Notes: a model not told the origin generated them from the sequence alone. A stretch of DNA of 52,368 bases from Myxococcota bacterium (GCA_036149055.1 JAYZQJ010000202.1:1-52368); one strand, 5' to 3'. Positions 1 to 52,368 are shown, counted from the stretch's first letter. Translations and numbers: made by a program.

Positions 1-155
1 CGCGCGCGTCTCGCCGACCTCGCTCCCGCCCTCGTCCGCCCCGGCTTCGCGCGTCCCGCCCGCTTCCGTCGGCTCCAGCTTGGCCGCCGCTGCTGCCTCC
101 AGCTCCGCCGAAGGGCCAGCCGAGGCGGGCGCCGTAGCGGGGGCGGCAGCGGGGG

Positions 156-567
<412 letters not shown>

Positions 568-578
568 GCACGGAGGGG

Positions 579-2114
579 TCAGCGGGTCAGGGCGGGGTAG
601 CGGTCGGCGAGCTTGCGGGCGATGCGGGTGGACATGGCCATGATGGTGAGCTGGGGGTTCACGCCGAGGCTGGTCGGGATGACGCTGCCGTCGCAGACGA
701 AGACGTTTTGCGCGTCCCAGAGGCGGCCGTCGGGGTCTACGCCGCCCTCGGCCGCGGTGCGGCTCATCTGGCAGCTGCCGAGGGGGTGCTGGGAGCTGCA
801 CTCGATGCGGGAGGGGGGGACGCGCTCGAGGTCGAAGCGGCGGTAGCGGTCGGCGTCGAAGACGTCCTCGCCGAGCACGGGGAGGTAGAGCTGCTTGGCG
901 CCTGCGGCGAGGAAGGTCTCGGCGAGCAGGCGGATGCCCTTGAACATCGCCGCGCGGTCCTTCGGGCTCATGCGGTAGGTGGTGAAGGGCTCCCGGCCGA
1001 GGCCGCGGCGGACCACGCCGGGGCCCTCGTCGTGCACCATCGCGCCGAACATGGCGATGTGGGGGAGCGTGGCGGCGCGGCGGTGGTGGGCGGGGCCCGC
1101 GCCCGGCATGGTGGCCGCGATGACGCTGCCGGGGATGAAGAGGCTCATCAGGGTGACGTGGTCCTCTTCGAAGGCGTCGGTGTAGGCGCTCTGCATCGCG
1201 CCCTCCCAGCCGCGCACCTCCTCGTCGAACGCCGCGAACACCCGGAAGCCCGGGTGCAGGGTGAGGTTCTTGCCGACCTGGCTGCCGAAGGGCGCGAGCC
1301 CGCTCGACTTGAGCAGGATCGGCGTGTGCAGCCCGCCGCAGGCGACGACGACGACCTGGGCGCGCACCTCGAAGCGGTCCCCCTTCTTGCGCCCCGGTCG
1401 GTTCAGGAGCCGCCCGCGCACCCCGCTCGCCCGGCCGCCCTCGTGCACGACCCTCTCGACGAGGCAATCCGACCAGACCCGACCGCCGGCGGCGAGCAGG
1501 CGCGGGAGGTAGCTCAGGTCCACGCTCATCTTCGCCTGCTCGGGGCACCCGAAGTTGCACCTCCCGCAGCCGTTGCAGCCCTTCGTGTTCCGGGTGAGCG
1601 GGCGGATCGGGTGGCCGAGCTTCGCCGCGCCCTCACCGAAGAGGCGGGTCGAGCGAGACTGCATGGACTCGGGGACCGGCTCGACGTGCACCGCCTCCTC
1701 GACCTCGCGGTAGTACGGATCCATGCCCTCGGGGGTCAGCTCGTCGAGGCCGAGCTCCCGCGACCAGGGCGCGAGGATCTTCTCGGGCACGCGGAGACAG
1801 ACGCCTCCGGTGACCATCGAGGAGCCGCCGACCCCGACGCCCATGGTGACGTTGACCGCGGGGGTGCGGCCGACGCCGAAGGCCACGCTCATGCCTCCGT
1901 CGCGCCAGAGGTGGCGCAGCGACTGGCTCTGCCGCATCGCGCCGTGCACCCGCGCGTGGACCCGCTTGCCCTCCTCCACCACCACCACGTCGAGCCCGGA
2001 CTCGGCGAGCAGGGTCGCGGCCACCATGCCGCCGGCGCCGGAGCCCACGACGACGACGTCGCAGTCGAGCGTCAGGTCGCCCTCGTGGAGGTGGCCCTCC
2101 TCGACGTCGCTCAC
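579..2114 (-). CDS. GMC family FAD-dependent oxidoreductase
   Basis: Motifs VVVVGSGAGG (FAD binding), GVGGSS..GG, CNGCGRCNFGC, HPLGSCQM and DGSVIPTSLGVNPQLTI. GTG start at 2114 overlaps the upstream stop (GTGA). Confidence 0.9.
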   Translation of the reverse strand: MSDVEEGHLHEGDLTLDCDVVVVGSGAGGMVAATLLAESGLDVVVVEEGKRVHARVHGAMRQSQSLRHLWRDGGMSVAFGVGRTPAVNVTMGVGVGGSSMVTGGVCLRVPEKILAPWSRELGLDELTPEGMDPYYREVEEAVHVEPVPESMQSRSTRLFGEGAAKLGHPIRPLTRNTKGCNGCGRCNFGCPEQAKMSVDLSYLPRLLAAGGRVWSDCLVERVVHEGGRASGVRGRLLNRPGRKKGDRFEVRAQVVVVACGGLHTPILLKSSGLAPFGSQVGKNLTLHPGFRVFAAFDEEVRGWEGAMQSAYTDAFEEDHVTLMSLFIPGSVIAATMPGAGPAHHRRAATLPHIAMFGAMVHDEGPGVVRRGLGREPFTTYRMSPKDRAAMFKGIRLLAETFLAAGAKQLYLPVLGEDVFDADRYRRFDLERVPPSRIECSSQHPLGSCQMSRTAAEGGVDPDGRLWDAQNVFVCDGSVIPTSLGVNPQLTIMAMSTRIARKLADRYPALTR

Positions 2115-2599
2115 CGGCGCGGCCCCATGCACGACCGGTCCCAGCCGATCTCCGCCGCCGAGTCCGGGTGCTCGTACCAGACGATGCAGAGCAGCGCCTT
2201 GGCGCCGAGGAGCGCCAGCGCGAGCGGGGTGCGCTCGAGGCGCTCGAGGGCCTCGATGCGACGCGGGAGGGGCAGGCTGCCGAACTGCCCGAGGGCGCCG
2301 ACCAGGAGCGGAGCGATCCAGGTGATGGCGAAGACGCAGGCGCGGAAGAGGCCGCGCGCGCGCCAGTTCACGTGCCCGAAGAAGTCACCGAGGTCGGCCT
2401 CCAGCCAGTCGAGGCGCGAGGCCGGCGGGGGGCCGCTCTCGGTGCTGAAGAGCGCCTCGGCGACGGCCCGCGCCGACCGGAGCGCGCCGCGGGAGAGGCC
2501 CGGGGCGTGGGCGCGGCTGTCCCAGCCCGCGATGACGTACGGGTCGGCGGCGGCCTCGTCGCGCACCACCGGGAGGGACGCACCTCGCTCCACGGTCAC
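2111..2599 (-). CDS. Small partner of the GMC oxidoreductase (gluconate 2-dehydrogenase subunit 3-like)
   Basis: 162 aa, translationally coupled to the GMC gene. The C-terminal LERLE...K.LLC..WYEHP.....IGW pattern is typical of these partners. Confidence 0.6.
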   Translation of the reverse strand: MTVERGASLPVVRDEAAADPYVIAGWDSRAHAPGLSRGALRSARAVAEALFSTESGPPPASRLDWLEADLGDFFGHVNWRARGLFRACVFAITWIAPLLVGALGQFGSLPLPRRIEALERLERTPLALALLGAKALLCIVWYEHPDSAAEIGWDRSCMGPRR

Positions 2600-2630
2600 C
2601 GGCGCATGATGCCGAATGGCCGCGCCGGGC

Positions 2631-3497
2631 TCAATCGGCGGCGACGAAGCGGACCTCGAAGAGGTGCGGCCAGTACTTGCCGGTGATCACGAAGCGCTCG
2701 CGCTCGGGGATCCAGGCGATGCCGTTGAGCACGTCGGCCTCCCAGCGCTCGTCGACGCTCAGGAGCCCGCTCGCGTCGACCACCGCGGTCACCCGACCGC
2801 TCTCCGGGTCGATCCGCACGATCTCGTCGCTCTGCCAGACGTTGGCCCAGATCACGCCGTCGACGCACTCGAGCTCGTTGAGCTGGTCGAGCGGCCGCCC
2901 GTCGAGCCGGACCCGCACCACCCGGGACACCTGGAAGGTCTCCGGATCGCGGACGGTGAGCCGATCCGAGCCGTCGCTCATCACCAGGTGGGTCCCGTCG
3001 TGGCAGAGGCCCCAGCCCTCCCCCTCGTACTCGAAGGTGCGGCGGTGCTCGAAGCCGTCCAGCGTCCAGACGTGGGCCTCGCCCGCGGTCCAGGTGAGCT
3101 GGTAGAGGCGGTCGCCGACCCGGGCGAGGCCCTCGGCGAAGAGGCGCCGCTCGAGCGAGCGCTGCTGGAGCACCTCGCCGGTCTCGAGCGCCACCCTCCG
3201 GAGCGTGGAGCGGCCGCGCATCCCCGTGCTCTCGTAGAGGTGGCCGTCGTGCCAGAGCAGGCCCTGGGTGAAGGCGCTCCGGTCGTGCGGGTGGCGCGCC
3301 ACGACCTCCACCCGGAGCCGCTCGGCGCGCGCGGGGGGCGCGTCCATCACCACGTCCTGCACCTCGTCCTCTCGCGCGTCGCCGTTCGAGATGCGCACCA
3401 CGGCGACCAGCCCCACCACCGCGGCGATCGCGAGGACGAGCCACCAGGGAAAGGGGCGCCGCTCCGCCGCCGGCTCGGGGTCGACCTTCTTCGCCAT
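2631..3497 (-). CDS. Glutaminyl-peptide cyclotransferase (plant/bacterial beta-propeller type)
   Basis: Motifs PHDRSAFTQGL, LYESTG, FAEGL, YQLTW, EGWGL, MSDGS, LNELE, ANVWQ, VLNGIA and TGKYWP; N-terminal TM anchor. Confidence 0.92.
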   Translation of the reverse strand: MAKKVDPEPAAERRPFPWWLVLAIAAVVGLVAVVRISNGDAREDEVQDVVMDAPPARAERLRVEVVARHPHDRSAFTQGLLWHDGHLYESTGMRGRSTLRRVALETGEVLQQRSLERRLFAEGLARVGDRLYQLTWTAGEAHVWTLDGFEHRRTFEYEGEGWGLCHDGTHLVMSDGSDRLTVRDPETFQVSRVVRVRLDGRPLDQLNELECVDGVIWANVWQSDEIVRIDPESGRVTAVVDASGLLSVDERWEADVLNGIAWIPERERFVITGKYWPHLFEVRFVAAD

Positions 3498-3527
3498 GAC
3501 CGCCCCCTTCTTAGCAGCGCGCCGACT

Positions 3528-3707
3528 TCAGCGCAGTCGGTCGTCGATCCACTCGAAGCACGCCGACAGCGCGCGCGGGTCGTCGAGCCGACGCCAGGGC
3601 GTCCCATGCGCCCCGCGCTCCGCGAGCCAGCGTCCGAGCGGGATCGCGAGCGCCTCGTGCCGCTCCCGCCCCGAGCCCATGACGCCCACGATCGGCAGCC
3701 GCCGCAC
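3528..3707 (-). pseudogene. Probable internally deleted remnant of a SLOG/LOG-like Rossmann-fold protein (59 aa)
   Basis: Manual translation gives MRRLPIVGVMGSGRERHEALAIPLGRWLAERGAHGTPW...DRLR*. The start matches the SLOG N-terminus, but the expected following TGG motif is absent. Not in the ORF track. Confidence 0.5.
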
Positions 3708-3834
3708 GCCGACAGCCTAACAGCGCGCGTCCGGGCGGACACGGCGCCGTGGGTCTGCGGACGCGCTCGGCGCAGTCCGCCGTACCGCGACGCGTGCGCG
3801 AGCGCTGGCACGTGGGGTGCGTCTACGCGCGTCG

Positions 3835-4125
3835 GTGGATCGACTTCGCGACCTCTTGCCCCTCCTCGCGGCGCTCGGGGTCCTGATGGTGCTCGGCGTG
3901 ATCGCCTTCGAGTGCGCTCGCGCGCGACCCCGTCGGCCTCCCCGTGCGCCCGACGCGGGGGTGCCAGACGCGGGGATCGTTCGGCCGAGAGAGGAGCCCG
4001 CCACCGCAGAGGCGGCGGACGCGCCGGGCGATCAGCCCTTCATCAGCTGGACGTCGAGCGCGCGGCAGACCGGGCAGCCCGCGCGGCCGGTGAGCAGGAT
4101 CTCGGTGCGGCGCCCGAACACGTAG
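3835..4125 (+). CDS. Small hypothetical membrane protein
   Basis: Hydrophobic stretch LLPLLAALGVLMVLGVIAF followed by PDAGVPDAG, a linker typical of myxobacteria. The 3' end overlaps the convergent gene. Confidence 0.4.
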   Translation: MDRLRDLLPLLAALGVLMVLGVIAFECARARPRRPPRAPDAGVPDAGIVRPREEPATAEAADAPGDQPFISWTSSARQTGQPARPVSRISVRRPNT

Positions 4126-5105
4126 ACCGCGTCGAGGTCACCTCGGCGGGTGCGCAGCGCGCCTCGCGAGACGCGCTTCACGCCGCCCCGCCGCCGCTGC
4201 ACGTAGAGGTGCGTCGCGGTGAGCCGAGCCTCCACCACGTCGTCGGAGAAGGGGCGATCCGGGCTCGAGGCGAGCCAGGCGAGCAGCACCCGGAGCCCGG
4301 TCGGGCGCTCCCGCACCGCGAGCACCTCCTCCGGCTTGCGCGGCGCCGTGCGGTAGCTCGCGTGGCTCTCCGGCTCCTCGCCCGGCCACCCCGGGGCGTC
4401 CTCGAGGCGCACGTCCGGGGTGGCCAGCCAGCCGATCCGGACGCGGTCGGACGCGGCGGGCACCCGCTCCCGGGCCGCCTCGAGCAGGTCGCTCACCCGG
4501 TCCGCGAAGGCCTCGCGGTCTCCCTTCGGCGCGATGCGCGCGTTCGCCACCGCGCCGCCGTAGGACTTCCACTCCACCAGCAGCTCGGGCCAGGGATCCA
4601 CCGGCTCGATCGACTGCACGTCGCCCCACGGGACGACCATGGAGTGGATGCCGTGCGGCCCCCCGACGTGCAGCGCCTCGCCGCCCCAGCGGAGCTCCTG
4701 CGGCGCCCAGCGGGTGCGACCGCCCTCGTCGATCGGCAGGGGCCAGCGGACGGCCAGGGTCGCGGTGAGGTCGCCCGCGTACTGCCCCGACCGGGTCCCG
4801 GCGCGGCGGGCCGCCGCGTACTCCTCGGGGAGCAGCCACGGCCCGAGCACCTCCATCCAGGCGCTGTAGGGCAGCGCCGCGAGGCTCTCGCCGCGCGTCT
4901 CGAGGAGCCGGACGATGAGGTCGATCTCGCGCTCGTCGAAGTCGCGCTGGAACACACGCCGGAGGGTGCGCTCCTCGTGCCGGGAGAGGTGACCGTCGAC
5001 CAGCACCCGCCAGGCGGCGAAGGCGGCCGCGGCGGCGACCCGCTCGGCCCGCTGGAGGTCGGGGACCTCCAGGCTCACCGCCTGCAGCGCCGCCGAGAGG
5101 CTCAC
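4032..5105 (-). CDS. Hypothetical protein, possible TerB-like N-terminal region
   Basis: 357 aa, starts 1 bp after the metG stop; VDGHLSRHEERTL motif. Confidence 0.6.
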   Translation of the reverse strand: MSLSAALQAVSLEVPDLQRAERVAAAAAFAAWRVLVDGHLSRHEERTLRRVFQRDFDEREIDLIVRLLETRGESLAALPYSAWMEVLGPWLLPEEYAAARRAGTRSGQYAGDLTATLAVRWPLPIDEGGRTRWAPQELRWGGEALHVGGPHGIHSMVVPWGDVQSIEPVDPWPELLVEWKSYGGAVANARIAPKGDREAFADRVSDLLEAARERVPAASDRVRIGWLATPDVRLEDAPGWPGEEPESHASYRTAPRKPEEVLAVRERPTGLRVLLAWLASSPDRPFSDDVVEARLTATHLYVQRRRGGVKRVSRGALRTRRGDLDAVYVFGRRTEILLTGRAGCPVCRALDVQLMKG

Positions 5106-5106
5106 G

Positions 5107-7212
5107 TCAGCTCACCGTCGCGCCGGCTTCGCTCTCGGCGCGCACCGGGACCAGCTTGCCCTCGCGGTCCTCGGCCATGAGCAGCATGCCCTCGCTCTCG
5201 AGGCCCACCATCTTGCGCGGCGCGAGGTTGGCGACGACGACCACCCGCTTGCCGACGAGATCCTCCGGCGAGAGGTGCTCGGCGACGCCGGCGAGGATCT
5301 GCCGCTGCTCGAAGCCGAGGTCGACCTCGCAGCGGATCAGCTTCTTCGACTTCTTCACCTTCTCGGCGTGCTTCACCACGCCGATGCGGAGGTCGAGCTT
5401 GGCGAAGTCGTCGTAGACGATGGTGTCCTTGAGCGGGGCGTAGGGCGCGTCGGTCGTCTCCTCCGCGCCCTCGGCGGCCTCGGCCGCGCGCGCCTCGAGC
5501 TTCGCCCGCTGGGCCGCGATGGCCTCGTCCTCGAGCTTCTTCACGAGGATCTCCGGCTCACCCAGCGCGTGGCCGGCGCTCAGCAGCGGCGCGCCCGCCT
5601 CGTCCCAGCCGAGGGCTCCGGCCTCTCCGCGCGCGTCGCTCGAGCGCACTCCGTCGAGCTTCAGGATGCCGCGCAGGGTGCGCGCGGTGAACGGCAGGAA
5701 GGGGTCGGCGAGGATCGAGAGCGCGGCGCAGATCTGGAGGCTCACGTGGATGGTGTTGCCGCAGCGCGCCATGTCGGTCTTGCGCGTCGCCCACGGCTCG
5801 CTGTCGTTGAAGTACTTGTTGCCGAGGCGGCCCAGGTTCATCAGCTCCTGGATCGCGTCGCGCATCTTGCTCTCGTCGATCAGCGCGCCGACCTTGCCCG
5901 GGAACGTCGCCAGCGCCTCGAGCGCGGCGCGATCGGCGTCCGACGGATCGGTGAGCGCGGGGACCTTCCCGTCGAAGTACTTCGCCGCGAACTGGAGCGT
6001 GCGGTTGCAGAAGTTGCCGAAGTTGTCGGCCAGCTCGTTGTTCACGTGGGCCTGGAAGTCGGCCCAGGTGAAGTCGGCGTCCTTGGTCTCCGGGAGCGAG
6101 CGGAGCAGCGAGTAGCGCAGGTAGTCGGCGGGGAACTCCTCGAGCGCCTCCCCGAGCCACACCGCCCAGCCGCGGCTCGTCGAGAGCTTCTCACCCTCGA
6201 GGTTGAGGAACTCGTTGGCCGGCACGTTCTCCGGCAGGACGTAGTCGCCGTGCAGCTTCAGCTGGACCGGGAAGCTGATGGTGTGGAAGACGATGTTGTC
6301 CTTGCCGATGAAGTGGATCAGGCGCGTGTCCTCGGACTGCCAGTAGGTCTTCCAGCGCTCCGCGTCGCCGACCTTCTCGGCCCACTCGCGGGTCGCCGAG
6401 ACGTAGCCGATCGGCGCGTCGAACCACACGTAGAGCACCTTGCCCTCGGGATCGACGCCGGCCGCCTTCGCGACGTCCTCCGGCACCGGCACGCCCCACG
6501 GGAGATCGCGGGTCTGCTCGCGCGGCCCGAGCCCCGCCTTGAACCACGACTGGATCTGCCCGAGCACGTTGCTCTTCCAGTGCGTCTTCTCGCCGATCCA
6601 GCTCTCGAGCCACGGCTGGTGCGCGCCGAGGTCGAGCGCCCAGTTCGTCGTCTCGCGCCACTCCGGCGTCGCGTCGCTGAGGGTGCTGCGGGGCTCGATG
6701 AGCTCCTTCGCCGTCAGCGTGTTGCCGCACTTCTCGCACTGGTCGCCGTAGGCGTTGGGGTTCTTGCAGTGCGGGCAGGTGCCGACGACGAACCGATCGG
6801 CGAGGAAGAGCTTCACCTCCGGGTCGAAGAGGTGCTCGCCCTTCTGCAGCACGAAGTCGCCCTGCTCCGCCATCTTGCGGAACCAGTCGCGGGCCGTCTC
6901 GCGGTGCATCGGGCCGCTCGTGCGGCCGTAGTGGTCGAAGCTCATGCCGAACTTGGCGAAGTCGGTCTCCGCCATCGCATGGTAGCGGTCGACGATCTCC
7001 TGCGGGGTCACGCCGTCCTTGATGGAGCGCATGACGATGGCCGAGCCGTGCTCGTCGGAGCCGCAGATGTAGACGACGTCGCTGCCCCGGAGGCGGTGGT
7101 AGCGGACGAAGACGTCGGCCGGGAGGTAGGCGCCGGCGAGGTGACCGAGGTGGATCGGGCCGTTCGCGTAGGGCAGCGCCGAGGTGACCAGAATGCGGGC
7201 GTGGTCGGACAT
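5107..7212 (-). CDS. metG: Methionine--tRNA ligase
   Basis: ALPYANGPIHLGH (HIGH), GSDEHG, Zn knuckle CPHC...DQCEKC, YVWFDA, GKDN, KLSTS (KMSKS) and a C-terminal tRNA-binding domain (VANLAPRKM). Confidence 0.98.
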   Translation of the reverse strand: MSDHARILVTSALPYANGPIHLGHLAGAYLPADVFVRYHRLRGSDVVYICGSDEHGSAIVMRSIKDGVTPQEIVDRYHAMAETDFAKFGMSFDHYGRTSGPMHRETARDWFRKMAEQGDFVLQKGEHLFDPEVKLFLADRFVVGTCPHCKNPNAYGDQCEKCGNTLTAKELIEPRSTLSDATPEWRETTNWALDLGAHQPWLESWIGEKTHWKSNVLGQIQSWFKAGLGPREQTRDLPWGVPVPEDVAKAAGVDPEGKVLYVWFDAPIGYVSATREWAEKVGDAERWKTYWQSEDTRLIHFIGKDNIVFHTISFPVQLKLHGDYVLPENVPANEFLNLEGEKLSTSRGWAVWLGEALEEFPADYLRYSLLRSLPETKDADFTWADFQAHVNNELADNFGNFCNRTLQFAAKYFDGKVPALTDPSDADRAALEALATFPGKVGALIDESKMRDAIQELMNLGRLGNKYFNDSEPWATRKTDMARCGNTIHVSLQICAALSILADPFLPFTARTLRGILKLDGVRSSDARGEAGALGWDEAGAPLLSAGHALGEPEILVKKLEDEAIAAQRAKLEARAAEAAEGAEETTDAPYAPLKDTIVYDDFAKLDLRIGVVKHAEKVKKSKKLIRCEVDLGFEQRQILAGVAEHLSPEDLVGKRVVVVANLAPRKMVGLESEGMLLMAEDREGKLVPVRAESEAGATVS

Positions 7213-7252
7213 GGGCGCCGACTCTACGCCGCGTGGACTCGGCTCGCACGCC

Positions 7253-7648
7253 TCACGGCAGCTCGGACGCGTCGGCCGCCTCGGCGAGGGCGTCGAGCAG
7301 CGCGTGGGGGCCGGCGCCCTTGGCGAAGAACCGCCCGTCCCAGCCCTCGGGCGGCGCCCCGCCGCTCGTCAGCACGATCTCCACGCCCGGGACGCGCTCC
7401 CTGAGCTGCGCGGCGAGGGCCACCCCGTCCACGCCGCCGAGCTGCACGTCGAGCAGCACGCAGTGAGGCCGAAACGCGGTCGCGGCCTCGCGCGCGCCCT
7501 CCGCGTCGAGCGACGTGCGCACCTCGAACCCCGCCCGCATCAGCCATCGCCGGGTGGTGCGGACCACCGCCGGCAGGTCATCGACGATCAGGACCCTTCG
7601 CGCGCTCGTCCCAGGCTCGGTCTCGGGCACCGTTGCAGTATATATCAC
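7253..7648 (-). CDS. Single-domain response regulator (receiver)
   Basis: VLIVDD, LLDVQL (phospho-Asp), DG, VLTSG and conserved K. The start may be GTG 7630. Confidence 0.85.
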   Translation of the reverse strand: MIYTATVPETEPGTSARRVLIVDDLPAVVRTTRRWLMRAGFEVRTSLDAEGAREAATAFRPHCVLLDVQLGGVDGVALAAQLRERVPGVEIVLTSGGAPPEGWDGRFFAKGAGPHALLDALAEAADASELP

Positions 7649-7751
7649 AGAATCCGTTATTCATTAACACGCGCAGCGCGGGAAGAAAGTGGCACGGAGA
7701 GGCGGCGGCGCCCGTGAAACCGCCTCAGACTCGCGACGTAGGGCCAGCGGG

Positions 7752-9173
7752 ATGACTCGAGGATCGGCAGCGGCGCTCGGCGCGGTGGGGGTCGTGGCCA
7801 TCGCCACCGCGGCCTTCGCGTGGTCGGTCCCGGCGCGGGACGCCCTCCCCGCCTGGATCGGGCTCGTGCTCCCCTCGGCGGGCGCGCTCGCGCTCGGCGG
7901 GTGGGCCTGGCTCCGCTCGGGCCCCACGCCCCGCGCGCTGCTGCTCGGCGCCCTCGCCGGGGCGGCCGCGCTCCGTCTCGCCGCCCTCTGCGCCCCGCCG
8001 TCTCTCTCCGACGACGTGCACCGCTACGTGTGGGACGGCGCGCTCGGCGCCCAGGGGCTCGACCCCTACGCGCACCGCCCCCGCGACCTGGTCGGACGCG
8101 CGGAGGGCCTCGACGAGGCGGCGCTGTCGGCGCTCAACTCGCCCGACTACTACAGCGTCTACCCCCCGCTCGCCCAGCTGAGCTTTCGCGCCGCCTGGGG
8201 GGTGAGCGCCCTGATCGGCGCGCCGGCGGAGCGGGTGACGCGGGGCGGCCTCGCGCTCGCCGACCTGCTCACGGTCTGGGCCCTCTTCGCCCTGCTCGGG
8301 CAGCTCGGTCGACCCCGCGGCTGGGCGCTCCTCTACGCCTGGAACCCCTTCGTCTTCTGGGAGGTCGCCGCCGGAGGCCACTCCGAGGCGCTGATGCTCC
8401 CGCTCCTGCTGTTCGCGGTGCGCGACGCGCTCGACGAGCGCCCGGCCCGCGCCGGTCTCTGGCTCGGGCTGGCGGCGAGCGCGAAGCTCACCGCGCTGAT
8501 CGTCGCCCCGATCTTCCTGGTCTTCCTCGCCCGCCGCCTCGACGCGCGCCGGGCCGCGCCGGTCGCGCTCGCCTCCTTCGCGGTGCTCGCCGGGAGCTTC
8601 GCGCCCTTCGCCAGCGACGTGCTCTGGCCGCACCTCCGGGAGTCGCTCGCCCTCTACGCCGAGCGCTTCAGCTTCAACGCGCCGATGTACTACGCGGCGC
8701 GCGACCTGCTCGGCTACGTCGAGGGCGTCACTCCGCCGGTCGACGGCGCGCTGATGCCGTGGCTGACGGCGGCCACCCTCGGGTGGCTGATGCTCGTGGC
8801 GCTCGCCCAGGACGGGGGACGGCGGCGCTTCGTCGGCGCGCTCGCGGCGGCGTTCGTCGGCTATCTCCTCCTGTCCCGGGTGATCCACCCCTGGTACGTG
8901 CTGCCGCCGCTCGCCCTGGCGGTGCTGGTCCGGAGCTTCAGCCTGCCCGCGCTCTCGCTCCTGCTGCCGCTGAGCTACCTCCCCTACGCGCCGGGCGGGC
9001 GGGAGAGCGCCGACGTGATCGCCGCGCAGTTCGTCCCCTTCGCCGCGCTCGCGATCGTGGACCTCACCCGCGGGTGGCTCGCCGAGACGAAGCGACCGCC
9101 CGCCCCCGCTCGGACCGAGCCGGCGCCTCGGGTGACGCCCGCCGGCCGGGTCGGGTACGATACCGACGTCTGA
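7752..9173 (+). CDS. Polytopic membrane glycosyltransferase (GT-C, GT87-like)
   Basis: Motifs LSDDVHRYVWDG, YPPLAQ, YAWNP, GGHSE, K and HPWY; many TM segments. Confidence 0.8.
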   Translation: MTRGSAAALGAVGVVAIATAAFAWSVPARDALPAWIGLVLPSAGALALGGWAWLRSGPTPRALLLGALAGAAALRLAALCAPPSLSDDVHRYVWDGALGAQGLDPYAHRPRDLVGRAEGLDEAALSALNSPDYYSVYPPLAQLSFRAAWGVSALIGAPAERVTRGGLALADLLTVWALFALLGQLGRPRGWALLYAWNPFVFWEVAAGGHSEALMLPLLLFAVRDALDERPARAGLWLGLAASAKLTALIVAPIFLVFLARRLDARRAAPVALASFAVLAGSFAPFASDVLWPHLRESLALYAERFSFNAPMYYAARDLLGYVEGVTPPVDGALMPWLTAATLGWLMLVALAQDGGRRRFVGALAAAFVGYLLLSRVIHPWYVLPPLALAVLVRSFSLPALSLLLPLSYLPYAPGGRESADVIAAQFVPFAALAIVDLTRGWLAETKRPPAPARTEPAPRVTPAGRVGYDTDV

Positions 9174-10327
9174 TGGCACCCCCCGGGGAATTCGAAGAGG
9201 CCCTGACGTTCAGCGGTCGCACGGTCGCGGGGCGGTATCGGATCCTCGGCCTCCTCGGCCAGGGCGGGAACGCCAAGGTCTACGAGGCCGAGCAGATCGG
9301 CCTCGACCGGCTGGTGGCGGTCAAGGTCATCCGCGCCGACAAGCGCACCGAGCTCGCCTCGAAGCGCTTCATGCGCGAGGCCAAGCTGGCCGGCCGCATC
9401 TCGAGCCCGCACGTCGTGACCCTCTACGACTTCGGCCGCGACGACGAGACCGGCGAGCTCTACCTCGCGATGGAGCTGCTGGAGGGGCAGAGCCTCTCGA
9501 GACGCCTCCGCGAGGAGGGCGCGCTGACCCTCGACCACGCGCTCGACGTCGCCGCCCAGGTGGCCCGGGGCCTCGCCGCCGCGCACGAGAAGGGGGTCCT
9601 GCACCGCGACCTCAAGCCGGCCAACGTCTTCCTCTGCGCCGACGGGACCGCCAAGGTGCTCGACTTCGGCATCGCGAAGCTGAGCGCGCCGGAGCTCGGC
9701 GACGGGGACGACGCGGACTCGCTCACCCAGGACGGCCGCTTCGTCGGCACGCCGAGCTACATGAGCCCCGAGGCGGCGACCAAGGGCCCGATCGGCCCGG
9801 CGACCGACATCTACGCCCTCGGGCTGATCCTCTACGACATGATCGTGGGGCAGCCCGCCTTCCGGCTCGGCAACCCGATGCGAACCCTGATGGCGCAGGT
9901 GAAGCAGCCGGCGCCTCGCCTCTCCGAGCGCGTGGCCGACATCCCGCCCGAGCTCGACGACTACGTCGACGGCCTGCTCCGCAAGGATCCCTCGACCCGC
10001 CCGCAGGATCCGGCGCAGGTCGCCATGCACCTCGACCAGCTCCGCGCGGTCGCGCCGCTCGCGCCCGACCCGACCATCCCGCACGCGCAGGCGCGCTTCG
10101 AGGCGTTCGGGCACGAGACCACCGAGGAGTCGGTGCAGACGACGCTCTGGGACCGCGAGCAGCCCCAGGCCTCGTTCACTCCGCCGCCGCCCGCGCAGCC
10201 GGCGCCCGCCCCGCCGCCGCAGAGGAAGACCTCGCTCCTCCCCTTCGTGCTCCTCGCGATCGCCGCCCTCTTCGTCGGCGCGCTCACCTTCGCCCTCGTC
10301 TGGGCCGCGCGCCTCTGGCTCGGCTGA
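9173..10327 (+). CDS. Serine/threonine protein kinase with C-terminal TM
   Basis: LGQGG, VAVK, HRDLKPAN, DFGIAK, GTPSYMSPE and TDIYALG. ATG at 9173 overlaps the upstream TGA. Confidence 0.93.
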   Translation: MAPPGEFEEALTFSGRTVAGRYRILGLLGQGGNAKVYEAEQIGLDRLVAVKVIRADKRTELASKRFMREAKLAGRISSPHVVTLYDFGRDDETGELYLAMELLEGQSLSRRLREEGALTLDHALDVAAQVARGLAAAHEKGVLHRDLKPANVFLCADGTAKVLDFGIAKLSAPELGDGDDADSLTQDGRFVGTPSYMSPEAATKGPIGPATDIYALGLILYDMIVGQPAFRLGNPMRTLMAQVKQPAPRLSERVADIPPELDDYVDGLLRKDPSTRPQDPAQVAMHLDQLRAVAPLAPDPTIPHAQARFEAFGHETTEESVQTTLWDREQPQASFTPPPPAQPAPAPPPQRKTSLLPFVLLAIAALFVGALTFALVWAARLWLG

Positions 10328-10398
10328 CCGTCCGGAGGCGCGAGATCGACGGCGAGAGCTGCGAGCCCCGATGACGCTCGGTCTGGTATCGTGCGCCC

Positions 10399-12045
10399 AT
10401 GCAACGCGCTGGAGCCCGCTGGAGCCTGCTGCTCGCGCTCGCGACGCTCGCGGCGTGCTCGGAGACGCCTCGCACGCAGGTGATGGTCTTCGTGCGGGCC
10501 GAGGAGGGCGTCCGCGCCCGGGCGCAGCGGCTGGACGTCGAGGTCTTCGGCGCGGGGCCCGGCGAGGCGCGCGCGCTGCGCGACACGTTGACTTACACCG
10601 ACGCGGCGAGCTCGGAGTTCCTCCCGCTCCAGTGGCCGCGGCGGGTGGCGCTGGTGCCGGCCGGGGGCGACCCTCTGCGGACCTTCGCGGTCGTCGCCAC
10701 CGCCCAGGACGACGGCGGGGAGATCTTCGCCCGCGCGGAGGTGGCGAGCAGCTACCTCGAGGGCCAGACGCTCACCCTCGACGTCTGGCTCCGCGACGAC
10801 TGCGTGGGCACGGTGTGCCCGGCCGGCGAGACCTGCGCCGCCGGCGCGTGTCGCCCGGTGGACGCCACCGACCCGTGCTCGCTGCGCACGCTCGAAGGCG
10901 ACGCCGTCCCCGAGGGCTGCGCGCCGACGACCGACGCGGGGCAGGACGCGGACGTCGACGCCGGGGCGCCGGACGCCGGCCCAGACGACGCCGGCCCCGA
11001 CGACGCCGGGCCGCCCGACGCCGGGCCGACGCCCGTCGACCGCTACAACGTCGTCTTCGTCACCTCGACCCCGCGCGCTCCCGGGGGCCTCGGAGGCATC
11101 GAGGGGGCGCATCGGTACTGTCAGGACCTGGCGCGCGACGCGAACCTCCCGGAGCCGGCGAGCTACCGGGCGTTCCTGTCGACGTCGTCGGCGCCGGCGA
11201 TCTCGCTGCTGACCGGGAGCCGCGGGTTCGTGCGCGTGGACGGGCGGCCGGTGGCGGACCGTCCGAGCGAGCTGGTCGCGGGAGAGATGCGCTACCCGAT
11301 CGCGCTCGACGAGACCGGCGCCGAGCCGCTCGAGACGCGGGTCGCGACCGGGACCCGGGTGGACCACACCGCCGGGCTGACGTGCGACGACTGGACGTCC
11401 GAGGCCGGCGAGCCCACCGCGGGCAACGCCTTCGACGGGGTGCGCTTCTGGCTCGACCGGCGCTTCGGCTTCGCGCCCGCGCCGCGCGCGCTGTCCTGCG
11501 GCGAGCCGCTCTCGCTCTACTGCTTCGGCACCGGCCGGACCCGCGCGCTCGAGACCGCCGCGCCGCCCGCGGGCGCCGGAGGCGCGTTCGTGACCTCCGA
11601 GCCGGTCGGCACCCAGCCCGCCGGCATCGCCGCGTTCGACGCCGCCTGTCAGCGCGAGGGCGGTGAAGACTACGTGGCGTTCTTGCCCGACGGCGCCGGG
11701 GCGAGCCCGATCGCGCGCCTCGGCGGCTTCGGTGGCCCGTGGTACCGGCCGGACGGAGTGCGGGTGGCGGCCGGCGTCGCCGAGCTCGCCGGCGAGCAGC
11801 TCGACGCGCCGCCCATCCAGACCGCGCTCGGGGTCTACGCCGCGGACGGACGGATCTGGAGCGCCGAGGCCACCCCGGACGTGTCCACCGGCTTCGCGTG
11901 CGACGCGTGGACCTCCACCGGGCCGCGGGGCCGCTTCTCGTACCTCGGCCTGGCGCGCACCTTCTACACCCGCGCGGTCTACCGCGAGTGCGGAGGCGCC
12001 GAAGGCGAGCGCGTGCTCTGCCTGTCCACCGCCCCGGTGTACTGA
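10399..12045 (+). CDS. Lipoprotein with DAG-repeat linker and two DUF1554/endostatin-like domains
   Basis: Lipobox LAAC, PDAGPDDAG repeats, VFVTS...GGLGGIEGA...CQ...YRAFLS and a second copy AFVTS...FDAACQ...YVAFL. Confidence 0.7.
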   Translation: MQRAGARWSLLLALATLAACSETPRTQVMVFVRAEEGVRARAQRLDVEVFGAGPGEARALRDTLTYTDAASSEFLPLQWPRRVALVPAGGDPLRTFAVVATAQDDGGEIFARAEVASSYLEGQTLTLDVWLRDDCVGTVCPAGETCAAGACRPVDATDPCSLRTLEGDAVPEGCAPTTDAGQDADVDAGAPDAGPDDAGPDDAGPPDAGPTPVDRYNVVFVTSTPRAPGGLGGIEGAHRYCQDLARDANLPEPASYRAFLSTSSAPAISLLTGSRGFVRVDGRPVADRPSELVAGEMRYPIALDETGAEPLETRVATGTRVDHTAGLTCDDWTSEAGEPTAGNAFDGVRFWLDRRFGFAPAPRALSCGEPLSLYCFGTGRTRALETAAPPAGAGGAFVTSEPVGTQPAGIAAFDAACQREGGEDYVAFLPDGAGASPIARLGGFGGPWYRPDGVRVAAGVAELAGEQLDAPPIQTALGVYAADGRIWSAEATPDVSTGFACDAWTSTGPRGRFSYLGLARTFYTRAVYRECGGAEGERVLCLSTAPVY

Positions 12046-13061
12046 GGGCGGTCGCCGTCCCGCGCGGCCCACCAGGCGCACATCCGCGGCCAGAGCTCGC
12101 GCTTGGCCGCGCTCGACACCACCGCGCCGACGTGGCCGCCAGGGAGGTGGAGGTGCTCCTTGTCGTCGCTCGACACCCGGTCGACCAGCACCGACGCGCT
12201 CTGGTGCGGGACGATGTGGTCGTGGGCGAAGGTGATCGCGAGCAGCGGGCAGTCGATGTCCTCGAGCCGGAGCCGCCGACCGCTCAGCGCCATCTCGCCG
12301 CGCACCAGCCGGTCCTCCCGGTAGAGCTCGCGGATGTACGTGCGGTAGCACTCGCCCGGGAAGCTGACGTTGTCGTTGCCCCAGGTCTCGGTGGCGAAGA
12401 AGCCGTCGAGGAAGCGGTCGTCCCAGGCGCGGTCGACGAGCTTGACCGCCTTCCACAGCGACAGCGTCGGCCGGAGCATGTGGAAGCTCGCCTGCATGAG
12501 CGGCCAGGGCACGTTGCCGAAGCCGTTCACCAGCGCGTCCACGTCGAAGCCCGGGCTCCGCACCCAGCGCGACAGCAGGCCGTCGTCGTGGAAGCGGACC
12601 GGCGCGGCGAGCGCGAGCAGCGACGCGAAGCGTGTTGGGTGCGCGGCCGCGTGGGCCACCGCCAGCGTGCCGCCCATGCAGTAGCCGAGCACGTGCGCCT
12701 TGCCGGGGCGCCGACCGAACGAGGCCGCGACCCGGATCGCGCGGCCGACGTAGGTGTCGGCGATGTCGTCGAAGGAGAGGTAGCGGTCCTCGTCCTGCGG
12801 CGTGCCCCAGTCGATGCAGAACACGTCGAAGCCCTGCTGCACCAGGTGCTCGGTGAAGCTCTTGCCGGGCAGGAGATCGAGCACGTAGTGGCGGTTGATC
12901 AGGCTCGGGACGAGCAGGATCGGCGTGTCGTGCAGCACGCGCTCGCTGCGGTAGCGCAGGAGCTTCCACTTGTTCTCGCGGTGCACCACGTCGGCCGGGG
13001 TGCTGCCCACCGGAGGGCGCCCGCGGGCCACGTGCCGCGCCAGGTTCATGAAACGGTTCAC
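11979..13061 (-). CDS. phaC: Class III/IV-type polyhydroxyalkanoate synthase
   Basis: 360 aa. GSTPADVV, PILLVPSLINRHYVLDL, IDWG, lipase box GYCMGG (catalytic Cys), DHIVP (Asp) and GGHVG (His). Confidence 0.9.
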   Translation of the reverse strand: MNRFMNLARHVARGRPPVGSTPADVVHRENKWKLLRYRSERVLHDTPILLVPSLINRHYVLDLLPGKSFTEHLVQQGFDVFCIDWGTPQDEDRYLSFDDIADTYVGRAIRVAASFGRRPGKAHVLGYCMGGTLAVAHAAAHPTRFASLLALAAPVRFHDDGLLSRWVRSPGFDVDALVNGFGNVPWPLMQASFHMLRPTLSLWKAVKLVDRAWDDRFLDGFFATETWGNDNVSFPGECYRTYIRELYREDRLVRGEMALSGRRLRLEDIDCPLLAITFAHDHIVPHQSASVLVDRVSSDDKEHLHLPGGHVGAVVSSAAKRELWPRMCAWWAARDGDRPQYTGAVDRQSTRSPSAPPHSR

Positions 13062-13079
13062 GTCGGTCCTCGTCCCGCC

Positions 13080-14786
13080 TCAACCATAGAGCGCGGCGAG
13101 TCGCTCGCCGAACCGCTCGATGATCTTCTTGCGCTTGGCCTTGAGGGTCGGGGTCAGCATGCCGTTCTCGACCGTCAGCGGCTCGTCCATGATCACGAAC
13201 TTCTTGATCGTCTCGAAGCGGGCGAGGTGGGCGTTCGCCGCGTCGATGCGGGACTGCACGAGCGCGAGGCGCGCCTCCTCCCGCGCGTCCGGCGGCGAGA
13301 CCTCGGCCAGCGCCGCGTCCACCGCGGCCTCGTCGAGCCACACGCCGGCGGTGAGGTACTTCTCCCCGTCGCCGTAGACGATCAGGTGGGTGATGTAGGG
13401 GTCGTCCTTGAACTGGATCTCGATGTTCGCCGGCGCGACGTTCTTGCCGCCCGCGGTCACGAAGATGTCCTTCTTGCGGTCGACGATCTGGAGGAAGCCG
13501 TCTTCGGTCCAGCGCCCGACGTCGCCGGTCTTCAGCCAGCCGTCCTCGGTGAACGCCTCCTTCGTGGCCTCGGCGTCCTCGTGGTAGCCGCCGAAGATCG
13601 ACGGCCCCCGGGCGAGGATCTCGCCGTCCTCCGCCAGCTTCAGCTCCACGCTCGGCAGCGCCTTGCCCACCGAGTCGAAGCGGAAGGCGTCCGGGCGGTT
13701 CAGGGTCAGCGTCGGGCTCGCCTCGGTCAGGCCGTAGCCCTCGATGATCAGCCGGCCCGCGTCGTGGAAGAGCTCCTTCACCTCGCGCTTCAGCCCCGCG
13801 CCGCCGCTGAGGCAGAAGCGGAGCCGGCCGCCGGTCAGGGCGTCGAGCTTCGCCTTCGGGTCCGCGTCGGCGCGGGCCCAGGTCGCCAGCTTCTCCCAGA
13901 CGCTGGGCACGCTCATGAAGACCTGCGGCCGCACCGACGGGAGGTCGTCCATCACGCGCTTCGGGTCGCTGAGGTAGCTGGTCCACCCGAGGGTGTTGCC
14001 GAGCGACGCCTCGCCGAAGCCGAAGATGTGACTGAACGGGAGCCAGAGGAGGTCGACGTCGCCGTCCTCGACGAGCGGGCCGTTGCACCGCAGCCAGTCG
14101 GAGCCATTGACGCCGACGTTCCGGTGGGTGAGCGGCACGCCCTTGGGCCGCCCGCTGGTGCCGCTCGTGTAGAGCATGACCCCGGGCTGATCGAGGCTCA
14201 CCGCGTCGATGGTCTCGCGGAAGGCGCTCGGCTCCTCGCGGCCGCGCGCCGCCCCCGCCTCCATCACCCGCGACCAGGTGAGGAGCCGGGCGTCGAGCTG
14301 CGCGCGCGACGGCGCCCTCTCGCCGGCCGCGGCCAGGGCGGCGTCCACGTCGAGCGCGTCGTCGAAGAGCACGACGCGCTTCACCGCGTCGAGATCCTCC
14401 CACGCCTCGAGCACCCGGGTGAGCAGCGGGAGCGTGTCCACGAAGAGCACGCGCACGCCGCCGTGGCGGATCACGTAGCCCGCCTGCTCGGCGGTGCTCG
14501 ACGCGTAGATGGGCACCATCACCCCGCCGGCGGCCTGCGCGCCGAGCGCGGCGCTCATCCACTCCACGCGGTTCGGGGCGAAGAGCGCGACTCGATCTCC
14601 GGCCTCGATCTCGGTGCCGAGGTAGAGCGCGCAGCGCTCGATCTGCGCGGCGTGCTCGGCGTAGGTGACCGGCTTCCAGCCCTCGCCGTCGGGCACCATG
14701 AAGCGCGCCCGCTCGGCCCGCTCCTCGAGGTGGTCGAAGATCGCCTTCGGCGCGATGCGCACGTCCAGGTAGGGCGTGGTGTCCAT
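13080..14786 (-). CDS. Long-chain acyl-CoA synthetase (FadD/FAA1-like AMP-dependent ligase)
   Basis: [46 protein letters not shown] and LTPTLK. Confidence 0.93.
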
Positions 14787-14787
14787 C

Positions 14788-15099
14788 TCAGGCCTCCTCT
14801 CGCGGCGGCAGCCGGGCCTCGAGATCCTCGAGGCGCTCCTCGAGGTCGAGCAGCTTGCTGTGGATCTGGTGGAGCGTGTGCAGCGCCCGCTCCTGATCGC
14901 GCTTGGTGGGCAGGCCCCAGCCGCCCCAGAACTGCGCGAGCGCCTGCTCCCCCGCCGCGCGCGCCTTCATCGCGCCGCTCAGCAGGTGCCCGGTCGGCCC
15001 GAGCACGGTCGGGTTCTTGAGCGCCTGCTCCATGTAGTCGGCGGTCGCGCTCTCCCAGGCGAAGAAGCCCTTCTTCCACTGTTCCCACATCTCGTTCAT
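14788..15099 (-). CDS. Small PhaE-like PHA synthase accessory subunit (103 aa)
   Basis: [10 protein letters not shown]...[30 protein letters not shown] resembles the PhaE C-terminal LPT(R/K) plus coiled coil. ATGA overlap upstream, 1 bp gap to the ligase. Confidence 0.65.
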
Positions 15100-15929
15100 G
15101 GCAGTCCCCTCGGCGTGATGCGCCGCAGCTCGGCGGCGTCGGTGAAAGGAGCGGTCGTCCCCGGCGCGCTCTGGGCGCGCGCGACCTCTCCGAAGCATTC
15201 GAAGAGCCAGCTGGTGAGCCGGCGGGTGGCGGTGGCCCCGGCGGCCGCCTCCACCGTGACCTGGGTGTCGACGCGCCAGGCCTGGCCGAAGCTCCAGTCC
15301 GGCAGGTCCAGCCTCCCCGCGCCGACCACCTCGACCTCGTAGGTGTCGGTGCCCCGGTACGCGAGCCCGAGCGCGGTGCCTGCGCTCACCTCGCCGACCA
15401 CGGTGTAGCGGTCGCCCTGCGAGAGCGGGAAGCGGTAGAGCGGCACCGGCGCGTCGTAGGGGAGCAGCGTGCGGCCCTCGGGCGGGTCGGGCTCGGCGCT
15501 GGCGACGCCGTGCAGCCACAGGCCTCGCTCGTCGAGGTGATAGACGCCGAGCACGGTCCCCTCGAGGTCGACCGGCGCCACGTAGTCGCCGCCCGGGAAG
15601 TCGTCCGCGAACCACTGATCGGTCAGCGCGCGCGGCCCGATCCCGATGACGCGATCGTCGGCGAAGTCGGCGCCGAGGTCCCACACCCGGCGCCCGGAGG
15701 GATCCACCGCGCCCTCCAGATCGACCCGCCGCGAGACGCCCTCCGGGTTGACCAGGTAGGCGACCTCTCCGCCGAGCAGGACCGGCACCTCGCCCGCCTC
15801 CAGCACGCCGTCGAGGTCGGGCACGCAGGTGAAGCCCTCCTCCTCGCCGGGCGCGAACGGCGTCGGCCCGGGCAGGGTCCGGTTCTCGCCGCAGGCGACG
15901 AGCAACAAGGCCACGAAGAGCGCCCTCAC
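15096..15929 (-). CDS. Lipoprotein of unknown function (paralogue 3)
   Basis: GTG start overlapping the upstream stop; lipobox LVAC; shares motifs with 18513-19484 and 21723-22664. Confidence 0.8.
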   Translation of the reverse strand: MRALFVALLLVACGENRTLPGPTPFAPGEEEGFTCVPDLDGVLEAGEVPVLLGGEVAYLVNPEGVSRRVDLEGAVDPSGRRVWDLGADFADDRVIGIGPRALTDQWFADDFPGGDYVAPVDLEGTVLGVYHLDERGLWLHGVASAEPDPPEGRTLLPYDAPVPLYRFPLSQGDRYTVVGEVSAGTALGLAYRGTDTYEVEVVGAGRLDLPDWSFGQAWRVDTQVTVEAAAGATATRRLTSWLFECFGEVARAQSAPGTTAPFTDAAELRRITPRGLP

Positions 15930-17491
15930 AGCGTCACCCACAGGCTCATGCGGAACAGCTGCGCCGGCTGCGCCGTCAGCCCGGCCTGCACGTTGTCGAG
16001 GCCGGCGAAGGGGAACAGGGCGGCGTAGGCGGCGACGATCGACCAGCCGTCGTCGTTCTCGTAGCTCAGGGTCGGGTCGAGCTCGAAGCCGAGCAGGTTG
16101 TCCCCGCCGGGCGCGCTCGACGACTCCGCCGCGAGGCTGAGGATGCCGGCGAGCGAGAAGCGCAGGCGCCCCGACGGATGCTCGAGGAGCGTGAGCCTCG
16201 CGTGCGGCCGCAGGTACACGGCGTCGGTGATCGTCCCGATGATCTCGCGGAAGAGGATGCGGTCGACCCGGTAGTTCGGATGGAAGCGGAAGTTGTCGGC
16301 GCGCATGTCGAAGGGCGCGACGATCTGGGAGCCGTCGAGGTCTCCCGGCCGGCCGGGCCCACGAGTGGCGTTGGGGAACGCGCCGAAGCCGGGCGCCGGG
16401 TCGCCGCTCGCGGCGCCGAAGTCGAAGCCCAGCTCGAAGATCTGCGGCGCGACGTGGAAGCGCGACTCGAACGCGAAGCCCCAGGCCAGGGTGTCGACCG
16501 GGTCGCGGAGGAAGACGCCCGGGATGAGCGAGGCCTCCTCGAAGCGCCCGCCGATGATCGCGCCCTCCGCGCCGACGTAACCCCAGGGCCCGCGGAGCCG
16601 GAGGAAGGCGTCGCCGGCCACCGCCTCGTAGCCCCGGCTGACGATCTGGCTGCGGCTGAGCTGGTAGTCGTCGGGCGTCGGCAGGTAGCTGGGCGACCAG
16701 TCGTTGTCCTGCCAGCGGTAGGAGACGAAGGCGCCGTACTCGACGGTGGTGAGCCCGGCGCGGGTCCGGCGACGCAGGCTGGTGTCGCTGGTGATGTTCA
16801 GGACCGCGAAGGTGAGCGTGCGGGTGTCGTCGGTCGGGTCGACGTCGAGGAAGCGGACGCCGTCGGCCCGCGGCACGTTCGGGCCAATCGCGGTCAGGTC
16901 GAACGCGAAGGTCCAGATGTGACCCAGCAGCGGCGTGGCGAAGAAGACGCGGTCGGCCGCGTCGTCGGTGTCGCAGGTCGGGCAGTCGCCGCCGTTCGAC
17001 TGCATGCCGAGGCCCCAGTGGCTGCCGATGCGGCCGGCCGCGATCAGCCCGAGCGGGGTGATCACCTGCGCCCACGCGCGCTTCAGCACGAACGCCGACC
17101 CCGGCGAGCGCTGGCGTCGCGAGTCGGCCGGCGGCCCGACCGGCAGGCTGCCGAACGAGAGGTTGTCGAGCACGTCGATCCGGGCGTGCACGCTGACGGT
17201 GGTGTCCGGGATCGTGAACGCGAGGTCCGTACGCAGCCGCATGTCGGCGTGCGTCAGGAGCTGCCCGAGCGGATCCGCCTGCGGCACCGGGAAGAGCGGA
17301 TCGCCGCTCGGCGTCGGGCCGCGATCGAGGTCGAGGTTGTGGAAGAGCTCGCCGCGCGCCCGGAAGAAGATCCGGTAGTCGACGAGGTCGGCGTCGCCGG
17401 GGTTCGGGACCCGGCGCACCACCGCCTGGGCCTGCGCCAGCGACGGGGCCAGCGCGGCGAGCAGCGCGGCGAGAGCGAGGAGCTGCCTCAT
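15926..17491 (-). CDS. Probable outer-membrane beta-barrel protein (TIGR04551-like)
   Basis: Signal peptide ending AQA; FRARGELFHN, HADMRLR, KRAWA, GR..SHWGLGM..N.GDC...D, FRFHPNYRVD.ILFR and GFELD; amphipathic C-terminal strand. Confidence 0.65.
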   Translation of the reverse strand: MRQLLALAALLAALAPSLAQAQAVVRRVPNPGDADLVDYRIFFRARGELFHNLDLDRGPTPSGDPLFPVPQADPLGQLLTHADMRLRTDLAFTIPDTTVSVHARIDVLDNLSFGSLPVGPPADSRRQRSPGSAFVLKRAWAQVITPLGLIAAGRIGSHWGLGMQSNGGDCPTCDTDDAADRVFFATPLLGHIWTFAFDLTAIGPNVPRADGVRFLDVDPTDDTRTLTFAVLNITSDTSLRRRTRAGLTTVEYGAFVSYRWQDNDWSPSYLPTPDDYQLSRSQIVSRGYEAVAGDAFLRLRGPWGYVGAEGAIIGGRFEEASLIPGVFLRDPVDTLAWGFAFESRFHVAPQIFELGFDFGAASGDPAPGFGAFPNATRGPGRPGDLDGSQIVAPFDMRADNFRFHPNYRVDRILFREIIGTITDAVYLRPHARLTLLEHPSGRLRFSLAGILSLAAESSSAPGGDNLLGFELDPTLSYENDDGWSIVAAYAALFPFAGLDNVQAGLTAQPAQLFRMSLWVTL

Positions 17492-18516
17492 GGCGACGGC
17501 TCTCCGATCTCCACCCCGAGGGCGGGCGCCTCTCCTTCGGCCGCGGGCGCGACCGGGGCCGACGCCGCGGACGCCGGCTCGAGGGGCGCCGACTCCACCG
17601 GCACCGGAGCGCGCAGGCCAGGCGCGTCCTCGGCGCGGCCCTCGTCGAGGAAGCGCATCAGGTCGCGGAGCGACGGCCGCGCCGCCTCCACCATCGGGAA
17701 GTGACCGCAGCGCGGGTAGACCCGCAGCTCCGCGTTCGGCAGCTCGGCCTGCAGGCGCTCCCCCCAGCTCAGCCGCGACACCAGATCCTCGCGCCCCCAG
17801 AGGAGCAGCACCGGGGCCTCGATCTCCGCGTAGCGCTCGTGCTCGAAGCGCATGCCCCGCACGGTGGCCAGCGCCGCGGCCTCGGTCCCCGGCCGGTCGA
17901 GCGCGCCCTCGTAGGCCTCGATGAGCGCCTGCGGGATGCGGTCCGGATCGTAGTACGCGAGCGCGGCGCGCTCGTCCGGCCGCTGATCGTAGAAGGCGGC
18001 GAAGAGCAGCTCGCCCATGCCGTCCGCGTCCGCCCACTCGGCGAAGGTGTTGCGCTGCCCCGGGTAGACGAAGGCGTCGTAGAGCGCGATCCGATCCACC
18101 CGGGCCGGCGCCTCGAGCGCGACCGCGAGGGCGATGGAGCTGCCGTAGGAGTGGGCCACCACCGCCGCGTGCTCGACGCCTCGCGCGTCCATCAGCGCCA
18201 TGACCAGCCGGGCCTGCGCGCGCACGGTGTAGTCGCCCTGGGGGCGGCCGCTCCAGCCGAAGCCCTTGAGGTCGAGCGCGATCACCCGGTAGCCCGCGGC
18301 GACGAGCGCCGGCCGGACCCCGGCCCACACGTCGAGGCTGCTGGCGAAGCCGTGAACGAGCACCACCGGCGGGCCCTCGCCCTCGTCGACGAAGCGGACG
18401 CGCGCCCCCTCGAGCTCGGCGAAGGTCGCGTCCGCGGGCTCTCCCGGCAGCGCACCGGCGTGGAAGCCGAGGCAGCCGGTCCCGAGCAGGAGCGCGGCGA
18501 CGGCGATCCGCTTCAC
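17488..18516 (-). CDS. Exported (lipoprotein) alpha/beta hydrolase
   Basis: Signal ending GTGC; oxyanion HGF, DLKGFG.S, nucleophile elbow AHSYG, WGRED (Asp) and CGHFP (His). 4-bp overlaps at both ends. Confidence 0.88.
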   Translation of the reverse strand: MKRIAVAALLLGTGCLGFHAGALPGEPADATFAELEGARVRFVDEGEGPPVVLVHGFASSLDVWAGVRPALVAAGYRVIALDLKGFGWSGRPQGDYTVRAQARLVMALMDARGVEHAAVVAHSYGSSIALAVALEAPARVDRIALYDAFVYPGQRNTFAEWADADGMGELLFAAFYDQRPDERAALAYYDPDRIPQALIEAYEGALDRPGTEAAALATVRGMRFEHERYAEIEAPVLLLWGREDLVSRLSWGERLQAELPNAELRVYPRCGHFPMVEAARPSLRDLMRFLDEGRAEDAPGLRAPVPVESAPLEPASAASAPVAPAAEGEAPALGVEIGEPSP

Positions 18517-19484
18517 CGCACCCTCCAGAGCTCGCCGGCCACGCTCGGCTCGGCGTCGGTGTCGTTGTCCCGACCGAAGAGCTGGGCCACCGTGCCGAGG
18601 CACTCGGCGACGTAGGCGTGGCGCCGCGTGATCGTCACCAGCGCGCCGACGGTGCGGGTGATGCGCGTGTTCACCCGCAGGACCTCGTGCGTCCCCGCGG
18701 GCGTCCCGACCTGCCCGGAGGCGTCGACCTCCATGGTCCAGCGCTCGGTGTAGAAGCTGCTCACTCCGCTCGCGAGGCCGCTGACGGTCGAGGTCTCGCT
18801 CCAGGTGGCCTCCAGCGCGAGCGGCAGCTGCCACACCGGCATCGGCGGGTCGTACGCGAGCTCGGTGCGGGAGAAGCCGTCGGCCTCGGACACGACGCCC
18901 AGGAGCAGGACCGCGTCGTCGGTGACCTCGAAGACGCCGAGCAGCGACTCGTCGCCCGAGAGCGGCAGCGAGTAGCTCGCGCCCGGGAAGGCCTCTCCGT
19001 ACCACTCGCCCGCCGGGTCGCGACGCACGAAGCTCCGGTCGGAGTCGTCGGCGTAGGGCCCCTCGAAGTCCCAGATGCGCTCGCCGGACGGCCGCTCCGC
19101 CCCGTGGCTGTCGACCGCCGCGTCCTCGGCGACCCGGAAGGCGAGCGCCTCGCCGATCGGGAAGCTCAGCTCGCTTCGCGCGATCACCCCGTCGCCGTCC
19201 CCGCACCCGGGCGGCCCGGCGTCCGGCGGCGTCACGCCCCCGTCCTCGTCCACTCCGCCATCGGGCGGCTCGGTCCCGGCGTCGCCCTCGTCCCCCGCGT
19301 CCCGAGCGGTCCCGCCGTCGATCGCGCCGGCGTCGTCTCCTTCGAGCGGCTCGCACACCCCGTCCGCCCGGCACACCCCCGACGGGCAGTCCGTCCCGAA
19401 CCGACACGGCACCTCCCCGCCCCCCGCGCAGCCTCCGATTCCGAGCGCTACACAGAGCGCGAGAAGACGACTGATCTCACGCAA
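18513..19484 (-). CDS. Lipoprotein of unknown function (paralogue 2)
   Basis: Lipobox IGGC, Cys motif CRFGTDCPSGVC and DAG linker. The start is uncertain (TTG 19484 or ATG 19586) because the frame stays open into the repeat region. Confidence 0.75.
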   Translation of the reverse strand: MREISRLLALCVALGIGGCAGGGEVPCRFGTDCPSGVCRADGVCEPLEGDDAGAIDGGTARDAGDEGDAGTEPPDGGVDEDGGVTPPDAGPPGCGDGDGVIARSELSFPIGEALAFRVAEDAAVDSHGAERPSGERIWDFEGPYADDSDRSFVRRDPAGEWYGEAFPGASYSLPLSGDESLLGVFEVTDDAVLLLGVVSEADGFSRTELAYDPPMPVWQLPLALEATWSETSTVSGLASGVSSFYTERWTMEVDASGQVGTPAGTHEVLRVNTRITRTVGALVTITRRHAYVAECLGTVAQLFGRDNDTDAEPSVAGELWRVR

Positions 19485-20154
19485 AGACGCTCCCGTGCTT
19501 CTCGCGACTCGTTCGAGTGCCGGGATCGAGGGACGATCAATTTCACGCAGAGGCGCAGAGGCGCAGAGATCGGGCCTCGCCGACATGATCGGGATCGCTC
19601 CTCGCTCACTCGTGCTTCTCGCGCCTCGTTCGAGTGCCGAGCTCGAGGGACAACTAATTTCACGCAAAGACGCAAAGACGCAAAGGGGGGCGGTCGCGGA
19701 CCGCCTGCGCGGGGCGTTCGGCGACGGGTCGGCCGACACCCGCGAGTCGGTGGCCGCCCGCGAGTCGGTGGCCGCACGCGAGTCGGTGGCCGCACGCGAA
19801 TCGGTGGCCGCCGGCGAGACGCCATCCCGCGGCCCTCTGCGCCTCTGCGCCTCTGCGAGAGAAAAACACTCACCCGCCGAGCCGCGCGCGACCGACCAAG
19901 ACGCAGACAACGGCCACCCCGCCCCCTTTGCGTCTTTGCGTCTTTGCGTGAGACCAGAAGCCACCGAAGCCCCGAGAACGGCGGGCGACTCGGTGGCCGC
20001 CGGCGAGTCGCCATCCCGCGGCCCTCTGCGCCTCTGCGCCTCTGCGAGAGAAAAACACTCACCCGCCGAGCCGCGCGCGACCGACCAAGACGCAGACAGC
20101 GGCCAACCCGCCCCCTTTGCGCCTTTGCGTCTTTGCGTGAGATCAGAAGCCACC
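19476..20154. repeat. REP-like repeat cluster of (CGCAAAGA)n/(CGCAGAGG)n units in both orientations with nested direct repeats
   Basis: Forward units near 19477, 19543 and 19660; reverse units near 19835, 19926, 20024 and 20115. Also a 117-bp-period repeat (19494/19611), an 18-bp unit x4 (19741-19812) and a ~165-bp direct repeat with 189-bp period (19801/19990). Confidence 0.9.
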
Positions 20155-20164
20155 AGAGGTCCCC

Positions 20165-21658
20165 TCAGCGAACGCCGACGACGAGCGAGGCGCGGGCGCG
20201 GTGCCGGCGGAAGGCGGTGACGGCGGCGAGCGCGGCGGCGCTGGCGAGCACGCCCTCGGTGGCGGTAGAGGCGGGGTTCACGAAGTGACCGTACCCGTAG
20301 ACGGCCACCAGGTAGTGGGTGAAGTGCACCACCGGGCCGAGGAGCGCCGCCGCGAAGACGTCGCGGCTGTCGAGCTCCGTGACGAAGATGCCCGCGGCGA
20401 CCGGGACGAGCGACGCGCTGACCAGCCCGTAGATGCCCACCTGGGCGAAGATGCCGACGAGCTCCGGGGGATCGAGCGCGAGCCCCGCGCTGAGCACGCC
20501 CATGCCGACCAGGATCCAGCGGCTCGCCTTGAGCGCGACGCCCTGGCGCTCGGTCTCGGTCTTGTCGGCGAGCCAGCGATCGCCGAGGCGGCCGAGGAAG
20601 ACGTCGTTGGCGGCGATGGTGGAGGCGCCGACCAGGAGGCCGTCGAGGGTGCTCATGCCCGCGGCGAGGAGCGCCACGCTGATGAGCACGCCGACCAGCG
20701 GGGTGAAGGCGCGGGTCAAGTAGATGGGCATCACCGCGTCCTGGCTCGCGATGTCGGGGAACCGGACGCGCGCGTAGAGCCCGGCGACGAGCACGAGGGC
20801 GAAGACGACGCCGACCGCGCAGGCCACGATCAGGTAGCGGCGCAGGTCGCTCTCCTTCTTCAGGTAGAGGCTCTTCATCAGGATGTGCGGCTGACACATC
20901 AGGCCCGCGCCGATGACGAAGCCGCAGACGTAGACGTCCCAGACCGAGCCGAAGAGCGAGCTCTCGGGGTTCACCAGGCCGACCATGTTGGGATCCTGGG
21001 CCGCGATGCGGTCGAAGAAGGGGCCGATCCCGTCCGAGAAGAGGTAGAGGCCGCTGCCGAAGATGGCGAACGCGACCCCGATCATCAGCGCGCCCTGGAA
21101 CGCGTTGGTGTAGACGTGCGCGTAGGTCCCGCCCATCAGGATGTAGCTGAAGACGAAGACCACGATGAGCAGCACCGAGGCGACGTAGCCGAGGCCCAGG
21201 GTGTGCTGCATCACCAGCGCCGAGCCCTTCACGATGAGCACCACGAAGCTGATCGCGAGCACCAGGTTCAGGAGCGCGAAGTAGGTGCGCATCCCGGCGT
21301 GCCGGTAGCGGGCGCCGATCCAGTGCGGGAGGGTGAGCGCCGCGGTCTTCTCGCCGAGCTGGCGGAAGCCCTTGCTGAGCAGCACCAGGGCCACGACCAC
21401 GCCGAGGTTCGCCGCGAGGCCGAGGTGCATCAGCGCGCTCACCCCGTGCGTGAACACGAAGCCCGGGTTGATCACGAAGGTCGCGGTGGACGCGATCGCG
21501 GCGGCGAGGGTGATCCCGACCATCGTGGGCCCGAGATCCCGATTGCCGAGCGCGAAGCTGGAGAAGGACTGTGTCTTCTTCATGCCGCGCAAGGCGAGCG
21601 CCGTGGTCAAGGCCACGTACGCGCCGAAGGCGCACCACGCCAGTAGGTTGCGATCCAT
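20165..21658 (-). CDS. Sodium:solute symporter (SSS) family transporter
   Basis: 497 aa with many TM helices. F.LGNR.LG, S.ATF...PG, TLP.WIG.RY, Y...GG...V.T...QG, PHIL and AAGMSTLDG.L. Confidence 0.9.
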   Translation of the reverse strand: MDRNLLAWCAFGAYVALTTALALRGMKKTQSFSSFALGNRDLGPTMVGITLAAAIASTATFVINPGFVFTHGVSALMHLGLAANLGVVVALVLLSKGFRQLGEKTAALTLPHWIGARYRHAGMRTYFALLNLVLAISFVVLIVKGSALVMQHTLGLGYVASVLLIVVFVFSYILMGGTYAHVYTNAFQGALMIGVAFAIFGSGLYLFSDGIGPFFDRIAAQDPNMVGLVNPESSLFGSVWDVYVCGFVIGAGLMCQPHILMKSLYLKKESDLRRYLIVACAVGVVFALVLVAGLYARVRFPDIASQDAVMPIYLTRAFTPLVGVLISVALLAAGMSTLDGLLVGASTIAANDVFLGRLGDRWLADKTETERQGVALKASRWILVGMGVLSAGLALDPPELVGIFAQVGIYGLVSASLVPVAAGIFVTELDSRDVFAAALLGPVVHFTHYLVAVYGYGHFVNPASTATEGVLASAAALAAVTAFRRHRARASLVVGVR

Positions 21659-21722
21659 CGATCCGCTCCTTCGAAAGGGGCGCCCCCGCCCCGCCCACCG
21701 CGCCCCTCACGAGGCGCGGGTC

Positions 21723-22664
21723 TCAGAAACCGAGCCGGCGGATCTCCGCCGCTCGGTCGAACTCCGCTTCGGTCTCGTCGTCCTCGCTGACGACCGTGGC
21801 CGCGGTGCCGAAGCACTCCACCGCGAACGAGAACTGGCGCACCACGGTGCGCGAGAAGCCGATGGTGCGCGTGAGCGTCGTGCGCACGCGCAGCGCCTCG
21901 AGGGGCGCGAACGGGGTGACCAGCTCGCCCCGCGCGTCGACCTCGCTCTCGTAGGTCTCGCCGAAGTTGGCGGCGAGCCCCTGGGCCACGCCGGTGACCC
22001 GCGCGTCGGTCGACCAGCGCGCGCCGAGCTCCAGCGGGAACACCAGCACCTTCACCGGCGGCTCGTAGGTGAGCTCGGTGCGGCCCGAGCCCTCGGTCGG
22101 CGAGACCACGCCCATCAGCTCGAGCTGGGTCTCGGTGATCCGGAACACGCCGAGCAGATCCGTCTCGTCGCCCAGCGGCGCGACGTAATCGGCGCCCGGG
22201 TAACGGTCGGCGAACCAGCGCCCGTCGAGCGGCTCGGTGACGACGTCGAAGTCGTGGTCGCCCGGGAGCGCGTCCGAGAAGTCCCAGCGGCGGCGGCCGT
22301 CGCCGAGGTCCGCGCCCGCGGTGTCGACGCCCACGTCGGTGGCGGTGCGGTAGCGCGCCATCAAGCCGGGCCCGAAGGGCGCCTCGGCGCGGCTGACCAC
22401 TCCGTCCTCGTTCGGGCGGCAGAGCCCGGATCCCGCGTCGCGCCCCGCGTCGGGCCGGAGGCCTCCGTCGACCGGGGGGACGCGGCCGTCGGGGAGGCGG
22501 GCGTCCGGCGGGTCTTGCGGCGGCGCACAAAGACCGTCCGACTGGCAGACGCCCGACGCGCAGTCGGCGCCGGTGACGCAGCGCGGCTGTGGTGCCGTGG
22601 CGTCGCAGCCCGCGAGCGCCGCGAGCAGCGCCAGCGCGCCCATCTCTGCCCGTCGTGTCAGCAT
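21723..22664 (-). CDS. Lipoprotein of unknown function (paralogue 1)
   Basis: Lipobox LAGC, CVTGADCASGVC, DAG linker and the shared domain. Start at ATG 22664 or 22643. Confidence 0.8.
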   Translation of the reverse strand: MLTRRAEMGALALLAALAGCDATAPQPRCVTGADCASGVCQSDGLCAPPQDPPDARLPDGRVPPVDGGLRPDAGRDAGSGLCRPNEDGVVSRAEAPFGPGLMARYRTATDVGVDTAGADLGDGRRRWDFSDALPGDHDFDVVTEPLDGRWFADRYPGADYVAPLGDETDLLGVFRITETQLELMGVVSPTEGSGRTELTYEPPVKVLVFPLELGARWSTDARVTGVAQGLAANFGETYESEVDARGELVTPFAPLEALRVRTTLTRTIGFSRTVVRQFSFAVECFGTAATVVSEDDETEAEFDRAAEIRRLGF

Positions 22665-22745
22665 CCCGGATTCCCATCCCCGCACCCGCACAACTGCGAG
22701 CGGAGCGTTAGTTACAGCCTGGAAACGCGAGCGTCAAGCGGAATC

Positions 22746-22761
22746 TTGTGCAGAGCAACAT
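22746..22761. promoter_or_regulatory. Putative PhaR operator 1, next to a leftward -35 (TTGACG at 22737-22732)
   Basis: TTGTGCAGAGCAACAT, with a TGC-N3-GCA core. Confidence 0.65.
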
Positions 22762-22839
22762 AGAACCCCGCGTCGGCCCGCCCGAACCCGCAATGACGCA
22801 GCACTTTTCCCAATGATTTCGAAGAAAGCGCCGACCGTT

Positions 22840-22855
22840 TTGTGCGGCGCAACAT
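22840..22855. promoter_or_regulatory. Putative PhaR operator 2
   Basis: TTGTGCGGCGCAACAT, 14/16 identical to operator 1. Confidence 0.65.
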
Positions 22856-22862
22856 TTTCTCG

Positions 22863-22891
22863 TTGACAGGCCACGGCGGCCCGCTTAGCTT
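22863..22891 (+). promoter_or_regulatory. Sigma70-type promoter for the phasin-like/phaB-like/phaR arm
   Basis: TTGACA (22863-22868), 17-bp spacer, TAGCTT (22886-22891). Confidence 0.7.
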
Positions 22892-22946
22892 CCGGCGCAT
22901 CGAGGGCAGACGATTCGAGCCGAACAGGCATTTCAGGAGAGTCACG

Positions 22947-23246
22947 ATGGCGACCAAGAAGACTTCGCAGGCGCAGCACAACGGTGAGAGCTTCCCCTTC
23001 CCCGGCCTCCCGGGCGTGGAGATGTTCCGCGGCATGATGCAGGCCCAGACCGAGCGCTTCGAGAAGATGTTCTCGGACATCGAGCGCCTCGAGCAGGAGC
23101 GGCACGAGCGCACCCTCGCCGCCCTCGAGGACGTCACCCAGCTCATGAAGAGCACCCTGCACTACCAGCAGCAGCTCGGCGACCAGGTCCGCCGCGCCTC
23201 CCTCGAGGCGGCGCGCAAGAGCCTGGAGATGGCGACGAGCGTCTGA
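22947..23246 (+). CDS. Putative phasin (PHA granule-associated protein), 99 aa
   Basis: AGGAG RBS; small helical Q/E/M-rich protein; first gene behind the PhaR box. Confidence 0.55.
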   Translation: MATKKTSQAQHNGESFPFPGLPGVEMFRGMMQAQTERFEKMFSDIERLEQERHERTLAALEDVTQLMKSTLHYQQQLGDQVRRASLEAARKSLEMATSV

Positions 23247-23307
23247 ACGACCGTGTTGGGGCGCCGCGTGGCGCCCCGGCTCGCTCCCCCGCACCCGAGG
23301 AGGACAC

Positions 23308-24057
23308 GTGAAGCTGAACGAGATGAAGGTGATCGTCACGGGCGCGGCCCGGGGCATGGGCGCGTACTTCGCGCGCCGTTTCCACGAGGCGGGCGCGCAG
23401 GTCGCCGCCGGCGACGTGGCCGAGGAGGCGCTCGCGGAGCTGCCCGAGGGCATTCACCGCCGCCGGCTCGACGTCTCCGACGAGGCGGACGTCACCGCCT
23501 TCGTCCAGTGGGCGCACGGCGCGATGGGCGGGCTCAACGGCCTGGTCAACAACGCCGGCATCATCCGCGACGGCCTCCTCGTGAAGAAGGACCGCAAGAC
23601 CGGCGAGGTCAAGCGCCTCTCCACCGCCGACTGGGACGCGGTCATCGGCGTCAACCTCACCGGCGCCACCCTGATGGTGCGCGAGACCGTCGCGCAGATG
23701 CTCAGCGCCGAGGAGCGCCCGGGCGTGATCGTCAACGTCTCCAGCGTCAGCCGGCACGGCAACCGCGGGCAGTCGAACTACGTCGCCGCCAAGGCGGCCC
23801 TCGCCGCCAACACCGTGACCTGGGCGCGGGAGTTCTCGCGCTACGGCATCCGCGCCACCTGCGTGGCCCCCGGCATGATCGAGACGCCCATGACCCAGGG
23901 CATGAACCAGAAGGCCCGCGACGCGCTCGTGGCCGCCATCCCGGTCGGCCGCATCGGCGACCCCGAGGACATCTGGCAGGCCGTCCGCTTCTCCGTCGAG
24001 TGCGACTACTTCAACGGTCGCTGCCTCGACGTCGACGGTGGGCTGGTGATGACGTGA
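23308..24057 (+). CDS. SDR 3-oxoacyl reductase (FabG/PhaB-like)
   Basis: TGAARGMG, NNAGIIRDG, VNLTG, NVSS and GQSNYVAAK (YxxxK); GAGGAGG RBS. Confidence 0.88.
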   Translation: MKLNEMKVIVTGAARGMGAYFARRFHEAGAQVAAGDVAEEALAELPEGIHRRRLDVSDEADVTAFVQWAHGAMGGLNGLVNNAGIIRDGLLVKKDRKTGEVKRLSTADWDAVIGVNLTGATLMVRETVAQMLSAEERPGVIVNVSSVSRHGNRGQSNYVAAKAALAANTVTWAREFSRYGIRATCVAPGMIETPMTQGMNQKARDALVAAIPVGRIGDPEDIWQAVRFSVECDYFNGRCLDVDGGLVMT

Positions 24058-24169
24058 AGCTTCCGTCGCGGAGCGGGTCCCGGACCCATTTCCATCCCAA
24101 CCCCGTCTGCCCGTCGGGGGGCCTGGGACCCGCTCCGTGGCGTTTATCTCGGGACCGAGGGCGGACTGC

Positions 24170-24748
24170 ATGAAGGCCGCGGACGTGGTAGCTACCCCCG
24201 TGGTCGTCAAGAAGTACGGGAACCGTCGGCTCTACGACACGACGGAGAGCCGGTACATCACCCTGGAGGAGCTCGCCGAGCGGATCCGGGGCGGGGACGA
24301 CGTGCAGGTGGTCGACGCCAAGAGCGGCAAGGACCTCACCCAGCAGACGCTGGCGCACATCATCCTCGAGAGCCGAGGGGCCGCCAAGCTGCTCCCCGTG
24401 CCGCTGCTCAAGCAGCTCGTGCGCATGGGCGACGACGCGCTGGCCGAGTTCTTCGGCATGTACGTCTCGAGCGCGCTCGAGCTGTACCTGCACGCGCGGA
24501 GCGGGGCCCAGGCGATGGTCCCCTACAACCCGTTCGCGCAGATCCCGATGGCCGCGACCAACGCGTTCGCGCGCATGTTCGGCGGCTGGGGACAGCCCGC
24601 GCCGCCGCCGCAGCCCGCGCCGCCCGCGCGCCCGTCGCCGCCGCCGCCCGAGGACGACACCGCCGATCAGGTGGCCGCGCTCCGGCGGGAGCTCCAGGAG
24701 CTCAAGGACGCGCTGCGACCGAAAGGGCGCGAAGACGACGAGACTTGA
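24170..24748 (+). CDS. phaR: PHA synthesis repressor PhaR
   Basis: KKYGNRRLYDTTESRYITLEEL...VVDAKSGKDLT..TL..IILE is the diagnostic N-terminal DNA-binding domain. Confidence 0.92.
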   Translation: MKAADVVATPVVVKKYGNRRLYDTTESRYITLEELAERIRGGDDVQVVDAKSGKDLTQQTLAHIILESRGAAKLLPVPLLKQLVRMGDDALAEFFGMYVSSALELYLHARSGAQAMVPYNPFAQIPMAATNAFARMFGGWGQPAPPPQPAPPARPSPPPPEDDTADQVAALRRELQELKDALRPKGREDDET

Positions 24749-24766
24749 GCTACCCTCCGGACCGCC

Positions 24767-25687
24767 TTGACGTACAAGGACTACTACCAGGTGCTCGGCG
24801 TCGGTCGAGACGCGTCCGCGGAGGAGCTGCAGAAGGCCTACCGCCGGCTCGCGAAGAAGTACCACCCCGACGTCAGCAAGGAGCCGGACGCCGAGGATCG
24901 GTTCAAGGAGCTCGGCGAGGCGTGGGAGGTCCTCAAGGACCCCGAGAAGCGCCGCCTCTACGACAAATGGGGCCCGCACTGGAAGGCGATCAGCGAGGGC
25001 CGTCAGCCGCCGCCCGGCGGCCCCGGCTCCTCCGAGTTCCGCTTCGACTTCGGCGACCTCGGCTTCGGCGGCTCGGAGGGCGGCGACTTCCGCTCCATCT
25101 TCGAGCAGGTCTTCGGCGGCCGCGGCCCCGGCGGCCCGGGCGGGAGACGGCGCCGCCCCGGGCGCGCCCGCCCCAAGGACCACGAGACCACCCTCGCGCT
25201 CTCGGTCCAGGCCGCCTACGAGGGCGGCCCCCGCGACATCCAGTTCGTCGACTCGATCACCGGCGAGCCCAAGCGCCTCACGGTCAACGTGCCGGCCGGC
25301 GTCCGCGCCGGGCAGCGCATCCGGCTGAGCGGGCAGGCGGGCGGCGGCGCCGACCTGTATCTGGTGGTCGAGGTGAAGAGCGGCGAGCCCTTCCGCATCG
25401 AAGGGGACGACGTGACCACCCCGCTCCGCATCAGCCCGTCGGAGGCGGTCCTCGGAGGCACCGCGCCCCTGACGACCCTGGATGGGAACGTTCGGGTGAA
25501 GATCCCGCCCGGATCGAGCAGCGGCCGGCGAATTCGGCTGCGAGGCCGCGGCTATCCAGGTAAAGGAGGTCGTCGGGGGGACCTCTACGCGGAGATCCAG
25601 GTGATGGTCCCGTCCGAGCCGACCGAGGAGGAGAAGAGCCTCTACGCGCGGCTGGCGGAGGTCACCCGGTTCGACCCCCGCGAATGA
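24767..25687 (+). CDS. DnaJ class B / CbpA-like co-chaperone
   Basis: J-domain DYYQVLGV...YHPDV, G/F-rich region and DnaJ C-terminal domain without a Zn finger; TTG start. Confidence 0.92.
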   Translation: MTYKDYYQVLGVGRDASAEELQKAYRRLAKKYHPDVSKEPDAEDRFKELGEAWEVLKDPEKRRLYDKWGPHWKAISEGRQPPPGGPGSSEFRFDFGDLGFGGSEGGDFRSIFEQVFGGRGPGGPGGRRRRPGRARPKDHETTLALSVQAAYEGGPRDIQFVDSITGEPKRLTVNVPAGVRAGQRIRLSGQAGGGADLYLVVEVKSGEPFRIEGDDVTTPLRISPSEAVLGGTAPLTTLDGNVRVKIPPGSSSGRRIRLRGRGYPGKGGRRGDLYAEIQVMVPSEPTEEEKSLYARLAEVTRFDPRE

Positions 25688-25724
25688 GGTAGACTGTCCA
25701 GTCTGCGGTGCACCAGGCTCACCG

Positions 25725-27836
25725 ATGAACGATCCCCAGCGGAAACCTCCGGGCAAGCCCGACATCCCCACCGTGAGGCCCAAGGCCCTTCGCGGCGACG
25801 ACCCCGACCTCCCCGCCCCGCCGCGGGTGCCGGGTGAGGAGCCCCGCACCCAGGCCCTGGACCTGGGGGATCTCGAGGAGATCGACGCGCTCCTCGACGA
25901 GGCCGAGCAGGGGCTGTCGGAGGTCTCGCGCTTCGAGCAGAAGGACGAGCCGCTCCAGAGCGGTCGGCCGCCCGAGCAGCCGCCGCGCAAGCTCCCGACC
26001 ATCGGGATGTTCGGCCCGTACCACATCGTGGGTCGGCTCGCGCTCGGCGGCATGGCGGAGATCCTGCTCGCCCGTGAGGACTCGGAGGGGGCCGGCAGCC
26101 GCTACCTCGTCGTCAAGCGCATCCTCCCCGAGTACGAGAAGGACAAGGCGTTCGTCGAGATGTTCCTCGACGAGGCGCGGGTGATGATGCGCCTGCGCCA
26201 CCCGAACGTGACTCACGTCTACAAGTTCGGGAAGGAGGAGGGGACGCACTTCATCGCCATGGAGTGGGTCAACGGCGCCTCGCTCGGCAAGCTCATCCGC
26301 CGGGCCCGCAAGACCGGCGGCGTGCCGGTGGCGGTCGCCTGCAAGATCGTCGCGAACGTCGCCGAGGCCCTCGATCACGCCCACGCGGCGAAGGGCGAGG
26401 ACGAGCGCCCCCTCGGGCTGGTGCACCGCGACGTCACGCCCGACAACATCATGATCAGCTACGACGGCGCGGTGAAGCTCCTCGACTTCGGCATCGCCAA
26501 GGCCGAGGCGCGCTCGCACAAGACGCAGGCCGGCGTGGTGAAGGGCAAGTTCGCCTACATGGCGCCCGAGCAGTGCCGCGCGAAGGACCTCGATCACCGG
26601 GTCGACGTCTTCGCGCTCGGCGTCTGCCTCTACGAGTCGCTCACCGGGCGGCCGCTCTACCGGCGCGAGACCGAGTTCGAGACGATGGAGGCCATCGTCC
26701 GGGGCCCGGTGCCCAAGCTGGCCGACCGGCTCAAGAACCCGCCGCCCGAGCTCGAGGCGATCATCGCCCGCTGCCTCGCCAAGAAGCGCGAGGATCGCTT
26801 CCAGAGCGCCGGGGAGCTGCAGGAGGCCCTGAGCCGCTTCATCGCGAAGCGCGACGAGGTCGTGACCGCGCGGCGGGTCAAGGAGCTGATGGAGAAGCTC
26901 TTCCGGGAGGAGCAGCGCCGGGGCCCGATGGTGGACACCACGCCCTTCGGCTCGTCCTTCCACTTCGGCTCCGACGTCGCCGAGATGAGCTTCAGCACCG
27001 GCGACGGGGACGCGCTGCCCGACATGCCGGTGCCCGAGCTGCCGGGCCTCGAGGTCGGCCTCCCCGCGGTCCCCGACAACCCCGCGCCCGGGCGGCCGCT
27101 CGGTCAGGGCGCCGGCCCCGGGCTGGTCATCCCCGACCTCACCGGTCCGCCCCCCGCGTCCGCGCTCGGCAAGGACCGGCGCCCCGCGCCGACCGCGCCT
27201 CCGAGCCAGGGCCGCCCCTACTCGGCGGTCGGCACCCACTCCACGCAGCCCACCGAGAAGAAGGGCACGAGCGTCGTCGTGGGCGCCCTCGTCGGCGTGG
27301 CCGCGCTCGCCGCGGTCGGGGCGGGCATCTACTTCGCCCTCCCCCACCTGATGCCGGCCGAAGAGACGGTCGAGGACACCGGCCCGGCGGCGACCCTGAC
27401 CGGGACCCTGATCGTCAACAGCGAGCCCGAGGGCGCCGAGGTCTTCGTCGACGGGGAGAGCCACGGCCCCACCCCGGCCACGATCGCCGAGCTCCCCACC
27501 GGGAGCCATCAGGTCCGGCTCGAGCTCGACGGCTACCAGCCGAGCGAGGGCACACAGGAGCTCCGCGCGGGCCAGACCCGCAGCATCACGCAGGTCATGG
27601 AGCCGGTGGCGGTCCCCGAGGGCCCGGTCGCGATGGGCCGCCTGACCCTCACCTCGACGCCCCCCGCGGTGGTCTTCCACGACGGCGAGGAGCTCGGCCG
27701 CACGCCGCTCCGCAACGTCGAGCTGCCGGCCGGCCTGGTCGCGCTCGAGCTCGAGACTCCGGACGGCGAGCGTCACCGCAGCGGCGTCATGGTCCGCGCC
27801 GACGATCACTCGTCGACCCACCTGGACCTGCAGTAG
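25725..27836 (+). CDS. Membrane Ser/Thr kinase with PEGA domain(s)
   Basis: LALGGMAEI, VVKR, HRDVTPDN, DFGIAK and GKFAYMAPE; TM helix; VNSEPEGAEVFVDG (PEGA). Confidence 0.93.
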   Translation: MNDPQRKPPGKPDIPTVRPKALRGDDPDLPAPPRVPGEEPRTQALDLGDLEEIDALLDEAEQGLSEVSRFEQKDEPLQSGRPPEQPPRKLPTIGMFGPYHIVGRLALGGMAEILLAREDSEGAGSRYLVVKRILPEYEKDKAFVEMFLDEARVMMRLRHPNVTHVYKFGKEEGTHFIAMEWVNGASLGKLIRRARKTGGVPVAVACKIVANVAEALDHAHAAKGEDERPLGLVHRDVTPDNIMISYDGAVKLLDFGIAKAEARSHKTQAGVVKGKFAYMAPEQCRAKDLDHRVDVFALGVCLYESLTGRPLYRRETEFETMEAIVRGPVPKLADRLKNPPPELEAIIARCLAKKREDRFQSAGELQEALSRFIAKRDEVVTARRVKELMEKLFREEQRRGPMVDTTPFGSSFHFGSDVAEMSFSTGDGDALPDMPVPELPGLEVGLPAVPDNPAPGRPLGQGAGPGLVIPDLTGPPPASALGKDRRPAPTAPPSQGRPYSAVGTHSTQPTEKKGTSVVVGALVGVAALAAVGAGIYFALPHLMPAEETVEDTGPAATLTGTLIVNSEPEGAEVFVDGESHGPTPATIAELPTGSHQVRLELDGYQPSEGTQELRAGQTRSITQVMEPVAVPEGPVAMGRLTLTSTPPAVVFHDGEELGRTPLRNVELPAGLVALELETPDGERHRSGVMVRADDHSSTHLDLQ

Positions 27837-27842
27837 AGCTAC

Positions 27843-29346
<1,504 letters not shown>

Positions 29347-29350
<4 letters not shown>

Positions 29351-29832
29351 CCGGCCTTCCTGTCCTCGCGGAGCGCCAGGCGCCGCACGCCCGATCGCGT
29401 CACGTCGTCCTCCGGGTCGAGGCGCGCCTCGAGCAGCTCGGCCCAGGCCCGCATGTAGCGGATCGCGTCACGCCGATCGCGGTAGTCGAGGCGGCGCGCC
29501 TCCACCGGGAAGCGGCGCAAAACCGCCGGGTCGCTCAGCCGCTCGAGGTGCTCCACGTCCGAGAGCTCCAGGCCGATCGCGAGCATCTCGTCGATGACGT
29601 GATCGATCGGGTAGCCGCTCGCCGGGCACCACTCGATCGCGTGGTCGCGCCAGTCGCCGGCCTTCTCGACCGCGATGCGGTGGATCTCCTCTCGCGACCG
29701 GGAGGTCACGGTCTGGGCCAGGTGCCCGCAATTGCAGGCGCCCATGTGGGTCCACCGGAAGCGCGAGCCCTGCTCCAGCCGGAGCGCGGTGGCGCGCAGC
29801 GCGTCGACGAGGGTGCGGGTCGGTCGGGCCAT
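29347..29832 (-). CDS. Hypothetical protein with HMGACNCGH motif
   Basis: 161 aa, GAAGGAG RBS, ATGA overlap with degP. Confidence 0.75.
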
Positions 29833-30030
29833 GTGCTGCTCTCCTTCGCGCCGAAACGTAGTACCACACCGACGGCGCGGCCTCCCCGGGGTCTCTCGCG
29901 CCCCCCTACGGGGGGCGGGTCGATCCGCCTCGCGGTGGGAGTCGACCGCCGCGAGAAGCTGTGTCAAGGTCCGCCCCCCCGACGGGTCCGATTGACAAAC
30001 CCGGCCGGGTGCCAACAGAAATCGGAGCCC

Positions 30031-32766
30031 GTGTCGAAGTCCCTCGTCATCGTCGAGTCCCCCGCCAAGGCCCGCACCATCGCCGGGTACCTCGGGAAGG
30101 AGTACGTGGTCGAGTCCTCCATCGGCCACATCCGCGACCTGCCACGCCGCGCCAGCGACGTGCCGGCCAAGTACAAGAAGGAGCCGTGGGCCCGCCTGGG
30201 CGTCGACGTCGAGAACGACTTCCGACCCCTCTACATCGTCGACCCCGACAAGAAGCAGCACATCACCAAGCTGAAGAAGCTGCTCAAGGAGGCCGACACC
30301 CTCTACCTCGCGACCGATGAAGATCGCGAGGGGGAGTCCATCGCCTGGCACCTGCTCGAGGTCCTGAGCCCGAAGGTGCCGGTCAAGCGGATGGTCTTCC
30401 ACGAGATCACCAAGAAGGCGATCCAGTCGGCGATCCAGAACCCGCGTCAGATCGACCAGCGCCTGGTCGACGCGCAGGAGGCCCGCCGCATCCTCGATCG
30501 TCTCTTCGGCTACGAGGTCTCCCCGGTCCTCTGGAAGAAGGTCATGCCGCAGCTGTCGGCCGGCCGGGTCCAGAGCGTCGCGACCCGCATCGTGGTCGAG
30601 CGCGAGCGCGCCCGGATCCGCTTCAACCGGGCGAAGTACTGGGACCTCGAGGCCCAGCTCGCGAAGGCGGACGGCGCCGAGCTCACCGCCAAGCTCTACT
30701 CCCTCGACGGCAAGCGCCTCGCCTCCGGCAAGGACTTCGACGAGTCGGGCAAGGTGGGCCGCAAGGACGTCGTCGTGCTCGACGAGAAGGGCGCGACCGA
30801 GCTGGCCGAGGCGCTGAAGGGCAAGCCCTTCACCGTGAAGTCGGTCGAGCGCAAGCCCTACAAGCGCACGCCGGCGCCGCCCTTCATGACCTCGACCCTC
30901 CAGCAGGAGGCGTCCCGCAAGCTGCGCTTCGACGCGCGCCGCGCGATGCGCACCGCTCAGCGCCTCTACGAGTCGGGCTTCATCACCTACATGCGTACCG
31001 ACTCGACGACGCTCTCCGACACCGCGATCACCGCGGCGCGGAAGCAGATCGAGGACCTCTACGGCAAGGATCACATGCCGGCCCACCCGCGCTCCTACGC
31101 CAACAAGGTGAAGAACGCGCAGGAGGCCCACGAAGCGATCCGCCCGTCCGGCGACAACTGGAAGACGCCGGAGGAGGTCGCCCGCGAGGTCGGCCGCGAC
31201 GAGGCGCGCCTCTACGAGCTGATCTGGAAGCGCACCATCGCCTCGCAGATGGAGGACGCCCGCGGCGAGACGCTGACGGTGCGCATCGAGGCGGAGGCCG
31301 ACGGCAAGCAGGTGGAGCTCGGCGTCAGCGGCCGCACCATCACCTTCCCCGGCTTCCTCCGCGCCTACGTCGAGGGCAGCGACGACCCCGAGGCGGAGCT
31401 CGAGAACCGCGAGAAGCACCTCCCGCCGCTCTCCGAGGGCGAGAAGCTCGAGGGCAAGCGCTTCGAGCCGCAGGGCCACGAGACGCAGCCGCCGGCGCGC
31501 TTCACCGAGGCCTCGCTGGTGCGCGCGCTCGAGGAGCTCGGCGTCGGCCGCCCGTCGACCTACGCGTCGATCATGGGGACCATCGTGGCCCGCGGCTACG
31601 TGTGGAAGAAGGGCTCCGCGCTCATCCCGAGCTGGAAGGCCTTCGCGGTCACCGCGCTGCTCGAGCAGCACTTCCCGCAGCTGGTCGACTACACCTTCAC
31701 CGCGCGCATGGAGGACGAGCTCGACGCCATCGCGAGCGGCGACGAGCAGGTCGTGCCGTGGCTCGAGCGCTTCTACCTCGGCCCCAACGGGCAGGCGCCG
31801 GCGAACGAGAACGGCGTGGTCATGGAGACCGGGCTCAAGGAGATGGTCTCCGAGAAGCTCGGCGAGATCGACGCCCGCGAGATCAACAGCCTCCCGCTCG
31901 GCGAGGACGAGCAGGGCCGCACCGTCGTGGTGCGCGTGGGTCGCTACGGCCCCTACCTGCAGCGCGGCGACGACGAGGGCTCGCGGCCGAAGATCCCCGA
32001 GGATCTCCCGCCCGACGAGCTGACCCTCGAGAAGGCGATCGAGCTGCTCGAGGCGCCCAGCGACGACCGCGAGCTCGGCGCGGACCCGGAGACCGGTGAG
32101 AAGGTGATCGCGCGGGCCGGCCGCTTCGGGCCGTACGTGCAGCTCGGCGACGCGTCGGCGGACCGCAAGGAGAAGCCGAAGACGGCCTCGCTCTTCAAGA
32201 CGATGTCGCTCGAGACGATCACCCTCGAGGAGGCGCTGAAGCTGCTCAGCCTCCCGCGCGAGGTCGGCAAGGGCGAGGACGGCGAGCCCATCCTGGCGCT
32301 CAACGGGCGCTACGGGCCCTACCTGAAGCATGGCAAGGAGACGCGCAGCCTCGAGAAGGAGGAGCAGATCTTCGCCATCGGGCTCGAGGAGGCCAAGAAG
32401 GTCCTCGCCCAGCCCAAGCAGCGGGGCCGCCGCAGCGCCGCGACCGCCGAGCCGCTCAAGACCCTCGGTGAGGATCCGACGACCGGCGAGAAGATCCTGG
32501 TCAAGGAGGGCCGCTGGGGCCCCTACGTCACCGACGGCGAGACCAACGCGTCGCTCCGCAAGGGCGACAGCGTCGAGGACATCACCACCGATCGCGCCAT
32601 CGAGCTGCTCCAGATGCGGCGCGACCGCGGCCCGGTGAAGAAGAAGCGGGCCAGCAAGAAGAAGACGTCGAAGAAGAAGGCCAAGAAGAAGACGTCGAAG
32701 AAGAAGGCCAAGAAGAAGACGTCGAAGAAGGCCAAGAAGAAGACGTCGAAGAAGGCCGACGGTTGA
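30031..32766 (+). CDS. topA: DNA topoisomerase I
   Basis: VIVESPAKA, TDEDREGE, SAGRVQS, ITYMRTDS (catalytic Tyr), QEAHEAIRP and GRPSTYA; C-terminal GRYGPY repeats and a Lys-rich tail. Confidence 0.98.
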   Translation: MSKSLVIVESPAKARTIAGYLGKEYVVESSIGHIRDLPRRASDVPAKYKKEPWARLGVDVENDFRPLYIVDPDKKQHITKLKKLLKEADTLYLATDEDREGESIAWHLLEVLSPKVPVKRMVFHEITKKAIQSAIQNPRQIDQRLVDAQEARRILDRLFGYEVSPVLWKKVMPQLSAGRVQSVATRIVVERERARIRFNRAKYWDLEAQLAKADGAELTAKLYSLDGKRLASGKDFDESGKVGRKDVVVLDEKGATELAEALKGKPFTVKSVERKPYKRTPAPPFMTSTLQQEASRKLRFDARRAMRTAQRLYESGFITYMRTDSTTLSDTAITAARKQIEDLYGKDHMPAHPRSYANKVKNAQEAHEAIRPSGDNWKTPEEVAREVGRDEARLYELIWKRTIASQMEDARGETLTVRIEAEADGKQVELGVSGRTITFPGFLRAYVEGSDDPEAELENREKHLPPLSEGEKLEGKRFEPQGHETQPPARFTEASLVRALEELGVGRPSTYASIMGTIVARGYVWKKGSALIPSWKAFAVTALLEQHFPQLVDYTFTARMEDELDAIASGDEQVVPWLERFYLGPNGQAPANENGVVMETGLKEMVSEKLGEIDAREINSLPLGEDEQGRTVVVRVGRYGPYLQRGDDEGSRPKIPEDLPPDELTLEKAIELLEAPSDDRELGADPETGEKVIARAGRFGPYVQLGDASADRKEKPKTASLFKTMSLETITLEEALKLLSLPREVGKGEDGEPILALNGRYGPYLKHGKETRSLEKEEQIFAIGLEEAKKVLAQPKQRGRRSAATAEPLKTLGEDPTTGEKILVKEGRWGPYVTDGETNASLRKGDSVEDITTDRAIELLQMRRDRGPVKKKRASKKKTSKKKAKKKTSKKKAKKKTSKKAKKKTSKKADG

Positions 32767-32769
32767 GCC

Positions 32770-33507
32770 GTGAGCGACGCCCCCGAACGCAGCGAGAGAC
32801 TCCTCGAGCCGGTCCCCGCGGTCCGGTCGGCCGTCGCCTACCTCTGCGCGGTGGAGCACCACCTCGCCCGCGGCGCCGAGGAGGGCTCCGAGGTCCTGCC
32901 GGATCACGAGCGCACCCTCGCCCTGGACGCCATCGCCGCCTGTGAGGCGGCGGTCGGCGCCCGGCTGACCGACGAGGTGCTCGCGCTCTTCGCCTCGGGG
33001 GCGAGCGCCCTGTCGAGCCGCAAGCAGATGAAGCTCTCGCTGGTCGGCGCGCTCACCGAGCAGGCGCACGACGAGGGGCTCCGCAGGAACCTGGTCGCCT
33101 TCGGGCGCGACGGGCACCTCTGGTACGCGATCCCGAAGTCGCCCGACGACGAGGATCGGCGCCGCGTCTTCGTCTACGACGACCGCGACGGCTCGCACGC
33201 GCGGTGGGACCTGGTGCGCATCCTGACGCAGGAGGCGGAGGCGCTGCTCGACGACGTGGAGCTCGACCAGACGGTCGAGAACACGCTGAGCGGCGAGGCC
33301 AACGCGCAGCGCTTCGTGGTGCGGCTGGTCAGCGCGCAGGCCGAGGGGGACGGCGACGCGCAGGCGCAGCGGCGCGTGCAGCACGCGAAGTTCGGCGGCG
33401 GCACGGTGCTCCGGGAGATCCACGACGGCCCCGAGCCCAAGCTCGAGATCGCCTTCGACGCCGCCGGCACCAAGACGCTCCTCGCCCGCTTCGTCCAGGA
33501 GGCGTGA
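32770..33507 (+). CDS. Hypothetical protein with SMI1/KNR4-like N-terminal part and PcrA/UvrD-type Tudor-like C-terminus
   Basis: AIAACEAAVGARLTDEVLALF and RVQHAKFGGGTVL...KLEIAF...GTKTLLARF. Confidence 0.65.
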   Translation: MSDAPERSERLLEPVPAVRSAVAYLCAVEHHLARGAEEGSEVLPDHERTLALDAIAACEAAVGARLTDEVLALFASGASALSSRKQMKLSLVGALTEQAHDEGLRRNLVAFGRDGHLWYAIPKSPDDEDRRRVFVYDDRDGSHARWDLVRILTQEAEALLDDVELDQTVENTLSGEANAQRFVVRLVSAQAEGDGDAQAQRRVQHAKFGGGTVLREIHDGPEPKLEIAFDAAGTKTLLARFVQEA

Positions 33508-33536
33508 GCGACGTCGTCGCCCTATCCTTCCGGGCG

Positions 33537-34403
33537 ATGACTCCGCGCAGCGTGTTGATCGCGGGCTGCGGCTACGTGGGCTCCGCCCTCGCGGCCGAGC
33601 TCGTCCGGGACGGCCACCGCGTCTACGGCCTCCGCCGGCAGGTCGAGAAGCTCCCCGAGGGCGTGCGCGGGGTGGCCGCCGATCTCACCGACCGCGCGTC
33701 GCTGGACGCCATCCCCTCGGACGTCGAGCAGCTCGTCTACGCGGCGAGCGCCAACGGGCGCACCGAGCAGGCCTACGAGGACGCCTACGTGCGCGGCCTC
33801 GAGAACGTGCTCGACGCCCTGTCGGCGGCGAAGCTCGAGCGAGCCGTCTTCACCTCGAGCACGGCGGTCTACGGCCAGAACGACGGCGCGTGGGTCGACG
33901 AGGCCAGCCCCACCGAGCCCGAGCGCTTCACCGGCGCGGCCCTGCTCCGCGCCGAGCGCACCCTCGCCGAGGCGGTGACGACCTCGTCCGCGCTCCGCCT
34001 CTCCGGCATCTACGGCCCCGGCCGCACCTGGCTCGTGCGCCGGGTCGCGTCGGGCGAGGTCACCGTCGAGCCCGACGACCACGAGGGACACCCGCGCTAC
34101 GGCAACCGCATCCACCTCCGGGACTGCGCCGGGGCCCTGCGCCACCTCCTCGGCCTCGAGCTGCTCTCGCCGGTCTACGTCGGGGTCGACGACGCCCCGG
34201 CGCCGCTGCGCGACGTCTACGCCTACGTGGCCGAGCTGCTCGGCGCGCCGCCGCCCCGGGCCGGCGAGGACGTGGGGAGCGGCCGCGGCGGCAACAAACG
34301 TTGCCGCAACGCGCGCCTGAAGGCGTCGGGCTACGCGCTCCGGGTGCCGAGCTACCGCGAGGGCTATCCGGAGATCGTGAAGGGCTACCTGGAGGCGTCG
34401 TGA
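33537..34403 (+). CDS. NAD-dependent epimerase/dehydratase (atypical SDR)
   Basis: LIAGCGYVG, FTSSTAVYG, LRLSGIYGPGR, NRIH and NKRC.N. The start could be GTG 33504. Confidence 0.88.
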   Translation: MTPRSVLIAGCGYVGSALAAELVRDGHRVYGLRRQVEKLPEGVRGVAADLTDRASLDAIPSDVEQLVYAASANGRTEQAYEDAYVRGLENVLDALSAAKLERAVFTSSTAVYGQNDGAWVDEASPTEPERFTGAALLRAERTLAEAVTTSSALRLSGIYGPGRTWLVRRVASGEVTVEPDDHEGHPRYGNRIHLRDCAGALRHLLGLELLSPVYVGVDDAPAPLRDVYAYVAELLGAPPPRAGEDVGSGRGGNKRCRNARLKASGYALRVPSYREGYPEIVKGYLEAS

Positions 34404-35002
34404 GGCGCTCCTACTTCTTCGTGCGGCACGGGCGCGCGGTCTATCAGGAGCGCGGCTTCCGGCGCGACGCGCACCCTCCCGAGACCGACTGGCCGCTCGC
34501 GCCGACGGGGCACGCGCAGGCCCGAGACGTGGTCGCGCCGCTCCTGCGGGCCGGCGTGATGCGCGTCGTCTCGAGCGAGCTCGAGCGCGCCAAGCAGACC
34601 GCGGCCCCGCTCGCCGCGCACCTCCCCTACGAGCACCGGTGGAGCGCGCTGAACGAGATCGCGCCCTGGACCCTGCGCGAGCCGCTGCGCCGCCGGCCCG
34701 AGTGGTGGCACGGCCTGCGGGTGGCGGCGGCGATGCGGCGTCACCTCCGCGGGCAGCCGGTGCGGGGCGTGAAGCTGGCCGAGCTCGAGGGCCGGATGCG
34801 CGGCGTGCTGGCGGAGCTCGACGCCCTGGACGAGCCCCGGGTGGCGGTCGTCGGGCACGGCTACTGGATCTTGCTGTGCGCGATGCTGCTCCGCGGCCAG
34901 CCTCGCAAGCGCTGGGTCGACAACTGCTCGATCACCCGCGTCGACGCCGACGGCGCCGGCCGCTACCGCGTGGTCTCGTTCGCCCGGAGCCCGCTGCACT
35001 AG
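34400..35002 (+). CDS. Histidine phosphatase family protein
   Basis: FVRHG, SS...RAKQTA, LNE, VVGHG and NCSIT; GTGA overlap. Confidence 0.88.
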   Translation: MRRSYFFVRHGRAVYQERGFRRDAHPPETDWPLAPTGHAQARDVVAPLLRAGVMRVVSSELERAKQTAAPLAAHLPYEHRWSALNEIAPWTLREPLRRRPEWWHGLRVAAAMRRHLRGQPVRGVKLAELEGRMRGVLAELDALDEPRVAVVGHGYWILLCAMLLRGQPRKRWVDNCSITRVDADGAGRYRVVSFARSPLH

Positions 35003-35005
35003 CCG

Positions 35006-35896
35006 TCACGGGCGCACGAGGAGGGATCGCAACAGCCCCTCCATGCGCCCCGCCCGCGCCGCCGGGCAGTCGCCGCGCACCGCCGCGTGCGCGCCGTCGA
35101 CCTCCACCGAGACCACGGCGCCCTCGAGCGGCGCCTCGGACGCGCGCACCTCGAGCTCCCGCTCTCCGGCCCGGAAGCGGTGCACGCAGCCGCCGTCCAC
35201 CGCCTCCTCGCCCTGCCAGCGCCACTCGGGACCGCACGCGGCCTGCACGTCGCTGGGCAGCAGCAGGAAGGCGTCGCAGCCGAGCCCCTCGGGCACCCGC
35301 GCCGGCGTGCCCGCGACCCGCCAGGCGACGACCTCGACGTCGCCGGGCGTCGCGCCCTCGATGGGCGGCGACAGGGTGGTCCGGGCCCGGACGCGGCCGA
35401 CGCCCGGGCAGTAGACCTCCTCGGTCACCCGCGTCGTCTCGGGGCCGAAGAGGGTGCCGGCCGGGTGCACGCAGCGTCGGCGCACCGAGACGCAGCGCTG
35501 CCCTGCGTGCGGCGCGTCGACCCGGAGGATCTCTCCCCGGCAGCGCGCCGATCGGGCGCCCTCGTAGTCCCAGCCCGCGCCAGCGCGGATCGGCGCGCGG
35601 AGCAGCGGCTCGATGATCGAGCCGTCGGGCCGCGCGAGCCCGACCTCCTGCTCGCTCGCCCGATAGAACGCGGGCTGGGTGTCCCCCTGCCCGAAGAGCA
35701 CCGCGAGGCCCTCGGGCGTGGTGGCGGTGACCCCGCGGGTGCGGGCGGCGCCGCCGACGCGCTCTCTCCAGCGATCGCCCACCGTGGCGGGGAAGAGCGC
35801 GGCCGGCGCGACCGACGGCGGCGGCGTGGGCGGCTCCTCGTCCGAGGCGCCGCAGCCCGCCGCGAGCAGCGCCGAGATCAGAACGAAGCGCGTCAC
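35006..35896 (-). CDS. Hypothetical lipoprotein
   Basis: Lipobox AAGC; FP..VGDRW and EVYCPGVGRV motifs. Confidence 0.7.
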   Translation of the reverse strand: MTRFVLISALLAAGCGASDEEPPTPPPSVAPAALFPATVGDRWRERVGGAARTRGVTATTPEGLAVLFGQGDTQPAFYRASEQEVGLARPDGSIIEPLLRAPIRAGAGWDYEGARSARCRGEILRVDAPHAGQRCVSVRRRCVHPAGTLFGPETTRVTEEVYCPGVGRVRARTTLSPPIEGATPGDVEVVAWRVAGTPARVPEGLGCDAFLLLPSDVQAACGPEWRWQGEEAVDGGCVHRFRAGERELEVRASEAPLEGAVVSVEVDGAHAAVRGDCPAARAGRMEGLLRSLLVRP

Positions 35897-35922
35897 GGCA
35901 CGAACATGCGATAGTCGCGCGC

Positions 35923-36564
35923 GTGAGCAAGCGGTGGCGCGTGGGAGTCGGCCTGATCGCCCTGGTGCTGGTCTCGGGCATCGCCTGGAGCTTCCTCCAG
36001 CCGGGCGCGCCCGGCGCCGCGCCCACCGGCCCGGCGCCGCCCTGCCCGTACGGCTTCGTCGACCGCCCCTCGGCCACCGCCCCCGTGCTGCAGCGTCTGC
36101 GGACCACCACCGACGGAGCCGCGGTCCTGGCCGCGCTCGGCGGCGCCGAGGTGCGCTTCTGCTGGGGCGACATCGACAGCCCCGTGGTCGACGGCGGCCA
36201 GCTGCTCCTGATGACCGAGGACGACCCGCCCGCCCAGCGAGCCGCGCGCGCCGCGCACCTGCTCCACCACGTCGCCCACGGGCTCCCGCTCCCGGCCGAG
36301 ATCCCGCGCGGCGCCGACTGCGAGGCGCTGGTCGCGCAGGCGCTCGCCCGCGAAGCCGAGGCCTACGCGCTGGAGCTGCGCCTGCGCCGCCGCCTCGAGG
36401 CGCCCGGCCCGCGCTACGACTTCGAGCCGGCGTTCTGGGAGGCGGCCGAGGGCGACCGCGTCGCGCTGATCCTCGACTACCTCCGCGCGCACCCCGACGG
36501 CGCGCGCAACCTGGAGGCGCTCGGCACCGGCTACCGGCAGCGCTGCGAGGTGCAGGCTCGGTGA
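35923..36564 (+). CDS. Hypothetical membrane-anchored protein (zincin-like, HLLHH)
   Basis: N-terminal TM; AAHLLHH followed by REAEAY. Confidence 0.65.
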   Translation: MSKRWRVGVGLIALVLVSGIAWSFLQPGAPGAAPTGPAPPCPYGFVDRPSATAPVLQRLRTTTDGAAVLAALGGAEVRFCWGDIDSPVVDGGQLLLMTEDDPPAQRAARAAHLLHHVAHGLPLPAEIPRGADCEALVAQALAREAEAYALELRLRRRLEAPGPRYDFEPAFWEAAEGDRVALILDYLRAHPDGARNLEALGTGYRQRCEVQAR

Positions 36565-36611
36565 GGGCGACGCCCCGTTGAGGCGACTCACGCCGCGGTT
36601 ATTCTGCGGGC

Positions 36612-37337
36612 GTGACGGCGCTGAAGATTCACAACGACGCGGTCGAGGTGCGGGCCGGCCGCCCCGACGCGAAGGTGCTCGTGACCTGCGAGCACGCGAG
36701 CCAGCGGCTGCCCGAGGGCTGGGAGTGGCCCGAGCGCGACCGGCGGCTGGTGGACACCCACTGGGCCTACGACCTCGGCGCGGCGGACATGGCGCGGGAC
36801 TTCGCGGCCGCGATGGGCGCGGTGGTGGTGCTCTCCCGCTACTCGCGCCTGCTGGTCGACCCGAACCGCCCCGAGGACTCGGAGACGCTCTTCCGGACCC
36901 ACGCGGAGGGCGAGCCGGTGGAGCTGAACACCACGCACCTGCACGACGAGGAGCGCCGGCGCCGGATCGAGCGGCTGCTCCGGCCCTACCACGCCACCCT
37001 CGACGCCGAGGTGCAGGCGAGCCGCGCGCCCACCCTCGTCTCGATCCACACCTTCACGCCGCTCTACGAGGGGCAGCGCCGGACCCTCGAGGTCGGCGTG
37101 CTCTACGATCGCGACGAGGCGCTCGCCGAGCGCGTGACCGAGGTCCTGGTGAAGGCGGGCCTGAACGCCGCGCTCAACGAGCCGTACTCGGGCAAGGCAG
37201 GCCTGATGTACGCGGTGGATCGCCACGCGAGCGCCCACGGCCGCGCGTCGGTCGAGTTCGAGGTGCGTCAGGATCTCGCGACCGACCCCGCGTTCCGACG
37301 CGACTTCGACGCCTTGCTCCTCCAGATCTTCGGATGA
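36612..37337 (+). CDS. N-formylglutamate amidohydrolase family protein
   Basis: TCEHAS, HWAYDLGA, SRLLVDPNR, PYH, SIHTFTP, NEPY and EVRQD. Confidence 0.9.
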   Translation: MTALKIHNDAVEVRAGRPDAKVLVTCEHASQRLPEGWEWPERDRRLVDTHWAYDLGAADMARDFAAAMGAVVVLSRYSRLLVDPNRPEDSETLFRTHAEGEPVELNTTHLHDEERRRRIERLLRPYHATLDAEVQASRAPTLVSIHTFTPLYEGQRRTLEVGVLYDRDEALAERVTEVLVKAGLNAALNEPYSGKAGLMYAVDRHASAHGRASVEFEVRQDLATDPAFRRDFDALLLQIFG

Positions 37338-37347
37338 CCCGAAAGGT

Positions 37348-37381
37348 GAGCGCGCCGCCTCCGAAAGGAGGCGACGCGCTC
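37348..37381. terminator. GC-rich hairpin between convergent genes (probable terminator)
   Basis: GAGCGCGCCGCCTCC-GAAA-GGAGGCGACGCGCTC; no U-tract. Confidence 0.6.
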
Positions 37382-37406
37382 GATGGATGATGGATGATGG
37401 AGTGGC

Positions 37407-38930
37407 TCAGGGATCGCACGAGCCGCTGACGCGGCGCGCGACCTCGGAGAGGATGGCGTCGACCACCGGCGCGAAGTCCGGCTGGCAGATCGACTGGACG
37501 ACCGACGGCCCGCCGTGGGCCTGCGCGACCTCGACCAGCCGGGTCGGCGGGAACGCGACCCCGCGGCCGGGCACGTCGCACGACGGCGTGAGCCGGTTGG
37601 GGCTCGACGGGTCCACCTGCTGCTGCATGCGGGGGTCGGCGAGCATCGTGGCGTAGTCGGTGCCCACCAGGTCCGTCGGCACGCCCGCGACGAGCGCGAA
37701 GATCACGTCGTCGGGGTTGGTCCGCATCGCGCGGAGGCCGTCGACGTAGCGGCTGATCGGGTGGAGCGCGGTGTCCTCGTGCGCGAAGCAGCGCAGGTTG
37801 AGGTCGGTGCTCCCGTAGGTCGAGCTCGACGGGTCGAAGAGCTCCGGGTCGGACGCGGAGCAGTCGTTCTCGTCGGTGAGCACGATGGTCGCGAGCACCG
37901 AGTCGGAGCGGAGGAAGCCCGCGTTCCCGCGGTCCGCCTGCCCGACGCTGCCGTCGTGGAAGCGGATCGGCGAGGTGGAGGGCGTCACCGCCTTGAGCAC
38001 CGCGTCGAGCTGCTGCTCGAAGCCGCAGCCGCCGGTCCCGAGCACCGCGGTGCAGCTCACCTGCTCGATGAACGCCGCCTCGCTGCCCGCCGGGTCGCCC
38101 GCGCGGAGCTCGGCGAAGCTCGGGTACGAGGCCATGCAGCCCGCGATGCCCGGGTTCCCGGCCGTCTGGAGCACGCCGTCGTCGCCGAACGTGCGTTCGG
38201 CGCAGGTCGGGACGTTGTGGCCGCCGGTGCCCATGTCCGAGCTGACGGTGCCGGCGCGCACGCTGCGCAGGGCCGGGAAGTCCTGCACGCCGTCGCCGTC
38301 GAGGTCCCCGGTCGCGAGGATCTCGGCCATGCGCGGGATCTGCATCTCCAGCGAGGCCTGCTCCTCGGTCATCGAGTTCGAGTCGTCGACCATGAAGAGC
38401 ACGTCCAGGTCGCCGTTCGCCCGGCCGCAGCAGCTGCCGCTGCAGGCGGTGCCCACGAAGGCGCGGCTGAAGTGCGTGGTCTCGGTGATCGCCTCGCCGC
38501 CCTCGACCCGGGTGGGCAGGGCCACGAAGGTGTCGCCTTCGCCGTGCGTCCAGAACACGGAGGCGATCTCCGCGTCGCCCGCGTAGGGGAGGCGCACCTC
38601 GACCGGCATGGCGAAGGTCGTGCCCGCCGGCTCGAACCGGTAGACGGGGGAGAAGCCGGTGAAGCTGCCGGGGACCGGCTCGGTGGTGACGGTGACGGTC
38701 AGCTCCACGTCGGACGGCAAGGCGCCCGCGGGCACGATCAGCTCGAGGTCACCGAGCGACAGCGCGCCGCCTGCGGCGCCCACCGTGGCGCTCGCGCTCG
38801 CGCCCTCGGGCGGGATGTCCGAGCCGGAGTCCCCGCCTCCGGGGCCGGCGTCCGCGACGTGATGAGTGGGCCCGCAACCCAGGGCCAGCGCAGCGATCAG
38901 GACTCCGAACGAACGACGCAGTCTCTGCAT
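37407..38930 (-). CDS. Lipoprotein with ZU5-like domain and VWA-like (CglB-like) domain
   Basis: Lipobox ALGC; L.VPAGAL...SPVYRFEP.G..F..PV...TTHFS; MIDAS-like DVLFMVDDSNSM, GCGFEQQL, FLR and LTDENDCS. Confidence 0.75.
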   Translation of the reverse strand: MQRLRRSFGVLIAALALGCGPTHHVADAGPGGGDSGSDIPPEGASASATVGAAGGALSLGDLELIVPAGALPSDVELTVTVTTEPVPGSFTGFSPVYRFEPAGTTFAMPVEVRLPYAGDAEIASVFWTHGEGDTFVALPTRVEGGEAITETTHFSRAFVGTACSGSCCGRANGDLDVLFMVDDSNSMTEEQASLEMQIPRMAEILATGDLDGDGVQDFPALRSVRAGTVSSDMGTGGHNVPTCAERTFGDDGVLQTAGNPGIAGCMASYPSFAELRAGDPAGSEAAFIEQVSCTAVLGTGGCGFEQQLDAVLKAVTPSTSPIRFHDGSVGQADRGNAGFLRSDSVLATIVLTDENDCSASDPELFDPSSSTYGSTDLNLRCFAHEDTALHPISRYVDGLRAMRTNPDDVIFALVAGVPTDLVGTDYATMLADPRMQQQVDPSSPNRLTPSCDVPGRGVAFPPTRLVEVAQAHGGPSVVQSICQPDFAPVVDAILSEVARRVSGSCDP

Positions 38931-39007
38931 GAAGTTCCTCCTCGCCGGTCAGTCGTCGGCGAGGAGGCGGATTTCCAGGTCGGCAGCGTTTGGCGAATAT
39001 GCGCGTG

Positions 39008-41395
39008 CTAGCGACAGAAGCGGATCGAGTCGATCACCACGCCGCTGAAGCTGCGGACGGCCACCCCGCCGACCACCGGGTCGGGGAACGTGTGGCTGAC
39101 GGTGGCGAGCACCGTGACGCCGTCCGCGTCGTAGAGCCGGCCGACCACCGCGTTGCCGGCCATGAATTCGACCTCGATGCGGTACCAGCGCCCGGCCACC
39201 CAGGACGTGTAGGGGGTCGAGGACAGGTTCGAGTAGCCGTAGGCGCTGTTCTGCTGGAAGAGCAGCTCGTCGGTGTTCGGCGCCAGGACCAGGCTCCGCG
39301 CGCCCGCGGCTCCGGCGTCGAAGCCGAGGTAGAAGCGGCCGCCGCTGCCGGTGGCCTGCGCCCAGGCCTCGAGCCGGTCCCCGGGCATGCCGATGGTCTG
39401 GTCGGTCCGGTAGTGCCAGTCCGGATCCCGGAGCGCCCGCGCGCCGTCGTGGAACACGGCGGTGTCGATGGTGCCGCCGCCCGCCTGGACGACCCAGGGC
39501 GCGTACGGCCAGCTGCCGGTCTCGAAGCCGTCGACGTCGAGGCACGCGATCGTGCCGCAGACCCCGGTCGTGCAGACGCCGGCGACGCAGTCACTCGCCA
39601 TCGTGCACCGGCGGAAGTCGGCGCAGCGCGGGCAAGCGGTCGGGCCGCCGCAGTCCACGTCGGTCTCGTCGCCGTTGCGCACTCCATCGGTGCAGCTCGG
39701 GGCCTGGCAGACGCCCCCCGCGCAGACGCCGCTGAGGCAGTCGCCGCCGACCATGCACATCTGCCCGTCGGCGCAGCCGAGGCAGGCGCCGCCGCAGTCC
39801 AGGTCGGTCTCCATGCCGTTCAGCATCCCGTCTCCGCAGCCGGGCGCGTTGCACGTCCCGCCCGCGCAGATCCCCGACGCGCAGTCCGAGCCAGCCGCGC
39901 AGCCCTCACCGGTGTCGCAGGCCGGGCAGATGGGGCCGCCGCAGTCGACGTCGGTCTCCATGCCGCTGGCGACGCCGTCGCGACACCGCCCGTCCACCTC
40001 GCGGAGGGTCACGGCCAGCGGTCGGATCAAGGTCGGGGCCCCCGTGTCCACGTCGACGACGTAGAGGGTGTAGGTCGTGCCCGTCGTGACCGGGAACTCC
40101 CCCGAGAGCGTGGTGGCGGTGAACTCGCGGCGGCAGTGCAGCTCGGGCGTGCGCATCCCGCAGGGCGCGTCGCTCACGACGAGCGCCATCTCCTCGCTCG
40201 CGGGCTTCTCGATCTCGTACTCCACCACCCCGTCGACCGACGCGGTGAAGGTCATGACGAGATCCGGTCCGTCGACGCTCCCGAAGGTGACGCAGCTCGG
40301 CAGCCCGGCGCCGAAGTAGTCGTTCGACATCGCGACCCAGTCGACCACGTTGCGCCCGTCGGAGAGCGCGACCGCGTCGGAGCAGGTGTCCGCGACCCCG
40401 CGACAGAGCCCGCCGCTGCAGTCCATCGACGCGCAGTCCGGATCCACCAGGCAGGTGCGCCCGTTGGCGCACGCGGCGCAGAGCGAGCCGCCGCAGTCCA
40501 CGTCGGTCTCGTCGCCGTTCTGCACCGCGTCCATGCACGAGACGCAGAGCGAGCTCTCGCAGCGGGCGCTGGCGCAGTCGCCCGGCACCAGGCAGGCCTC
40601 GCCGTCGGAGCACGGATCACAGAGGGTCCCGCCGCAGTCCACCCCGGTCTCGTCGCCGTTCCGGACGCGGTCGGCGCACGAGACGCAGCCGCCGTCGAGG
40701 CAGCGCGTGCTCTCGCAGTCCGCGTCGATGTTGCACGCCAATCCGTCTCGGCAGCCGGGACAGGTCGCGCCCCCGCAGTCCACCGAGGTCTCGTCCTGGT
40801 TCTGCACGCCGTCGTTGCAGGCCGGCGTGGTGCAGGTCCCCGCCGCGCAGATCATGCTGACGCAGTCCTCGCGCACCAGGCAGCGCAGCTCGCCCGCGCA
40901 CGCCGGGCAGGTCCCTCCGCCGCAGTCGACGTCGGTCTCGTCGGCGTTCTGCCGGCCGTCCTCGCAGCTCGACTCCGCGCACTCGCCGCCGCGGCACCGC
41001 CCCGAGAGGCACTCGTCGTTGGAAGTGCACGGCTGGCCGCCGCCGCAGAGCGGGCAGTCACCGCCGCAGTCGACGCCCGTCTCCTCGCCGTTCCGCACCC
41101 CGTCCATGCAGCTCGGGACCAGGCAGAAGCCGCGGCCGCACACCCCGCTCTCGCAGTCCTCGGGATCCCGGCACGGGTCGCCGTCGACGCAGGGCGGGCA
41201 GGAGCCGCCGCAGTCGATGCCGGACTCGTCGCCGTTGCGGACCGAGTCCTCGCACATCGGCTCCGGCGGGCCGGCGTCCCCCGGGCCGGAGTCGATCGAG
41301 GGTGTGATCCCCGAGTCCAGGTCGGGGATCACCGGGGTGGAGTCGCACCCGACGAGGGTGAGCAAGAAGATCAGAGAGAAGAGTCGACGAAGCAT
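39008..41395 (-). CDS. Cysteine-rich repeat surface lipoprotein
   Basis: Lipobox LVGC; nine CxDxxxNxxExxxDCGG-type repeats around an inserted domain; C-terminal beta-rich domain. Confidence 0.85.
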   Translation of the reverse strand: MLRRLFSLIFLLTLVGCDSTPVIPDLDSGITPSIDSGPGDAGPPEPMCEDSVRNGDESGIDCGGSCPPCVDGDPCRDPEDCESGVCGRGFCLVPSCMDGVRNGEETGVDCGGDCPLCGGGQPCTSNDECLSGRCRGGECAESSCEDGRQNADETDVDCGGGTCPACAGELRCLVREDCVSMICAAGTCTTPACNDGVQNQDETSVDCGGATCPGCRDGLACNIDADCESTRCLDGGCVSCADRVRNGDETGVDCGGTLCDPCSDGEACLVPGDCASARCESSLCVSCMDAVQNGDETDVDCGGSLCAACANGRTCLVDPDCASMDCSGGLCRGVADTCSDAVALSDGRNVVDWVAMSNDYFGAGLPSCVTFGSVDGPDLVMTFTASVDGVVEYEIEKPASEEMALVVSDAPCGMRTPELHCRREFTATTLSGEFPVTTGTTYTLYVVDVDTGAPTLIRPLAVTLREVDGRCRDGVASGMETDVDCGGPICPACDTGEGCAAGSDCASGICAGGTCNAPGCGDGMLNGMETDLDCGGACLGCADGQMCMVGGDCLSGVCAGGVCQAPSCTDGVRNGDETDVDCGGPTACPRCADFRRCTMASDCVAGVCTTGVCGTIACLDVDGFETGSWPYAPWVVQAGGGTIDTAVFHDGARALRDPDWHYRTDQTIGMPGDRLEAWAQATGSGGRFYLGFDAGAAGARSLVLAPNTDELLFQQNSAYGYSNLSSTPYTSWVAGRWYRIEVEFMAGNAVVGRLYDADGVTVLATVSHTFPDPVVGGVAVRSFSGVVIDSIRFCR

Positions 41396-41505
41396 GCGCC
41401 CTCCCGAGCCAGGAGAGGGTACCAGCTCGGCTCGTTCTCGGAGGGGCGGTCGCCCCATCTCACGCGCTCACGCGCGTGGAAGCTGCGGCAACACTTGCCG
41501 CACCT

Positions 41506-42597
41506 TCAGGCTTCGACGCCGACCGCGTCGCGCGCGGCGAGGAACCGCGCCACGGGGTCGAAGACGTCCTGGTCGGCGAAGCGGCCGATCGCGAGGTCGC
41601 CGTGGCCGTAGTCGGCGGCGCAGCCCTCTTCGACGCCAGCCACGATCATCTGCTTGTCCACCGAGCCGACGTCGGCGCCCCACGCGTCGAACGCGAGCGC
41701 GACGCAGTCGGGCGGCGCGAGGCGGTCGTCCCTCCCGGCCACGAGCAGCGCCGGCGTCGAGACCGCGCGGAGCGTCTCGGTCACGGGCGTCCGCTCGAAG
41801 CGCACGTCGCCGCCGTCGCGGGCCCAGCGCACGAACTCCTTCGCGAGCCCGCTCGGGATGTTGACGAAGCCGTTCACCAGCGCCTGGGCCGCGAGCCCCG
41901 GCTCGACGTTCTCGACGTTGTAGATCCACCGGTGCGCGGGCGTGTGCACCCACTCGGCGGCGAAGGCGATCATGCGCGACGCGAGGCGGAGCCTCAGGGT
42001 GGGCACGAGCCAGTGCGGCAGCAGCCGGGCCACGAGCGCGAGCATCGCGAGGGGCGGCCGCACCCGAGCCGGCGAGCCGATGGTGACCGCGCGGCGGAGC
42101 GCGTCGGGCGCCACCGTGCGACCGAGGCTGGCGTAGAGCAGGATGCCGCCCATCGAGAAGCCGACGTAGTCGAGCTGCGCCGCGCCGGTCCGCGCGAGCA
42201 CCTCGCGCACGCCGACCGGCAGGTCGTGCCGCGCCATCGCCTCGAAGGTGGCCGCGCGCTCCTCGCGCCAGCGCAGGTCGTCCCGGCCCGAGCGCAGGGT
42301 GAGGAGCCAGACGTCGCGCCCCTCGCGCGCCAGGTGGCGGCCGAGCGAGAGATCCTCGCGCAGGTCGTTGTTGCGGTGGTTCAGGGCGAGGCCGTGCACC
42401 AGGAGGACCGGCGGGGCCGTCGAGCCCTCGCCCCCGGGCAGCCGGCGGAGCTCCACCGCGCTGCCGTCCTCGGTCGGGACCCGCTCCACGAGCGTGTAGT
42501 CCAGCTCGAGCGAGAACCGCCCGACCCAGTAGCGATAATGGAGCCAGGCGGCGACCAGGGAGACCAAGGCCGCCGCGACGAGGAGCGTGAGGATCAA
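41506..42597 (-). CDS. Membrane-anchored alpha/beta hydrolase
   Basis: TTG start overlapping the upstream TGA; TM helix; VHGL, GFSMGG (Ser), DDRLAP and YGHGDL. Confidence 0.85.
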   Translation of the reverse strand: MILTLLVAAALVSLVAAWLHYRYWVGRFSLELDYTLVERVPTEDGSAVELRRLPGGEGSTAPPVLLVHGLALNHRNNDLREDLSLGRHLAREGRDVWLLTLRSGRDDLRWREERAATFEAMARHDLPVGVREVLARTGAAQLDYVGFSMGGILLYASLGRTVAPDALRRAVTIGSPARVRPPLAMLALVARLLPHWLVPTLRLRLASRMIAFAAEWVHTPAHRWIYNVENVEPGLAAQALVNGFVNIPSGLAKEFVRWARDGGDVRFERTPVTETLRAVSTPALLVAGRDDRLAPPDCVALAFDAWGADVGSVDKQMIVAGVEEGCAADYGHGDLAIGRFADQDVFDPVARFLAARDAVGVEA

Positions 42598-43889
42598 GAC
42601 TGTCTCCGGAAGCGCGCCACCGTGGGGGCGCTGGGGTTGACGCGCACCTCGCCGACGTCGGCGTCCACGAGGACGCGGTCCCCCACCCGCGCCCAGGCGA
42701 AGAGCCCGCCGACCTCGCTGACGACCGGCAGCGAGGCGGCGCGCGCGATGCGAATGGCGAGCGCGTCTTCGGCGAGGCGCCCGCTGCACGCCACCGCCGA
42801 GGCCCGGTGCGCGACCGCGGTGAGCACCAGGAGCGCGGGCAGCCGATCGGTCACCAGCAGCGCGGCGCCCTGCGAGAGGATGCGCTCGTCGACGATCCGC
42901 GCCGCGACCTGGAGGCAGAAGGCCTCGGCCTCGACCGAGCGGGCGGTCGACGCCTCGTCGGGCGCGTTGCCCGCGTAGACGGCGCGCGCGTAGGCCCGCG
43001 CGACGTTGCGCAGCGCGATCGCCGGGTTGAGCTCCTTCGCCGCCTCCACCTCGACCAGCTCGCGGAACCGCTGATCGTCCCAGAGGAGGAAGAGCCCGGC
43101 GAGGCTCTCGCGCGCGGGCGCGGGCAGCGGCTCGGCGGCTCGGGTGAGCTCGCGGGCGGTCGCCTCGAGCCCCTGCTCGAGCCGGAGGCGTCGCACGTCG
43201 ACGTCCACGTCCTCGGCCACCCCACGCGCCCGGGCGAGCGCCGCGAGCCCGTCGAAGGTGGGCGAGGTCTCGACCCGCCCGAGCGCGGCGCCGGGGCTGA
43301 GCGCGCGCCCACCGAGCTGCGCCTTGCGGGGCGCCTCGTCGGCGTCGCCCTCCCGGCGCGCCCGCGCGCGCTCCAGCGCGTAGGCGAAGCTGGTGGCGAG
43401 CGCGGTCGCGAGCACGACCTCCTCCCGGGTGAAGGCCCGGCCGATCCGACGCTGGAGCACGAGCACCGCCTCGGCGCGCCGCCCGACCAGGATCGGCAGC
43501 GCGAGGAAGATCGGGTACTGCTCTTCGCCGAGCCCGGGCACCGGCTTGTAGTGCTCGTCGTCGGCCGCGGCCGAGACGGTCACCGGGCGCATCACCTCGG
43601 CGGCGAAGCCGGTGATGCCCTCTCCGACCGCGAGCCGGACCTGATCGATCGCGATCCCGGGGAAGCCCACGTTGGCGCGCATCACCAGCGACGCGTCGTC
43701 CTCCTCCTCGCGCACGTAGATGGAGGCGACGGGCGCCTCGATCACCGCCGCCACCTCGGCGCAGAGCACGCCGAGCACCTCGGCGAGCGGGCGCGGCCGG
43801 GCCGCCTCGTCGATCAGGTCGAGGATGCGCTCGATCCGGGGATCGTCGCGCTCGTGAACCCGGACCTCGACGTTGCGTTCCCCCGGCAC
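42594..43889 (-). CDS. GAF-domain protein, truncated PtsP (EI-Ntr)-like
   Basis: GAF domain (SIY, GEGITG, PGLGEEQY..FL..PI) and a PEP-utiliser mobile-like end (IAR...LPVV...GD.VLVD...G.V.VNP); no C-terminal PEP-binding barrel. Confidence 0.75.
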   Translation of the reverse strand: MPGERNVEVRVHERDDPRIERILDLIDEAARPRPLAEVLGVLCAEVAAVIEAPVASIYVREEEDDASLVMRANVGFPGIAIDQVRLAVGEGITGFAAEVMRPVTVSAAADDEHYKPVPGLGEEQYPIFLALPILVGRRAEAVLVLQRRIGRAFTREEVVLATALATSFAYALERARARREGDADEAPRKAQLGGRALSPGAALGRVETSPTFDGLAALARARGVAEDVDVDVRRLRLEQGLEATARELTRAAEPLPAPARESLAGLFLLWDDQRFRELVEVEAAKELNPAIALRNVARAYARAVYAGNAPDEASTARSVEAEAFCLQVAARIVDERILSQGAALLVTDRLPALLVLTAVAHRASAVACSGRLAEDALAIRIARAASLPVVSEVGGLFAWARVGDRVLVDADVGEVRVNPSAPTVARFRRQS

Positions 43890-43968
43890 GGACGGAGTAT
43901 AAGACGCGGCCCTCCCGGACGCAGGCCCCCGCGCCGCGGTTTCTCGCACCGGAAACGCGAACGAAACG

Positions 43969-44592
43969 TTACATCAAGCGCCGCAGCGGCTCGTGGGTGA
44001 GCGCGGCGAGCTCGATCGCGGCCGAGTCCAGATCGCCGATGCGCCCGTCGACGACCCCCTCGGCGACCCCGAGGAGCGCGGCCACCAGGGTGTCGGCGTG
44101 CACGCCGATGGTGCCGAGGTGCGGTCGGATGGCGTCGGGATCCCCCGCGCGCTCGCGCAGGTACTGGAAGAAGTCGGCCCGGAGCTGGGTGTGGAGGTGG
44201 CCGAGCACCATGCCGAGCGCCGACGGGCTGCGCCGGTAACGCAGGAAGAGGTCCACCAGCGGCTTCTGCTCGGCGAAGAGCCGCAGGATCGCGAGGTAGC
44301 TCTCCCGGAGGGCGGCGTCCGTCGGCTCCGAGGCGCGGAGCGCGGCCATCCAGGCGGCGATGTGCTCGCGCAGCTCGCGCCCGACCCGCTCGGCGAGCTC
44401 CTGCTGGAGGTGCTCCGGGTTCTTGAAGTGGGCGTAGAAGCCGCTCTGCACGATGCCGGCCTCCTTGGTGACCCGCACCGTCGTCAGCGACGGAAGGCCC
44501 TCGCTGCGGAGGAGATCGACCGCCGCCTCGAGCATGCGATCGCGCGTCTGCTCCCGGCTCCGGCGTCGCTTTCTGCCACCCTGCTCGGCCAC
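43969..44592 (-). CDS. TetR/AcrR family transcriptional regulator
   Basis: TRDRMLEAA...G...LT...V...AGI....FYAHFKN. Confidence 0.9.
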   Translation of the reverse strand: MAEQGGRKRRRSREQTRDRMLEAAVDLLRSEGLPSLTTVRVTKEAGIVQSGFYAHFKNPEHLQQELAERVGRELREHIAAWMAALRASEPTDAALRESYLAILRLFAEQKPLVDLFLRYRRSPSALGMVLGHLHTQLRADFFQYLRERAGDPDAIRPHLGTIGVHADTLVAALLGVAEGVVDGRIGDLDSAAIELAALTHEPLRRLM

Positions 44593-44737
44593 GTTCCCTC
44601 GCCGTCATCTGTATCACGTGGTCCGGGGGCCGGCCCCTGCCGGGGCGCCTTTTCGTAGCCCCGTTCTCGGACTCTTGATGGCACTATCCACGGCGTCAGG
44701 GCGAAATTTCGGGGCATCCATCTTGATCTCGCCGAGA

Positions 44738-44777
44738 TGATGATTCATCTATCACTTCGCTGATGATGGAGATATCG
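44738..44777. promoter_or_regulatory. Two candidate TetR operator sites
   Basis: TGATGATTCATCTATCA (44738-44754) and TGATGATGGAGATATCG (44761-44777) in the AT-rich divergent region. Confidence 0.45.
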
Positions 44778-44796
44778 CTAGCAGGCGGAGGCTGAT

Positions 44797-45612
44797 GTGA
44801 CACGACGTGGGTGGATGACGGCGATCGGGGCGGCGGCGCTGGCCGCGGCGACGGCTCTGGGCTGCCAGGCGCTGACCCGCGCCGAGGCGTCGGCGGCGCT
44901 CGAGGAGGCGGGGCTCGCCGCGGAGGCGGAGGCGCTGACCTCGGGCAGCGTCGAGATCGGCACCCGGTTCACGATCGGGATGGCGGTCGAGGACGCGGCG
45001 ATGGAGCTGTCGAGCTTCATCCAGTCACAGCTCCCGTGCGCGGCGATCACCGTCGAGGGCGCCACCCTCTCGATCGAGTACGGCGCCAACCCCGGCAGCT
45101 GCGTCTACAACGGCCGCGAGTACGGCGGCGTGCACACCATCTCGGTGATGCGCAACGCGATGGACGACGTGGTGGTCTCGCATCGCTGGGACGACTTCCA
45201 CGACGACCGGGTCACGGTCAGCGGCAGCGCCATGGTGACCTGGAGCTTCGACGACGCGACGCGACACGTCGTGCACGAGCTCACCTGGACCCGGCTCAGC
45301 GACGGCCGCAGCGCCACCGGCAGCGGCGACCGCACCCAGCGCGCGCTCGAGGGCGGCCTCTTCGAGGGCTTCGGCGTGGACGGCACCCGCGCGTGGGAGG
45401 GCGAGTCGGGGACCTGGACGCTGGCCATCGACGGCGTGGAGATGCGCTGGGTCGACCCGGTGCCGCAGGCCGGGACCTACACGTTGACCACGCCCGAGGC
45501 GAAGACGCTCTCGCTGGGCTTCACCCGGGCCGACGCGAGCACGATCACGGTCACCGTCTCGAGCGGCGCGCGGAGCTACGACTTCGACGTCACCACGCTG
45601 CCCGAGGGCTGA
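44797..45612 (+). CDS. Hypothetical lipoprotein
   Basis: GGAGG RBS, lipobox ALGC, beta-rich sequence. Confidence 0.75.
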   Translation: MTRRGWMTAIGAAALAAATALGCQALTRAEASAALEEAGLAAEAEALTSGSVEIGTRFTIGMAVEDAAMELSSFIQSQLPCAAITVEGATLSIEYGANPGSCVYNGREYGGVHTISVMRNAMDDVVVSHRWDDFHDDRVTVSGSAMVTWSFDDATRHVVHELTWTRLSDGRSATGSGDRTQRALEGGLFEGFGVDGTRAWEGESGTWTLAIDGVEMRWVDPVPQAGTYTLTTPEAKTLSLGFTRADASTITVTVSSGARSYDFDVTTLPEG

Positions 45613-45616
45613 TCGA

Positions 45617-45648
45617 CGCAGGACTCAGCGCAGGACTCAGCGCAGGAC
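45617..45648. repeat. 12-bp tandem duplication at a gene end
   Basis: CGCAGGACTCAG x2 plus CGCAGGAC, spanning the metallophosphoesterase stop. Confidence 0.7.
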
Positions 45649-46653
45649 GAGGTGAGGCCGCGCGAGATCGTCGCGGTCGAGCACCCCGACGTGCTCGGGC
45701 AGGGTCGCGCGATCGACGCGGCGGTCGAAGCGCTCGCCCGCGTACGCCTCCACCGAGCGCACGCCGCGCTCGTCGATCTCGAGCATCAGCACGCTGCGCT
45801 CGGACCGCTCGGTCTGGCCCAGGAGGGGACGCGGCCCGCCGCCCAGGCAGGCGGTGGAGACGAAGCGCATCGCGCCGCGGCGGCCCGGGTAGTAGGCGTG
45901 GTGGTGGCCGCTGACGAAGACGTCGACGCCGTGCCGCACCAGGATCTCCTCGAGCTCCGCGTCGCCCAGGGTCTCCCGCTCTCGGCCGATGGCGAAGGGG
46001 TGGAGCGGCACGTGCCCGAAGACGACGCGCACCGGCTCCCGGGCCGCGGCGAGCTGGCCGTCGAGCCACGCGCGCTGGGCCGGGTCGAGCGGGCCGACGG
46101 TGGTGGCGTCGAGCGCGACGAAGAAGGCCGGCCCGACGCGGAAGCTGTAGCGGAGGGGGTACTGGCTGTCGTCGACCATCTCGACGTCGGGGCGCCGGGC
46201 CTCCCACTGGGCGACGTAGACGTCGCGCTCGTGCGCGTAGCGGGCGTAGCCCGAGGCGTCGTGGTTGCCGGGCGAGACCGCGAAGGGCACGCCCGACTCG
46301 AGGAGCCGGTCGCTCACCGCCGCGTGGAAGCCGGCCCACATGCCCTCGTAGTCGAGGCCGCGGCGCTGCCCCGCGACCATGTCGCCGGTGGAGAGCACCA
46401 GGTCGGGCGAGAGCGCCACGAGCCGGTCGACGGCGGCGTGCACCGCGTCCCCGTAGGTCCGCGCGCCGTATCCGCCGTTGAGGTCGCCGATCACCGCCAC
46501 CCGGAGCGGCGGCTCGACCTGCTCCCCGCCCGCCTTGACGGAGGCCTCGGCGAAGCTCGGCGCGGCCGCGCGCGCCGCCACCGCGCGCGCCGCCACCTCG
46601 GACCCACAGCCCGAGGCGAGCACGCAGAGACACCACAGCGCGCGCGCGATCAT
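45637..46653 (-). CDS. Calcineurin-like metallophosphoesterase (lipoprotein)
   Basis: GDLN, TGDM, PGNHD, GHVP and SGHHH; lipobox ASGC. Confidence 0.88.
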   Translation of the reverse strand: MIARALWCLCVLASGCGSEVAARAVAARAAAPSFAEASVKAGGEQVEPPLRVAVIGDLNGGYGARTYGDAVHAAVDRLVALSPDLVLSTGDMVAGQRRGLDYEGMWAGFHAAVSDRLLESGVPFAVSPGNHDASGYARYAHERDVYVAQWEARRPDVEMVDDSQYPLRYSFRVGPAFFVALDATTVGPLDPAQRAWLDGQLAAAREPVRVVFGHVPLHPFAIGRERETLGDAELEEILVRHGVDVFVSGHHHAYYPGRRGAMRFVSTACLGGGPRPLLGQTERSERSVLMLEIDERGVRSVEAYAGERFDRRVDRATLPEHVGVLDRDDLARPHLVLR

Positions 46654-46780
46654 CGCCTCACTCTACCCGTCCGGAGCACCGGGGGCACGAAACGGCGCCG
46701 GGGCGCGGCGTTGAACGGGCGGGCCGGTCCGGGGAGAATGTCCGCAGCCCGGCCCCGTCAGAGGCCGACGGGAGACGAAC

Positions 46781-47647
46781 ATGTCGTTTCGATGGATCTC
46801 GCTCGCCTTCGCCTTCGCCGTCGGGCTGGGCGTCTGCCTTCCCCGCCCCGCCGCGCGCGCCCAGGGCCCCGACGGCGCGGAGGCCGCCTACCGCCTCGCG
46901 CTCCAGCACAAGCAGGCGGGGCGCGCCGCGCAGGCCCTCCGGGCCGCCGAGGAGGCGATCCGGATCCGGCCCGATCACGCGGCCGCGCACTTCACCGCCG
47001 GGGCCCTGCATCGGCAGGCGGGTCGGCTGCTCGAGGCGCTGGTGCACTTCGAGCGGGTGATCGAGATCGAGCCGAACGACGCGGCGGGCCAGCGCATGGT
47101 CGGCTCGGTCCTCGCCCGGCTCGATCGCTGCGAGGAGGCGATCGCGCCGCTGCGCCGCGCCACCCAGCTCGACGACGACGAGGTCTCGGCCTGGGGCAAC
47201 CTGGGCGCGTGTCTGCGCCGGGCGGGCCGGCTCGAGGAGGCGATCACCGCCTACCGCACCGGGCTGCGCCACGTCCCCAACGACCCGGATCTGCTCAACA
47301 ACCTCGCGGTGGCCCTGCGTCAGGCCGGCCGCGAGCAGGAGGCGGTGGAGGCGCTGCAGGCGGCGCTCGCCCGCGACCCCGACAACGCCAGCTTCAACAT
47401 CAACCTCGCGACCATCTACCGTCGCATGCGGCGCTGGGAGGACGCGGCCCGGCACTACGAGGCCGGCCTCGCCCGGGATCGCGAGGAGACCGGCGCCATC
47501 TTCGACCTCGCCTACTGCTACGAGCAGCTGAGCCGCCCCCAGGACGCCATCCGCGCCTACCGGCGCTACCTCGAGCGGGTGCGGGACCGCGATCCCGACG
47601 CCGCCGCGCGCGCGGAGGAGCGCCTGATCGGGCTGGGCGCCGAGTAG
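46781..47647 (+). CDS. Secreted tetratricopeptide repeat protein
   Basis: Signal peptide and multiple TPR motifs (AWGNLG, LNNLA, INLA, FDLA). Confidence 0.88.
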   Translation: MSFRWISLAFAFAVGLGVCLPRPAARAQGPDGAEAAYRLALQHKQAGRAAQALRAAEEAIRIRPDHAAAHFTAGALHRQAGRLLEALVHFERVIEIEPNDAAGQRMVGSVLARLDRCEEAIAPLRRATQLDDDEVSAWGNLGACLRRAGRLEEAITAYRTGLRHVPNDPDLLNNLAVALRQAGREQEAVEALQAALARDPDNASFNINLATIYRRMRRWEDAARHYEAGLARDREETGAIFDLAYCYEQLSRPQDAIRAYRRYLERVRDRDPDAAARAEERLIGLGAE

Positions 47648-47689
47648 CTTTCTTGGCCGCGAGGCCCGGCCGGGGCGATCCTCCCCGGC

Positions 47690-48553
47690 ATGGACTGGCT
47701 CTGGCGCGAGCTCGACCGCGAGCTCTTCCACCTCGGAGAGACCGGGGTGACGCCGGGCTCGCTGATCGTCCTCCTGATCACGGTGGTGGTCGCGGCCATC
47801 GCCGGCCGGCTCGTCCGCCAGCTCGCCCAGCGCGTGCTGACCCGCGGAACGCACGGCGCGAGCGAAGGCGCCGCCTACGCGGTGGGCCGCATCAGCCAGT
47901 ACCTGATCCTCGTCGGCGGGATCCTGCTCGGCCTCGACAACGTCGGCATCGACATGACCGCGCTCGCCGCGGTCGGCGCGGTGATCTCGGTCGGCATCGG
48001 CTTCGGCCTCCAGAACATCACCCAGAACTTCGTCAGCGGCGTGATCCTGCTGGTGGAGCGCCCCGTCCAGAAGGGCGACTTCGTGGAGCTCGCCGGCAAC
48101 ACCGAGGGTCAGGTGGTCTCCATCGAGATGCGCGCGACCCGCGTGATGACCCGCGACGGCATCTCGGTGATCGTGCCCAACAGCAAGCTGATCAGCGACG
48201 AGGTCCGCAACCTCAGCGCCCCCACCGGGGTGAACCGCCTGCGGGTGGCCGTCGGCGTCGCCTACGGCTCGGACATCAAGCGGGTGCGCGACGTGCTCGA
48301 GGCGGCGGCCGAGGCCGACGGCCGGGTCCTGAAGGAGCCCGCCCCGGCCGCGCTCTTCCGCAACTTCGGCGACAGCTCGCTCGACTTCGAGCTCTGCGTC
48401 TGGCTCGACCACCCGCAGCAGCGCCCGAAGGTGGCCAGCGACCTCCGCTTCGCCATCGACCGCGCCTTCCGCGAGAACGGCATCCAGATCCCGTTCCCGC
48501 AGCGCGACCTGCACGTCAAGAGCGGCCTCGAGAAGCTCGAGCGCGCTAGCTGA
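47690..48553 (+). CDS. Small-conductance mechanosensitive channel (MscS family)
   Basis: GIGFGLQNI..NFVSG...L.ERP...GD, VPNS, GVAYGSD, FGDSSLDF and IPFPQRD. Confidence 0.93.
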   Translation: MDWLWRELDRELFHLGETGVTPGSLIVLLITVVVAAIAGRLVRQLAQRVLTRGTHGASEGAAYAVGRISQYLILVGGILLGLDNVGIDMTALAAVGAVISVGIGFGLQNITQNFVSGVILLVERPVQKGDFVELAGNTEGQVVSIEMRATRVMTRDGISVIVPNSKLISDEVRNLSAPTGVNRLRVAVGVAYGSDIKRVRDVLEAAAEADGRVLKEPAPAALFRNFGDSSLDFELCVWLDHPQQRPKVASDLRFAIDRAFRENGIQIPFPQRDLHVKSGLEKLERAS

Positions 48554-49286
48554 TCTGGGCCGTCGGCCGGATCAAGATGTCGTGCACCTGCATGTGGGGC
48601 GGCGCGGCCAGCGCCCACGCGACCGCGTCGGCGACGTCGCCCGCCTCGAGCACCTTGAAGCGCCCGTAGGTCTCGGCCGCGGCCTCCGCGTCGCCGTGAT
48701 AGACGGCGGCGAACTCGGTCTCGACGAAGCCCGGGCTGATCGCGCTCACCCGGATCCCGCTGCCGAGCTCGCGCAGCTCCTGCCGGAGCCCCTCGGTCAG
48801 CGAGCGCACCGCGTACTTGGTCGCGGAGTACACGCCGCTGCCGCTCGGCACCCGGTGGGCGGCCATCGAGCTGACGTGCAGCACGTGCCCGACGTCACCC
48901 CGCGCCCGCATGTCCTTCACCGCCTCGCGCGTGCACACGCAGAGGGCGAGCACGTTGACCTCGAGCATCTCCCGCCACGCCTCGGCGTCGCCGCTGGTCA
49001 GGGGCGCCATCCGGCCGAGCCCGGCGTTGTTGACCAGGACGTCGACCCCGCCCCAGCGCCGGCGCACCGCCTCGAAGAGCCCCTCGATCGAGGCGACGTC
49101 CCGGAGGTCGACCGGGCACACCATCGCGTCGCCGGGGAGCGCCTCGGCGAGCCGCTCGAGCCGCTCCTCGCGCCGCGCCGCGAGCACGACCCTCAGCCCG
49201 TCCGCGCTCAGCCGCCGGGCGGTGGCCTCGCCGATCCCGCTCGACGCGCCGGTGACCAGCGCGACCCTGTCTCTCCATCGCTCCAT
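48546..49286 (-). CDS. SDR oxidoreductase (DHRS11/YdfG-like)
   Basis: VTGASSGIG, VNNAG, YSATK and SPGFVETEF. Confidence 0.9.
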   Translation of the reverse strand: MERWRDRVALVTGASSGIGEATARRLSADGLRVVLAARREERLERLAEALPGDAMVCPVDLRDVASIEGLFEAVRRRWGGVDVLVNNAGLGRMAPLTSGDAEAWREMLEVNVLALCVCTREAVKDMRARGDVGHVLHVSSMAAHRVPSGSGVYSATKYAVRSLTEGLRQELRELGSGIRVSAISPGFVETEFAAVYHGDAEAAAETYGRFKVLEAGDVADAVAWALAAPPHMQVHDILIRPTAQIS

Positions 49287-49355
49287 CCGCCGAAGCCTAC
49301 CGCAGCACGCGGCTGACGAGTGGCTCGAAGCCAGGAGCAGCCGGGCAACGAGCGA

Positions 49356-49791
49356 GTGCTCGTACACGTAGACGTACACGTGGACGTGCTCGTAGACGTG
49401 CACGTACTCGTAGACGTGCTCGTGCTCGTGCTCGTTGCTCGTGGACGTGCTCGTGCTCGTAGACGTGCACGTGCTCGTAGACGTGCTCGTACGCGTTGCT
49501 CGCGCTCCGCAGAGCTCGGAGAGCACCGGGACGATGAGGACGAGGACAGCGAGGCGCTGCGGGGTGGATCGGCAAGGAGCAGATGCTCCCCCCGCCGGGT
49601 GACGAGGACATGCACGGGGACGAGGACGAGGACGTGCACGAGGACGAGGACGTGCACGAGGACGAGGACGTGCACGAGGACGAGGACGTGCACGAGGACG
49701 AGGACGTGCACGAGGACGAGGACGTGCACGAGGACGAGGACGTGCACGAGGACGTGCACCAAGACGTGCACGGGGACGAGGACGTGCACGT
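49356..49791. repeat. Two hexamer-based arrays in opposite orientation
   Basis: GTGCTC/GTAGAC/GTGCAC units at ~49356-49500; seven perfect GAGGACGAGGACGTGCAC at 49622-49747 with degenerate flanks. Confidence 0.9.
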
Positions 49792-49805
49792 CCCCCGGCG
49801 CCGCG

Positions 49806-50048
49806 TCAGGCGTGGCTGTCGATGCGCTTCTTGAGCGTGCGGGCGATGCGGAGGCGCTCGGTCTCCTCCATCTCGTCGAGCGCGTTCACGCCTCGCGCGA
49901 TGTCGCGGTCGAGTTCGTCGAGCTCGCGCTGCAGCGCGTCGTCCTTGGCGGCCTTGAGCGAGAGCGCCTCGAGCTGCCGCCGGCGGTGGTACATGAGATC
50001 GTAGATCTCCTGCGACGAGGGGACGTTGTAGCCGGTTCCGTGGGTCAT
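49806..50048 (-). CDS. Small coiled-coil hypothetical protein (80 aa)
   Basis: GAGGG RBS-like site, GC3-biased codons and helical composition. Confidence 0.6.
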   Translation of the reverse strand: MTHGTGYNVPSSQEIYDLMYHRRRQLEALSLKAAKDDALQRELDELDRDIARGVNALDEMEETERLRIARTLKKRIDSHA

Positions 50049-50092
50049 GACGCCCTCGAAGTAAACGCCAGCCGGGGACGGTCAAATCCCGC

Positions 50093-50542
50093 TCACCCCG
50101 GCGCGCGCACCGTGCAGACGGGGATGCGCGAGGCGCGCACGACGCGCTCGGCGGTCGAGCCGAGGAGGAAGTGGGCGAGCCCGGTGCGACCGTGGGTGCC
50201 CATCACCACCAGGTCCGCCTCGACCTCGCCCGCGTGCTCGACGATCATCGCGTACGGCACCCCGTCGACCAGGCGCGCGCTCACGTCCACCCCGTGCCCG
50301 CTGTAGCGCTTGGCGAGCTCCTCGAGCCGGCGCGACATGCGGACTCGCGCGTCATCGATGACCTCGGCGTCGAACACCACCGCGCTCTCGGGGAACACGT
50401 GGGCGACCGGCTGGTGCACGTGGAGGATGCGGACGTCGGAGGCGCCGATCCGCTCCGCGAGGGAGACCGCGTAGCGCACCGCCTCCTCCGAGGCGTCGGA
50501 GAAGTCGACCGGGCAGAGGATTGTCTGGATCGGGCTGGCCAT
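50093..50542 (-). CDS. Universal stress protein (single domain)
   Basis: ILCPVDFS and DLVVMGTHGRTG...LLGSTAERVVR...PV. Confidence 0.92.
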   Translation of the reverse strand: MASPIQTILCPVDFSDASEEAVRYAVSLAERIGASDVRILHVHQPVAHVFPESAVVFDAEVIDDARVRMSRRLEELAKRYSGHGVDVSARLVDGVPYAMIVEHAGEVEADLVVMGTHGRTGLAHFLLGSTAERVVRASRIPVCTVRAPG

Positions 50543-50744
50543 CGGTACCTCGACGAAGGTTCTGCGCCGCGGCGCAGGGCGTGCGCCGGGGGGCGGGGCG
50601 AAATCCCCCGCCGCGGGGAGATTCGGGGCTCGAGAGGCCGAAGCAGCACGATTCACGCCATCCGAACCGAGGTGGCACGAATGCTGAGTCCCATGATTGG
50701 GTACGCGATTGATCTGCTATGTCCATGGCGAGGAGGGAGCGCGA

Positions 50745-51680
50745 ATGAGCGAGCGAGGACCGATCCTGTGTGCGACGGATCTGGGCGCGACCGGGGCCCG
50801 CGCGGTGGAGCTCGCGGCCCGCATGGCGTCGGCGACGGGCCGCCCGCTGCACCTGATCCACGTGACCGGCCCCGGCCCCGACCCCGAGGCGCCTCCGCCC
50901 CAGAACGAGGCCGAGCGGGTGCTGCGGGAGCGGCTCAAGGCCCGGGTGGAGGCCTGCGCCGCCGCCCTGGAGAAGGAGCGCGTCCGCGCCGAGGGCCTCG
51001 GCCCCCACGCCGAGGCCGAGCTGCTCGAGGGGCGCCCGTGGGAGCAGGTGCTCGAGGCCGCGGCCCGGCACGACGCGTCGCTGCTCGTGGTCGGCCCCCA
51101 CGGCGAGGGCGGGCCCCGGGTGACCGAGCGGGGCGCGCTGACCGAGCACATCCTGGGCACGACCGCCGACCGGGTCGTCCGGCACGCGGAGTGGCCGGTG
51201 CTGGTGGCCGCCCGCCACGAGGAGCACCCGCACTCGGTGCGCGGCGGGCGCTGGCTCGTGGCCGTGGACTTCTCGGAGGCGTCCCGCGCCGCGCTGAAGG
51301 TGGCCCACGAGCTCGCCGCCGCCTGCGGATCGAGCCTGGTGGTGTTCCACGCCGCGCCGCCGGATCAGGACCAGCTCGAGGACGAGGGCGACCCGCTCAA
51401 GCTCGCCGAGGGCGAGGTCAGCGCCAGCGTGCGAGAGCGACACGACCAGCTCGCCGAGGAGGTGAAGGCGCTGCTCGGCGAGGAGCTCGAGGTCGTCGTC
51501 GGGGTGGGCGAGCCCAGCCTCGCGGTGCCGCTCGCGGCCGAGCGCCTCGAGGCCACCATGGTGGTGATGGGAACCCGCGGGCGGACCGGCCTCGCGCACC
51601 TGCTCCTCGGCAGCACCACCGAGCGGACCCTGCGCCGCAGCCCCGTCCCGGTGCTCTGCACCCACGCCGCTCCCGGGTGA
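50745..51680 (+). CDS. Universal stress protein (tandem domains)
   Basis: ILCATD...LGTTADRVVRHAEWPVLV and VAVDFS...MGTRGRTG...LLGSTTE. Confidence 0.92.
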   Translation: MSERGPILCATDLGATGARAVELAARMASATGRPLHLIHVTGPGPDPEAPPPQNEAERVLRERLKARVEACAAALEKERVRAEGLGPHAEAELLEGRPWEQVLEAAARHDASLLVVGPHGEGGPRVTERGALTEHILGTTADRVVRHAEWPVLVAARHEEHPHSVRGGRWLVAVDFSEASRAALKVAHELAAACGSSLVVFHAAPPDQDQLEDEGDPLKLAEGEVSASVRERHDQLAEEVKALLGEELEVVVGVGEPSLAVPLAAERLEATMVVMGTRGRTGLAHLLLGSTTERTLRRSPVPVLCTHAAPG

Positions 51681-51733
51681 AGAATTCCGCGGAGGGGTTG
51701 AATCCCATGTCCGGCACGTGACACACAGGTGTC

Positions 51734-52039
51734 GTGCGGTGGCTTCGTCGACTGCTTCGGAGCGGGGACTCTCCCCCTCCCTCGCCCGTCCTGCTCCGTG
51801 TCCAGGCGCCCTGCGGCCGCCCCGCCTCGGCGGTCGACGTGCAGGCCCGCTGGCTCCCCTCGGGCCGGACGACCCAGCGCAGCCACCGGACGGCCGACGG
51901 CCTCTGCGTCGTCTCCTGGATGGGGGACGAGGAGCGGGTGGAGCTGATCCTGCGCTCCGAGGTTGGCGCCGCGGCCCTCGAGCTGCACCGCGATCGGCCC
52001 GACGGTGGCCGCGTCCGGGACGTCTCCCTCGCCGGGTGA
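51734..52039 (+). CDS. Small hypothetical protein
   Basis: 101 aa ORF with plausible composition and no motif. Confidence 0.4.
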   Translation: MRWLRRLLRSGDSPPPSPVLLRVQAPCGRPASAVDVQARWLPSGRTTQRSHRTADGLCVVSWMGDEERVELILRSEVGAAALELHRDRPDGGRVRDVSLAG

Positions 52040-52368
52040 GCTCGAGCGCGTGAGATGGGGAGGGAGCCCGAGCCGGCTTTGCCGGTCGGGCGGGAGGGGG
52101 CGCATGCCCCCTCCGGAAACTCGAGAAGTGGAAAACGATGGCGCCGAGGCACCCCCGCCCGCTTCCACCACCACATGACCGAGACGACGGCAGGCGACGA
52201 GCGCAGCGAGGTCGCCGCACGCGCCACTCGGGTCGTTCGATCCCGCGGCAGCGGGCGGCCAGCTCGCGCGCAGCGCGAGCGCGAGCCGCAGGGGCCCCCA
52301 GCGCCCCGTCGCTGGGGTCGCGGCGCGAGCGCGAAGCGCGACGCGCCGGCGGAGTCGGGAGGGGGGCC

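What the first reader, a model, noticed from the sequence alone, without database searches (positions are those of the whole stretch)
11979..24748. PHA locus with a built-in surface hydrolysis and uptake module: candidate PHA scavenging and re-polymerisation system
Seen: the left arm runs lipoprotein - SSS symporter - lipoprotein - exported alpha/beta hydrolase - beta-barrel - lipoprotein - small PhaE-like - acyl-CoA ligase - PhaC. Four consecutive junctions are 4-bp ATGA/GTGA overlaps (18513-18516, 17488-17491, 15926-15929, 15096-15099), followed by 1-bp and 18-bp gaps. The divergent arm is phasin-like - FabG/PhaB-like - PhaR. Known: typical pha clusters (phaCAB, phaEC) encode cytoplasmic proteins and rely on the PhaA thiolase. 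Inference: envelope proteins bind and cleave an external polyester or lipid, monomers are imported and CoA-activated, and PhaEC re-polymerises them. This would be a 'polyester utilisation locus' that lets a predatory myxobacterium harvest prey PHA granules. I do not know of this architecture being described.
Basis: partly seen in the sequence, partly recalled or inferred. Interest (0 to 1): 0.88.

Follow-up and report, generated by a model that had tools for sequence, protein, structure and literature searches.

The report
Polyester storage locus with uptake channel
Many myxobacteria keep their genes for making the storage polyester PHA together with genes for an outer-membrane pore, its lipoprotein lid and an ester-cutting enzyme, which looks like a dedicated machine for taking in polyester (or lipid) fragments from outside and re-storing them, though no activity has been measured.

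Summary
Gene order and overlaps are confirmed, apart from an unnoticed ~700-bp repeat between the symporter and the second lipoprotein. The cassette lipoprotein–hydrolase–barrel–lipoprotein is conserved across Myxococcota. In 50 loci a PhaC-like gene lies beside it in 46, a CoA ligase in 44, PhaR in 35, but the symporter in only 11. PhaR-type operators sit upstream (25 hits against 0.9 expected). The barrel is an 18-stranded polar porin; the last lipoprotein is predicted to bind its outer loops. The hydrolase is not a PHA depolymerase. It is fused to the barrel's N-terminus in 25 proteins with at least two origins, so it is probably periplasmic, not on the surface. Two further cassettes with different barrels fill the same slots, and these lie next to true extracellular PHB depolymerases. 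Best reading: a PhaR-controlled, TonB-independent importer of soluble ester oligomers, most likely PHA breakdown products, feeding CoA activation and re-polymerisation (0.5). Rivals are lipid scavenging (0.25) and polyester export (0.2). Use of prey granules is unproven. My paper searches found no description.

The parts
11979..13061 (-). PhaC, class III-like PHA synthase (C128, W227, D281, H310)
   Evidence: TIGR01836 277 bits, below 365 cut-off; aligns with C. necator PhaC 5HZ2 at E 2e-31 with all four key residues; residues kept in 84-85 of 85 homologues
13080..14786 (-). AMP-forming acyl-CoA ligase, FadD11/long-chain-like; substrate unknown
   Evidence: PF00501; best NCBIfam hit FadD11, 256 bits against cut-off 950; a second ligase family fills this slot in other loci
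14788..15099 (-). Small (103 aa) PhaE-like protein
   Evidence: Weak match to the C-terminal part of PhaE, TIGR01834 E 7.6e-4; found in 35 of 50 loci
15096..15929 (-). Lipoprotein 3, YmcC/TapB-like open beta-cup; predicted surface lid of the barrel
   Evidence: AF2 pLDDT 92; best fold match 4fvs Z 9.1, rmsd 4.5, 175 aligned; complex with barrel 0.72 against best control 0.00
15926..17491 (-). 18-stranded outer-membrane beta-barrel of a TIGR04551-related subfamily, with a polar, charged lumen
   Evidence: AF2 pLDDT 91, 18 long strands; MOMP Z 24.1, AlgE 22.7, OccD2 22.4; AlgE first in Foldseek
17488..18516 (-). Lipid-anchored alpha/beta hydrolase (S123-D244-H272), probably periplasmic
   Evidence: Triad invariant in 45 of 45, lipobox Cys in 44 of 45; fused to the barrel N-terminus in 25 proteins
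18513..19484 (-). Lipoprotein 2 (paralogue of 1 and 3); TTG start inferred at the edge of the repeat
19461..20165 (.). Dispersed palindromic repeat cluster inserted between SSS and lipoprotein 2; not part of the conserved system
   Evidence: 20-nt perfect terminal inverted arms and 170-nt direct repeats; 391 blastn HSPs on 76 contigs; absent from the same junction in three relatives
20165..21658 (-). Sodium:solute symporter of an uncharacterised clade; accessory to the locus
   Evidence: PF00474; below cut-offs of PanF, PutP and ActP; in 11 of 50 loci; 52 of 54 genomes with this clade carry a type A or B barrel
21723..22643 (-). Lipoprotein 1 (Cys-rich N-terminal module, linker, beta-cup domain)
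   Evidence: a lipoprotein of this family is in 50 of 50 loci
22745..22761 (.). PhaR-type operator, imperfect copy nearest the envelope arm
   Evidence: TGC-N3-GCA core with A/T-rich arms
22839..22855 (.). PhaR-type operator; the minus strand matches the published B. diazoefficiens consensus exactly
   Evidence: One of 14 strict hits in the 9.9-Mb genome; consensus from PMC6201568
22947..23246 (+). Phasin-like small protein (label inferred)
   Evidence: No family hit; related small proteins in 16 of 40 loci
23308..24057 (+). FabG-like 3-ketoacyl reductase of the PRK08217 type
   Evidence: NF006072 276 bits against cut-off 298; PhaB models 145-147 bits; in 17 of 50 loci
24170..24748 (+). PhaR repressor
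   Evidence: PF07879 88.6 bits; TIGR01848 92.7 against cut-off 109

Best explanation
A PhaR-controlled, TonB-independent import line that feeds a class III-like PHA synthase. (1) A secreted or surface-anchored depolymerase cuts outside polyester into soluble oligomers. Here it is encoded elsewhere in the genome; in analogous cassettes it is next door (linkage shown, role inferred). (2) Surface lipoproteins dock on the outer loops of an 18-stranded polar barrel and capture the substrate (docking predicted, binding inferred). (3) Oligomers pass the barrel (direction inferred). (4) The lipid-anchored esterase at the periplasmic mouth cuts them to monomer hydroxy-acids (triad and fusion shown, location and substrate inferred). 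(5) The SSS, or an MFS in some loci, carries monomers across the inner membrane (inferred). (6) The ligase makes the CoA thioester directly, which skips the PhaA and Bdh routes. PhaEC re-polymerises it, and the FabG-type reductase links the pool to 3-ketoacyl-CoA (inferred). PhaR released onto granules would raise uptake as storage grows (inferred from established PhaR biology).
For: Co-conservation. In 50 orthologue loci: lipoprotein 50, hydrolase 49 (the miss is a contig end), PhaC-like 46, ligase 44, PhaR 35, thiolase 1. In a 300-genome phylum sample, 54 of 71 barrel orthologues have a close PhaC within 10 kb, and 12 of 15 further loci fetched hold a more diverged one. Within five mixed families PhaC is in 40 of 41 barrel-positive and 1 of 54 barrel-negative genomes. 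Regulation: strict PhaR-type box upstream of the cassette in 22 of 43 loci, 25 hits against 0.93 expected, and also just upstream of three type-B cassettes whose lipoprotein gene has no phasin or phaR beside it. Structure: 18-strand porin with Arg/Asp/Glu-lined lumen. Barrel plus lipoprotein 3 scores 0.72 against best control 0.00. That mark was reached by 116 of 157 solved complexes and 2 of 215 mismatched pairs (the counts hold only roughly here). Runs agree in at least 89% of contacts and partner pLDDT is at least 85. The interface lies on loops L5-L7, which face outward by strand count. Hydrolase-barrel fusions without an internal signal: 25 proteins, at least 2 origins. Analogous cassettes: a barrel with no detectable sequence relation (type B) occurs in 39 of 301 genomes and overlaps type A in only 2. 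Of 20 type-B loci fetched, 20 have a hydrolase, 16 a shared lipoprotein, 12 PhaC plus ligase, and 18 a secreted hydrolase (15 lipase-like, 3 PHB-depolymerase family over a curated cut-off). A third barrel (type C) follows an e-dPHAscl depolymerase in this genome and two others. The window's SSS clade sits with such a depolymerase in 3 genomes. PhaZ plus a Bdh-like gene follow phaC in 3 loci. A canonical Bdh or AcsA2 was not found in this genome, while FadL and WS/DGAT exist separately.
Against: No activity is measured. No e-dPHA depolymerase in 50 of 50 type-A loci. The ligase's best matches are long-chain FadD families. The hydrolase matches no PHA oligomer hydrolase or depolymerase model (69 against 300; 30 against 251 bits). 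AlgE, an exporter, is the top Foldseek hit. The lumen charges are shared with the universal TIGR04551 paralogue, so they say nothing on substrate. Depolymerase-family genes are common in the phylum with or without the cassette (176 of 301). The SSS is often unlinked. No intracellular depolymerase was found in this genome, so how the stored polymer is used is unexplained. Kin are not independent, and the loci I fetched were chosen by hand.
Confidence: 0.5

Rival explanations
1. Lipid scavenging into PHA. The same import line handles acylglycerols, lysophospholipids or other fatty-acid esters. The beta-cup lipoproteins carry lipid, the esterase frees fatty acids, and FadD activates them. Beta-oxidation plus the FabG-type reductase then gives (R)-3-hydroxyacyl-CoA for PhaEC.
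For: Ligase of the long-chain FadD type and FabG rather than PhaB. PDB 6i8w, which I recall as the phospholipase PlaF, is among the top hydrolase matches. The lipoprotein fold lies in the YmcC/LolA-like open-barrel group. The commonest secreted partner is lipase-like. Bradymonas sediminis accumulated Nile-blue granules while preying on Algoriphagus, and the authors infer PHA from beta-oxidation (PMC7460792, passages); a barrel homologue is labelled Bradymonadales by its source.
Against: The barrel lumen is polar, and the FadL homologue ranks last of the 50 rows shown (Z 10.3). The genome has two FadL-family genes and a WS/DGAT elsewhere. Long-chain fatty acids are not known to need an SSS or MFS carrier (recalled). 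True PHB depolymerases lie beside the analogous cassettes.
Confidence: 0.25
2. Export or surface display. PhaEC makes a short polyester or ester that leaves through the AlgE-like barrel. The periplasmic esterase trims it, as AlgL or BcsZ do in synthase-dependent secretion, and the surface lipoproteins hold it on the cell.
For: AlgE is first in Foldseek and tied near the top in VIA. An ESM Atlas neighbour cluster is named alginate export (PF13372 on 21% of members). PhaR control fits a system switched on when polymer is present. Many loci hold two PhaC genes. No intracellular depolymerase was found in this genome.
Against: No conserved inner-membrane exporter or TPR adaptor among recurrent neighbours in 40 loci. 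The only carriers are SSS and MFS, and SSS members are importers (established knowledge). A CoA ligase is needed only if free acids arrive. The cassette also occurs without PhaC but with catabolic genes: AbfD-like plus TetR in one locus, SSS plus ligase in another.
Confidence: 0.2
3. Shared regulation only. The envelope cassette serves another purpose and is clustered with pha genes merely because both answer to PhaR.
For: PhaR regulons elsewhere are broad and include transporters (PMC12542648 and PMC6201568, passages). Four of 50 loci lack a detectable PhaC.
Against: Overlapping reading frames run from the barrel cassette into phaE. Presence and absence track PhaC within families. The same slots were filled again by a different barrel.
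Confidence: 0.05

Closest known systems
Class III PHA synthase loci (PhaEC, TIGR01836/TIGR01834) with phasin and PhaR
   Same: PhaC with Cys-Asp-His and Trp, PhaE-like partner, PhaR with its operator, phasin-like gene
   Different: PhaE is 103 aa instead of ~320; PhaC scores below the family cut-off; thiolase in 1 of 50 loci; CoA ligase and FabG instead of PhaA/PhaB; four envelope genes coupled in the same operon
Bacteroidetes SusCD / utilisome complexes (PMC7618045, seen only as a search listing; the rest recalled)
   Same: Barrel with a surface lipoprotein lid, extra binding lipoproteins (sometimes in tandem repeats), hydrolases and an inner-membrane carrier in one locus
   Different: 18 strands and no plug or TonB; lipoprotein has a YmcC/TapB-like fold; esterase instead of glycosidases; tied to a polymer synthase
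Synthase-dependent secretion (alginate AlgE; roles of AlgL and BcsZ recalled)
   Same: 18-stranded AlgE-like barrel and a periplasmic depolymerising enzyme next to a synthase
   Different: The synthase is a soluble PhaC; no inner-membrane translocase or TPR adaptor; importer and CoA ligase present
Bdellovibrio bacteriovorus prey-PHA use (Bd3709, Bd2637; PMC4834554, passages)
   Same: A predator with extracellular-type PHA depolymerases; prey mcl-PHA is released mainly as dimers and trimers
   Different: The paper reports that HD100 made no PHA under the conditions tested, and the passages read name no channel, carrier or ligase; here a full import and re-storage line is predicted
Mycobacterial Rv1683/BCG1721 (PRK07868; PMC3503283, passages)
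   Same: A PhaC-like domain paired with an acyl-CoA synthetase, tied to lipid bodies
   Different: That is a fusion protein; this genome has its own copy elsewhere (C182, 922.6 bits against cut-off 925), and the window's PhaC is much closer to class III synthases

Membership tests
Class III PHA synthase (PhaEC) | Catalytic Cys-Asp-His plus conserved Trp | tested here: met
Class III PHA synthase (PhaEC) | Score over the TIGR01836 cut-off | tested here: not met
   277.2 against 365.3, though it is the best-scoring model
Class III PHA synthase (PhaEC) | Full-length PhaE partner | tested here: inconclusive
   103-aa protein matches only PhaE positions 236-322 at E 7.6e-4
Class III PHA synthase (PhaEC) | Polymerises 3-hydroxyacyl-CoA | not testable with these tools
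   needs an assay
PhaR regulon | PhaR-type palindromic operator upstream | tested here: met
   Exact match to the PMC6201568 consensus at 22840-22851 (minus strand); enriched 25 against 0.93 in related loci. Binding itself not tested
TIGR04551 | Score over the curated cut-off | tested here: not met
   292.7 against 300; close homologues are so named by their sources; the window's protein is a separate subfamily from the universal ~700-aa member
Extracellular PHA depolymerases (NF050058, TIGR01840, PF10503), for the window's hydrolase | Match to the family model | tested here: not met
   PF10503 not among its Pfam hits; NF050058 and TIGR01840 not among the 25 best of 37 NCBIfam hits shown; met instead by a gene on contig C83
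Intracellular or oligomer PHA hydrolases (NF050089, TIGR02240), for the window's hydrolase | Score over the cut-off | tested here: not met
   69.1 against 300 and 29.9 against 250.6
SusCD / PUL | 22-stranded TonB-dependent barrel with a plug | tested here: not met
   the model has 18 strands and no plug domain
SusCD / PUL | Surface lipoprotein lid bound to the barrel | tested here: inconclusive
   predicted only: 0.72 against best control 0.00, on outward loops
Synthase-dependent secretion (AlgE type) | 18-stranded AlgE-like barrel | tested here: met
   Z 22.7, rmsd 5.0, 355 aligned, tied with OccD2 and just below MOMP; Foldseek rank 1
Synthase-dependent secretion (AlgE type) | Inner-membrane synthase/translocase and TPR adaptor in the locus | tested here: not met
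   none among recurrent neighbours of 40 loci or in the window
PanF, PutP or ActP symporters | Score over the cut-off | tested here: not met
   120.6 against 328; 94.3 against 515; 37.3 against 750
PhaB acetoacetyl-CoA reductase | Score over the cut-off | tested here: not met
   144.8 against 302 and 146.7 against 436; PRK08217 scores 275.9

The most novel reading that the evidence does not exclude
About a third of Myxococcota carry one of at least three independently assembled 'polyester utilisation' machines. Each has a TonB-free porin with lipoprotein lid and tethered periplasmic esterase. It imports PHA oligomers freed from prey or dead cells and channels them by direct CoA ligation into the cell's own granules under PhaR feedback. 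The lipase-like surface protein found in 15 of 20 type-B loci would be a new depolymerase family, and the SSS clade a 3-hydroxyacid carrier.
Probability: 0.35. Interest if true: 0.92.

Novelty: new variant of a known kind. Interest (0 to 1): 0.8.

Why it matters
PHA loci are known as cytoplasmic systems, and I know of no described route by which PHA breakdown products cross the outer membrane (recalled; see the searches in the full report). This locus names testable candidates for each step: pore, lid, oligomer hydrolase, carrier and ligase. It is in 108 of 300 sampled Myxococcota genomes in two nearly exclusive versions, so it could be a common route by which stored carbon moves from prey or debris to predators. 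A pore and ligase for hydroxy-acid oligomers would also be of use for recycling bioplastic monomers. If the export rival holds, it would be a first polyester secretion system, which is as interesting.

Tried and rejected
RNA runs: four runs laid on 8000-27999 gave contigs covering the locus, intergenic parts and flanks alike; this shows neither transcription nor co-transcription. Sigma-70 and terminator scans gave nothing above shuffles. The idea that the C83 lipase-like protein or the secreted lipase of type-B loci is PhaZ7-like was not supported (PhaZ7 at E 0.45). An apparent hydrolase-barrel fusion and a PhaR-lipoprotein fusion in L091 were rejected as read-through of my ORF caller. Of 27 long fusion candidates I dropped P0269 (internal signal-like stretch) and P0303 (truncated, suspect), leaving 25. 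G043 was dropped from the barrel counts because it groups with the universal paralogue. Counts were inflated by a slicing bug in two loci and were redone. A genome-level link between the cassette and depolymerase-family genes was not usable, because the family is common everywhere. The Bdh survey (4 of 301) scored only 8 candidates per genome and may miss copies. The SSS had no solved relative by sequence. The lipoprotein had no Foldseek match at E<=0.001. The profile search (727 proteins) gave no named relatives. The idea that the locus is an Rv1683-type lipid-droplet system was set aside because the genome has a separate Rv1683-like gene. The first tree run did not finish, so FastTree was used. 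The Mu et al. supplements held no TIGR04551 entry and no expression row for these genes under my terms. Supplements of the bioRxiv paper were not seen.

Full report
OBSERVATION. The left arm (minus strand) runs lipoprotein 1 (21723-22643), SSS (20165-21658), a repeat, lipoprotein 2 (18513-19484), hydrolase (17488-18516), barrel (15926-17491), lipoprotein 3 (15096-15929), small PhaE-like gene (14788-15099), ligase (13080-14786) and PhaC (11979-13061). The right arm runs phasin-like gene, FabG and PhaR. It has relatives on 76 contigs of this genome and is absent from this junction in three relatives. The genome is 9.9 Mb. The closest named homologue of the barrel (90%) is labelled Sandaracinaceae by its source.

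THE PHA HALF. PhaC scores best on the class III model, below its cut-off (277 against 365). It keeps the Cys, Trp, Asp and His of C. necator PhaC, each in 84-85 of 85 homologues. PhaR is typical. The reductase is of the PRK08217 FabG type and not PhaB. The ligase is nearest to long-chain FadD families, far below any cut-off. The genome has a separate Rv1683-like PhaC-ligase fusion, a WS/DGAT and two FadL-family genes. No TIGR01849 PhaZ was found, and no NF050089, Bdh, AcsA2 or PhaB over cut-off; the assembly is 96% complete.

CO-CONSERVATION. All 41 genomes of the relatives search hold some TIGR04551-like gene; 20 besides G000 hold the orthologue. In 19 of those 20 loci phaE, ligase and phaC lie within 10 kb. 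In a 300-genome phylum sample, 72 have the barrel at E<=1e-50; one is the universal paralogue, leaving 71. Of these, 54 have a PhaC at E<=1e-60 within 10 kb. I fetched 15 of the other 17 and found a more diverged PhaC-like gene beside the barrel in 12. Within five families that are mixed for the barrel, PhaC is in 40 of 41 barrel-positive and 1 of 54 barrel-negative genomes. A sixth family (f28) has only diverged PhaC genes, below that threshold. Over all 50 orthologue loci fetched (20 relatives, 20 spread over the phylum, 10 picked mostly for lacking a close PhaC; one is from unpublished G023) the counts are: lipoprotein 50, hydrolase 49, PhaC-like 46, ligase 44, PhaE-like 35, PhaR 35, FabG 17, SSS 11, MFS 5, secreted lipase-like 4, PhaZ 4, AbfD-like 2, thiolase 1, MaoC 1, extracellular PHB depolymerase 0. 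The AbfD label rests on a recalled motif; Pfam gives only the HpaB family. The core is therefore lipoprotein-hydrolase-barrel-lipoprotein plus ligase and PhaC. The SSS is often elsewhere in the genome, but 52 of 54 genomes with its clade carry a type A or type B barrel, against about 19 expected (kin are not independent).

REGULATION. A palindrome at 22839-22855 matches, on the minus strand, the footprint-derived PhaR consensus of Bradyrhizobium (PMC6201568, passages). A similar motif with A/T-rich arms is reported for Sinorhizobium (PMC12542648, passages). It is one of 14 strict hits in the genome. In the 430 nt upstream of the cassette, 22 of 43 loci have a strict hit, 25 hits against 0.93 expected from the rest of the same loci. 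In many loci the box could serve the divergent phasin or phaR. It also lies just upstream of three type-B cassettes whose lipoprotein gene has neither beside it (L100, L107, L092). An earlier AI note on another genome reported the same module and a PhaR-type site. It prompted this test and is not counted as support.

STRUCTURE. The barrel folds with pLDDT 91 into 18 long strands without a plug. Its nearest folds are Campylobacter MOMP (Z 24.1, rmsd 3.9, 350 aligned), AlgE (22.7, 5.0, 355) and OccD2 (22.4, 4.0, 328); Foldseek ranks AlgE first. Both importers and an exporter match, so the fold does not fix the direction. The inferred lumen carries 13 conserved Arg and 13 Asp/Glu, mostly shared with the universal paralogue: polar, unlike FadL, but not substrate-specific. 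Lipoprotein 3 folds (pLDDT 92) into an open beta-cup nearest to 4fvs (Z 9.1, rmsd 4.5, 175 aligned) and YmcC. The domain occurs as two or three tandem copies in some proteins. Barrel plus lipoprotein 3 scored 0.72 against a best control of 0.00. That mark was reached by 116 of 157 solved complexes and 2 of 215 mismatched pairs (roughly valid here, as my own alignments were used). The runs share at least 89% of contacts and partner pLDDT is at least 85. The barrel residues touched (246-261, 300-308, 371-373) lie in the loops after strands 9, 11 and 13. With a periplasmic N-terminus these face outward (inference), so lipoprotein 3 is predicted to be a surface lid.

THE HYDROLASE. It has a lipobox Cys (44 of 45) and an invariant Ser-Asp-His triad (45 of 45). 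It matches no PHA depolymerase model. Among 90 hits to one fused protein, 25 are single chains of lipobox, hydrolase, flexible linker without a signal peptide, and barrel. They fall in two separate places on the barrel tree, and starred branches force at least two changes (FastTree, local supports). A domain fused to the N-terminus of such a barrel most simply lies in the periplasm. So this enzyme probably acts after the pore and can only see what the pore passes.

ANALOGOUS CASSETTES. Some genomes with phaE/ligase/phaC/phaR but no type-A barrel have another barrel-like protein. It has no detectable relation to type A (hhalign probability 0.1), and I could not fold it. It is in 39 of 301 genomes and overlaps type A in 2, against 9 expected. 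In 20 of these 39 loci, chosen by hand: hydrolase 20, shared lipoprotein 16, PhaC 12 (often two), ligase 12, secreted lipase-like protein with a C-terminal anchor 15, PHB-depolymerase family 3. Two of the three pass the e-dPHAscl type 1 cut-off, and all three pass TIGR01840. Two more type-B barrels have a depolymerase-family gene within 3-5 kb; the five fall in two families. A third barrel-like gene follows an e-dPHAscl depolymerase and a lipase-like lipoprotein in this genome (contig C83) and in two others. In one of them an SSS 51% identical to the window's comes next. So the same slots were filled more than once, and where a known polymer-cutting enzyme appears it is a PHB depolymerase.

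MECHANISM. The best reading (0.5) is an import line for soluble PHA oligomers: cut outside, captured by the lid, passed through the pore, hydrolysed in the periplasm, carried in, ligated to CoA and re-polymerised, under PhaR control. Gene linkage, folds, catalytic residues, fusion and operator are shown or predicted here; direction, substrates and polymer are inferred. Lipid scavenging through FadD, beta-oxidation and FabG (0.25) fits the ligase type and the Bradymonas observation (PMC7460792, passages and supplement rows). Export of a PhaC product (0.2) fits the AlgE likeness, the double PhaC and the missing intracellular depolymerase, but lacks an inner-membrane exporter. Whether these mostly uncultured organisms prey on PHA-rich cells is not known from my data.

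WHAT IS KNOWN. Full-text searches gave 0 papers for TIGR04551, 7 for Myxococcota + phaC + polyhydroxyalkanoate, 2 for M. xanthus lipid bodies with PHA synthase terms, 1 for predatory myxobacteria with PHA depolymerase and 1 for Bradymonas. A search on oligomer uptake listed nothing on such a channel among 20 shown of 2,378. I read passages of eight papers and saw only listings of the rest; none described this architecture. The library lacks most subscription journals. The nearest precedents are class III pha loci, SusCD utilisomes, AlgE-type secretion and Bdellovibrio's use of prey PHA (PMC4834554). The envelope module fails the defining tests of the second and third.

VERDICT. A real, widely conserved and apparently undescribed extension of PHA loci into the cell envelope, with a testable import model. 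Interest 0.8.

Noticed in passing
window 19461-20165: Dispersed palindromic repeat family; one 23-nt core unit occurs 154 times in about 87 clusters on 69 contigs. Here it may have replaced the start codon of lipoprotein 2.
   Followed up: partly
L097 (G000 contig C83:8211-14567): e-dPHAscl type 1 depolymerase with a C-terminal anchor, a regulator-like gene, a lipase-like lipoprotein, a third barrel-like gene and a FabH-like gene; the same order occurs in two other genomes.
   Followed up: partly
L060, L092, L094, L097, L119, L136: A FabH-like (KAS III) gene recurs beside phaC, the SSS or the type-C barrel. It might make acetoacetyl-CoA in place of PhaA, as NphT7 does (recalled; untested).
   Followed up: no
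L033:6305-7741, L065:12571-14028, L077 (G000 C98:9716-11155): AbfD-like protein (HpaB family; 4-hydroxybutyryl-CoA dehydratase motif recalled) next to the cassette in two genomes, and unlinked in this genome. In L065 the PhaC-like gene has Ser in place of the catalytic Cys.
   Followed up: partly
L098-L116: Lipase-like secreted protein of about 550-620 aa with a C-terminal anchor and no curated family, in 15 of 20 type-B loci and 4 of 50 type-A loci; a candidate new depolymerase or lipase.
   Followed up: partly
L078:3829-6840 (G000 C182): Rv1683-like fusion of a PhaC-like domain and an acyl-CoA synthetase (PRK07868, 922.6 bits against cut-off 925).
   Followed up: partly
L037, L044, L045: A small membrane protein without a family hit (SatP-like by a recalled motif), intracellular PhaZ (TIGR01849 over cut-off) and, in two of the three loci as fetched, a Bdh-like gene follow phaC directly.
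   Followed up: partly
L058:6632-8038: 468-aa protein with a Cys lipase box and no family hit directly after the cassette; possibly a very diverged PhaC-like enzyme.
   Followed up: no
L080 (G000 C141:29104-31275): The universal ~720-aa TIGR04551 barrel, of unknown function, near the trigger factor and ClpP genes; two more distant paralogues lie on C223.
   Followed up: no
window 10399-12045 (+): Exported DUF1554-like ORF whose 3' end overlaps the 3' end of phaC by 67 bp, convergently.
   Followed up: no
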